Assembly (NCBI RefSeq): GCF_028641065.1 | Contig: NC_073404.1 | Span: 13,144,001-13,208,000, forward strand | Length of the DNA: 64,000 nt | Reading direction: 5' to 3' | From: Leucoraja erinacea | Taxonomy: Eukaryota | Part shown: piece after piece, positions 1 to 64,000 of the stretch | Layout of the letters: each line of letters opens with the position of its first letter | Position numbering within the stretch: the stretch's first letter is position 1 | Notes under the pieces: model-generated | What the model saw: only the letters and a program-made list of their open reading frames with translations | The model's database searches: none | Told to the model about the DNA's origin: nothing | Made by a program: the position numbers and the translations under genes

Positions 1-308
1 GGGTCTGTCACCGGCCCCAGTCTTTGCTCAGTCTGGCCAGTTTGGCACAGGCATGGGTCAGGGAATCTCCCCTCCCCGCCCTCCATTGCACATTCCAACA
101 GTCCGCGTCTCCCAAGGATTCGTGCCTTCTCTCCCTCCCCAACTTTCTTCATTTGGGGCATGTTGACCACAACAGCGCAGCCTCCAACGTGTGCAGCTGA
201 CTGGCGCCTGTCACAACCGCGGTCCGTGCCGTGAGGAGAGCGCACACCCCTGGGCTGGTCGACCGTGTGTGGGGATCTAACAGCCCTCTCCTTGGACTCT
301 TTCCACAG

Positions 309-441
309 CTCGGTGGGGCGAGAGCAGCAGGAGGCCAAGAGCAACAAGAAGCAGCTGGAGCTGCACAGCCTGCAGAGCAGGGTTGGCGAGCTGGAGGCGG
401 AGAACCGGCAGCTGGCACGGGAGCTCCAGGCACACGCCAAG
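309..441 (+). CDS. SPAG5: SPAG5 internal exon
   Basis: ttccacag|CTCG...GCCAAG|gtggga; SVGREQQEAKSNKKQLELHSLQSRVGELEAENRQLARELQAHAK, coiled-coil-like. Confidence 0.75.
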
Positions 442-2151
442 GTGGGAGACGCTGGTGTCCGCGTGCTACAGCCGTGCACAGGCACCCGGGCGCGGGATTG
501 GGATGGGTACAGAAGTGGCTGTGTGGAGAGTGAAGCCTTGTGTTGAGGCTGGCTCTGTAACGTTCAGCACTTGACCATGGCTGTAAAGCCTCCATGTAAA
601 CTGCAAACTCACCCCCAGCTCTACCTCTCCTTCAGGCCTGTCCCCTTAACTCCCCTCTGCCTTCCGCAGCCCCTGTGTCTGTGCTTTCTCTCCCCTCACC
701 ACCCCAACCCCAAGGTTAAATGTTGACCTCAGTAGCTTCATAGTTGTGGAGTCATACAGCATGGAAACGGGCCCTTCAGCCCAACGTGTCCATGGTGACC
801 AAGATGCTCCACCTAAGCCAGTCCCATTTGCCCACGTTTGTCCCATATCCCTCTAAACTTTTCCTATCCATGTATCTGTCCACACGTCCATTAAATGCTG
901 TTATAGTGCCTGCTTCAACTATCTCTGACAGCTTGTACCGTACACCCCACCACCCTTGAGTCGGCTGTGTCTTTGTTTTTGCTGTCACGTTCACTCTTTG
1001 CCCCGTCCTGCCATTTCCAATCCGATACCGCCGTGTCTTGAGCCAAACACACAGCTGGAGGAGCTCGGCGGGTCAGGCAGCATCTGTGGAGGGAATGGAC
1101 AGGTGGCGTTTCGGGTCGGGATCCTTCTTCAGACTCGAGTCGCACTCAATCTGTGGAAGGGTCCCGGCCTGAGACATCGTCTGCCCCTTCCCTCCACAGA
1201 TGCTGCCTGACCTGCTGAGTTCCTCCAGCATCTGCAGTTTCTTGTGTCACTGTGTCCACGTGCCATGTCCTGCATCCTCCAATGTAACATGTCCATTTTA
1301 TGCTCCGACCCATTGAATGCTTCAATCGGCTCCTCCCCTGGGGCAGAATCGACCACATTCCTCACGGTTTTGCTGTGTATTTCCTTTTCTAGTTCTGTTC
1401 ATGCTTCATTTGCAGTTCTGCACACAAAACACCAATGTTGTTCCTGTAACTGGACATTTCGTGCTTCTGTTGAAGGGTGTTAGTGCTGATACAGCAGCAG
1501 TCGAACATCTTTCTGACACCGTGCAGTGTCGGGCTGGCCTTGCTGCAGTTCCCAGCAGATGAGATCTGCTCGATCAATTCTATTTGAACCATTCAGCATG
1601 GTAACAGGCCCTTCGGCCCAATCTGTCCATACTGGCCCATCTAAGCTAGTCCTATTTGTCCACATTTGGCCTAAATCCCTCTAAACCTTACCTCCAAATG
1701 TTTTTAACGGTTGAAGAAATGCTTCTTCAACCACCTGCACTGGCAACTCCTTGCATATACCCACAAACCTGTGTCTTCTGGTTCATGACTAGGAGTGTCC
1801 TGCACCTCTCTACCCCCTCCCTTTAACCGGTGGTCACTCATCCACTTCTGCCTGTGCCCGAGGCACGTTATCTATGACTACCACAGTCTCCTCGATGGCC
1901 CCAGGCCCATCCAACTTCAGCTCCCGACCCCTAATGCTGTTTAACGTCTGGAAACCGCTCTCTGGCAACTCCCGGTCATATTTACAGGCACGTGGCACGG
2001 TTGCAGTGCTGAAATGACAGGTTTTAAATCCTTTGCAGACTAAATGTGAACTGGAGCAAGCCTTGGAGAGTCAGAATGAGACCATCTTCGAATTTAACAA
2101 GCTGTTGGATTCCAATCTCGAGGAACACTCGCAATTTCTGGTAAGGCTTTA

Positions 2152-2196
<45 letters not shown>

Positions 2197-5100
2197 ACAC
2201 ATGGAACGTATATTCACCTCGGTCCAATAAGAGAAGGGAGGCCACAATGGCGCAGTAGTAGAGCCTCTGCCCCACAGCACTTGCAGCGCCGGAGACCTGG
2301 GTTTGACCCCGACTACGGGTGCTCTCTGTACGGAGTTTGCACGTTCTCCCCGTGACCGCGTGGGTTTTCTCCAAGATCTTTGGTTTCCTCCAAAGATGAA
2401 CAGGTATGTAGGTAAATTGGCTTGGTGTATGTGTAACTTGGCCCCAGTGTGCGCAGGATAGTGTTCACGTGCGGGGATGGCTGGGTCAGTGCGGACTCAG
2501 TGGGCCGAAGGGCCTGTTTCTGCGCTGCATCTCTGAACCAAACTAAAAGACTGTAGACCTCTCCTCTCTCAGTCGCTCCCCAGCCCATTGCCCTCCCACA
2601 GAGGATGCAGGCCATTGACCAGTGGAGCCACTGTTCCAATCAAACTGTCGACTGGATAATAGAAGCCCACACCTACTGTCTCTGAGGAAGGCTCATTAGC
2701 ACAACGGGGAGCTTCACTCTGTTTGACCCTGGGATTGTACGATGTGACAGTACAGAGTGAGTTTCACTCAGTCTGGCACCCAGGTGCGTGTGGTCGGACA
2801 ATGTAGAGGGAGCTTCACTCCGTGTCTGTCCCTGGAGTGTGTGTGTGATGGGATGGTGTGGGGGGGGAGAGCTTCATTCCGTCTCATCGCACAATCCAGG
2901 ATCGGACACTGTAAATGTTTAAGAAGGAACTGCAGATGCTGGAAAATCGAAGGTAGACAAAAATGCTGGAGAAGCTCAGCAGTGAGGCAGCATCTATGGA
3001 GCGAAGGAAATAGGCAATGTTTCGGGTCGTTCCGACCCGAAACGTTGCCTATTTCCTTCGCTCCATAGATGCTGCCTCACCCGCTGAGTTTCTCCAGCAT
3101 TTTTGTCTACCTCAGACAGTGTACAGCTTTCTTCGCACCATTCTTCGCTGGAGTGGCCCAGCCCGAGGGTGGAACGGTACTCACGTGAGGGCGATCCGGT
3201 CCGGGGGCTGGGACGGTGCTCCGGTGGCTGGGACGACGTTCTGGCGGCGGTGTCCTGGGTTCAGCCACGGGCCGGCGTCTGCGTGTGCTGGACTGGACGT
3301 GTGGCGGCTTCGACCACCCCGGGCCGCAGTGTTTGAACCGGCCCGTTCGCGGGGTTCGGTGAGCTGCGGGACTGTTTGTACCATCGTCCGGTGGGGAATC
3401 GCCTCAGCGCAGAGGGAGAAGAGGGAAGAGACTGCAGCCCTAAGATTTTTGCCTCCACCACAGTGAGGAGGTGTTTGGAGGACTCGCTGTGGTGGATGTT
3501 AATTTGTGTTTATTGTTGTTTATTATTGTATTATTGTATGTATGACTGCAGGCACGAAATTTCGTTCAGACCGTAAGGTCTGAATGCCAATAAAGGAATT
3601 CAATTCAATTCAATTCAATTCTATCACATACTCCAGGGTCAGACACAGTGCAAAGGGAGCTACGCTCTGTCTGACTTTGTCAGTGTTGGAAGGGATGGTG
3701 CAGAGAAGGAGCATCGCTCTCTCTACCGCCGAGTGTGTGTGTGTCTGGATGGTGTATCTTGGGGGCTTTTGACCCTGACCAAGGTTGATGAAACAATTGC
3801 TACTTGTAGCTGTGGCTGCCAGATGGTGAGAGATTGGGGAATGTTTGGTGTGGGTGAGGGGGAGGGGTCTGATCAGATTGCTGGGAGTGACGTGTGTGAC
3901 CCTGGTTTCAGGCGATGAAGCAGCAGGTGACTGATATGAAGCGGCAGCTGCAGCAGGTGGAGACGGAGGCCAGCACCTACCGCGAGGAGTTTGCCAAACT
4001 CCAGGGCCCCGGGGACTCTCTGGGCAAGGACTGGCTTCAGGAGAAGGTGGATCTCCAGCAGCAGGTAAGGACGCGACTGGGGCGTGTGTGGTGGCGCAGC
4101 GGGTAGAGCTGATGACTCGCAGCGCCAGATTCAATCCTGACCTCTGGTGCTGTCTGTGTAGAGTTTGCACGTTCTCCCTGTAACTTCTGCGTGCTCTGGT
4201 TTCCTCACACATCCAAACACGGGCGGGTTTGCAGGTTAATTACCATTTGTAAATTGGCCCTAGTGTGTAGGGAGTGGGTGCAAAAGTGGAGTAGACCTTG
4301 TGTGATAGTCTGGAATGCAGAGCCTGTTTCCATGCTGCATCATTTAATCAATTCACTCTTGCCACACTCTGGTCCACGGGGTACAGGCTGATGTTGGCAG
4401 ACGTGAATCCTTCCTGGGGCTAGGTGGGGTGGTGGGCATTGACTGCCAGTCCCAGCATGGCAGAGCTGGATAATTCATGGAGCCTCTCCAGTGGTCAGTG
4501 ATGCCCAGTGACGACCATTTGGCCCATTTAGCCTGTGCTGGCTGGCGATGCTGCCCATCGTGGCTCGCTTCCTCGCCCAAGCAGAGTCTATTGATCACAG
4601 GCTATGATGCCTCCTCACTGTAAGTCTCCGTGCCCAATGCCCCAGGCAGCGTCTCCCCGACAGACACCGCCTGCTGCTCTGGGCCACGGCTGGGAGCGAG
4701 GGGGTGTGGACGGAGCAGGCCGATTGAAGGTGTGTGGCCCTGGGGCGTTGGAGACCCTTTGCCGACCCTTCGACAGTGTGGGGAACAGCACTGGACACCG
4801 CCTCACAGGCTTCTCATCTGCTGACCTCTTCAACCCAAGGTGCGGAAGTTGCGAGGGGCTTACTTGCAGAAGGACGGCGAGATCCAGCAGCTGAAGGAGA
4901 AGATGTTCAGACATGTGAGTGGCTTCTTGTGGACTTGGTGCAGCTTGTGGGTGGGTCCCCGTCCCTCCCACCCTCTACACATCAACCCACCCCTCTACAA
5001 ATATACCCCCACCATTTCCACAAAGCAGCACCCCTCCTTCAATCAGGGGCTGCTTCAGGGCAGGAGGTCATTGGGCCCCTTCTCCCCATGTCTGGGAGAG

Positions 5101-6680
5101 TTGCCCTCCTCTTCCCCCACTTTACCCGTCTGCACTGAGCAGCATTTCAATCCCTGGCCCTGGGTGAAGCTGGCACACCCCCTGGGCTTCCTCACATTGC
5201 CCACACAAGCACCTGGTCACTGCCAGGGCCAGGACTGGTCTGACGTACTGCAGAAGGTGCCTCCAGCATCCCTGAGGCTATTAACCCCACCAGCGGTGGC
5301 TCTCTCTCTCTCTCTCCCTCTCTCCAGCGGTCAGGACTACAAGCTCTGCCAGTCCCCTCCTGTCATCTTCCCCTGTCCCACTCTCCTCTCGGACTCTTTG
5401 GGTCGATTCCGGCTGCACAACCCCAGGCCGGGAGCTGGGGGAGCGAGGGGCTGCTCGCCGATCCATCACCAAGGCTGCCGTCGTGAGGGGCACCCGGTCT
5501 GTGAGGAGGTTGCTCAGTGGTTGTGTTGCGTGGATCAGTGACGCCTTCTGTTTCCCCCCCCCCCCCCCCCATCTAGAGAGCCATCCTGGAGGAGAACAAT
5601 CAGAAAGCAGAGGCCGAGGTGCGCAAGCTGGACAACCTGATAGAGCACATCAGACGAGTAAGTGGCCGGGGAACAGAGGGTGGACGGGATGGGGTGCAGC
5701 TCTCTTTTCCACCACCCCCCCACCCTTCCCCTTTCCTGTAACGTCTGGAGGTAGGAAGAATGGCTCCCATCTGGACTCAGATCCTCACTACTAATAAGGT
5801 CATAAGTGATAGAAGAATTAGGTCATTTGGCCCATCAAGTCTACTCTGCCATTCAATCACGGCTGATCTATCTCTCCCTCTCTACCCCATTCTCTGGCCT
5901 TCGCCCCATAACTCCTAACTCTCGTAGTAATCAAGAATCGACAAATCTCTGCCTTAACAATGCTCTGTCCCAGGGGAGACTGCATCCCCCTCCTCCCCAT
6001 GTATCCCTGCACGTGCCCTCCACTGATGGTCTTCACCAAATGTGTTCCTGTAAATGAGTATCGTCATAAATGAATAAAGGGATATACCTTGAGAATGGAG
6101 ATGTAGAGGAATTTCTTTAGCCAGAGGGCGGTGGAATCTGTGGAATTCATGGAAGGCTGTGGAGGCCGAGTCATGGGGTATTTTTAAAGCAGAGCTTGAT
6201 AGGCTCTTGATCTGTAAGAGCTCCGAAGGCTAAGGGGGAGAAGGCAGGAGAATGGGATTGAGAGGGAAAGATAAATCGGCCATGATAGAATGGTGGAGTA
6301 GACTCGATGGGCCGAATGGCCTAATTCTGCTCATGATCTTCTCCCCAGCATTCAGACTCCTTGGTCCAAACCCTGCTTTCCCCTTTAGCCTTGTCCTTCA
6401 CTTGCAAGGGCGTGCATCCCCGCCACCTGTTTTTTTTTAACTCATCCCCTCTGCTGATCTGTGGCACACACGACCCCTTCTCGAGCCTCCACTATTTTTA
6501 GTCCTTCATCACCTAAATGATTTTTTTACATATTATCAAGTCCTGTGATGGGGGTTAGGGAGCTCCCAGGATAATGATCTGATTACCTACTTCATAAAGG
6601 AAATCCAAAATTAGAATTCAATTAAAATGGTAGGACTGCAGGCTGATTCTGCAGTAGGGCTGCTGCCTGCTGTACACCCC

Positions 6681-6714
<34 letters not shown>

Positions 6715-7615
6715 CCCCACCCCCCAGCATCAGTCAATAAATGCCACATGAAGCCCACATTCCTGGCTTTACTCAGGGCCGCCCATCCCTAGATGTCGCA
6801 TTCCAGCTAATGCTTATCTTATCTTGGTGTGGTGTCGATGAGGGGGGGAGGTTGGTTTGTGTGGTGGGTCGTCTATATCTGGAACGAGCTACCAGAGGAA
6901 GCTATAGGAGTGTATATAATTACTGCTTTCAAGGCATTTGGACAGATGTATTGATAGGAAAGGTTTAGGGGGATATGGGCCAAATGCAGGCAAAGGGAAC
7001 TAGCCCAGTGTGCAAACTTGGTCCACATGGACGAGATGGGCCAACAGGCCTGTTTCTATCTGTGCAGCTGAGTCTACAACTCCGTCTACACTTCATGCAT
7101 TGGAAAAAGTGGACAACATAATGGAGAATCTTCACTTCAGTCATTTCTCCCCTCTCCTGTCATGCAGTAGGTACAAAAGCCTGAAGCACATAGCACCAGA
7201 TTCAGGAACAGCTTCTTCCCTGTTATCTGACCACTGAATGGTCTTTCCATAAATTGGGGTGTGGTCTCAATTATCCAGCCTGTCTCATAGTGGCCCTGGC
7301 ACTTTTTATTTTTTCATCTGCACTTTCTAACTGTAATCCACACATTATATTCAGCACTCTGGTTATTTTTCCCTTTGCGCTACCTGTTGTGCTTGGCGTA
7401 GCTTGTTTGTACTCGTGTATGGTATGATGGACCTAGAGAGAATGCCTAACAAAGTTTTTTGCTGCATCTTGGTACACATGACAATAATAAACCAATGCCA
7501 ACACCAGTCTTATCCGTCTGTCTTTCAGACTCTCCATTCGATACCTGAAGTGGTGGGCAGCTCAGCGGAGTTGAAGTGTCTCCTGCAGTGCCTTGGAGAT
7601 GATCTGGCAACATAG
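309..7615 (+). CDS. SPAG5: Sperm-associated antigen 5 (astrin), 3' part; join(309..441,2039..2140,3912..4064,4840..4914,5577..5657,7529..7615); 5' exons lie upstream of the window
   Basis: Six GT-AG exons splice in frame to a coiled-coil C-terminus ...DWLQEKVDLQQQVRKLRGAYLQKDGEIQQLKEKMFRHRAILEENNQKAEAEVRKLDNLIEHIRRTLHSIPEVVGSSAELKCLLQCLGDDLAT*. This resembles the human astrin tail (WIQEKV...ILEEN...KLD..I.HI..TL.SIPEVV). Position next to ALDOC matches known synteny. Confidence 0.88.
1045..1248. mobile_element. Penelope-associated short element, inverted-repeat form, with hammerhead-like core
   Basis: Arms ctggaggagctcggcgggtcaggcagcatctgtggagggaa and ttccctccacagatgctgcctgacctgctgagttcctccag are reverse complements. 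Minus strand CTGAAGAAGGATCCCGACCCGAAACGCC at 1105-1132. Confidence 0.7.
2039..2140 (+). CDS. SPAG5: SPAG5 internal exon
   Basis: ctttgcag|ACT...TTTCTG|gtaagg; TKCELEQALESQNETIFEFNKLLDSNLEEHSQFL. Confidence 0.8.
2153..2196. repeat. Poly-C run (44 nt)
   Basis: Homopolymer visible directly; similar runs near 5554, 6683, 7846 and 15464, with G-runs near 12676 and 44002. Confidence 0.95.
2240..2548 (+). mobile_element. tRNA-derived V-SINE (HE1-like)
   Basis: A-box-like tggcgcagtagtag, B-box-like ggtttgacccc, V-domain ggagtttgcacgttctccccgtg, CR1-like tail gggccgaagggcctgtttc...aaactaaa. Confidence 0.8.
2915..3112. mobile_element. Palindromic Penelope-associated element
   Basis: Near-perfect hairpin at 2951-3112 centred on tttcgggtcg-ttc-cgacccgaaa. 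Confidence 0.75.
3912..4064 (+). CDS. SPAG5: SPAG5 internal exon
   Basis: tttcag|GCG...CAGCAG|gtaagg; contains DWLQEKV. Confidence 0.85.
4085..4345 (+). mobile_element. V-SINE (HE1-like)
   Basis: gtggcgcagcgggtagagctg head, V-domain, gcctgtttcc tail. Confidence 0.75.
4840..4914 (+). CDS. SPAG5: SPAG5 internal exon
   Basis: cccaag|GTG...AGACAT|gtgagt; VRKLRGAYLQKDGEIQQLKEKMFRH. Confidence 0.85.
5577..5657 (+). CDS. SPAG5: SPAG5 penultimate exon
   Basis: poly-C tract, atctag|AGA...AGACGA|gtaagt; RAILEENNQKAEAEVRKLDNLIEHIRR. Confidence 0.85.
7529..7615 (+). CDS. SPAG5: SPAG5 last coding exon
   Basis: tctttcag|ACT...TAG; TLHSIPEVVGSSAELKCLLQCLGDDLAT*. Confidence 0.88.
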   Translation, partial: TLHSIPEVVGSSAELKCLLQCLGDDLAT

Positions 7616-8033
7616 TGTGTCACGGGGCAAATGTGTCCCCTTCTCTCTCGCTGGAGGAGGAAAGGGCTGTTGTGAGGTGTGGGCTTCTGGTTGATTCACA
7701 GTAGGATTTGCGTCTCCAGCAACAGATTTGTGTCTCCAGTTTAAAAGCCCAGGGTTTCTTATTTGTACAGAAGACCAGAGAGTGCAGCCACTTGCATTAA
7801 AGATTTTGGGGTTGACTTTTCTCTCATTGTTGGAGTCCACTGCCAACCCCCCCCCCCCCCCCCCCCCCCACCACCCACCCCCCCACTGAGGCCTCTACAC
7901 ACAGTGCAAAGTATTTATTTATCAGTTGTATATAACTACCAGTGTTGTAATCCTGCTCTGTGTTTCATTGCCGCTCTTCCTGATTGTTGCCTGTCTGTAG
8001 AGATCTGCCCCTCTGAATATTTCCCCTCTGTAC

Positions 8034-8039
8034 CATAAA
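8034..8039 (+). terminator. Candidate SPAG5 poly(A) signal (variant CATAAA)
   Basis: CATAAA followed by GU/U-rich sequence (tgttgacatcgtgtgttcttctcttt). An ATTAAA near 7797 is an alternative. Confidence 0.35.
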
Positions 8040-10499
8040 GTTGCATCTGTTGACATCGTGTGTTCTTCTCTTTATTGGGGTCACATTGAACCTCTGGTTG
8101 AGTGACCTGCTCTTATTTCTTGTGCGATTTCAGGAATGAACAATTAACAATCTCTCTGCATCATTTCCTCTGCTGAGAGTGGATGATGAGAGATTGAGTA
8201 ATGTTACCTCTTTGCAAGGCTTGAAGGTCACGGGAGAATCCACTTACACACTCGCTCGCGTTACAAAGACTTTTGACCCATTTGCCCAGACAGTTGGAAC
8301 TGCTGCCCAATCATCTGTCTAACTGTGTCATTCCAGATCGCAGCAGTAGTCAGTGAACGTGACCGGTCTCCTCGCCCGTCAGTGTTCTCACCAGTATCTG
8401 TCGCCCACCCGAACTGCCCCTGAGAAGCTGCCTTCTCGACCCACTGTGTCAGAGTGAGGAAGGGGCTCCCCCCACAGTGCTGCTGAGGAGGGAGACCCAG
8501 GATTTGGCCCCAGCGCTGATGGAGTGGGAGGGTAGAGGCTGGTGAATGGAGTGGGGGTGCTTAGTCCTGGATGGTGAGAGGAGCTTCTCAGGGTTGTCGA
8601 AGCTGTGCTCATTCAGGCCAGTAGAGCATGTTCCATTACACCTGACGTCCCCTGTAGATGGGGGCCAGGTGTTGGGTGGTCAGTCGCTCATTGTGGGATC
8701 TCAGCCCTGACCTGCTCATGTCCACGGTGTTTGTGGCTGGCTTTATTAAATTTTGCATCAATGGTGAGCCCAGGATGTAGATGCTGAGGCAGTTGGTGCT
8801 GATAAATGCACTCCATGCGTCTGCCTTGTTGGACATGGTTGTCTTCTGGTTGCTTTGTCATGATTATACCATAACTAATCCATGCAACAGCACCACATGT
8901 TTCTATGTTAACCTATCCACTGTGCTGTCACCTGTGTGTCTACCTTTGATTTTTATCCAGCATGGATACCTACTCCAGGCCCCACTGTTCTTCCATTCTC
9001 CCTCGGGCCTCCCATTCATTGTGTCAGGAGTCCCCTTCTTAGACCACCTAAAATGTATCACTTCATAGTTATCAGGATTACATTCCATGCCAATGCACCG
9101 CACAATAACATTCTATAATCTAAGACTATCCTCACCATCAAAATCACCACCAATGAATGTTGACAAAGTCAAACCCTTAATAAGACTCGAGGACGTATAA
9201 TTGACCATCAGCAGTGGGTTTATTTTACTTGCACAAGTGGAGAAGTCTCGGTCAAAGGCTGTGATCACAACTCCAAAGTTAGTCGGTACAACAGGATATT
9301 TATACACCAAAAACCTGACAACTGAGGAAGTAGAAAGGTGAGGCAGATTGATGTGTTAATTAAAGGATCTATACTTAGATGATACAAAGGTCGTGACTTT
9401 TTGCTTCCGGACACAAGGTAAGGATGCTTAATATGTTAATGCTTGACACTAGATTGTGACTAGACACAAAGTGCAGTAATTCAGTGGGTGAGACAGCATA
9501 TAAGGAGAGAAGGAATGGGTGACGATTCCGGTCGAGACCCTTTGCCAGACTGAAGATTCCACAACACTGGGGAAAAGACTATTCCTCTCATGATTTTAAT
9601 TACCTTTATAATATGATGCCTCAGCCTCCTGAACTTCATGGAATATAGCCCTAGACTGCCCAACCTCTCTCTCTAACTCAGGCCCTCAAATCCTGGCAAC
9701 ACCCTCATAAATCCTCTGCAGTCTTTCCACCTTCATGCCATCTTTAAATGCCACATTTAGGGTGATTAAAACTGAATGCAATATTCCATATGTGGTTTTA
9801 ATAATGTCTTACAGAACTGCAACATAACTTATATACTTAATTCCCAGACCGAAGGCCACCATGTCAAAACCACCTTCATCATCCTTATCTGCCTATGACA
9901 CGTTTCCAAATGTAGATTAAACAAACCCTTCATTCTTTCTTTTCTAATAACTTCCCTGCCACTGGTGTCAGGTTCCTCACAATGTCCATTCTGAACATCA
10001 TGCCAATTAATCTCCTCTGTCTGCATGCCCAAGGGTTTCGACCCGAAACCTTGCCTATCTCCTTCGCTCCATAGATGCTACTGCACCCGCTGAGTTTCTC
10101 CAGCATTTTTGTGTACCCAGTGGTGATCTCTTGATTCCTTTAAAAGGTGCTTTGTAACTTTGCCGACGCCCTTTATGTGGCAACTGTTGGGTATGTGGAA
10201 CAAGGAATTTTACAGTGACTTGTACATGTGACAATAAAACATTCATTCATTCACCCAACCCCTCGGTAGCATCGGTCCTGGGGGTGCATCCATCTTTAAG
10301 TTTACTAACACTTTCTCCTTTTTCAGTGGTAACTTTGTTCTGGAATTTCACTTCCCTGAAGTCTCCAACTGCACAGGTTATGCAAGGAGAGTGTTCGTGT
10401 GAGAGTCGCCGCATCCTTGGCTCCCCATAGTCTACCACTTTGGTCCTCTTTACTGTCTGTCTCCCTCTGGTATTAGTTTACCTAACGTTGCCAACTTCT

Positions 10500-11100
10500 T
10501 CTCTCTACCGCTCGGCCTCTCTCTCTATCTCTCTCTCTCCGACCTCCTGGTTAAAATCCCCTCCTCCCGCCGGCCGCTGTGTGTCCCGTGGGGGGAGGGG
10601 AAGAGCCCCTGGTGGGAGGAGAAGCTGTGACTGGTGATCCGGAGACCGCTTTGTGCCGACTTCTCTTTGCCGGCGGCCCTGGGCGGAGTTTGCTTCAGTC
10701 ACGTAACTCTGCGGCATCACAATGGTCTTATTAACCCGGGGCGGAGCGTGGAAAAGCGCATTCAGGGCGCAGGCGGTCCCGGGACTCGGAGAGGAGCCGA
10801 TCACGGCGAGAGGGAGCAGCGGCTGGTGAGGGGGGCATGTGGGGAGCGGGTGAACGAGGGTGTAGCGGAGAGTCCAGCGCTGGGAGCTGGCACTCACTGA
10901 AATGTTTAATAATTTACTGATGGCTTGGCGCGGCATCAGGTCCGGTGTGTCCCCGTGTACGGGTTTAATGTAGAGATCGAGAGCTGAGACATTTCAGCAG
11001 CACTCGCTATTCACGCAGCTTCCTGCAGCGTCGCTGAACCTGTTGCGATGCGGGTCCTGTACATTGAATGCACTGTTGCAGAGGGCGCGATCTGTGTTCG
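10500..11100 (+). promoter_or_regulatory. CpG-island promoter and probable non-coding exon 1 of ALDOC
   Basis: CpG-rich; GC boxes GGGCGG at 10681 and about 10739; CACGTA (TACGTG on the minus strand) at 10700-10705; candidate donor CTG|gtgagg at 10825/10826. Vertebrate ALDOC has an untranslated first exon. Confidence 0.6.
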
Positions 11101-11419
11101 ACCTGATGTCGAGTCCTTTAAACGTGAAGCTCCCTCTACTCTGTCCCATCACACGCTCCCAGGCAAGGGGCTGGACAAGTGTGATTTCCTCTCTCCCAGT
11201 TCTCCATCCCACCTACTCCAACAGCCTGAAGGAGGGTCCCGGCCCGAAACGTTGTCTGCTCATTCCCTCCGCAGATGCTACCTGACCCACTGCGTTCCTC
11301 CAGCAGTTTGTGTTTTGCTCAAGTTTCCAGCGCCTGCAGTTTCTTATGCCTCTGGGTAAAGATGGTCATGTATTAGTTGGAGAACTATGTCAATATTCTG
11401 ATGAAAGTAACATGAATAA

Positions 11420-12417
11420 CCATATATAGGGTTCCGAGCCGCCAGCTGGGAATGGTCCCATCCCCCTCACCGTGGCCTGCATGTGGTCCACGTGTGATAA
11501 TATGGGCTGTTGAAGTTCTGTAGGGCGAGCGGGAAATTGATGGACTGACTTCCCAGGGCCTGTTGCGAAAGATGGGCCTGGCGCAGATGCCGCGCAATGT
11601 GCCAGTCAGCTGCACATTGCCGCACTATCTGTCGCTGGTGGAAAGGTTCTTCCAGACCAACACCTTTGACCACATGTCCATCGGGCAGTGGTCAGCACGG
11701 AAACAGCAGGGAAATGAGTCCATGGATACTGTGGCTCCATGGTTCCCTGAGCAGACTGCCCAGCTTGTCTGGCAAAATGCCTCATCGCCAGAACTCACCA
11801 ACAAGCACCAAGACCTGGCTCGATTGGCGGTGAGGGGAGCCCTCCCAGTCAGATCCTTCCTGCACCGTCCGAACCTCAGAACGGCTGCGGAGAAGTTTGC
11901 CCACCTCTTCCTAGAGTGTGGATTTGCAAAGACAGTCTGGAGAGGTTTGCAAGGGTCCCTGGCAAGCTTTATCCCGAACAGCTCCGTCACAGAGGACTCT
12001 GTGATTTACCAACTGTTCCCAGAGACGCATTCAGAGACTGATATCGAGTGCTGCTGCAAGGTCATCAACTCGGTTGGTCTGCACGAGCTTTGTTGACCAC
12101 CCAGCCGAGCTGATGTCCGTCGGGGAATGTTGTTGCTGAAGCTCGGTGCAGCCAACACCAAGGCTCAGTGAGGAAGGATCACAGTCTAGGGCCCTTCGGC
12201 TGCTGGATATGGGGGGACAGGGTGTGGTGGAGACTGCCCTCAAAAATAAGGGTGGGATTCCACGCCAGTGGGCCCACAAGAGTTACAATTGTGGGGGGTG
12301 AACTTGTGTGTTGAGTGTATGTACAGCCTTCGAGAATGTCGGCTGGAGTCTTGTAAGGATCATGTATTGGATATATTTAGTTCTCGAATAAAGTATATTT
12401 TGAAATTAAAAAAAAAA
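11420..12417 (+). mobile_element. Tx1/L1-type LINE 3' fragment
   Basis: Degenerate ORF2 C-terminus (ELTNKHQDLA.LAVRGALPVRSFLH...HLFLECGFAKTVW, RT zinc-binding region) followed by AATAAA and an A-tail. Confidence 0.7.
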
Positions 12418-14511
12418 GGCCTGAATCAGGAGATAAGACACAAAAAGCTGGAGTGACTCAGCGGGACAGACAGTCAGCATCTCTGGAGAGAAGCAACGGG
12501 TGGCGTTTCGGGTTCAGACTGGAATCGGGAGCATCTGCAAATCCCGCTTCTGAAGTAATTCAAATAACTACATTGAATAAAAATCGGGCACCTCGATTTC
12601 ACAATTTCCAAGGTCGCGGCTGTGGTCAAACCGCACGTCCGCACCTCTGCATCTGAGGCACCCACCCGCGGGGCCGGGGGGCGGGGGGGGGGGGGGAGGG
12701 GGAGGGGGTCCGGCAGGCGGGGGAGCCCAGGTTGCTGAAGATAGATAGACACAACATGCTGGAGTAATTCAGCGGGACAGGTTGTATCTGGAGAGAAGGA
12801 ATGGGCGACGCTTCCTTCTTCAGACCCCAGGTTGTTGTTTGTTTAACGTGGCCATTGTGATTTCAGTTGAATGCCGGAGGAATCTGCAGTAAAATGGAGG
12901 CTCAAGAGACGGCAGATGCTGGACTCTTCAGCAAAACGCAACGGGTCAGGCAGCATCTGTGGAGGGACGGGATCCTTTTCATTCCGATTGTAGACCGAGT
13001 CACAAGCCGACCCGAAACGTCCCTCCACAGACGCTGCCCGACCCGCTGAGTACCTATAACATTTTGAGGTGCAGTATTTGCAGAGTTGGGAACTGTTTGC
13101 AATGAGCTGACTTGTCCCTGAATGCCTGTTTCCTCTGCCAGTTTCTCATCCGTTCACGGGAGTGTGGTCGGTCCCGTTTGTGGTCGGGCTCTGAAGACAG
13201 GGTCTCGACCCGAAACGTCCAACCATTCCTTCTCTCCGGCATTTTGTGTCTATCTTCAATTTAAACCAGCATCTGCAGTTCATTCCGACACACTGCGCTT
13301 CAGTTGTTGGTCATTCCGTGGCCGTCTTGTTGGTGGTGGGCGGACAGTCGCCATGTTCCACGGTCCCTCTGGGCTGAGTGGACTCCCAGCGTCACCCTGC
13401 TTTTACCCCTCACCAGGGGCCAGTGCAGTCAGTGCGGCCAGTCCCTGCCTTGCAGTGCCCGCTACTGGAGCGGGCTGTGGGCAACGCCGTGGCCCCAGGT
13501 CGTGTGGTCCCGACCCACCACACACACAGACAAGAGCCGATACTACAACCCGACAACGCGGGGCCGTCCTGGGGAGCGCAGTAGTGTCACAAACACTGAT
13601 CTCACATGCGCTGTGAGCTGACGATGGAGACTGGGCAGGCAAGGGCGACATTCCATGGAGGTGGATACGATAACGAGGGGGAAAGAAACATTGGGCGAAT
13701 CAATGCACAGAATCTTTTTCCCCAGAGTGGGGGAATCAAGAACTGGTGGGCACCGGGTTAAAGTGAGAGTGGGAAGATGTAATAGGAACAGCTTTTTCAC
13801 AGAGGGTGGCGAGTATATGGAACGAGCGGCCAGAGGAAGTATTCGAGGCGGGTATTTAAACGGCAGGTGTACGGACAGGAGAGGTTGGAGGGATATGGGT
13901 TAAATGGGACCAGCTTTCGAGGGGACATTTTGGTCAGCATGGACGAGTTAGGCCGAATGGCCTGTTTCCCTGCCGATTGACTCTGACATAACATGTCTGC
14001 CCGACCTCCGGGGAGAAGATGGTGGTCAATGCGGAGAGAGGTGTTGATCCTTTATTAATGAGCGCCGTCAGTAGGGAGCGGGGGAAGGGCGCTCTGGCGC
14101 TTGCTTCACTCCGGGTCATGGCACCGGCCACCGCATCAGTATTCAAGCGGCCAGTTAGTAAATAAATCACAACTTGTGCTGACGGCAGCAGCTCCCAGAG
14201 CCAGACTCCATCTTCATTTAGAGCACAGACTCCTTTATCTCTGTAGAATTCTGCAGCTGAGAATAGAAGCTTTAAAAAAATCCATGAACACTTTATTATT
14301 CATTAAGTTGGAAAAACCGCAGAGAAGATTTACGAGGACCGCGGGGAGATTGGGCAGACTTGGACTTTATTCATAGAAACATAGAAACATAGAAAATAGG
14401 CACAGGAGTAGGCCATTCGACCCATCGAGCCTGCACCGCCATTCAATATGATTATGGCTGATCATCCAACTCAGTATCCTGCACCTGCCTTCTCCGCATA
14501 CCCCCTGATAG

Positions 14512-14990
14512 ACTCGGCTTGTACTCGCTAGAATTTAGAAGATTGAGGGGGGATCTTATAGAAACGTACACAATTCTTAAGGAGTTGGACAGGCTAGATG
14601 CAGGAAGATTATTCCCGATGTTTTAAGAAGGAACTGCAGATGCTGGAAAATCGAAGGTACACAAAAAAGCTGGAGAAACTCACAAGTTTCTCCAGATTAT
14701 TCCCGATGTTGGGGAAGTCAAGGGGTCACAGTTTAAGGGTAAGGGGGAAGTCTTTTAGGACCGAGATGAGAACATCATTTTTCACACAGAGAGTGGCGAA
14801 TCTCTGCCTCAGAAGGTAGTTGAGGCCAGTTCATTGGCTATATTTAAGAGGGAGTTAGATGTGGCCCTTGTGCTGCACCCGCTGAGTTTCTCCAGCATGT
14901 TTGTGTACCTGAGATTAAGAGGGATACGGGCCAAACGCGGGTAAATAGACGATTTGGGCCGAAGGGCCTGTATGACTCTATGACTCTAAC
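14512..14990 (+). mobile_element. CR1 (HER1-like) LINE 3' fragment interrupted by Penelope-associated inserts
   Basis: [17 protein letters not shown]-type coding, ttttcacacagagagtgg motif, gactctat tail; insert at 14623-14693 with target-site duplication. Confidence 0.8.
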
Positions 14991-15649
14991 TCTTTTAAAT
15001 GAATGAACACTGAGCCAACACAGTTTGTATTTAGCGCAGCGACGCTTTTGACTCTGCAGAAGAGCGTTGCAGTGGAGGAGGGTTTATTCATTCATTCTTT
15101 ACCCCCTTCCCCTGGGGGTGCAGGAACTCTGGGGGTTACCAGCCAGCGGGGCAGGCAACACCTGCGGAGGGAACATTGGTGGGTCGGGGTACCTTCTCCA
15201 GTGTGAGTTCCCGCAGCAGTTTATTTTGTCCTCTAGACAGGACGTCGAATGCGGCAATTTCAGACAGTCACGTTGGTCTGTCGCGTTCCATTTCACCTCC
15301 GTAATGGGTTTGTCTTGCGCATTTCATGTCTCTCCACCGCCACCTTGTCAGTCCGGCTCAAAGATCGAGCTCTGCTCTAAGATCTTTGGTCCTGCTCTTC
15401 ACATCTTTGTTTTCTCCCACTGCTCCGTGTCGCGTGCCCCTCCCCCACCCTCTTCCGCTCCCCTCCCCCCCCCCACCCCCCCCCCCCCCCCTCCACCGCT
15501 CCCTCAGTCCACGGAGGGACCAGTACTCCCTCCCATTTCACCAATGCGCCCATTTTTAACGCCGCCTTCGATTTCAGCTCTGAACTGGCCTCAGAGTAAA
15601 GCAAAACCATTCTCACCCCCCTCAGCAAATCCTCTGACTGCCATCGATG

Positions 15650-16150
15650 CAGACGCAAGAAACAGCAGATGCTGGTTTATAAAAACAGACACCATGCGCC
15701 GTAGTAACTCAGTGGGTCAGGCAGCATCTCTGGAGGACATGGATAGGTGACATTTCAGGTCGGGACCATTCTTCAGACTGCAGAGACGCTTGTCTATCTT
15801 ATCCTTGCCCGTTCCTATCTTTGAAACAACCACCACTCTCCATCTCTCTCGTTTCTGGTTTATATTGTTTCGCTGGATCTCCAGGTTGCTCACCATTTTC
15901 ATAATCCTTCCCATTCCTACACTATCCTTTTTCCCCCCTGAGCCTCCTCCATTGGGAGAATGGGGCCACACACAAACTAGAGGAACAGCATTGCATATTT
16001 CGCTTGGGTAGCTTACAACCCAGCGGTATGAAGATTGAGCTATTCAATTTAGGGTAACACCTCCCTACTCCCTCTCTATTTCTGTGCCCACCCCAACCAT
16101 TTCATCCACAACCCCCACCCTTTCCCCTTCCCCTTCTGCCCCCTTCCACC
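15650..16150 (+). mobile_element. Penelope-like retroelement remnant (GIY-YIG endonuclease C-terminus preceded by an inverted terminal repeat)
   Basis: 15944-16057 translates to LLHWENGATHKLEEQHCIFRLGSLQPSGMKIELFNLG*, resembling the end of the PLE endonuclease. An inverted terminal unit with a hammerhead-like core lies at about 15650-15778. Confidence 0.7.
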
Positions 16151-16779
16151 TATAGGGGGGCTGCACGTCAGGTAACCGGGTCAAAGGGCCTGGTGCACGG
16201 AGCAGCTCAATCCATATGGAGGACATGGCAGCCTCGGCAAACACTGGTAACACAGCGCTGTAAATAATTGTGGGGATTGGGGTAACCGTGAGAGACATTT
16301 ATCTTACTTCAGAATTCCAAAAGTGAGGAGAAATGATGGTGGAGAGAAACGACGGCTGAAGGGACAACAACAGCTAAAGTGGTTGGCGAACCACTCGACT
16401 GCCGTGCAACCTCCCTTTATCCCTTCCTCTGGCTTCACATTTCACGCTTCTTCTTACTTGATACCCTTTTCCACCTCTAGGCTTTGTTCACCCATCTGCC
16501 AACCAAAAAAACCCAACAGCAGCTAAAAATGTCCAGGTTTGTAGGTGAACTGGCTTGGGTTTGTATACTTGGTATAAGTGTAAATTGTCCCAAGTGTGTG
16601 TAGGCTTGTGTTAATGAGCGTGGATCGCTGGTCGGTGCGGACTCATTGTGCTGAAGGGCCTGTTTCCGCGCTGTATCTCTAAACTAAACTAAACCCAAGC
16701 AAAGGCTTTTCACTGTACCTCGGCCCACACGACAATAATGAACCAATGCCATTGTTACTGAATGGCAGAATTGACAAAC

Positions 16780-17212
16780 GATACGATGTGATAGAACTTT
16801 ATTCATCCCAGGAGAGAAATTGATCTGCCAACAGTCATAAAACACAAAATACATGAAACATTAAATCAAAGTGATGTGGGGAAGGGATTGGGGATGTGCA
16901 AAGATTGGGGAGTGGAGTCAGTCTACCCCACGACAGAACGTGGAGTAATTGTACAGTTTGAAAGCCACTGGGAAGAAGGATCTCCTGTAACTTTCTGCGC
17001 TGCATCTTGGTGCAACCAGTCTGTTGCTGAAGGTGCTCCTCAGGTTGACCAGTGTGTCATGGAGGGGGTGAGCTGTATTGTCCAGGATGCTCCGCAGTTT
17101 GAGGAACATCCTCCCCTCCAAGACCACCTCCCATGAAGCCAGCCTTCCTGACGAGTTTGCTCATCCTGTTGGCTTCAGCGACCTTCGCCCTCCTGCCCCA
17201 GCATACAACAGT
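16780..17212 (-). mobile_element. Rex1/Babar-like LINE 3' fragment
   Basis: Minus-strand ORF KLRSILDNTAHPLHDTL...RLVAPRC..ESYRRSFFPVAFKLYN and a short-repeat tail. Confidence 0.65.
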
Positions 17213-18214
17213 GGGGCAGGATGATCATGAGGGGCAGAATGGCCTGATCCTGCCGTAGGATTATTTTGTTCTCCCTCTCATTCTAAACGTCCTACACCAG
17301 AGGAAATTGTTTCTCTGTTACGAAATCCTTGATTGGATCTCAACCCTCCAACCTCCATAAAACTACCAACCCATTTATCCAGGTAACATCCAGCAAGTGC
17401 TGGAAAAGCGAATGAAGAACGGCAAGTGTTGGAATAGCTCAACAGCTGAGGCTGTATCTGCCTGTTCCTCAGCTAATGACTTTCCATCGAGCTCAGGAAA
17501 ACCATTCTATCACTTTTTTTCCTTAACAAGGAGATTTTATTCCATGGTCACCATTAACATCGTATAACGATAATCAAAACGGATACTCTTGCAGTTTGCA
17601 AACAACAGCTATCAGTCAGCCATATCCAGGATGCACTCAAGTCCATGAGGTGCCCACTGTTCTCCAACGTTGGACAACTTCTGTTCCCTTTCCAGGGACA
17701 CACGGGCACGGATGAGAACACAGAGAGGGGCAGGCAGTCAGTTCGGGCAGAACCCTCGACTGCCCGCGTCCTGGACCCGTGAATGTCCATCTTGGCGCTG
17801 GAGCAAACTGCCAAGGAGACCCCCCCCCCAAACTAACCCCCTCCGTACTGGGTGACCAATTCGATAACTTCGAGATAGTGGAGTCAGGGGATATGGGGAG
17901 AAGGCAGGATCAGCCATGATCACATTGAATGGCGGTGCTGGCTCAAAGGCCTATTCCTGCACCTATCGTCTATCATCTTTGTCTCTCCTCACCTCTTGAG
18001 GTCAGGGCTCTTGGTTCAGTGACTTTTTGCTGTTTATACTGGTGCAAAAAGGGACTTGTCACCCGGAGAAACATACAGCTTGAGTTTGGGAAACTCCCAC
18101 TGAATGTAGTGGAAGATTCAAGGTAGCATTCCAAACCCCATTTCACCCACCCCTCAACTACAAGCCCCTTTCCAGCTGCTCCCTTTAGCTCCCAGCAGCT
18201 GTTGTGAAACAGAT

Positions 18215-18512
18215 TAGTTTAGTTCAGTTCAGTTTTGAGATAGTATGGAAATAGGCCCTTCAGCCCACTAAGCCCACATCGATGATGATCGCCCATACAC
18301 TAGGTCTATCCTACACACTGGGGACAGTTTGCAGAAAGCCAATGAACCTACAAACCTTAATGCCTTGGAATGTAGGAAGAAACCAGAGCCCCCGGAGAAA
18401 AGCCACGTGGTCACAGGGAGAACATACAAACACCGTACAGAGAGCACCCGTAGTCAGGATTGAACCCGGATCTCGGGCGCTGTAGGGCCCAAGTCTACGG
18501 CTACGCCACTGT
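18215..18512 (-). mobile_element. V-SINE (HE1-like)
   Basis: Reverse complement of the SINE head, V-domain and ttagt tail. Confidence 0.75.
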
Positions 18513-18917
18513 GCGGGGAATTAGTTTTATTTCCGTGCTTCTTGCAGTCATTGTTGAGCTGGCAGAGGGAGGGGACTGTTATTTTTGAATCACAGCTCCA
18601 GGGCAAGATGTGGAGAGGGACGACGGTTCGCTGGACGGCCACAATGGAGGAGGAGATGGCTGCAATGGCCTTCATGGCCAGCTGCAGCTGGGACTGTGGA
18701 ATGGCTCCTCTTGCATATGGACTCAGTGGGCTGCTCTGTGCACACTGCAGTAACTGGGCCAATGTGTTTATGTCTGGGGATAGTCTTGTGGATGTTCATG
18801 CCAACGTTGTATTCCACTGTACCTGGTACACGTGACAATGAAGAAACCATTGAGCAATGTTTACCTGCAAGTTTCCGCCTTTGTTGCAGCTTTGAGCACA
18901 GATCCCGTGGTTAGAAG

Positions 18918-19029
18918 ATGACGCACCAGGCTCCGGCACTGACTCCTGAGCAGAAGAAGGAGTTGAATGAAATCGCCCTGCAGATTATCTCGCCTGGAAA
19001 GGGCATCCTGGCCGCCGATGAGTCTGTGG
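18918..19029 (+). CDS. ALDOC: ALDOC coding exon 1
   Basis: ATG at 18918; [38 protein letters not shown]; G|gtgagt. Confidence 0.95.
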
Positions 19030-22000
19030 GTGAGTGCGTCAGCGCCTGGTTTCCAGCGCGTGTTGTATCTGAAGGTGGGAGAGGTACAGTGCGTTGGGGT
19101 GCGCGGTGAGATCCCAGGCTCTTCCACACAGCCGATGTGCTCCTATACGTTTATGCCTGTCTCCTCTCCAGGCCAGGCACCCTGGGCCGTGATATGGACT
19201 CGAGGTTTTACCCTCTCCCTTTACACCTTGGTACTGGACCAATTTGTTTAGCCAATAATGTAGATGATTCTTGATTAGTACAGGTGTCAGAAGTTATGGG
19301 GAGATGGCAGGAGAATGGGGCTGGGAGGGAGAGCTAGATCAGCCATGATTGAATGGCGGAGTAGACTTGATGGGCCGAATGGCCCAAATCTACTACTATC
19401 CCGTATATGACCTTATGAGGACAACAAATAGTGTTTAGACTGGGGCAATGGGCCTGGCTGCTGCTATTCCCACACACTGCAGGGTGTGCAAGCTTTAGTT
19501 CTGACCCAGGCTCTCTCTCTCTCGCCTTCCTCCCAGGGAGCATGGCCAAGCGCCTGACCCAGATCGGCGTGGAGAATACCGAGGAGAACCGCCGCTTCTA
19601 CCGGCAGATCCTGATAACAGCCGACGACCGGGTCAAAACCTTCATCGGGGGAGTCATCTTCTTCCACGAGACCCTGTACCAGACCACTGATGACGGGACC
19701 CCCTTTATAAACATTATCAAAGAGAGGAACATTGTGGCAGGGATCAAGGTAAGCGGCCAGTGGGGCTTCTGCTGGGTGACCCTGGGATATGGGGAGAGTG
19801 AATGGAGCCGGTGAAGGCAATGGAAGGTAATCAGGAAGCCTATATTTCCCCGAAAGTCAGGATTCAGGGTACTGGGTATTGAGGACTTCCAGGGCCACTG
19901 GTTTTAACAGAGAAACATAGGAAATAGGACCCTCGACACACACACACCTCTCCACTGCAACACGGTGGTGACCCTCGGAGAAGTGTGTACAATATTTATT
20001 GCTTGGAACTCTCTCATCTCAAAGTTGGACTCATTTAGGGACTCAAATAGAGAGAGTACAGAGGAGATTTACTAGAATATTGTCTGGGTTTCAGCACCTA
20101 AGTTACAGAGAAAGGTTGAACAAGTTAGGTCTTTATTCTTTGGAGCGCAGAAGGTTAAGGGGGGACTTGATAGAGGTCTTTAAAATGATGAGAGGGATAG
20201 ACAGAGTTGACGTGGATAAGCTTTTCCCATTGAGAGTAGGGAGGGAAGATTCAAACATGATTTGAGAATGAAGGGACAGATGTTTAGAGGACATGATTTG
20301 AGAATGAAGGGACAGATGTTTAGGGGTAACATGAGGGGGAAGTTCTTTACTCAGAGAGTGGTAGCTGTGTGGAATGAGCTTCGAGTGGAAGTGGTGTAAA
20401 TACAGTACTCAATAGATAATATAACAAACAAACAACAAAAAAATAAGTTCAATCAATAAAAAAATATATTGCAGAAACAACAAAGCCCAAAGTCTCTAGT
20501 GCAACCCAGGCAGTTTTGTATTCAAGAAGAAACTGCAGATGCTGGAAAATCGAAGGTACACAAAAATGCTGGAGAAACTCAGCGGGTGCAGCAGCATCTA
20601 TGGAGCGAAGGAAATAGGCAACGTTTCGGAACGAAACGTCGCCTATTTCCTTCGCTCCATAGATGCTGCTGCACCCGCTGAGTTTCTCCAGCATTTTTGT
20701 GTACCCAGGCAGTTTGTAGTTTAGTTGGAGTTCGTAGTGTTCAATAGCACGGGTGATCTGTGCCATTAAATTCTTGTCTCTCTCCTTATCCCTTGATGCC
20801 AGTGCCCAACAACATTCTTTCTCTTGACCAAGCGTTGGGGTGAGGATGTCCTTCGCTGTTGCACATACACAGCGAGATCCCAGACTTTCACCAGGGCCCG
20901 GAGCCATTCGTGGGTCACTGCAAGGGAAAGCTTTCCATTCACTAGAATTGAATCAGTCCCATCAGAATGTTGCTTGATGCTTGTGACCAAGGGCAGGTTC
21001 TATTGTAATGACAGGGACTGGTTCTTTAAGAGTGTTGTGGATGAATGATGAATGTTAATGTTGCATGTGAACACTGGGGGGTTGAGTCGGACTAAGCTGT
21101 CGTGTATTTCCAGGTCGATAAAGGAGTTGTTCCCTTGGCTGGAACCAATGGAGAGTCCACCACTCAAGGTAAAGGATCTGTGCAATCTGAACGGGAGCCT
21201 TGACGCTGCTCCAAGCAGGCAGGCAGAGTACAGTGACGGAGGGCTGCTAGGGCAGCAGCGTCACAGCACCAGAGACCCGGGGTGCAATCCTGACCTCGGG
21301 TGCTGTCTGCGTGATGTTTGTACATTCTCCCTGCGACTGTGTGGGTTTCCTCCGGGCGCCCCTATTTCTTCCTGCAGACCAAAGAGAATATGTGTGGGTT
21401 TGTAGGTTAATTGGTCTCTGTAAATTGTCACGGTGCGGAAAGGGAGTGGATGTGGAAGTGGGATGCCATGGAACTAGTGTGAACAGGTGATGGAGGGTTG
21501 GCATGGACTTGGTGGGCTCAAGGGCCTGTTTCCATGTGGCATCCCTCAACTAAAACTAAAGACATATGGTGCCCAGAACTAGACTCCTTGACGTCCTTGG
21601 GCTTGGTGTCCTGATGCAGCCTCTCAACCCATAGCCTCGATCATCCCTCTGCCTCCACGGATGCTGATCTGTTGTGTTCCTCCAGGAGTTTACTTTTTGT
21701 TCCCCGCTCCTGTAATCTGTGCCCCTATTAATAATATCCGGGATCACAAATGATGTTTTAAACCACTTTCTCCTTGCCTGAGTTGTGCACTGTGTACCTA
21801 GACATCCCTGTTCTTTCATCCATTTTGGAGTTGTGGCCTAGTTAGAACACCAATTTCTCATCTTGACTCCAGAAACTGTGCTTGGGATTACATCCATTTG
21901 TTTACCACTTCCCTAAAACATTTCGGAAGCAATCCTCTACTCCCATAATCTTCAGACAGGCTGAAGAAGGGACGATAATGACTTGTTTTGTTCTTGATAG

Positions 22001-25000
22001 ATTAAGAACATGGAACTGTAGTGGACATGAACAGGCCTTTTGGCCTACAACGTCTGTGCCGAACATGCTGCCATGTTAAACTAATCTCCTTGTTGCCTGC
22101 ACATAATCCATATCCCTCTAGTCCCTGTATTGTGTAGTTCTCTCTCGCTATCCATTCCCCCCCACATTTGGACGCAGTAACTATGAGAACGGGCAGGGGT
22201 TCTGACACCTGAGTGTCTCCTATTCTGATCACAACACGTGGCTCTGTGCGAATTGTCAGCAGCTGGGAAAAGCTAGTTCTATTCTGATAACAAGAAACAC
22301 TGTGACTGTTCCACAGAGACGGGCTCCATTCCAGTTGGCTCAGGCTGCACCAGGATGTAGCTGGCTTTGACTCAGCATCAGCAGTCTGGTAAAGCAAAGC
22401 TCGTATGTTTACGAGCCAAGGGCATTTTTCAGAGATGCTCAAGGTGAAAAGTAATGAAACCAAACCTGTCCATAGAGGCAGGAGGATTGTGACGGGAGAG
22501 CAGAGGTTTAACATCTAGCTCACATGAACCAAGAAACACAATGAAGATTTCACAGCAGTTTAATGCCAGTCACACCTGTTTGATCCACGTTAAAATAGAA
22601 ACATACTCAATAACTATTCAAAAGCTCTTTGGGTAACGGATTCTAAAGATTCACAGCCTCCTGCATAACGACATTTCTCCTGGCCTTACGTGAAGGAGCT
22701 CATTCCTTCATCTCGAGACCCTTCCCCCAGTTCTTCACCCTCCTGCCAGAGAGAACAACCTCTGAGCAGGCAAAATGTGTTGGAAGGAACTGCTGATGCT
22801 GGTTTATGCTGAAGATAGACACAAAGTGCTGGAGTGACTCAGCGGGCCAGGCAGCATCTCTGGAGAAAAGGACTAGGTGATGTTTTGAGTCTGGACCCCT
22901 CCCCCCCTCTCAATCCCTCTCACTGAGAAGACCTTTCAACCGTAACTCCAAGTACCATTGACCAAGCCCACTATATGATCTCCACTGGATATCTTCCTTA
23001 CATTTTGAAATTAACCCAGTGAAACCAGACTGCACTACCCAGAGAGAGAACACACCACTCCTTCCTTGATCAAACAGCAAGGGCGGTCACAGTGGTGGTG
23101 CGGTAGAGTTGCTGCCTCACAGTGAATGCAGCGCCGGAGACCACGTTCGATCCCGACTACGGGCGCTCTCTGTACGGAGTTTGCACGTCCTCCCCGTGAC
23201 CTGTGTGGGTTATCTCCGAGATCTTCTGCTTCCTCCCACACTCCAAAGACGTACAGGTTTGTAGGTTAATTGGCTTGGTAAATGTAAAAATTGTCCCTAG
23301 TGGGTGTAGGACAGTTTTAAAGTGCGATGATCACTGGTCGGCGGGGACCCGATGGGCCGAAGGGCCTGTTTCCGCGCTGTATCTCTAAACTACACTAAAC
23401 ACCGGCACTGGTTCCACGTAGCCCTGTATCATTTATACAACATGGAATACCCTTTGCCAAAGTGACATTTGGTAAATTTGGAAGGAAATGTGATTGAAAA
23501 CTATAGAGAGACATTGGCAGGACATTTGGGAGAGCATCTGTTTATCTCTGCAGCTTGATGGTTAACAGTGATGTGTTTTGATTTTGAAGGCTTGGATGGA
23601 TTAGCAGAGCGCTGTGCTCAGTACAAAAAGGATGGAGCAGACTTTGCAAAGTGGCGTTGTGTCCTGAAAATTAGTGCAACAACCCCGTCTGCACTTGCAA
23701 TCTTGGAGAACGCCAATGTCCTGGCCCGATACGCCAGCATCTGCCAGCAGGTACAGTGAAGGAAGTTCAAGGGAGTGTGTTATATAGATCAGTACAGCAC
23801 AAGAACAGACCCTTCGGCACACAATATCCGTGTGGACAACTCCTCTGCCTGCCTGTGATTCATATCTCTCCATTACCTACATAATCCACGTGCCTATCAA
23901 AAAACCTCTTAAATGCCACAAGCCTATCTGCCTCGACCATCAACCCTGGTAGTGCAGTCTGAAAAAAAAACTTACCCTGCACATCTCCTTTAAACTTTGA
24001 CCCTCCTACCTTAAAACTCTGCCCTCTAGCCTTTGACATTTCTATTCTAGTGAAAAGACTGTCTACCCGATCTATCCACCATTTTATAAACTAGTATTGG
24101 GTCTCGCCTCAACCTCCAAAGCTCCAAAGAAAACAATCCAAGTTTGTCCAACCTCTCCTTGTAGCTAATGTCTTACAATCCAGGTAGTACTCTGCCAAAC
24201 CTCTTTTGCACCCTTGAAAAAGTTACTTTTATAACAACTAAACAGGTTCGCTTCTTAATAAACAGACAACACACAAACTGTTTGGTAGACCAGTTCAAAA
24301 CTTTACTTATTATCGGCCGATGGAAGGGAGGGAGAACTCCAGTCAAGTGACCAATATAGACACTTCACTGTCCTCAGTCCACTTCTCTGAACAACAGAAT
24401 TACATCGTATTATATAGTGTTTTTTTGTCACCTTAGCACATTCCACAGACATTAGTCATGGTCAGAGGTACAGGAAAATGAAGGTTTCTACAGAATGCAT
24501 CACATCAAAGGCATTTTGTCACAATCCCTTAGATCAGTCTAGCTTATCCTCTCTCGTCACCTCCTCCCTCATAAACATCGGACATTTGGTGCCAGGCATT
24601 TTACTTCTCAAATACATCAAAGAGATCTAGCTACCTCTGCTTCCTCTCTCGTCACTTGGGAGACAAATGTTATAGTTTTATTATCTCAATACACCGCAAC
24701 CTGAGGCAGGCCTAGACTTGCCTTTCTGTATTAATCTTCTGGAGAAAAGCCTGATTTGAGACTAAATATAAGCTGTAAGCTGGCCCAGGAACCAATTTAA
24801 TATCTTCTTGTATTTTTAACTTAATTTGGCTTTATCACCCTCTCCAATGTTCCCACATCCTTCCCGTAATGGGGCAATGAGATCTGCGCACAATACTCCA
24901 AATGTGGGATAAAAAGTCCTATAAAGTTGAAAGTAACTTTGTGGTTCTTGCACTAGCTGGAGCTGGAGTTAATGTTTGCCCCATTGCCATGTATGTTCTC

Positions 25001-28000
25001 ATCTCCTTCACTCTACAATCTGCTGCCAAAGGAGAAGAGTAGTGCAGATTCTCCATGGGTGCTCTTGGTAAATCTTGATGACATCTAATTTAAGATGCGA
25101 TGAGGCATGGGTGGAGGTAGTAGCGGAGGTGGCGGAGTGGTGGGTCAATAATGGAATTTGTATGTGGCACTGTGCTACACCAGACGGCAGCTGTCAAAAC
25201 CAAACCAGGCCAGTGCTGTTCACTGACCTGTTGACAGGCAAACAGTGACAGGGACAGCTTGAACGATGAACAAGTTACGAACTGTAGGCTTTACCATTCC
25301 CACACCATTTCCCATCTTTGTGTTCTAGAATGGCATTGTTCCCATTGTGGAGCCTGAGATTCTACCAGACGGCGAGCATGATCTGAAGAAATGCCAGTAC
25401 GTCACAGAAAAGGTGGGTCTGTACAAAGTGCCTGTACACCAGCGGTACCTGTGATCCCGGGCCATTCCAAATCTTTTTTTAGCTGCTGTTGGATGTTGAA
25501 CCAGAGACTCTTCTGTAAAATGGGAATGAGAGGAGGCAAACTCTACAAATGGAGGACAAATGGAACAATGTAAGGAGTTACAGAAAACAGTGGCCAGTGA
25601 ATGAATCTCATGGCAGAATTATTGCTTTGGACTCCCAAGTGAAGATTCATCACTGTCAATGTTTGTATCTGGGGTTTCCACCGCGTCCTCTGGTTTCCTC
25701 CATTTCTCAGGACGTGAGGTTTATAGGTTAATTTATAGACCTTTGTAAAATTGCCCCTCGTGGGTAGGAAATGTACGTTAAACTAACATTGGCCCGGTGG
25801 TCAGTGTGGGCTCAGTGGCACTGGAGGGTCTGTTTCCTTGCTATAGCTTTCAATCAAATGGAAGAATTTGACTCCAAATGTTGTCTGTCCATTTTGATCA
25901 GCAGATAATGCTGGACCCTCTCAGTCTACATTTTAGCCTGGTCTCGCTTCTCTCCGAGGGCCTGCCCTTCAGGAGTGGAGCAGAATGTTGGTACTTCCAC
26001 GTACCAAGCAATTAGTTGTTATTTAAAAAGTTATTGGAAAAAACAGTCTGTGAGAGATTTTCCTTCCCTTCCCATCCCATTGTCCCTGTATGTCTGTGCA
26101 GAATGATCTACTGATCAATTTGTGGCCAATTTGTGTCTTCTGATCTGAATCACAATGCAAACACTGGCCTGCGTGAACTTCTACCCATTTAATCTCCATC
26201 CCATAACGATAACTATGGTGGGAAGCAAAACCTTTCTCTGAACTAAGCCTTGGTAAACTATGCAATGCTCTACTCTTTGTGTTTTAGGTGTTGGGGGCTG
26301 TTTATAAAGCACTGAGTGATCACCATATTTACCTGGAAGGTACTTTGCTGAAGCCCAACATGGTGACTCCTGGCCATTCTTGCCCTACCAAATACAGCCC
26401 CGAGGAGATTGCCACTGCAACAGTTACTGCACTGAGGCGCACTGTCCCACCTGCCGTTCCAGGTATTTTGTTCATCAAGCTGTGGTGAGACGGGCATTTG
26501 CTTGTGACCTAACTGATATTAATATGGAGCAGGCTGGAGACACAAGGAAGTGCGGACGCTAGGATCTTGATCAAAACACACAAAGTGCTGGAGTAACTCT
26601 GAAGAAGGGTCCCAACCCGAAACGTTGCCTAACCATTCCCTCCACAGACGCTGCCTGACCCGTTGAGTTACTCCAGCACTTTGTGTTAATGAGGATCCGT
26701 GTGGCTATGCAGTTCCAATGAGTGGCTTTGCTGTTTAAAATTACACATTGGGTTTTTTTCGCTGTTTAATTTCTACAAACCTGACTTTGGTGTCACGTAA
26801 AAAGTGTAGATGTGTAAATGCTCGAGGGAGTGATTTCGACCAATTTTCCAGGGAACTTGGAAAATAGTAATTGTGGATCAAACTACACATCCAGTTGCCA
26901 GATTCATTCTCTGGCATAGGTTAGTTCCTTGCAGGGAACAATCTTGGCAAAAAAACTTACAGTTTATACCCTCTGTCAGCACTCCAAGTTTAAAATATTT
27001 TTAATAAATTTAAAAAACGGCACCCCTATGTCCTTGAGTTTCACAGACATGTTGCTAATAGCAGAATGGTACAGGCACAACTCAGACCTTGAGCTTACCA
27101 CCAGCCACAACATCTCCACAATCTTTCTGTCTTTCACAGAACCACTCTCTCCTCCTCCGATTGCTTGCTAGCTCTTGACCCACCTCACCGCTTCACCTTC
27201 CCTCTGCTCTTTCAATGTGAATGGTGAAAACCATTGACTGCTCATTTCCTCCCACAGTTGCTGCTCGATCCGATGGCTTCCTCCAGCAGATTGTCTGTTG
27301 CTTCACACTGTTATTGTCTGCTTTCTCCCAAGGAGTCACATTCTTATCTGGAGGGCAGAGTGAGGAGGAGGCCACCATCAACCTCAATGCTATCAATAAG
27401 TGTCCACTGCCAAAGCCATGGGCACTCACCTTCTCCTTTGGCCGAGCCCTGCAGGCCTCTGCGCTGAATGCCTGGGGAGGCGAGAAAGACAACATGCAGG
27501 CCGCACAGGATGTGTTCATGAAGCGTGCTGAGGTAACGGTGCTCTCTGGGAACGTGCCGTGGCTCCACAAAGGGTTCCTGGACCTGGCATTGTACCAGCA
27601 ACCGATGGTGCATGCCGAAGGAAACAGTGAATACATTGGGTGGGACACGGGTTTAATGAGGGACTGAGGTCGGGAGTCTGCCCTTTATCACCATTCACCA
27701 CCACCTGATCGTGGACATTTAGTTTACAGATACAGCATAAAAACAGGCCATTCGGCCCACCAGTCCATACTGACCATTAATCACCCATTCACACTAGTTC
27801 TATGTTATCCCAATTTCTGATGCACTCACTACACATTAGGGGTCAATTTTACAAAGGCCAATCAACCTACAAAATAGACAATAGACAATAGGTGCAGGAG
27901 TAGGCCATTCGGCCCTTCGAGCCAGCACCACCATTCACAGTGATCATGGCTGATCATCCACAATTAGAACCCTATTTCTGCCTTCTCCCCATATCCCCTG

Positions 28001-29430
28001 ACTCTGTTATCTTTAAGAGCTGTATCTAACTCTCTTGAAAGCATCCAGAGAATTGGTCTCCACCGCCCTCTGAGGCAGAGAATTCCACAGATTCACAACC
28101 CTCTGTGTGAAAAAGTATTTCCTCATCTCGGTTCTAAATGACTTACCCCTTATTCTTAAACTGGCCCCTGGTTCTGGACTCCCCCAACATCGGGAGCATG
28201 TTTCTTGCCTCCAGTGTGTCTAAACCGTCAATAATCTTGATATGTTTCAATAAGATCCCCTCTCATCCATCTAAATTCCAGAGTATGCAAGCCCAGCCGC
28301 TCCATTCTATCAACATAGGACAGTCCTGCCATCCCGGGAATTAACCTAGTGAATCTACGCTGCACTCCCTCAATAGCAAGAATGTCCTTCCTCAAATTTG
28401 GAGACCAAAACTGCACACAATACTCCAGGTGTGGTCTCACTAGGGCCTTGTACAACTGCGGAAGGACCTCTTTGCTCCTATACTCAATTCATCTTGTTAT
28501 GAAGGCCAACATGCCATTCGCTCTTTTCACTGCCTGCTGTATCTGCAGGCTTACCACACGTATTTGGAAGGAAACTGAAGCAACGGGAGGAAACCCGTAG
28601 GGAAATCGTAGGGAGAACGTGGAAACTCCACACAGACAGCACCTGAGGCCTAGATCAAACCTGGGTCTCTGGTGCTGTGAGGCAGCAGCTCTATTAGCTG
28701 TGCCACCCTAATGATAATCAGGTCTGCTCCAGTTATTGCTTTACTGACTCTTTGAAAAACCATTTACCTTACTAAATCAGCAACTAAATCACCATGAAGA
28801 GTCACAGTGCCCCTTGTAGTACTTCACAGGAGAACCATTAGAAGCAGACATTGATACTGAAATAGATACTGAAATAGATGGTCAGAAGCTTGGTTTAAGA
28901 CAGAGGTTTGATGGGTATCCTTAAAGCAGGGAATTTTGAGTTTGGGTTTTAGCAAATGAAAACATGATCACCAGTGAAAATGAGATGAACGAGAACACCA
29001 GCCACAAAACGGGATGTCCCCGAAGGACAAGATGCTGGCGGAGCAGATATAAATAGGACGGGCAATAGGCTATGAAGGGAGTGATATGAACAGAATGAGA
29101 ATTTTAAAATGGTAACTGCTGCTGTACCAGGGAGTTTTCCAGGGTGAACATGCACAGGGAGTGGGGGTGTGGGCCTGGGTTGCCAACTAGGAGAACAGGA
29201 ATATTTTACATGCCCCGTTCGTTATACGTTGGTTTTCGCCAGTGGTCGGCAACTGCATTGTTCTGGGCTTTTTCTATGTTTCAATCGCCTTTCTCTTGTT
29301 TCAGGTTAACAGCTTGGCCTCCCTTGGGAAGTACGAGCCAAGCATTGAGCCAAGCACTGAGGGTGAAGGTGAAGGTGAGGGTGAAGGTGCAGCCAACCAG
29401 TCTCTCTACATAGAAAATCATGCTTACTGA
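18918..29430 (+). CDS. ALDOC: Fructose-bisphosphate aldolase C, complete, 374 aa; join(18918..19029,19537..19748,21114..21168,23590..23750,25329..25412,26288..26462,27333..27532,29305..29430)
   Basis: Class I aldolase motifs are intact: [27 protein letters not shown], Schiff-base [17 protein letters not shown] and C-terminal NHAY. Exon sizes 112/212/55/161/84/175/200 follow the vertebrate aldolase structure. The MTHQ start, SLYI.NHAY end and SPAG5/PIGS neighbours point to the C isozyme. Confidence 0.96.
19537..19748 (+). CDS. ALDOC: ALDOC coding exon 2
   Basis: tcccag|GGAGC...ATCAAG|gtaagc; [19 protein letters not shown]...IVAGIK. Confidence 0.95.
20045..20395 (+). mobile_element. CR1 LINE RT C-terminal fragment
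   Basis: [43 protein letters not shown]; contains an internal 36-bp tandem duplication. Confidence 0.85.
20521..20705. mobile_element. Palindromic Penelope-associated element with target-site duplication
   Basis: Near-perfect hairpin flanked by acccaggcagttt(t)gta at 20504-20520 and 20703-20718. Confidence 0.8.
21114..21168 (+). CDS. ALDOC: ALDOC coding exon 3
   Basis: ttccag|GTC...CAAG|gtaaag; [19 protein letters not shown] (55 nt). Confidence 0.95.
21245..21558 (+). mobile_element. V-SINE (HE1-like)
   Basis: B-box-like gggtgcaatcc, V-domain, agggcctgtttcc...aactaaa tail. Confidence 0.7.
23080..23400 (+). mobile_element. V-SINE (HE1-like), young copy
   Basis: tRNA head with B box gttcgatccc, V-domain, gggccgaagggcctgtttccgcgctgtatctctaaact tail. 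Confidence 0.85.
23590..23750 (+). CDS. ALDOC: ALDOC coding exon 4
   Basis: ttgaag|GC...CAGCAG|gtacag; [27 protein letters not shown]...YASICQQ. Confidence 0.95.
24215..24837 (-). mobile_element. Solo LTR inserted into a CR1 fragment
   Basis: TG...CA ends (TGAAAAAG...CTTTATCA) and 4-bp duplication CCCT. It splits the CR1 motif gcaccct|ctccaa. Minus-strand TATA-like and AGTAAA signals. Confidence 0.7.
25329..25412 (+). CDS. ALDOC: ALDOC coding exon 5
   Basis: ttctag|AAT...GAAAAG|gtgggt; [28 protein letters not shown]. Confidence 0.95.
26288..26462 (+). CDS. ALDOC: ALDOC coding exon 6
   Basis: ttttag|GTG...CCAG|gtattt; contains the Schiff-base lysine (LLKPNM). Confidence 0.95.
27333..27532 (+). 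CDS. ALDOC: ALDOC coding exon 7
   Basis: cccaag|GAGTC...GCTGAG|gtaacg; [40 protein letters not shown]. Confidence 0.95.
27873..28552 (-). mobile_element. CR1 (HER1-like) LINE 3' fragment nested in a V-SINE
   Basis: Minus-strand [43 protein letters not shown]; aatagac tail repeats; SINE halves at about 27718-27872 and 28555-28706. Confidence 0.85.
29305..29430 (+). CDS. ALDOC: ALDOC last coding exon
   Basis: tttcag|GTT...TAC TGA; [41 protein letters not shown]. Confidence 0.95.
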   Translation, partial: VNSLASLGKYEPSIEPSTEGEGEGEGEGAANQSLYIENHAY

Positions 29431-30187
29431 ACGCAAACCACAGGAAAGTACTAGTAATAAAATCAATGAAAAAAAAAATCTCCAATCGGCTTCTCGTAAT
29501 CAGCTGACCCACAGCCTCTGCTGCCTTGTACCTCGTGTTCTCACTGCCTGCGTTGTTTAACTGTGTAGCTGTGACTTAAGTTTAAGAGTACGGGCAACAC
29601 TATACCCCCCTCCCTCCAGTCCCAAAAATCAATTGCCCAAGTTAATTTAGTTTCACTTTATGATACTCTCTACCAGATGTCTTGCGACCTGTCGATATCA
29701 ATGGACATTGGATGTTCAGCACCCTCAAATATCATGCCGTGTTTTCTTGCTTCCCTGAAAGATTGAAACGTAATCGTAATGTTGCCTGCCTTGCCTCTTG
29801 CCTCTTAATCACCCAGGCTTGTGATGAACAAGTAATCTTTCCGATAACCACTTGTAGATCAGATAGTCACCGCAGATTGCTGTGTGATAATGTGAATATG
29901 TTACTATAGCTTGTCAAGTGAGATCACAACAGAAGAGGTGGCTGCACACTTGAATATAGAGGAGTAATTATTACTAATAGATATATACACACACCACAAG
30001 CTGAAACTGGTTGCAGACAGTGCTCATTGTGTTCTCTCCCTGCACAGGGAAACAGGGGATGCACTGTTCGTATATTCCTTTGTACACAGGGTGACAGTGG
30101 ATGCAATTACATGGGGGCGCTGAGTGTTGTGTTTAAAAGTATTTTGTGATATATAACTGTACTGACTCTACATCTACCAGTAGTTAC

Positions 30188-30193
30188 AATAAA
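30188..30193 (+). terminator. Likely distal ALDOC poly(A) signal
   Basis: AATAAA about 760 nt after the stop, at the end of a repeat-poor 3' UTR-like stretch. A proximal AATAAA lies at 29456-29461. Confidence 0.5.
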
Positions 30194-32362
30194 CAAAGGG
30201 AACAAACCCTAGTATTATTGTCTATACTCAATTTAATGAAGAACTTTTAATTTCATTTGCGGTTGATGCAGAAACGGCCTGACCAACATTGCTGCTTTCT
30301 TAAACCTTGTGTTGAATGAATGAATGAGTGAATGGATGATACTTTATTGTCACATGTGACAAGTCACAGTGATATTCTTTGTTTTGCATACCCCAAGGTA
30401 TGCAAAGAGTCGCCACACATACGAGTCGATAAAGTTACGTATCCCATTTTAACACAAACAATTTTTAACACTTTCCATTTGTCACCACTCTCCATAAAAC
30501 AAAATCTTTCTTCCCAACTACTGCCTCTGTGCTGTTCTCCAATCTTTCCTGCCACTCTCGTCTTCTTTGAGTGTCCTGGACCCGTTTCTCTTCCCACAGG
30601 TGCTGCCTGACCTGCCGAGTGTTTCTTCCACTGTGTGTTCAGGTTTCCAGCGCCTAGTATTTGATCTTCACTTGACATTCATCCCTTCACTTGATGCCCT
30701 GTTGACACAGAGAACTGTTAATAAAGCCACAGAAAAATCCTGGTAGTTGTCGTGTCTCTGGGTCCAACCCTGTTCACATTGTATGATCCCACCATTCTAC
30801 ACTGGCCACTTCTCTAGGTTTTGCTAGATCTGATGTGAACTGTGGTGCTGCTGAGGCTCTTGAAAGATGCCCATGAATTCCCCGATGAATTGTTATAGCA
30901 TGGGTCAATGCAAGCAGCCCTGTGCTTAAATGACAGTTGCATCTGCCAAATCCTAATCTGTGCAGGTTTAGTGATGCCTGCCATTAGTAATCATGACTAA
31001 TTCTACACATGAGTAAATTATTATCATCTTTATTCAGATGCTTTGATTCCCATTTTCTTTGCCAGAGGCAAGCTCTGTCTAATTCCAAAGAACCGTTCTA
31101 TTGGACAGTAAAAATAAATGTTTCCTCACGAGAATTGTCAGTGTCTATTATCCATGTAATGGGAGGGAGTCAATATCACCAGCTATTTGTTTACTGATCA
31201 GGGGGACACCATATCAAGCGATAACAAGCAGGGAACAGAGTTATCTTAGTTTAGTGTTTTGGAGTTCTGCCAGTCTCATTGAGGGCAGTGTCAATGTTTT
31301 CTGTCACTTTAAACTGTTCTCAATGGAACAGAAGGGAATTTGCAAGCTTTTGTTGAATGTTTCTTTGTTTGGCCCTTTCCTGTGGTATTTAGTCTCTGCT
31401 GTTCGTAAATGAGTGTATCCTCCAGTGTTGCCCAAACATACTCCATGCTTTGGAGTGTATAGGTAGTTCTGCTATAAAGGACTTTTTAATAGCTACAATA
31501 GCTCATTTTTGTTGCGTTAAAAATACTAAAGGCTGTATATGTTAATATAGTGCCATTGCACAATTGTCACAATATAAGTCTGATGAAAGGTCCCGATCTG
31601 AAACGTCACCTATCCATTTTCTCCAGGGATGCTGCCTGACCTGCTGAGTTACTCCAGCACTGTCAATAGGAGTGATTTCTTGCAAATTTTAATGGCCATC
31701 TGTGGTAAAACTGACAAGCTGCATTCTTATAATACAACAATGTGTTGTTGTTGGCTCCCCGACTTTTTTTTGTGCCAATTCGACTTGTTTTCTGCTTGTC
31801 AATTTCCAAAGTAACTTTTAAGTGACTCTCTGGATCATGTTATAATTAATTTGGTCCATGTAATACAATAGCATCCCCCCTAATTCATCAGTGGCATTAT
31901 ACCCAGTTAGTGTTATTGAAACATGAGTTACAGCAGAACAACCTGTAACTGGTTTGAACATTGAGCCTCCCAAGTGAGTTTGGATATTATTTCCTATTCT
32001 TGTTTCGTCCATGGATGAAACAAATTGTTTATAATATAAAAACTGATTTAAAGAATAGTGAGCCTTAATGCCTCCTCTGCCGTTCAGTAAGACCATGTCT
32101 GATCATTTACCTCAATGCTACTTTCCTGTACTAATAACCATGTGTCTTGATTCTCTTAATAACTAAAAATCTAAAAATCTACCTGCACGAATGAGCCGCT
32201 ACAGCCCTCTTGAGTTGGGAATTCCATGGATTTACCGGTTTGTGGGTGAAGAAATTTATTCTCATGAGTCAAGTGTTTAATTGTCATGTCTATTGGCAAT
32301 GGAAAAATTAGATTCTTACTTGCTGTTGTTTAACAGGGCCATTAAAGTAATAACACACAAGG

Positions 32363-32660
32363 TTTAGTTTAGTTTAGAGGTACAGCGCAGAAATAGGCCC
32401 TTCGGCCCACCTAGTCCGCACTGACTAGCAATCCCCGCACACTAACACTATTTTACGTACAATTTACACTTATAGCAAGCCAATTAACCTACAAACCTGT
32501 ACGTCTTTGGGGTGTGGGAGAAAACCGAAGATCTCAGAGAAAACCCACGCCGTCACTGGGAGAACGTACAGACAGCATCCGTAGTCAGGATCGAACCCGG
32601 GTCTCTGGCGCTGCAAGTGCTGGAAGGCAGCAACTCTACCGCTGCACCACAGTGCTGCCC
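32363..32660 (-). mobile_element. V-SINE (HE1-like), young copy
   Basis: Reverse complement with B box (ggatcgaaccc) and tttag tail. Confidence 0.85.
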
Positions 32661-32779
32661 GTGTAAGGTGTAAAACCAAAGTACATAGTGCAACCAAAAC
32701 AAAAGGGTCTTTATATTTTCTCACCCGAGTCATACCTGAACATCTTAAATGCCCCTGTATCACTGGACTTGAATGCCTG

Positions 32780-33770
32780 AGATCAAGTCCTCAGTAGATT
32801 GTAGACATCCTGGTTCATTGATGCGTTCTGGTTTGGGAACACTTGGATTGTGTTAATGGGAACACACTCCTCCACAAATTTTGTTCTGAAGTTGGTAACA
32901 ACCGTGGCATATTGTTCAGGTCCCTGAACCTCGCCCAGTCTACCGACATCACGTGAACACAAGGTTACTCCACTGCCTCACCTGTCCAGCTCTACACAAC
33001 CCTCTCCACTGGAGCTCAGCTCATCAGTCACTGAAGAAAGAGCACAGCCAGCTAATCACACACGATGAGGGCGAGGGATGGAGTGATAGGAATCTTTGAT
33101 GGTAGAGTTGCAGTGGTCAAGAGTATTTGATCCTCTGGTGCTGCAGGACTTATGGGGGTGGTAGTTTAGAAGTGACTTTGTTAAACTAGCCTTGTTGAAG
33201 ACTCGGCTGTGATGGGGAATGCTGTCTGTTGACCATGGCATGCAACTCTTCCAGTGCCAGTCGAGCATCTGTCTGGGGAGGGTCATAATGACGGTGGTGA
33301 AATCCCTTTGGAGATAGCAAGGACGGCACTTCACTGCTAGATGTTCCAGGTGCGTCAGAGTAGGGGTAGCACAGGACTGGTAAGTTTGAACACTACGAAG
33401 AGTTCACCATGAGGCAGACACTGACACCTTCCTCTTTTCTCAATGCATCTGCCCTGTCTGTGCAATCTTCAGGCTGAGTCTCAAGAGTTAGGGGCGAGTC
33501 ACATTTCAGTGAAACAAAGGGCACAGCCTTCCCTCATGTCCCTTTCGTAAAGAGCTCTTGCCCTAAAGTCCTCAATCTTATTTTCTAGGGTTGGCTGCAG
33601 GTAAGAATGAAGATCGACAGAAAATGCTGGAGTAACTCAGCAGGGCAGGCAGCATCTCTGGAGAGAAGGACTGTGTGATGTTTCGGGTCGAGACCCTTCT
33701 TCAGAAGACTACATTGGCCAATAGGATGCAAAATGGGGGCGGGGTCGTATTCCCAAGGGTCTCAGTGCCT
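32780..33770 (-). mobile_element. Degenerate LINE endonuclease-region fragment (Rex1/Babar- or L2-like)
   Basis: Minus-strand translation KCRPCYLQRDFT...FNKASL...STRGSNTLDHCNSTIKDSYHSIPRPH resembles an apurinic endonuclease domain; interrupted by a hammerhead-bearing element at about 33610-33704. Confidence 0.6.
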
Positions 33771-34452
33771 CGTTGCCACTTCCAGAAACACTACTCACTG
33801 TTTATATAAGCATGGGTTTGGGAACTGCATTACTAACAAGAGATTGCAATATTGTTAATACATTTAAATGGTCCACCAGCCAGTCTGCGCAGTACTAATC
33901 TTTTCATCTCTATCCTGATTGCTTGACTTATTAATTTGACCTCTGGTTTTAAAGATGCCAGCATCAACATCAGCTGCATGTCTACACAGTCAAACACTGG
34001 AGGGATTTAGACAATAGACAATAGGTGCAGGAGTAGGCCATTTCGAGCCAGCACCGCCATTCAATGTGATCATGACTGATCATCCCCAATCAGTACCCCG
34101 TTCCTGCCTTCTCCCCAGATCCCCTGACTCCACTATCTTTAAGAGCCCTATCTAGCTCTCTCTTGAATGTATCCAGAGAATACTTTCAGTGTTTCCATGA
34201 GATCATCTCTCATTCATCCCCACTCTCGATGAAGTCCAGTCCCGGTCTGTGATCTTTCCATGCACAACAAATGTGCCATTCCTGAAATACAACCTGGTGA
34301 ACCTCTGCAGCACTTCCTTTATCACAAGTACATAACGTCCTCAGTGATGGAGGGTAAAACGGTTTCCACATAACATTCCTGATATGGTCTCACCAGGCTA
34401 GGGTAAGGTAAAGAGGCGTTAATAAATGTGAACCAGGATACTGAATTCAGTG

Positions 34453-34584
34453 TTTAAGAAGGAACTGCAGATGCTGGAGAATCGAAGGTACACAAAAAAG
34501 CTGGAGAAACTCAGCGGGTGCAGCAGCATCTATGGAGCGAAGGAAATAGGCAACGTTTCGGGCCGAAACACTTCTTCAGACCCT
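34453..34584 (-). mobile_element. Penelope-associated element, single arm, 12-bp target-site duplication
   Basis: Flanked by ctgaattcagtg (34441-34452 and 34585-34596); minus strand CTGAAGAAGTGTTTCGGCCCGAAACGTT. Confidence 0.8.
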
Positions 34585-35231
34585 CTGAATTCAGTGCACT
34601 GACAGATGGGAAGCAGTGAAATTGAGGCATCTAGGTGTCTTGGGGCATGTGTAAAGCACAAACGTCCCTGGAGAGTGCAGTGAGAACTAGTTATACAACG
34701 ACAGGAAAAATCGAAAGGACAGTTATTGGCGAATATGGAGCAAACAGTAGAGGAACAGGACGTTTGCCCCAGAACTCTTGAGCAGACCTCACTTTAGCTA
34801 AATACGTATTCCCCAATCTCCCAATTGACCTCATTTTTTGATCTGCACTTTTTATGTAACTGTCACACTACATTCTGCAGTCCTTTCCTTTCAAAGTTTC
34901 CTTTATCCTTTTGCATTACCTGCTGCACACGTGTATAGTTTCAGTTTAATCGTGCACGGGTGACTGATCTGGATAGCAAAATAAAAAAAAAAGCTTTTCA
35001 TTGTAACTTGGTACACGTGACAAAAGTAAACCAATACCAAAATATGTCCACAGATCATAAAGGTGACAAAACAGATCAATGAGTGTAAGAAAGAAATGCA
35101 GACGCTGGTTCACATCGAAGATAGACACAAAATGCTGGAGTAACTCAGCGGGTGAGGCAGCATCTCTGGAGAGAAGGAATGGGCGGCGCCCATTCCTTCT
35201 CTCCAGAGATGCTGCCTCACCCGCTGAGTTA

Positions 35232-35414
35232 AGGGCCTGTGCCATTTGGGCCACATTTAGGAGTCACGCAGATGGAGAGCGAAGATTTTGTACATCCCAA
35301 AATCCTGGGCGTCACTGCCTACGTCACCACGCACCATGCGCGCATCACGTGCGCGTCACGATGCGCCGTGGCGCGTAAATGACGCGCAAACGATGCCCGA
35401 GTGCGACAGGCCCT
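35232..35414. mobile_element. PIF/Harbinger-type MITE
   Basis: Imperfect 20-bp terminal inverted repeats (AGGGCCTGTGCCATTTGGGC / AGGGCCTGTCGCACTCGGGC) and TTA duplication; nested in a palindromic element at about 35085-35440. Confidence 0.75.
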
Positions 35415-36279
35415 TTACTCCAGCATTTTGTGTCTACCTTAGACAGCTCAATGAAATGGTTAACAATGCATAAGGGCGCTTTCTTTCAGTACTAAGGCTT
35501 AACATGAGAGCAGGGAGATTTTGCAGAACCACTCAAATAAAGAATTAGGTCACAGCTTGAGTACGCCAAACATTTCCATTAAGATTTTACTGCACTGGAT
35601 ATGATCACAGATTCACTGCAATCAACACTGAAAATGCTGTTCATCGATGGGAAACATTAATACTCTTCTTGCTGCAGATATTAGTTAACCAATTTCCAGC
35701 ATTTTATTTTGGCACTGCAAATTTGCACTTTGTGCATAGTCCATATTTAAATGATTTTGCAATTGTTTTGGGGTTTTTTTAAAGATTCTTGCGATTGCTG
35801 TCCAATCAGTATTGTAGCGTTAAAGAAAGATGGCACAAGATTGTGTTTTCTTTCGCAACTCAGGTAGTGTGGAGATGTTTTGGCCTGTTGAGTCAGTGAC
35901 AGCTCTGTGCAAGTGATTCTGCTAATGCCATCCTCCCACTTCTCCCATCAGCAGTGCATATTCTTTCAACTACATTTCCACTCTTATCTGAATACAACAA
36001 GTGGATCTACCTCCAATAATATCCAAGAGGTGCTTCCAGTTACTAATTATTTGCTGTATAAATGAATTTTCTCGTCACAACTGGCGGGAGAGTCTAGGAC
36101 CAGAGGTCATAGTCTCAGAATTAAAGGCCGCTCTTTTAGAAAGGAGGTGAGGAGCACCTTCTTTAGTCAGAGGGGAGTTAATCTGTGGAACTCATTGCCA
36201 CACGGGGCAGTGGGGGCCTCCAGTGGATATTTTTAAGGACAAGATGGACAAGAGACAAAGACAAGAGATGGACAATTGT

Positions 36280-37242
36280 ATATGATGTATATCAATGATT
36301 TGGACAAGGGGATTGAAGGCTCTGTGGCAAAATTTGCAGATGATATGAAAATAGGTGGAGGGGCAAGTAGTGTAGAAAAAGCAGGGACACTGCAGAATGA
36401 CTTGGACAGTTTGGGAGAGTGTGCAAAGAAGTGGCAGTTGGATTATAGTGCAGCCAAGTGTGGAGTCATGCATTTTGTTGGTAGGAATAAAGGTGTAGAC
36501 TATTATCTAAATGGGGTAAGAATCCAGTAATTGGAGGTGCAAAGGGACTTGGGAGTGCTGGTGCAGGATTCCTAAAAAGTTAATCTGCAAGTCAAATTGA
36601 TGGTAAAGAAAGCAAACTCAATGCTAGCATTTAGTTCAAGAGGGCTTGAGTACAAAAACAGAGTTGTATTGTTGAGGCTCTATAAGACATTGTTAAGGCG
36701 ACATTTGGAATATTGTGAACAATTTTGGGCACCATATCTGAGGAAGGATGTGCTGGCTCTGGAGAGGGTCCAGAGGAGGTTTACAAGAATAATCCCAGAA
36801 ATTAGTAGGTTAACCTATGAGTGTTTTGTCAGCACTGGGCCTGTACTCGCTGGAGCTGAGAAGAATGAGGGGGGACTTCATTGAAACATATCGAATAGTG
36901 AAAGGCTTGGATAGAATGGATGTGGAGAAAATGTTTCCACTAGTGGGAGAGTCTGGGACTAGAGGTCATGGCCTAAGCATTAAAGGGCATTCCTTTAGGA
37001 AGGAGATGAGGTGAAATTTCTTTAGTCAGAGGGTGGTGAATCTGTGGAATTCTCTGCCACAGAACGTTGTGGAGGCCATCAGTGGATATGTTTAAGGCAG
37101 AGATGGATAGATTCTTGATTAGTGCAGGTGTCAGAGATGGGGAGAAGGAGGAGAATGGGCTTAGGAGGGAGAGATGGATCAGCCATCATTGAATGGTGTA
37201 GACTTGACGGGCCGAATGGCCTAATTTTACTCCGATTCTCTA
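36280..37242 (+). mobile_element. CR1 LINE RT fragment
   Basis: YINDLDKGIEGSVAKFADDMKIGG (RT catalytic motif), LRLYKTLLRRHLEYCEQFWAPYLRKD, 3' UTR; contains stops and frameshifts. Confidence 0.9.
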
Positions 37243-37269
37243 TGATCTTGGAGACCTGGATGCTGAGGG

Positions 37270-37480
37270 TGATCGCCATGACGCATGCTCACTGTATCTT
37301 TGCTCACCGCCGCCGAGACGCATGCGCGACGCCAAGGGCTGGCGGTCCCGGACGTCCCGCCCCACTGGGTTGTGATTGGTTGCGAGTGGCGCTGGGAGGG
37401 GCGCGCTGATTGGCGCACCGTGGTGACAATGACACAGCGTTTCCGTTGCTGGGGAAAGCAGGAAGCAAGATGGCGGCGGC
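37270..37480 (+). promoter_or_regulatory. PIGS CpG-island housekeeping promoter
   Basis: NRF1-like ACGCATGCGC (37318-37327), two inverted CCAAT boxes (ATTGG near 37375 and 37409), ETS-like CAGGAAG, and YY1-type CAAGATGGCGGC overlapping the ATG. Confidence 0.75.
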
Positions 37481-37497
37481 CGAGGCCGCGACGGAAG
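37470..37497 (+). CDS. PIGS: PIGS exon 1 (coding part)
   Basis: AAGATGGCG start context; MAAAEAATE; G|gtgcgg. Confidence 0.8.
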
Positions 37498-40400
37498 GTG
37501 CGGGAGTTAACATAGTGCGGGGGCCGAGGCTCGGGCGTTGTAGCCGGTTCCGGCTCCGGCTGCCGGTTGTGGTGGGCACCGAACGGGAGATTCTCTGCCG
37601 GGGGCGAAGCTCAGTAGTGGCGGCGAGGGACCCAGCCAGGGCCTGGAGTGTTGACACTGTCCACCCGCAGGGCTTGGTTCCTTAATCACCCCGGTAACCA
37701 CATTCCTTCTAACCACCTTTCCTGGTAAGGATCCTTACCCTGCCATGGTCTGCCCTGTAGTACAGGGAAGGTGGTTGAATCCATTCCCCTCCATCCCCTT
37801 TCTATGTATTTGTGTTGCTATAGGGAGCTATCGACTTAGACCCCGCAATCTCTCTATAATGAAGAGTCTTGCCATTAACTTCCCTCTTGTACACGGCTTC
37901 AAAGTACAAGTCCAAAGTACAAACTATGATCTACCAGTTGCCAAACACATTAACTGACCTTTTCTTGATCATCGTCGCTGGCTTTGATTTGACCATTTGC
38001 ATTCATTTGTTCTTTGTACCTCTTCATATCTCTAATTTTCCTCTCCTCTGACTGTCAGTCTGAAGAAGAGTCTCAACCCGAAACAACACCTATTCCTTTC
38101 CTCCGGTGATGCTGCTTGACCTGCTGAGTTATTCCAGAATGTTGTGTCTATATTCGGTGTAAACCAGCATCTGCAGTTCCTTCTTACACATAGGAAAGTA
38201 CAGCATGGGAATAGGCCCTTTGGCGCACAATGTCGAGGCAGCATGTGTTTGGATTAAATTCCATTCACCATTTCTGCGCCCCCTCCCCCCCAACCCACAC
38301 CTGTAACTGAACTACATCTTGCTGTATAATTTGACAGCCTTCCTCATTGTCTGCAACTCCACCGATTTTGGTGTAGTCTGCAAACGTATTAACCAATGCA
38401 TCTGCATTTACATCCAAGTTGCGTATATGTATCACAAACAACACGGGTCCCAAAACAGATCCTTAAGAAACACCATTGGTCACAGACCTCCAACCAGGAT
38501 AACACTCTTCCACCACTGCTGCCTATCAATAAACTATCAAAAAGACAGTTCTGAATCCAACCTATCAAATCACTGTGGATCCCATACATCTTGATCTTCT
38601 GACTTAGTGTATCACGATAGATGTTATTATGCCTTACAAAAATCCAGTTAGGCAACATCCACCGTCCTGTCCTCATCACTCGCCTTGGTCAGAACTTCAA
38701 ATTAAAAAGTTTGTAAGACATGACTTACCAGGGACAAAGCCATGCTGATTGTCACTAATATCCTATTCTCTTCCAACTGAGAGTAAATATTATCTCAACA
38801 AATCATCTCCATTGCTTCCCTGAACATGAGGTCCACTGGTGTATAAATTCCTGGATTATCACTACTTCACAGCTGAATCAAAGGAGTAACATTCACCACT
38901 CTCCAGTCCTCCAGGACCTTGCCTGTGGAGAAAGAATACAAAGTTATTTGTTGGCTGCATAACCCTCTTTCCCAAAGGCAGTCACCCTTTTGTACCAATG
39001 TTTTTACCTCTGTTGATGCTATTTGAGTTTAGTTTGTCATTTGGTGACCCCTCTTTGACCAACACTTTGTGCCACAAATTAGATGATGTTCTATTAGCCC
39101 CACAACTAATGATATTTTGTAATCCCTCTTCTGCTCTATGGATCTGAATTTCTCGTCATGGTAATCACTATCACTGGGCAAACCCTTCCTAGAGCAATGT
39201 TGCTGACAGCACGGAGATTTGCCCCTCTGTTCCTGCTGAACAGCAAAAATCCTTTTACATTAATCTTGCATGGATTTTTTTTAATTTCACCTCACAGACT
39301 TATCAACTCTACCCCTGTCCCCACCCTCCCCAGAATCTTCCACCAAAGGGTCTATTTATTATAGTCAATTAACATACCAACCTGTATATCTTTGAGATAT
39401 AGGAGGAAACTGGAGTACTTGGGAACAACTTACACAGTCACAAGGACACCATACAAACTTCACACAGAGAGCAATGCATTCAGGGTGGAGCCAGGTTGCT
39501 GGAAGGTGGCAGTTCTTCTCGCTGTAACCCTTGTGCCTCCCTGTTCTGCTGTACATTGTCAGGAGACTTCTTCTTAGGCCCCCTTCAGTCATGGCGGACC
39601 AAGGGTGTCTCCAGGGTGCTATTCCTTATATGGAGGACGCCTGTGCGTGACTTTGTTTAACGTGGGGAGACTGATGCAGACAGCCACCCCACGGTCCTTG
39701 ACAGATTTGGGTCAGGATCCAGTGGCATGGAGTCCAAGACGACCGGAGACCCTTTTCTGCTGCCGCTTTCATCCGCCTTCCCAGCCGTTGTGACGCTCCA
39801 CTAAGGTCAGCCATCGTTCTTCGCCTGTTCCACCATTGAGGTCTTGGTTGGATTGCTCTTTGTCAGAGACCTCCTCCCCCAACCTTACCGCCATTGGTGG
39901 CCCTACCAGGAGCATAGCTCCAGACGGCATCGCTCTCAGGATTTCAGGTCCACACAAGCTTCTTCACCACGACAAGGTGACAACCCTCAAAGACTATGTC
40001 TACTGATATAATCTTGCTCCCTCATTGTCATTCAGTAACACCACTATCTCATGCTGTTTGCTGGAGTAACTCAATCTAACAAAGGCCCTGAAAGAATATA
40101 TTAGTTAATGGAAAACGCGTAAGATGAATAAATTATGACAATGTATTTTCCCACGGTTGCTTATTTTGTTTGTTTTTTCTCCGGACGACCCTTGATTTTG
40201 AAATGTTGGGCTCCTGGATCCTTTGTGGTGTGAATTGAACTGTCAACAGCAGGAAGGTTGTGAGCACAGATTACAGGGTTGCATTTTAGCACTAAGTGTT
40301 GCTCTGGCTATAATTGTAGATTGTTAAGAAAATGTAATGCTATACATTGGAATTACAGAGAATTTGTGAATTATTACACTGTGATTCATAAACAGGCATA

Positions 40401-43400
40401 GTCCTAAAGCAGCAAATATTGTTTAGAGCTATCAACGGCATAATTGTATCTTATTCTGGTCGCTTAACATAAGGAAAGAAGAGTTTATTTAGTTTATCAT
40501 TGTCATGTGTAGCGAGGTACAGTGAAAATATTTTGTCGCGTGCTAACCAGTCAGCGGAAAGTCAATACATGATTACAGTTGAGTCATCCACAGTGTACAG
40601 ATACATGATAAAGGAAATAACATGAATAATGATTAATGCAAGCCAGTAAAGTCAGATCAAAAATAGTCTGAGGTAGACAGTAGTTTAGGACTGCTCCCAA
40701 CTACTGTTGGTAGGGTGGTTCAGATATCTGATAACAGCTGGGAGGAAACTCTCCCTGAAACTGGAGGTGTGCGTTTTCGCACTCCAGAGAAGGCCTCCGT
40801 GGGTATGCAGGGCAGATTTAATCGAAGAGGAATTGTGATTTAAAAAAAATTTTTATAAATACTGCAAATCTGATATAAACAGAAAATGTTGGGTATGTTA
40901 GGCAGCACCTGTGAAGAGAAAAAACAGATGAAAAGCCATCGACTTGAACAGTTAGCATAGGAAGAAACTACAGATGCTGTTTTAAACCGAAGATAGACAA
41001 AAAACTGGAGTAGCTCAGCGGGTTGCCCAGCACCTCTGGAGAAAAGGAATAGGTGATCTTTTGGGTCTCAACCCGAAACATTACCTAGTCTTTTTCTCCA
41101 GAGATGCTGTCTGACCCGCTGAGTTACTCCGGCTTTTTGAGTCTATCTTTGACGTGAACTGTTAGTTCCCTTTTTACTATAATGGTCCCAGAGGTGAGGT
41201 ATTTCAGCTGGAAGATTGGGATTGAAGCTGAGTTTGTCCTCCCTCGAGCAAAGACTGTGAATTGTAGTTGTTCTCATCCGCAGATGGTTCGAGAGCCAGG
41301 GAGATGTAAGCATTTGGGCAGAAGCTGCACGGGAGGGACGGGGGGAATTTCTTAAACTGAAGGAATAGTTTTGCTCTGAAATTCACTGTTGAAAGGAAAT
41401 TGGATGGAACTTGAAAGCAATCAAGTTGTTGGCGAAGTTGTTTGAGAATGGGATGAACAGAATTGCTCCACTAGAAGACTTGAGGAGCCAAATAACCACT
41501 ACACGTACAGTAGCAACTGTCTTTCTATGGAGATACAAGGAACTGCAGATGCTGGAATCCCTAGCAAAACACAAAGTGCTGGAAGAACTCAGCGGGTCAG
41601 GCAGCACCTATGGATGGAATTGTTGGGTGATGTCTTGGGTCATGACCCTTCTATCATCCTCATCATGAATTTCAAAAGTAATGTGCTTTGGGGCAACAAG
41701 GAGTTCTAGAGTTGTGGATCTTTTCCATCATATCAACGATGGTGGGCAAAGGGGATGGATGGATTTCCAGGGATGGGGAAATGTGATGGAGAAAATATAA
41801 TGGAGTTTTGTTCTTAGTGACTGCCTTGATCTGGGAATTGGAATCGGCAGGGGCGGGTGAGGCACGAGTTTATAGAGATTAATATGGTAGCATTTACTGT
41901 AATAGGACTTCTCCAAAAATCTTTATTGTGTTTAGTTGATGCTTTGCAACTGAGGTGCCCGCAACTCAAAAATCTATTTTTATTTGTTCAGAAATATACC
42001 GAGGAAAGCTATCCACCAGCTGTATCACTGTGCTGATGATACTGGTTGGGCTGCCTCTCTGGTGGAAGACCACAGAGACCTATCGTGCCTCGCTGCCTTA
42101 CAGCCAGATCAGCGAGCTAGACCTTCTCTTGGTAAGGGTTCATTATGTTGCTAGTATCATGGACTTGTGCATCTGTCTGCATGTGCAGCTTTGCGGTAGC
42201 ACTGTGTTTAATGACAAATGCCTCATCTGTAGAGTGAGCCCCATAAGCTGTGCACCACAGGTATCGACAATGTAGGTGAATCCAAGTAGGTCAGCCAGAC
42301 TTAACATACTGGTGTCTGGGTTAGGAATTGAAAGGTAATAATAATAATAATAAATTTTATTTGCGGGCGCCTTTCAAAGTCTCAAGGACACCTTACAGAA
42401 ATTAACAAGAGAGAAAAAGCATATAGTCGAAGTAAAATAAATAATAAGGACATCACCAGTACACAAATTAAAGACAGAATTCGCTCCAAAGACAAAAAAA
42501 TCAAAAACACAATGTGAAGAGAGAGCAGCGGCAGCTAAACCACGCCAGCGTCCACTCTCCCTTCCGACAGCCATCTTGGACACAAACTAACATATTCACA
42601 TTACACACAAAAAACATCCCCCCACAATGGTTACCACTGTGGGGGAAGGCACAATGTCCAGTCCCCATCCCCAGTTTTCCCAGAGTCGGGCCTATTGAGG
42701 CCTCCACAGTTGCCTCTACGGAGGCCCGATGTTCCTGGCCGCTCTGGCCAGGTGCTGTTGCTCTGTCGTCGGGAGAGTCCTCTCAGCGGCTGGGCCACCT
42801 GGAACGGCCGCTTCCAAACTGGGGACCGCGGCTTCCGAAGCCGACAAGGCCGCGCTGGTTTGGAGTGTAGTTTGGAGAAAGGTAGTGGAGAGAGTTTTGA
42901 ACAGGAGTAGTGTATGCCTCGATAGTGTATAATAAGAATCTTTTTCACATGGTAGGGGTGTCTTGGACATAGGGCATGGGTTTAAGGTGAGAGGGAGCAG
43001 ATTTATAAGGATTGGAAGGGAATTTTTAACACTTGGTGGAGGCAAAGACTCTCATAGCATTCAAGCAACCTTTAGACATGTACTTAAATCCTTGTGGCAT
43101 AGAAGGCCACAAACTAATGTGGGTCAATGGGGTTAGTTTAGGAAGGTGCAATTGGTGGAATAGTGTGTATATCTGCTGTACGATTGTATAACTGTGTTTT
43201 GATTGCTCCCTGTAGCTGGACATAAGTGTGCCAGTGGAGGTGGTCTTTGCGAAAGGCACACTGACAGCAGAGCAACAGAAAAAGCTGCTGCCACAGACCC
43301 AGTTCAGCCAGAGGCAGAATCAGCTGGATGGTGAGTGACTAGCCGGGTCGAGTTGAGTTCATTGTCGCATGCACAAGTATGGTCAGATACAGGGACAGTG

Positions 43401-46400
43401 AAGATAGACACAAAATGCTGCAGGAACTAAGCGGGTCAGGCAGCATCACTGGAGGAAAGGAATAGGTGACTGAGAGCTCTCAGACTGAAGAAGGGTCTCG
43501 ACTCAAAACGTCACCTATTCGTTTTCTTCAGAGATGCTGCCTGTCCCCCTGAGTTACACCAGTTTTTGTGTCTATCTTTGGTGTAAACCAGCATCTGCTT
43601 GTTTCTTTATACAGATACAATGATGCTTACAGATGAATCACATGCACATAGCCTCAGACAGGACACAAAATATGAATTGTAATTGGTGCCAATTACATAT
43701 AAATTCCATAAGAGTTAAAGGAAAAAGACTGTAAAAAATAACGGAAATAAATCCATAGTAGTGCAAGAGGTGGTCAGTCGCGGTCCATTGCTGAGAGGAT
43801 TAGCGTTGTGCAGGTCTGTTCAAGAACCTGATAGTTGTAGGAACATAGTTGTTCTTGAAACTGGACTTTAGGCTTCTGTATCTCCTACCCGATGGTAGCA
43901 GCGACCTGAGAGGGTAAGAGGACATGGCCTGGATGGTGGCGATCCTTGATCATAGTTGCTGCCTTCTTGAGGCAGCACCTGATGTAGACGCTTTCGAGGC
44001 TGGGGGGGGGGGGGGGGAGAGAGGGCTGTGCCTGTGATGGACTGGGCTGAGTCCACCGCCCTCTGTAGCCTCTTGTGTTCCTGTGCGTTGGAATTGCTCG
44101 GCCAGGCCATGATGCAACCAGTCAAGAACAGAAAACTGAATACTGAATCCGAGTGAGATCTTGCTCTCAGTTTGGTTTATTGTCACATGTACCGAGGTAC
44201 AGTGAAAACCTTTGTTGCGCCCTCAACAAGGTTGGCCCTCAAACGTTTCTGTGTGTTACTGATGCTTGAACGAGCGAAACTGAACATTTACCAGCACCAT
44301 TTCCAAGACTCATTCCGCCCCCAAGCAAGAGTGAGTCGCCACCAGGCAGGTGGTGTTTTGACCAGTTAGTTGATCACGGTCAGATTGCTGGGCTCAGTGA
44401 CCCAGACCTGCACCTGCCCTCCACTCTCCACTTGTTGACCACCTGCACCTGCATCAAGTCAGGCCAAGTTTAGCCACAGTTCTCTGTGTGGGCACTGAAT
44501 CTGAGGAGCTTGCTGTCAGCAGTAGTATTACTGTTGTGTCTGTATCACCATCTGATCCTTGTACAAATTTGTTCCGTTCCATTTAATCCTTGTTCTGTCT
44601 TACCTTGCAGATAAAACAGGGTTCAAGTATCGGTACGAGAAGACGTACAGAGCTGTAACTGGGTTAGAGCAAGATGCCATAATGAGCAAAAATGTAGAAG
44701 GTACGGGTTCTTTGCCATGAATCTATTTTCCTTCTCCGACTGATGTTATAAACCTTAAATAGAATGAAACCTAAAAAGGTAAGAGCAGAAGTAGGTCATT
44801 CAGCGTTTGAACCTGCTCAGCGATTCAGTACAATTGTGGCTGCTTCTTCATTGGTGCCATATTCCCATGCTCTCCCAAATCTATCATTCAGGTTATACCT
44901 TGTTTTCGATTTATGTTTTTCCATACAAGAATGTGTCCATATCGAGCTGTCTCCATCATGTGTATGCCTACTCGTTTAACTTTCCCAAATGGCCCTGATG
45001 CCTCCATTCGTCGTCCGTACAATCCCACCCAGTGTCTTCAGCAAACAGAATACGTGAGACCATAAGATGTAAAGGCAAGAAAAAGGCCATTCAGCCCTTT
45101 CAAGTCTCATTTGCTGTTCTCCTTAACAATGTTTTCCTGCCCTTCCACGCATTCCTAGATTCCCTGAATGTAACCTCAGTTCTGCAGTATCCGAGCTGAT
45201 TGTCCCCTCTTGTATTTTCAGAGGCAGTTGTCACTTTGTCCCAGGTTTACGAGAGTCCGGCGGGGTCGGTGGTGATATACGTGGTGCCTGCTGATTCCCA
45301 GCTTCTGCCGGACGAGGCCACGGTTTACATCGGGAAGCACCGGGCCAGCTTCCTGCGCTCCCCTGTGACTGCGTCGCACAGTGTGGAGGACGTACTTCAG
45401 GACATCGACGACCGTGTGGAGGATATCCTGCAGACCGTGTCCTTCACCGACGACATGGTGGCTGCGGCATTGTCCAGCCGCGTTCCCTCAGGGAGTTCCG
45501 GCACTGACAGCTTCACCACCAGTATTCCAGCGTTCAAATCCAGCCTCGGTGAGGACAGTGTGCTGTTTTCTTCCAATTGTTTGTCCTCACCTGCACTGAG
45601 GGTGTGCATTACAGCTGCAAGCCATACTCCAGTGCTTTGCCCAAGAATCGAGGCAGTGGGGGCACGATTTCAACCTAATAACACATAACGATGGAATCAT
45701 GCTGTACCATGTTCATCACCACTGAAGCCTAAACATGAATAGGCTGATATCATTAGGTTAAGCTGCAACTCCAATTAAACTGGGGATCGTCATTGCTGAT
45801 TTGAATCCTCTCGGCTAACACTCAGAGCAACTCAACATCTTGCACAAACATTGGTCATATTGCTTGGGGTGGTTCTTGGGAAGGAAGGTTGTATAGCAAC
45901 AGAGACTCCGCAGAGATTCTCCATCCTAGAATGGAGATCTGTATCACTGGAACGTAGGAGGCTAATGGGTTATATAGAGACGTTCATAAAATGATGAAGA
46001 GCATAGACAGGATTGAGTGATATTTCTCAGGCTCGGGGAGTCTAGAACCAGAGGGCACAAGGTTTACGGTGAATGGGAGAGATTTAAAGGGGATCTGAGA
46101 GAGAGTTTTCACACAGAGGGTGGTGAATAGATGGAGCGAACTGGAGACTCCATCAAAGGAAGTGGTGGGGCCATACTATTACAGTAAAAGGCATGTTAGC
46201 TTGGAAATGCTTAAGGTCCTATCAATTACATTATTGGGCCGAATTTTACTCTGGATTTAAAGTAACTGTAAAGGGTTAGGTACATGGTTACGCCCTGGTC
46301 AGGTGTAGCTTCAAGCCTCAGCAAGTGAACCGTGATGGTCATTGGGGGTTTGTCTGTATATTTATTTATGGAGAAAGTAAACGTTATTAACTTATCAATT

Positions 46401-49400
46401 ACATTAATAATTACTATTTAAACAGTAACCATGGTCAGGTGCAGCAAGTGCCGTGATGGTCATTGGTTTGTCTGTATATTTATTTATTGGAGATCGCTTG
46501 AATTTCTGGGGGGGGGTTCTACCCTTTTTCAGGCTATGAAATCACCTTCAGTCTGTTGAATCCTGATCCCAAGTCCCACGATGTTTGCTGGGATATCAAG
46601 CGAGCTGTGGAGAATTACGTGCAGCCCTTCCTGGACAAGCTGTCCTTTGTTGCCAACTTTTCCGTGGACTCTCAGGTAGGACTGAGTTGGCTGCACCTCC
46701 TGTAACCCTGCATCAGGCAGTGTGGGGTTGGACACGTGCAGGACTGCAGTGCTGCCTGTCAGGGGTGGCGGGAGAAGAGGGAACCACAGCAAATCAACAC
46801 CATAGATACCTTTTGATTGATATAATCATCCTCCCTCAGCCTCATATTGTCGCAAAGCACTTGGCAATCGATGAAGAGCAGACACAGTTGTAATGGAGGG
46901 AATTTGACAACCATCCATCATCATTAAACAACAGATAAATTAATAATCAGATCACTTCTTTTTGAAGAAGGGTCTCGACCTGAAACGTCAGTCTGAAGAA
47001 GACTCTCGACCCAAAGTCACCCATTCCTTCTCTCCAGATATGCTGAGTTTCTCCAGCTTTTTTTGTCTATCTTCACTTCTTTAACAGCTGTCCACTGGGG
47101 CTACATAAGCAGTACAGATGATGATTATATCATGTAATAAGATCTTGTAATTCAGCACAATATTAGACTGCCAGGTGCAGGGTTACTATCCTTCAACTGA
47201 AAGCACAATATCTAAGCCTTAGGATTATGTAGGAGTTGGGGAAATGAGATGGGATTTTAAAGATGATCTCTCACTTCCATGGTCTTCAGTATGGTCACAA
47301 GATTTTCAGTTTTGTGTGCACTAAGGTATCCTAACTCTTTGTGACTCATGCCCTTCCTTTTGCAGATACTGTATTATGCAGTTCTCGGCGTGACACCGCG
47401 CTTCGACAAGTCCTCGTCCAGCTTCTCATTGACTGAGGAGAGCTTACCCCATGTGATCAATCCAGTTGAAGCCAAACTCGGTAAGAATGTTAGTCTGCTC
47501 GCTCAATAAACTTAATGGACATAAGCATTTCAGTCTTCGCAGGCTGATCGGAATGAACTAGTGCAAGGGAGCTGGAAGTGGATCTGGGAGCTGGATTCGG
47601 TACTAGCTTCAGATTACATAGGCGCATGAAGAGGATAAGTTGCCAGGCTCTGGGGAAACAACAAGCAAATCAGACTGATACAGTTTGTCAAAGAGGTGGT
47701 GACGTGAATGACCCGATCTTCAGATTCTCGTGTTATCAGTGTTTAATATTTACTTAATAATATTTTTTTCTTATTTTTTATTCCAGTTTTCCAGTATTTG
47801 ATTGTTTTACTTTTTTACTCCAGTATTGGCTGAAGTTGTTTTAACCACGATTGCAGCATGAATGAGATTAGCTCAGCCTCTATACGGTTTCATTCATTGT
47901 CGATCTCTGACGGGTTAAATAATGCCAGTTCCCATTGTGAACCCCTCCCTGAATCACTATTCTCCATCTCCTTAGTGAGCACAGAACTGTTTAGGAAAAT
48001 GCTGGAAATTTTCAGCTGGTCAGGCGGTATTAGTGGGAAGAGAACCAGAGGCAACCTGGTAAACCTGTTCTTACACATGGCTGATGTCTTTGGTGAAATC
48101 AATTCTCTTAATTCTAGTTATTGGCACATTGACTGTAGTTGGAAAAGAATGGGTTGCGTGTGAGATGGTAATTTTTGAATGCTCAGTCTGCACATTGTTA
48201 ACAAAACAAACAATCATCAGAAGGCAGATTATTATCTGAATGGTGTCAGATTGGTAAAACGGGAGGTGCAACGAGACCTGATGTCCTTGTAGATCAGTCA
48301 CTGAAAGTAAGCAGAGCGTTCAAGAGGGAACTGCAGATGCTGGAAGATCGAAGGTACACAAAATTGCTGGAGAAACTCAGCGGGTGCAGCAGCATCTATG
48401 CAAGAAGGGTTTCGGCCCGAAACATCGCCTATTTCCTTCGGAAGAAGGGTTTCGGCCCGAAACATCGCCTATTTCCTTCGCTCCATAGATGCTGCTGCAC
48501 CTGCTGAGTTTCTCCAGCAATTTTGTGTACTGAAAGTAAGCATGCAGGTACAGCAGGCAGTGAAGAAAGCTAATAGCATGTTGGCCTTCATGTTGAGAGG
48601 ATTTGAGTTTAGGAGCAAGGAGCTTCTACAGCAGTTGTACAGGGCCCTGGTGAGACTTCACCTGCAGTTTTGTGTGCAGTTTTGGTATCTTGATTTGAGG
48701 AAGGACATTATTACTATTGAGGGAGTGCAGCAGGTTAATTCCCAGGATGGCGGGACTGACATATGATAAGAAATGGGTTGTATTCACTGGAATTTAGAAG
48801 GATAAGAGGGGTTTTTATAGAAACATAAAATTCTTCAGGGATTGGACAGGCTAGATGCAGGAAAAATGTTTCTAATGTTGGGGGAGTCCAGAACCTGGGG
48901 TCACAGTTTCAGAATAAGGGGTAGGCCATTTAAGACTGAGACGAGGAAAAACATTTTCACCCAGAGAACTGTGAATTTGTGGAATTCTCTGCCACAGAAG
49001 GTAGTGGAGGCCAATTCACGGGATGTTTTCAAGAGAGAGTTAGATTTAGCTCTTAGGGCTAAAGGAAGCAAGAGATAGCAGGAATGTGGTACTGATTTTA
49101 GATGATCAGCCATGATCATATTGCTGGCTCGAAGGGCCGAATGGCCTACTCCTGCACTTATTTTCTATGTTTCTATCTGGGATTTATACTGTGGGTAAAG
49201 ATGATTGCAGGGGGGGCAGGGAGAAGCTGCCAGTGGACAAGAAGCCTGAATGACCCTTCTTTCTGTTTGTCGCCAGGGTCCAATGTTGCTTCGTCCTATC
49301 CGGTTTTAAATTTTCTTCTGTATGTACCTGAATACTCTCACTCTCCTCTGTACATCCGTGACAGCAGTGGATCTCCCCTCGAATCCAACGCCTTTCACAG

Positions 49401-52400
49401 CTCCCGCTGGGGAGGAATCATGGTAAGTAGGAGAAATTGCTCTTAAATAAGAAATGCTAGCGGTTCTAGAACTACAAGCAAGCGGGGGATTTATTCATAT
49501 AATAGAGGGAGGGCGCCTGGCTCATTAAACCCATGCCGGCTCCCAAGCAGACTCATCTGCCCTGGCCCTGCACCCAAAGATGCAGCTTCAATGTAGTCTC
49601 ACATTCTGGGTCACAAGGAGAGGTTTGTCCTGTGTTGTCCACACACCATAATCTCCTTAACCTTGTTTGAGCTCATTGTATTCCTGCTTCTGCTGGGTTT
49701 GGAGAATTATGGAACCCACACAAAAGGTAGGAGGAGGCTGCTCCACAAACCCTCAGTAAAACATCCAGCTTCCTGGGTTCTCTCTGACGGGTGGTCATTC
49801 AGGTTAAGTTTGTTTGTTGCCCCGTGCATGAATGTGGCGAGTAACAGGCGCAATGGAAATCTTACTTGCATCCGAATCACAGGCACATGGACGCACACAC
49901 ACACACACATTCAAAAACAAATTATACATAACTTATACAGAATATACAAAAAGGAAGAATACGTGCAAAAAAAAAAGAGATTAATGCAAAAACACAATTA
50001 GAAATAAGGCAGGTCCATGTTATTTCAAGAGGAGTGTCGCAGTGTCGAGGTTGGATTAGATCCTCTTCTCCAGAGATTAATAACTCCTCTGGAAAAATTA
50101 TTTCTTTCCCACCACGGTGATCAAAACCAGGCTCTCAGCTGCAAGATCATGTCCCACCTCCTTTCTCTACAAAGTTATAGAACTCAGTGAACAGGAGCAG
50201 AGTTTGCTGTAGGGTCCCTTGGATTTGTACGGGCACATCTGATCTGGGTTTGGCTTGGCTCCATTTTCCTGCATGTTCTTCAGAACTAGTGGCTCCCCTG
50301 TAAACCCAAAAACCTGTCCATTTTCATGTCGCAAAGTTCCTTACATCCTCAAACAACGCAAATGAATGCGCCCCTTTAGTGAAGCAATAGTGACTGTGTT
50401 TATAACCGCATTGTAAGTCTTACGCTGGCAGCATTTACCCAATGACAGATGGCAAGCTCATTTTTCTATAACTTCCAACCTTTGTGCTTCCCTCATTTCT
50501 TCAATAGGGATGTTACATCTGCAGCCACAGCACGGCACTTATCCGGTCCCCTTTTGCTACTGTCAGAGTCGATCAGCTCTCACCATGGAAAGCCACCTGA
50601 CTCCTAACCTAGTTATACACTTGTCTGCTCATTATCCCGAACCTAAGACAGCCTCCGCTGCAGATGGTCTGGCTGGCTAGTCCATTCATACGTACTTCAG
50701 TTCAATCTCCACAATTTATCTTTTCAGAATGAAAAGCAATGGCTTCCTAAATCTACGATGATCATTAACAGTCTCTAAACTACTGGTCATTGCTCTTTTG
50801 AGTGTTTTTTTAAGAGACACTGAATTATTTATCCCCTCCCACTCCTTCCTGTCTGCAGTGAGCTTCCCATCTCTTCCCGCAGTTCACAATAGCTTGTCAC
50901 AGAGTGAGTATTTAACCCTGGACTTTTGTGTGTGGGCGATGCCTTCACCCACTGCACCGTCTGAGGATATAACCTCTGGGTGTAGAATGAACAGTTCGCC
51001 CTGTGGTTCTCTCCAGGTGCTCTGGTGTCCTCCCACATCCCAGAGGTGTGCAGGTTTATAGGTTAATTGGTCTCTGTAAATTGCCCCTGGTATGTAGGGA
51101 GTGGATGCGAAAGTGGGATAACATGGAGCTAATGTAAATGGGTGAACGATGGTCGGAGTGGACTCGATGGGCTGAAGGTTCTGTTTTCACGCTGTAAACT
51201 ACAACTATTCATTGCCAGCAACATCCATTTTGGGATGCTGCCGTCTCTGGCAACTGCTTTAATGTGGTTATGTACTCTAGTGGTGCAGTTGGTGAAGACA
51301 CCACCCCACACCACAACAGCACAGGGTAAAATGCCCTGAAGATGGTGGCTAGTATTCCTACTGACAGCACTGAGGCAAAGCATTTGTTGCAGGGACACCA
51401 TTTCCTCAGCCCCTTGGATTGTAACCTTGATGCAGCAGCAGCAGCAGCAGCAGCACCTGTGGCTGGTTGTTCTAGTAACAGTGACCATAGCAACAGCGCT
51501 CCCTCAGCCTCTCCCCTGCACCCGTCTGTGTGCATCACAGCTGAAAATAGCACACATTTTAATTTCCTGTTTTTCCAAGGAGACTCCACGTAGGCAAAAT
51601 CCATAAATCCAGAGTGATTGCTGCTTCCGACATTTAATCTCTGAATTTGTAACCAACAGCATTGATAACAAAAGTGGATGTGTACATTTCCTGCCCTATT
51701 ATTACAAGCTGCACCAAAATAAGTAGCTCTAAAAATGTCCCCTTACATTTTGTTTTAAATGAATGGTGTCAGAGAAAATTATTCTAACAAGCACTCTTGC
51801 TCATTTGGCCTGCCCATGTGCATTTGTGACCCTCACTCTGATGAAGGCTGTGTGCCTCTTGTGTTGCTTGTAACCCTTTGTTGATCAACCTGTAATCTTT
51901 CATTCCTTATCAAGAGTCTATGTTATTGCTGGTTTACCAAAATTCTTCTGCCACTGTCATTTGAGAAAGACATACCATCCTCTGAAAGGGGTTTAAAAAA
52001 AAAAATATGGCTCAAATTAATTGGATAGTTATTAATTCAATAGATTATTTATTAATTTGATAGATAAAGTTAAAACTCCAATTAATAGGTGGAATTAATT
52101 GGATAGTTCGGCCATAAAGCTGCATGTCTATACTGACCCACATCTGATCTTGGTCGGCATGGACAAGTTGGGCAGAAGGGCCTGTTTCCATGCAGTACTA
52201 CTCAATAATTCATTTGTATCAGAAACTGAAAGCCTTGACTGTTAACACAAGCATTAACTTTGTGTCTCAGGTCTCCAATAAATGAGCTCTTATTCTTTAC
52301 AAAGCAGAGTAAATCCATATCTGTAGCAGCGGGGAACAAGAAGATGCTGGTTTACTGAAAACACACAAAGGTGCTGAAGTAGGTCAGCATGTCGGGCAAC

Positions 52401-55400
52401 ATCTCTGGAGGACATGGATCGGTGACGTTTAGGGTTGAGACCCTCCTTTGTCCTCGTCGGTCTGGTTGTGGCAGGTGTTTCGGAGAGAATGGTGGAGGTC
52501 AGACAGGAAGCCATTGTAGCTACGGTCAGCCCATTGAAAGCACCATGTGAGGATGGACACAACATACTGGAGTAACTCAGCGGTGGTTGCTTCACTTTGG
52601 AGAAATATTAACAGACTGAGTGAACAGAGCACTAATACCACAAAGCATGGTTTTACAGTAATTGAAAGTTACCTCTGCCTAGAATCAGGGTGCAACAAGG
52701 GCCCGGTTAATCTTGTGTGCCAGTGTGTGGAAGGGGGCGTTAAGGCAGCAGAATGTTTGAACTGGTGAAAGGCAGCTAGATTTCCATGGCGTGTTTTAGC
52801 CCAGCGCACTCTAGGCTCAGTGTAATACTTCCTTGAAGCAACGTCATCTTTGTACTGTATCGGTCGGTGCAGCCGCCGTGCACAGAAATATCCCACAAAA
52901 CAACAAAGTGATAGCGACCAAATGGACCTCTTCGTGTTGAGGGTTAGATGGTAGCCAGAATTGGGAATGAGATCATTGACAAGGGAGTGGGAGGGAGAGG
53001 GGTGGTAGGTGGGGGCATCAGAAATGTCCTTACTTCCTCAGATATTTGCAGAGTTACAAATATCTGAAAATAAGGTGCTCATTCATAAAATGCACAATGT
53101 TAATTAAATTGAATGTACATTGTGTTGTACTGATGGAACCATTTTTGTCAGCATCAGCCGCTGTACAGTGGCAAGCACTCTATATTTAAACATTCGGCAT
53201 TTCCACACTATTCAAGTGCATCAAGTCCATGTCAAGTCACAGAGTGCTCCCATTCTCCCTGCTAATTTTCCCTGCTCCTATTCTCTGCACATTCCCTTTA
53301 ATCCTGCCAGCCACACGACACCAAGGGTAACTTAAATCGATCAATTAACCCACTGACCCTCACAGTTTGTGGGATGTGGGGCGGTGGGGGAAGCGGAGTA
53401 CCCAGAGGAAACCCATGCGGTCACATAGACAGCGGCAACGGTCGGAATTGATCCTGGGTCACTGGGCCTGTGAGGCCTGCTGCCACCCTCACTGTAAAGA
53501 GTAAAATTGTTATAGGTTCAGATCACACTCCCAAAACTTGAGCCCAGATTCCAGCCTTGCATTGCTGCACTTTTTTTTTTAATTCAAAAACTGTATTCAA
53601 TTATTAAAAAATAATATTACACTACAATAAAACAAACCAGGTCCCACTACCATAATACAAGACAAACAAATATCCTTAATAAACTACGGTACAATTATCT
53701 TACACTCCTTGTCAAGGATGCATTCAACGCCTGCGGAGCCCAGCGGTCCCGGAACTCCTCGTGGACAGGGCGTATTCCCTTTCTAACCCCACCCGGGCAC
53801 GGACGTAACCCCGGAAAAGGGTTCATGCAGCCGGCTCGGGTGAAGCCTTCCACCGCCTGGCACCGTGACTCACGGATGGCCGCATTGCTGCACTGTTGGA
53901 GGGACACTGCTGAGGGAGGGCTGCAGTGCTGAGGGTGCACTGCACTGTTGCAGGGGCGGTGCTGAGGGAGACGGATAGTGCTGAGTCTAGGGAAGGTGCT
54001 GAAGGTTGTGCTGCACTGATGCAGGGGCAGCTGAGGGAGTGTTGCAGTGGGAGGGGCAGTGAGGGAGCATCATGCTGTGGGAAGGGCGGTGGGGGAGCGC
54101 CGCACTGTGGGAGGGGCAGTGATGGGGCGCTGCGATGTGGGGGGGTGAGAGTGCCACACTCTTGAATGTCCTCTATCCAACAAGATGTTAAACAACAGGT
54201 ATAACTTCACTCTCTCGGCATCACTTAATAAATGTGTTATTGCTATCTTGAGAGTTTGTGTTACACAGACAGGTTGCCATGTTTCCTTTATGTTAGTGAC
54301 TGCACCTCAATAGCTCTTCTTTGTTGCAGAGACTATAAAGGATGTTATAAATACATGTTCTATACATTATGCATAGTGTTTAACCATATCAGCCATGTAA
54401 TACAAATCTCTAAGTGTGCTCCTGTTTCCCAACACACGGTTGAGATGTTCACTCTTACGTTGAACCTGTTTCCTGGTCAGATTTACAACGTGGACCACAA
54501 ACAGACCAACGAGACGCTTTTCCCAGTCTCCGTTCAGGTGGACATGGCTCGTGTGATGGAGGTGTTCCTGCCTCAGATGCGGTAAGGAAAAGTAGGAATG
54601 AAGCACAGATCACAGCGGAGGAGAGGGTGACCCTGTTGAAATGCTCAAAATCCGTGTGGAGTCTGGCAGGGAAGGGATTCCCTTGTCTGGGAAATGCCGA
54701 CTCAGGGGTCAGCCTCCAAATAAGGGCTCATCTGTAAGGAGCTGAGAAGAGGAGACTTTGGAGTTGTTTGCCATGGGGGCTGAGTCAGAGTACTTTTAGG
54801 ATGTGGGTAGATAGATAGTATTTTTAATATTAAGGGTTAGTACGTGAGAGTCAAGCTGAGTAGAACATCAGCCGAGAATCGTTTTAAATAGCAGAGGAGA
54901 AATGAGGGGCGCTTCTCCCTCCCTCCCGTCTCCCCTCTCTCCCCACCTTCATTCCCCCTCCCCCCCACCTTCTTCCCTCCCCCCCTTTCTTCCCTCCCCC
55001 CTCCCCCGCGACCCCCCTCCCCCTCAGGTCTTCCTCCCCCTCAGGTCTTCCTCCCCACGCTCCCCTCTCTCCCCCATCTCTCCATCTCCCTCCTTCTCCG
55101 GTGCACACTCCCATTCCTGCTCTTGTCCCTTCCCACTGCTAGGTTGTTGATGGGCATACAGAAGGTGCAGCACCTTCCCGAGACCGTCACCCAAAGCCCG
55201 GGGAACATGGTGGTGACGGACTGGGAGATGGACCGGCTCTTGTGGGTGAGGACAGTGGAGAACATTGCCACGGCCACCAACACGCTCACCTCCCTGGCAC
55301 AGCTCATCGATAAAATTGGCAACATCGTGATCAACGACAACATCGCCTCTGAGGTGGGTTTAGCTGCTCTCTTTCTTCCTCTGTGGCTGTGTGTTGGAGT

Positions 55401-56521
55401 GCGGTTGTAAAGGTGTCACACTATCTTGCCTGTCTCTCCCACCCACACCAGGTTCCTGCGATTGTCAGTGGGTGGAGACAGATCCCCTGGCAGATCACAG
55501 GACTGTGGGTGGCGCGATGGAGCAGCAGTATAGTTGCTCCCTCACAGTGCCAGAGACACGGACTCGATGGACCAAAGGGCCTGTTTCCGCACTGTATCTT
55601 TAAACTAAACTAAAAGGGTAAAAAGCACAACAAGAAATAGCAGGTCAAGTGGGAATTGGACACAGGGAGCATGGTCTCATTCTGTAGTCCACTGAAAGCC
55701 AGTTGTATGTTTACTCCGTGTTAGCACTTGAGCTTTGTCTCCTCACGGGCAAACTGCACACGAGCAAACCCCACCACACGGACAAACTCCACCACACGGA
55801 CAAACTGCACCACACGGACAAACTGCACCACACGGACAAACTCCACCACACGCAAACCCCACCACACGGGCAAACCCCACCACACGGACAAACCCCACCA
55901 CACGGACAAACTGCACCACACGGGCAAACCCCACCACACGGACAAACTGCACCACACGGGCAAACCCCACCACACGGACAAATTTCACACAGACAGTGGT
56001 GAATCTCTGGAATTCTCTGCCACAGAAGGTAGTTGAGGCCAGGCTATATTTAAGAGGGAGTGAGATGTGGCCCTTGTGGCCAAAGGGATCAGGGGGTATG
56101 GAAAGAAGGCAGGTACAGGATACTGAGTTGGATGATCAGCCATGATCATATTGAATGGCGGTGCGGGCTTGAAGGGCCGAATGGCCTACTCCTGCAGCTA
56201 TTTTCTATGTTTCTATGTTTCCTCGGGTAATGCTTGTCTCTCTCCCTGTAACTGCAGGTGTACAGAGCCGTGGCTTCCGTTCAGCTGTCACTGGAGGAGC
56301 TGGAGGCTGGGAGGCTCCTGCTCGCCTTCCAAGCCAGCAAAGACGCCATCACCTCGTCGGAGAAAGCCTTCTTCGACCCGTCGCTCCTCCACCTCCTGTA
56401 CTTCCCGGACGATCAGAAGTTTGCCATTTACATCCCCCTGTTCCTCCCCGTGTGTGTCCCCATCGTGCTGTCCTTGCTGAAGTCAGGGAAGGACCTGAAG
56501 TGGAGGCGGAAGGTGGATTGA
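37470..56521 (+). CDS. PIGS: GPI transamidase component PIG-S, complete, 559 aa; join(37470..37497,41992..42131,43216..43330,44611..44700,45222..45548,46533..46675,47366..47480,49277..49422,54481..54581,55143..55353,56258..56521)
   Basis: Eleven GT-AG exons give a 1680-nt open frame. PIG-S signatures: [89 protein letters not shown]. Two transmembrane segments, one near each terminus. Confidence 0.95.
38270..38930 (-). mobile_element. CR1 LINE RT fragment
   Basis: Minus strand [15 protein letters not shown]...[17 protein letters not shown], degenerate. Confidence 0.75.
41992..42131 (+). CDS. PIGS: PIGS exon 2
   Basis: ttcag|AA...CTCTTG|gtaagg; first TM segment and [13 protein letters not shown]. 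Confidence 0.93.
43216..43330 (+). CDS. PIGS: PIGS exon 3
   Basis: tgtag|CTG...GATG|gtgagt; [24 protein letters not shown]... Confidence 0.88.
44611..44700 (+). CDS. PIGS: PIGS exon 4
   Basis: ttgcag|AT...GAAG|gtacgg; [29 protein letters not shown]. Confidence 0.88.
45222..45548 (+). CDS. PIGS: PIGS exon 5 (appears equivalent to mammalian exons 5+6)
   Basis: tttcag|AG...CTCG|gtgagg; 327 nt, open; GSVVIYVVP...[14 protein letters not shown]...AFKSSLG. Confidence 0.9.
46533..46675 (+). CDS. PIGS: PIGS exon 6
   Basis: tttcag|GC...TCTCAG|gtagga; [15 protein letters not shown]...NFSVDSQ. Confidence 0.93.
47366..47480 (+). CDS. PIGS: PIGS exon 7
   Basis: ttgcag|ATA...CTCG|gtaaga; [14 protein letters not shown]...[12 protein letters not shown]. 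Confidence 0.93.
48180..49177 (+). mobile_element. CR1 LINE fragment with nested Penelope-associated palindrome
   Basis: [19 protein letters not shown]...[10 protein letters not shown] and a 3' UTR ending ttctatgtttcta; insert at 48314-48528 flanked by actgaaagtaagca. Confidence 0.85.
49277..49422 (+). CDS. PIGS: PIGS exon 8
   Basis: cgccag|GG...ATCATG|gtaagt; [12 protein letters not shown]...[12 protein letters not shown]. Confidence 0.93.
51432..51455. repeat. (GCA)8 microsatellite
   Basis: Intronic trinucleotide repeat visible directly. Confidence 0.9.
53571..53881 (-). mobile_element. Tx1/L1-like 3' fragment with poly(A) and 13-bp target-site duplication
   Basis: T-run at 53571-53580, flanked by gcattgctgcact at 53559-53571 and 53882-53894; minus strand encodes [12 protein letters not shown]...FRDRWAPQ. 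Confidence 0.7.
53882..54350 (+). repeat. Degenerate DeuSINE (SacSINE1/AmnSINE-like) with tandemly amplified gcagtgctgagggag/gcactgtgggagg units
   Basis: Repeated GC-rich units followed by Deu-domain-like sequence; related fragments near 52790-52960 (minus) and 58700-58890 (plus). Confidence 0.5.
54481..54581 (+). CDS. PIGS: PIGS exon 9
   Basis: ggtcag|ATT...ATGCG|gtaagg; IYNVD...[15 protein letters not shown]. Confidence 0.92.
55143..55353 (+). CDS. PIGS: PIGS exon 10
   Basis: ctgctag|GTTG...TCTGAG|gtgggt; [44 protein letters not shown]. Confidence 0.93.
55744..55983. repeat. 18-bp minisatellite (CACACGGRCAAACYSCAC), about 13 copies
   Basis: Tandem units visible directly; they produce the periodic ORFs (KLHHTD / QTPPHG / ANPTTR). 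Confidence 0.95.
55984..56220 (+). mobile_element. CR1 (HER1-like) 3' end
   Basis: tttcacacagacagtggtgaatctctggaattc...gggccgaatggcctactcctg...ttctatgt tail repeats. Confidence 0.85.
56258..56521 (+). CDS. PIGS: PIGS last coding exon
   Basis: ctgcag|GTG...TGA; [28 protein letters not shown], second TM segment, KWRRKVD*. Confidence 0.95.
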
Positions 56522-56850
56522 GGAGGAGGCACTCTGAGGGTGTTCCTCATAGAATTATGGAAGAATGGTGAATGATAGTGGTGAAAGGGTTTGATAGATT
56601 TTAATTTATTGGGAGGGTGTCCCCTCTCCTGAATGCAATGGAATCATGCTGGACTAGACTGCATGCAGCTTTCCGTTAACTGAGGCATGCTCTTCACTAG
56701 ACGGGTGGGCTACTGAACTGCAGCAAGTGACACCACCAAATTAGATGTTGTAAGCTCAATCTGTACAGTTCCCTCTCTCCCAAAGCACAGCCAAAGGTCA
56801 GGGCTCGGTGCAGTCATGTCAGGCACGTGAGACAGGACCAGGAGTGTCCA

Positions 56851-56856
56851 AATAAA
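56851..56856 (+). terminator. PIGS poly(A) signal
   Basis: AATAAA 330 nt after the stop, followed by GU-rich ttgtgtgttgtgtgg. Confidence 0.6.
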
Positions 56857-58249
56857 CTGGACTCCCTCTGCCTTGTGTGTTGTGTGGTACTGGAGTCTTC
56901 TGCTCCCATTGGCCAGCAGGCTGCTAAACCTGGCCTTCTGTGGTGTTGGCACTGAACCAAACTAATGTCGAGAGCTGTGGCAGTGCTTGGACTGTATGCA
57001 CAGCAGACAGAAGCCCAGCATCTGCAGTAAATGCCGTGTTACACTGGGGACAGAGGTCTGCTACGTATCACAACTTGCGATCCTCATACCCTTTGCAAAC
57101 ATGGCTGGTGCATGAGTTCGTGTTGGCAACTGTCATTCACTTCTAGTCGACTCTTTCTTCCACCCTTGTCTCTCTCTCCTAACCTCCCTCTGTTACTTTC
57201 TTCTGTCCATCCATCCCATCTCAGATAGACACAAAATGCTGGAGTAACTCAGCAGGACAGGCAGCATCTCTGGAGAGGTTTTGGGTCAAGACCAGAGATG
57301 CTCGCCTGTCCCGCTGAGTTACTCCAGCATTTTGTGGCTATCTTTGTTGTATAACCAGCATCTGCAGTTCCTTCCTACACATCCCAACTCGGCCTCTTGC
57401 CGCTGAGCCACTTGTTCTACTTCCCCTGCCTTCTCTCCCCCTCCGCCTGTCTCCTCCTCGCTTCCTCAGTCTTCACCCTTTGTCCGCAATTGTCCAACTC
57501 CCCGATGTGAGCTCTTTAATTAAGTGGAGCTGCTCTGTAGTAAATGTTTTACCTTGTAAATACTACCTTGTATTGCTGTGTTTAATCAGCCCATTATTAA
57601 TGCACTCCTGCTGTATGGGGTAGCTTTGTAGACTCGAGCACAATAATTAGTTTATAATGACGGAGCTGTTAATTAAGATTTATGAAACGGCGTTCTCATG
57701 TTGTCCTTGCACAAAGACCTTGTTGGGATTTTACTTGCAGCGTTGCTGTCCTCGTGCAGTGGGAGGTGTAGGGGCTGTGGGAAGTGTGCATAGGGCTGTC
57801 ACTGGACTGTATCCCAGTCTGAGGCATGTTTCCCAGCAGCTTCAGGAGCTGGCTATGTTCAAAATGTGTCAATTTGTCCAGTCTGATCAAAGTTGATAAA
57901 ATAACCAAAGGACTAAATTGTGTTGAGGTAGACCAGGTTATTTGAGCCGGGAGCTGAGCATTGACTACAAATAAAGACGGGCCCATTTGGCCCATCTTAC
58001 ATGCTGTCGATTCCTCATGTTCTTTCCCTGGGGCGATAGTGGATGTGCTGGATCCCTGAATTGCTTAAAGTGGGTTATTTCTGACCCGGGTGACATGGCC
58101 CTGCATTGTAGGCAAAGAACCAGAATGATTTATCCTTGATTACCATGCATGGGGGAAGGGGTGGAGGGTGGGAGTGATTGGCAGGAAGGAACATCACATA
58201 TTGTATTCCCCAAATGCATGAGGAATTCTGGACTGGGATTTCTCACCTT

Positions 58250-58520
58250 GGATGGCACAGTGGGTGGTAGAACTGCAGTCTCACAGCACCAGAGACCCAG
58301 GATCAACCTGGACCTCAGGTGCTGTCTTTGTGGAGTTTGCATGTTTCCCAGTGACCGCATGGGTTTCCTCTGATTGCTCCGGTTTTGAGTTTGCAGGTTA
58401 AGGGCATCTTTATATTAACCCTAGTGTGCAGGGAGTGGATGCAACAGAACGAGCATGAACAGATGTTGGCATGGACTCGGTGGGCCAAAGGGCCTGTTTC
58501 AATGCCATACCATTTAATCA
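58250..58520 (+). mobile_element. V-SINE (HE1-like)
   Basis: tRNA head, V-domain ggagtttgcatgtt, gggccaaagggcctgtttc tail. Confidence 0.75.
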
Positions 58521-59344
58521 AATTTTTGTTTACAAGATGATTGAAAAATTGGTCATCCGAGCTGGGAGTACTGGAATAACTGCTGCTGTATGCCTGTGTG
58601 GAGGGAAGGGAGGTGATGCTGCCTGCTGCATCTGGTTCTGCTGCTGTGTTGGATATAGGTTAAACAAGCTCCTGCATGAACTCTGACTCAAACAGGCCCT
58701 TGATCATTCTGGACAGCCCCATTTATCCCTCAACAGAGATCACTGTCACCGGTGATCTGCTCATTCACCCTCAAGAGTACGAGCTTGCTGTGAGTAATTT
58801 GGCCGCAACATTTCCTGCTTAACTATAACCACTTCAAAAGCACAGTGGCCGGCCGTAAAATTTTATTTTAAGTTATGAACCGTGCTGTGAAAATAGTGAT
58901 CACGGATAACGCAGTTTACTTCTGAGATACAGAGTGGAAACAGGCCCTTCGGCCCAGCGAGCCCATGCCGATCATCGATCATCCATACACTGGTTCTTCT
59001 ATGTTAGCCCATTTCTGCATCGTATATCCTAGGCACAATTTACAGAAGCTAATTAAACTACTAACCTGCATGTCACTTGGCATATATTCCATTCATTATT
59101 TGCTGCCACTCCTCCTTGTACATTGCCTGGGCTAAGCAGGTTGTGCATGTTTCATTGCACTGTATCCCCAGGGGAGACCTGATCTTGTACAAAGAGTGGA
59201 TTTTGTTTGGTTTCTTCAGACAGCCATTTCTCCCTCAAACAGAACACAAGGTGCCGGAGGAACTCACTGGGTCAGGCAGCATCTCTGGAGGGAATAGATA
59301 GATGATGTTTCAGGTTGGGATACTTCTTACTGTCTCCAGCACTT

Positions 59345-59534
59345 TGTTTAAGAAGGAACTGCAGATGCTGGAAAATCGAAGGTACACAAAAATGCTGGAG
59401 AAACTCAGCGGGTGCAGCAGCATCTATGGAGCGAAGGAGAAAGGCAACGTTTCGGGGGCCGAAACGTTGCCTCTCTCCTTCGCACCATAGATGCTGCTGC
59501 ACCCGCTGAGTTTCTCCAGCATTTTTGTGTACCT
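59345..59534. mobile_element. Palindromic Penelope-associated element nested in an older copy
   Basis: Near-perfect hairpin centred on tttcgg-ggg-ccgaaa; older family arms on both sides. Confidence 0.75.
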
Positions 59535-59974
59535 CAAACTTTGTGGTTTGTTCAAGATTCCAGCACCTTGTGTCTCCAGTCAGTTATCCCATCAGAGCAC
59601 TTGCCAGCAGGGGGCAGTAGATGGCGCATTAGTTGGGACTGGTGAGCTCATTGCAGAGACGGCGTTAGAAAGGAGGACAAAACAGCCCCTGTTGTGCCAT
59701 TGCAGCTTCCTACATTTTGTCATCTTCCAGGGGTGTGGGCAATTGAAATGATTTTACCTCGCACTAATCCCAGCTGCAAACAGTGGTCGCTGAGAACACA
59801 AAAGATGCAATAGACTGCAGAGGCTGGAATCCTGAGCAAAACACACAAGTGCTGGTTGATCTCAGCGAGTCGGGCAGCATCTGCGGAGGGAAATGGACAG
59901 GTTACATTTCGGGTCTGGACCCTTCTTCAGTCCCTTGACTGGGCAATAGGACAGTGAGTGACTCGTGTATCTGA

Positions 59975-60650
59975 GAGATGGGGCATGTTCATATCCTGCT
60001 AAACCTCTCCGATCAATGTACATGTCCAAGAGATTTGTAAATGCTGCCTCAGCAACCCGCAGCTCATTCCATACACCCACCACCCTCTGGGTGATAAAAT
60101 TGCCCCCCAGGTTCCTATTTTAACCCTATGTCCTCTGGTTCTTGACTCCCCGACCCAGTACATTTATCCTTCCCCTTCATGATTTTAACCATGATTTTAA
60201 TCATGATAAGACCATCTCTCAGCCTCCTGCATTTCAATGAGATATTTATAGTCCCAGTCTGCCCAACCTCTCCCTGTGGTCCAGGGCCACAACTCCTGGC
60301 AACCTCTCTGCACTCTTTCCAGCTTAACAACATCCTTCCTATCTACATCTACAATATATGTCCAATACCACGGTGACCACCATTGAACACAATACTCCAA
60401 TTGTGGCCTCACCAGCGCTTTGTACAGCTGTAACACAAGATAATATTTCAACTTCTGTACTCAATACTCTGACTGACGAAGACCAATGTGCTGAAAACCT
60501 TCTTAACCGCCCCATCTACCCACTTTCAAGGAACTATGTACTGCAGTTGGATCTCTTTGCTCTTCAACACTACCCCGGAGCCCTGCCATTTTCTGTGAAG
60601 GTCCTGCCCTGGTTAGACTTCCCAAATGCAACATTTATCTGCATTAAACT
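59975..60650 (-). mobile_element. CR1 LINE fragment
   Basis: Minus strand [21 protein letters not shown]...RKDVVKLERVQR. Confidence 0.8.
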
Positions 60651-61599
60651 TAGTGTAGTGTCTAGTCCACTTAGGCTGAGAGTAGATTTTGTTAGAAGTT
60701 ATGTCACATAAGGTAGACGAAATGTTTAAGAAGGAACTGCAGATGCTGGAAAATGGAAGGTAGACAAAAATGCAGGGAAAAAATCAGCGGATGAGGCAGC
60801 ATCTATGGAGCGAAGTCGAGACTCGAAACGTCGCCTATTTCCTTCGCTCCATAGATGCTGCCTCACCCGCTGAGATTCTCCAGCATTTTTGTCTACCTTC
60901 ACGTAAGTAAGGTGATCTTTGGATACAATAGTTATCAGGATTTCAGGGTAACATCTTGACTGGAACCCAGATTCTAATGACAAGGCAGCGTTTCCTAAAC
61001 TGCACTGGAGTTTAACACTAACCCTGCCGTGGGTCATTCATGTTCCAGTGGAGATCCAGACCAGCCTGGTCAAAGAGACGGGGACTCAGGAGCACCGTAA
61101 AGGAAGAAACAAGCGAGAGGGGGTGGAAAGGTTGAGGGAGTCAATCCCAAAGCGGAGGGCCATGGTAGTGCTAATCAAAGATCTTGTATCTTATCAAAGA
61201 TCTCCGCTATAGGATCTTTGGTGCTAATCCCTGGCCATGCCACCGGAACTGGGGAGCACGGAGATACAGTGATTATATTGTTACCTGCACCGAGATTAAT
61301 TGGAAACTGTTTTCAGGCAAATGGCTGGGCAAGAGGTGGTTGTAATCGTGGTGTGAATTTTAATGACTTCCTTCGTCCATGTATATTCTATTTTTTTCTT
61401 CCGAATTTGCAGCTTACTGTTAATGAGATGATTGAGACAGGCCATTCATCCCACCGAATCCGTGCTAACCCGTTGCACCGATCCCACATTTATCCCATTT
61501 AATTATCCGCACATTCCCATCGATGCGGGCAGATTGTGCCAGTCAAATGTGGGCATGGATCAAGGGGCTAGATCCTACACCTGCACCCACAGCACCGGG

Positions 61600-62206
61600 C
61601 ACCCTGCACCCACAGCACCCTACACGCTGGAACCGTCCGCTCCCCCGGTCCCGCCAAGCCCTATTTGTGAATGAAGCGGCTGCCCGCGGGCTGCACCATC
61701 CTGGCCCAGCTCGGGGTTTGTGGGAGTGGGGCCAAAAAGAGGGGAAAAAGACTGCGGCGCCTTATCGGCGGGGAGCCGGCAATTGCGACCCCCTCCTCCC
61801 TCGCCCAGTGTACGAGAACCGAGCGGCGGCAGCTTGAATGGATATTTTTTTGGGGAGGGAGGAGGGTGGTATTGACATGGAAAGGTGCGTGACTCCCCCT
61901 CCCCCCTGCAGTGTTGCGCTCCGCGCTGGATACATTCAGCCGCTCCGGAGAGAAGCGGCGGCGGCGCCGGCACCGGGACAGGGGGAGCGGAGGAGCCCGC
62001 ACCGGGTGGAGCGGGGCCGGGAGCGAAGGAGCAGAGACTGGAACCGGGGGAGCCGGGAGCGGTGTTGAGGACGGAGGGAGAACTGCGAGAAGCAGCGAAG
62101 CCTGGGCTGAAGGAGCGGGTCCCGGGCAGCGGAGCCCGGAGCTGAAGAGCTCGGAGTCCGGAGCGAAGGCAGCGGCTGAGGCTGTGCTCCGGACCGGCTC
62201 TCGGAC
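61600..62206 (+). promoter_or_regulatory. UNC119 CpG island, promoter and GC-rich 5' UTR
   Basis: Very CpG- and GC-rich segment directly upstream of the UNC119 start. Confidence 0.7.
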
Positions 62207-62378
62207 ATGAGTTTCTCGGGCACCAGGACCCTGAGCAGCGCCGCCCAGAAAGCCGAGGCGGTCGTGATGAAGGTGAAGTCGGCGCCGGAGGGGGTGTGGG
62301 CGACCACCGAGGAGGAGCTGCTGAAGAAGGAGAGCGTGACCCCGGACGACGTGCTGGGGCTACAGAGAATCACCCAGG
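62207..62378 (+). CDS. UNC119: Protein unc-119 homolog A, exon 1 (gene continues beyond the window)
   Basis: MSFSGTRTLSSAAQKAEAVVMKVKSAPEGVWATTEEELLKKESVTPDDVLGLQRITQ then G|gtgagg. MKVK and P.DVLGLQRIT match UNC119 exon 1, and the gene is syntenic with PIGS. Confidence 0.9.
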
Positions 62379-62689
62379 GTGAGGAGTGCGGGCCGGGGAC
62401 TGGCCCCCGGGACACAGGGCGAACGGGGGCCGTCACTCGGTGGGGAGACCAGGGTTAGTCCAACCGTGCTGGGCACGGGCTCGGGCTCAAGCGGGTCAGC
62501 TCAGGGCGGCACTGGTGGGACGAGGCTAAGGAACAGCTCGAAAGAACCAGGTGTAAGATTCTGAAGGGTTGTAGGGCAAAAAAATAATAATACTAAAGCA
62601 CAGACGCCCCCTGACTGAATAACACTGAGGTACAGTACTGGTGGGGACATGTCTGTCACTGTATAACACTGGGGTACAGTATAGTCATG

Positions 62690-63635
62690 GAATCATACCA
62701 TGTGGATTCAGGCCCTTTGGCCCTACTAGTCCATGCCAACCAAGAAGTCCTACAGTAATCTCGCCACCTTTGGCCCATTTCCCTCTAAACCTTCACAAGT
62801 TATAGGGGTAGAATTAGGTCATTTGGCCAATCGAGTCTACTCCACCATTCAATCATGGCTGATCTCTGCCTCCTAATCCCATTTTACTGCCTTCTCCCCA
62901 TAAGGCTTGACGCCCGTTGTAATCAGGAATGTGTCTATCTCTTCCTATCCATGTACTTGTCCAAAATGTTTTTTTAAATGTTGTTGTTGCACCTGCCTCA
63001 ACTACTTCCTCTGGCAGCTGAATCCATATCCCACCACCCTCTGTGTGGAGAAAATTGCCCCTCAGGTTCCTATTAAATGTTTCCCTTCTAACTTTAAACC
63101 TCTGTTTTCTGGTTCTTCATTCCTCTACCCTGTGTAGAAGACAATGCGTTCACCCTTTCTATTGCCCTCATGATCTTATACACCTCTATAAGATCACCCC
63201 CCAGCCTTGTGCGCTCGAAGGGATAAAGTCCAAGTCTGCCCATTCTCTCCCCATAGCTCAGGCTCTTGTGTTACCTTGCAACATCCTCGTAAATCTTCTC
63301 TGCACTTTTCCCAGCTTAATGCCATCCTTGCTATAGCAGTGTGACCAAAACTGAACACAATACTCCACATGTGGCCCCACCAATATATTGTACAACTGCA
63401 ACATAACTGCCCACTCCTATACTCGACTAACGAAAGCCAATGCACCGAAAGCTGCCTTAAGTTTGAGGCGACATTCAGGGAGTCATGTACCTGTACTCTT
63501 AGATCTCACTGCTCTACAACACTCACCAGAGCCCTGCCATCTATTCTGAAAGTCCTGCCCTGCTTTGACTTACCAAGATCCAACACCTTGCACTTATCTG
63601 CACTAAACTCTATTTGCTATTCCTCAGCCCATTTG
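62690..63635 (-). mobile_element. CR1 LINE fragment(s) in UNC119 intron 1
   Basis: CR1 RT and 3' UTR motifs in reverse (ccaaaactgaacacaatactcc, gatcttatacacctctataagatcacccc). Confidence 0.8.
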
Positions 63636-63809
63636 GCCAGCAGTTCACTGTATAACACTGGAATACAGTACTGGTGGGGATGGGTCTGTCTCTATAACAC
63701 TGGGGTACAGTTCTGGTGGGGACAGGTCTGTACCGGTGGATTACAAAATCAATAAGCACAATACTCATACAAGTAAACCTGTAGTTAATTATTGTAACCA
63801 ATTATTACA

Positions 63810-64000
63810 GAATAATGAAAGGCATAGATAGAGAGGATGTGGAAAGGATGTTTCCACTGGTGGGAGAGTCTAGGACCAGAGGTCATGACCTCAGAATTAA
63901 AGGGCACTCTTTTAGAAAGGAGGTGAGTAAGAATTTCTTTAGTCTGAGGGTAGTTAATCTGTGGAACTCATTGCCACAGAGGGCTGTGGAGGCCAAGTCA
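63810..64000 (+). mobile_element. CR1 LINE fragment (truncated by the window end)
   Basis: gatgtggaaaggatgtttccactggtgggagagtctaggaccagaggtca... Confidence 0.8.

Follow-up and report, generated by a model that had tools for sequence, protein, structure and literature searches.

A dispersed hammerhead-bearing repeat of Leucoraja erinacea as the probable pLTR of a young Penelope-like element

The window analysed here (64,000 nucleotides of Leucoraja erinacea contig NC_073404.1, whose own positions are used below) contains a short dispersed repeat with a hammerhead-like motif, and raises the question of what this repeat is, how its copies arise and whether the hammerhead is genuine. At 31580-31607 on the forward strand the letters, read directly, are CTGATGA-A-AGGTC-CC-GATCT-GAAA-CGTC, in agreement with a preliminary description made from the sequence alone. 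All parts of the minimal type I hammerhead that it had recognised (CUGANGA, an extra nucleotide, helix II, GAAA, a palindrome and UH) are present. The core CUGAUGA with an extra A between positions 9 and 10.1 (31580..31587) is followed by helix II, in which A-U, G-C, G.U and U-A pairs precede a C/G closing a 2-nt loop (31588..31599), and by GAAA, the palindromic ACGU and C17 (31600..31607). Helix I is limited to 2 bp (GU at 31578-31579 with AC at 31608-31609, outer limits 31578..31609) and the predicted cut falls between 31607 and 31608. The ACGU of this copy is predicted to form helix III only as a dimer; for the young variant of the repeat the computed energy of intermolecular pairing is -5.7 kcal/mol. 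From the sequence and the profile match, the focal copy (31577..31662, forward strand) is a tail-less solo pLTR of an older subfamily, and it starts at the common boundary, AGT preceding CUGA.

The minimal hammerheads of Penelope-like elements (PLEs) described by Cervera and De la Pena 2014 (PMC4209133) share with the skate family the type I core, a nucleotide after A9 (between 9 and 10.1), G10.1-C11.1 in most cases, the palindrome 15.2-16.2 and a short helix I; they are mostly solo copies, also occur as opposite-strand pairs, and have low activity even as dimers. Helix I has 2 bp in the skate family versus the 4-5 typical of that set, D. virilis also having 2 bp, and helix II has 4-5 bp here. 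The extra A and the short helix I, earlier entered as caveats, are thus normal for the class (PMC4209133), and the suggestion that ACGU fits PLE hammerheads is borne out by a published class trait (PMC4209133). The motif class is already described, and the skate family adds another PLE member to it. Our literature search found no paper on this PLE family in cartilaginous fish, a group unnamed in the parts of PMC4209133 consulted; Dfam, Repbase or supplements may list the family.

A profile built from nine window copies gave 51 matches in the window at a threshold of E<=0.1; with >=20 bits required there are 43, and 12 head-to-head pairs are among them. The repeat reported earlier is thus confirmed, and its estimated number, about 25 or more, was too low. 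A descriptor consisting of the core, helix II of >=3 bp, GAAA and UH finds 5 of the 43 intact (mean 0.08, maximum 1, in 200 dinucleotide shuffles), and among these five the focal copy alone keeps the ACGU palindrome plus the 2-bp helix I. The others lie at 13188..13287 (forward, without helix I and with an internal deletion), 26597..26695 (forward, in sense within an aldolase intron and preceded by a short inverted fragment, the helix I of its core at 26599 being 1 bp), 33607..33705 (reverse, palindrome broken to CATC) and 59837..59933 (reverse, palindrome and helix I broken). The letters quoted previously at 13191, 26599, 33681-33704 (reverse) and 59907-59930 (reverse) agree with ours. The UUCG-type example near 48407 stands only in part: the hairpin GGGT-TTCG-GCCC is present in a 40-nt duplication (48402-48480), and an intact CUGA is absent from it. 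The window also holds a young-subfamily solo pLTR with a tail and a 12-bp target-site duplication (34448..34582, reverse; 95.6% identity to the full-length element), and a fragment (15876..16056, forward) that resembles, at 71–78%, the 3' UTR and the endonuclease (EN) end in older copies of the PLE.

The host genes around the copies are a class I aldolase (coding exons 19536..29430, forward, from the first matched exon to the stop) and PIG-S (coding exons 42024..56500, forward); as to the putative SPAG5 of the preliminary description, there are coiled-coil-like exons upstream on the forward strand. The preliminary description placed the copies inside host genes, which holds for aldolase and PIG-S, whose exons are confirmed, but not for the focal copy, which is in no intron: it lies between these two genes, 2.15 kb past the aldolase stop, four candidate polyadenylation hexamers lying between the stop and the copy. 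Copies within aldolase (3 forward, 2 reverse) and PIG-S (5 forward, 3 reverse) are too few to judge a strand bias. The last aldolase exon contains a TGAAGG hexamer repeat encoding a GE run (29358-29389). None of the 33 matches of an Rfam scan at E<=5 was to a hammerhead family, a negative of little weight for minimal hammerheads. Its microRNA matches, all of sub-gathering score, fall on head-to-head pairs (2977-3085, 20573-20688, 35142-35230, 57223-57342, 59372-59539 and 60781-60875), which would fold into long hairpins within host transcripts. Palindromic pairs of this kind produce false microRNA matches, and it should likewise be kept in mind that hammerhead-like matches in the introns of sharks and rays are, for the most part, decayed pLTRs.

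The origin of the repeat was sought through the GIY-YIG endonuclease. A genome search yielded 20 loci, 14 of the repeat's PLE family and 6 of another PLE family, and in 10 of the 14 the repeat lies 3' of the endonuclease stop, on the same strand and about 90-260 nt away. At L046 a 766-codon RT-EN frame and then the repeat are enclosed by one 12-bp duplication; its N-terminal part gave 150 scored matches, many in frames of more than 750 codons. Among 20 long-ORF loci fetched, the repeat is found at the 3' end in 19, which upholds the Penelope link proposed earlier; partial tandems, with units of about 3.99 kb, account for five of the 20, and an inverted copy of the repeat stands at the 5' end of several loci. 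These elements are young: compared with 12 copies, L082 is 99.6–99.8% identical to seven, 97.7–98.7% to four and 90% to one. RT and GIY-YIG are joined in a single 754-aa frame with RYIDD and a C-terminal EN (domain scores for L082: RVT_1 E=9e-7 and GIY-YIG E=0.006, both just under the Pfam cut-offs). Homologues of the parent protein at E<=1e-50 number 2,302 out of 7,999 scored, the closest named relatives being from Mobula (73%), Chiloscyllium (69% and 65%) and Rhincodon (67%). Its RT-EN linker, CGRSRCNTC, reads C-x4-C-x2-C and, since CX2-5CxxC marks the Neptune and Nematis clades (Craig et al. 2021), is of Neptune/Nematis type, fitting either clade. An upstream frame of about 410 codons followed by C-rich runs (L082:1909-3450) has no Pfam match. 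As the join between this ORF and RT varies among copies in the C-runs (perhaps through assembly slips, a frameshift or an intron), full coding integrity of the parent is only putative. The tail of 30-40 bp on one end is typical of EN+ PLEs, and the one-end tail, the inverted 5' copy and the target-site duplication of such elements are all found here. Judged by its sequence context, the repeat is the pLTR of the putatively autonomous EN+ PLE itself.

The family is very large. In a random sample of the 2.19-Gb genome (sixty 10-kb stretches at round coordinates) the profile gave 274 matches (58, 78 and 138 per 200 kb) covering 3.7% of the sampled bases, which extrapolates to roughly 0.6-1.0 million copies. 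A 39-nt stretch of the young subfamily has 43,535 exact matches in the genome, and the intact-core pattern has 71,004, reversed controls giving 0; the corresponding figures for coelacanth and Xenopus are 4,000-9,000 (PMC4209133).

Whether the hammerhead is a genuine fold was addressed both across distant PLEs and within the genome. The distant set comprised 80 metagenome loci, of which 55 matches stop before the EN end and 2 are too short; 13 of the remaining 23 carry the same motif in sense, 89-135 nt 3' of EN. Their helix I shows U-A/A-U and C-G/G-C swaps, and pairs in 29 of 30 cells (two local copies included) versus 4-12 when slid, the rows representing about four independent sequence types rather than 15. 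These two-sided changes argue that the hammerhead fold is under selection in the parent elements, cleavage itself being only predicted. Within the genome, 143 5'-complete copies were compared with the commonest letter of their own cluster. Divergence of the core amounts to 9.2% of cells versus 9.5% downstream, so that the core of dispersed copies decays neutrally, at the background rate. In the same copies helix II breaks freely, with A.C breaks and G.U swaps at similar frequencies, and differences between subfamilies affect only one side of a pair. The earlier statement that pairing is kept in the hairpin is contradicted by these counts and reflects a selection of conspicuous examples. Stem II covariation within the genome was accordingly discarded in favour of neutral decay, and the covariation check divides: no two-sided change is seen in the main subfamilies of the genome, while helix I swaps occur across distant PLEs. 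An older variant with a 13-nt A-U-closed hairpin was set aside as evidence, its 60 matches being of mixed origin; L207, L209, L213 and L224 represent this variant, with CUGAUGA and other downstream sequence.

The motif might alternatively be a vestige, kept for promoter function or protein binding, and not cleave even in the parent. Such a vestige would accord with the mere 2 bp of helix I, with the one-sidedness of changes in the main subfamilies, with the folding of a young copy, where a competing structure (-10.6 kcal/mol) beats the hammerhead (-4.5 kcal/mol), with the lack of RNA ends seen at the cleavage site, and with the failure of 8 of 9 Xenopus dimers to cleave (10.64898/2026.07.22.740005). 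It is nevertheless scarcely credible in view of the exact core and the covarying helix I found among PLEs that share about 50% protein identity, and of the anole PLE hammerhead, which cleaves once its protein is added (PMC11167929); moreover, D. virilis has the same short helix I (PMC4209133).

We also asked where the short copies begin and end. Numbering is such that C of CUGA is +1 and the predicted cut +28/+29, and 94 young copies were found via a downstream anchor. The 5' ends of 42 of them lie at -6..+3, with a peak at -3/-2, and at this boundary are spread over about nine positions, with microhomology. A further 24 lie beyond -20, extending into the PLE UTR or EN, scattered without a peak, and one more at -9; 6 fall at +4..+8, 13 in helix II, 1 at +21..+26, 1 at the cleavage site (+27..+31) and 6 beyond +31. 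The 3' ends are found at +91-96 (50/94), at +124-137 (37/94) and at other positions (7/94). Of 48 short solos, 30 are bounded by target-site duplications of 8-15 bp, and a clear extension into the PLE UTR is seen in only 20 of 141 5'-complete copies of the random sample. At window position 46962-47075 a fragment ends exactly at the predicted cut and is followed by a copy starting from -3, an arrangement that a 3-nt microhomology can explain.

These ends resemble the products of the anole PLE, in which the tail is defined by two internal RT start sites, both target strands are primed, uncleaved RNA is the main template and the ribozyme needs the PLE protein (PMC11167929). We consider it likely that the short copies of the pLTR of this young and abundant PLE come from RT starts at two sites and run-off on uncleaved RNA. 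RT would start at an internal site about 95 or 130 nt into the RNA, copy an uncleaved transcript as far as its 5' end, which would lie just ahead of the hammerhead, and run off there. The 5' boundary would then be a transcription start inside the pLTR. We take the TCAGTCT found at this boundary to fit the initiator consensus YYANWYY. In Penelope, both the promoter and the start site lie inside the pLTR (PMC2377424, PMC6765202). The ribozyme would matter only in the parent's own RNA, as a protein-assisted dimer; the dispersed copies, in turn, are probably inert side products of PLE copying. An untemplated cap-like G was counted by hand in genome listings (32/100 at -3 and 44/100 at -2); in an independent set of 60 loci the signature was seen in 10/23 (p=0.14, not significant), and as support for the 5' end it was put aside as a suggestive post hoc observation that failed replication.

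The same pLTR identity is compatible with another origin of the boundary, namely a stall or break point of RT on a longer read-through RNA, where RT would drop off before the C-rich UTR or at the hammerhead structure or a bound protein. The C-rich UTR does lie upstream of the boundary, heavy 5' truncation is known in PLEs (Craig et al. 2021), and both the unconfirmed cap signature and the spread of ends with microhomology would suit such a stall. It is rendered rather unlikely by the concentration of ends in one 9-nt window, those beyond -20 lacking any peak, by older subfamilies with a different UTR that stop at about the same place, and by rare head-to-tail joins that restart exactly at -3/-2.

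Run-off on uncleaved RNA also offers a description of the head-to-head pairs, of which the window holds, among its 12 and without assigned strand, one joined in helix II with one tailed arm (20557..20702), two joined in the helix II loop with one tailed arm (2954..3107 and 59383..59531) and one with broken cores and the 40-nt duplication inside it, in a PIG-S intron (48355..48527). A single duplication encloses the whole pair at 20557-20702 (12 bp) and at 48355-48527 (14 bp). Among 69 pairs examined the tail is present on one arm in 54, on neither in 15 and on both in 0, versus 10.8 doubly tailed pairs expected under independence; 14 of the 15 pairs with no tail come from the mostly older random set. 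Other PLEs are known to carry inverted 5' pLTR copies, with a palindromic junction and a tail on one side only (PMC3846280). Here both target strands probably prime, one per RT start site; the two cDNAs would then be linked 5' end to 5' end, in many cases via helix II, which is self-complementary.

A different system altogether had been proposed in the preliminary description, in which a separate retrozyme cuts and circularises in host pre-mRNAs. Retrozymes consist of tandem units, each with a hammerhead (10.64898/2026.07.22.740005; PMC7229834), and no tandem units each with a complete hammerhead are found in the 64-kb window. Most copies are solo or head-to-head, any same-strand neighbour being seen in 13 of 317 matches. 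With tandem pairs missing, 5' ends avoiding the cut and the core decaying neutrally, that proposal is not sustained. In the corresponding general form, a separate non-autonomous retrozyme or SINE would be excised by the hammerhead, circularised and copied in trans by the PLE. A few derivatives of this sort do exist, namely the dimers L366 (203 nt) and L313 (99 nt) and an array, L367; in addition, one contig from a presumed-RNA run joins +195 back to -1, and retrozymes, including those of one chondrichthyan, are reported to derive from pLTRs (10.64898/2026.07.22.740005). The array L367 (G000:C1:24092397-24095419) has at least 13 units of 177-209 nt that combine pLTR and tail with the beginning of the upstream ORF, three of these units having an intact core, and is the best candidate for a true retrozyme. 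Yet such a junction has 6 matches genome-wide (L368 and L369 read as host flank) against the 71,004 intact cores, and no same-strand intact pair within 400 nt occurs among 31 cores in 600 kb. Moreover, a circle cut at UH should not yield copies starting 31 nt upstream of the cut, and the sequence of the short copies is also that of the ORF-bearing pLTR. As an account of the bulk family, a separate retrozyme is very unlikely. At L004:1225-1585 there are five head-to-tail units of about 66 nt with a CUGA core in the first only.

Three RNA runs of 2026 with the same species label were consulted, 1–5% of each being used; these oligo-dT or single-cell libraries are weak for ribozyme ends. Reads accumulate over the pLTR, with some 1,300 on each strand in one run, X24, and 86% of those placed on it continue into dissimilar sequence. 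The upstream ORF is almost without coverage (depth 0-23), and the parent transcript is thus unseen in these somatic-type libraries. The RNA ends at the UH site that the preliminary description led one to look for did not appear: begins or ends of reads formed no pile-up at the cut in the three raw-read runs, whose libraries are poor for such a test. Among the joints listed, none is a circular joint at the cut, the libraries being not circle-enriched.

The closest described mechanism is that of the Anolis Poseidon element PAc (Frangieh et al. 2024, PMC11167929), with which the skate family shares two RT start sites about 35 nt apart, a tail set by the start sites, a template that here too is probably uncleaved, and no RNA ends at the cut. 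The two differ in that PAc belongs to the Penelope/Poseidon clade and its ORF starts in helix II (PMC11167929), whereas the skate parent has a linker of Neptune/Nematis type and its first ATG about 165 nt downstream of the core; the one-arm-only tails are counted in vivo here. With canonical EN+ PLEs (Arkhipova et al. 2013, PMC3846280; Craig et al. 2021) the family shares partial tandems, the palindromic inverted 5' pLTR and the tail on one end, the duplications of those elements being 8-10 bp (PMC3846280). Unlike in canonical EN+ PLEs, solo and inverted pLTRs exceed long copies by orders of magnitude and have one shared 5' boundary. Non-LTR retrozymes (Cervera and De la Pena 2020, PMC7229834; Li et al. 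2026, 10.64898/2026.07.22.740005) have the type I hammerhead and PLE origin in common with the skate family but are defined by tandem hammerhead units and circular RNAs, whereas the bulk of the skate family is not tandem and has few such derivatives.

These elements can be joined in one tentative reading, to which we give slightly less than even credence, combining asymmetric use of the start sites by a dimer, mass production of leader-primed solos and the birth of retrozymes by re-priming. A protein dimer would always use the two RT start sites asymmetrically (hence no doubly tailed pair among 69). Priming in the 5' leader of promoter-initiated RNA could have given rise to hammerhead-bearing, SINE-like solo promoters by the several hundred thousand (about 3–4% of the genome), without a separate SINE. 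Occasional re-priming of the run-off cDNA might give rise to true retrozyme dimers and arrays. If this reading is true, the genome preserves, as fossils and in very large numbers, the outcomes of the PLE transposition reaction. The value of the family lies in its scale and tractability, since, in a very young PLE of a vertebrate whose readable insertions number tens of thousands, the formation of tails and inverted pLTRs, any use of the ribozyme and the origin of retrozymes can be counted in vivo and tested in vitro.

A second PLE family (L011-L013, L045; L015, L016, L028) has identical 759-codon RT-GIY-YIG frames, without match to the pLTR repeat and without a canonical hammerhead core, a GUGAUGA...GAAA look-alike being present 3' of the stop. 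Its frames run directly into (CCCTAA)n telomeric repeats near contig ends (G000:C23:3558, C37 and C39 for L011-L013 and L045), which makes it a candidate telomere-targeted EN+ PLE.
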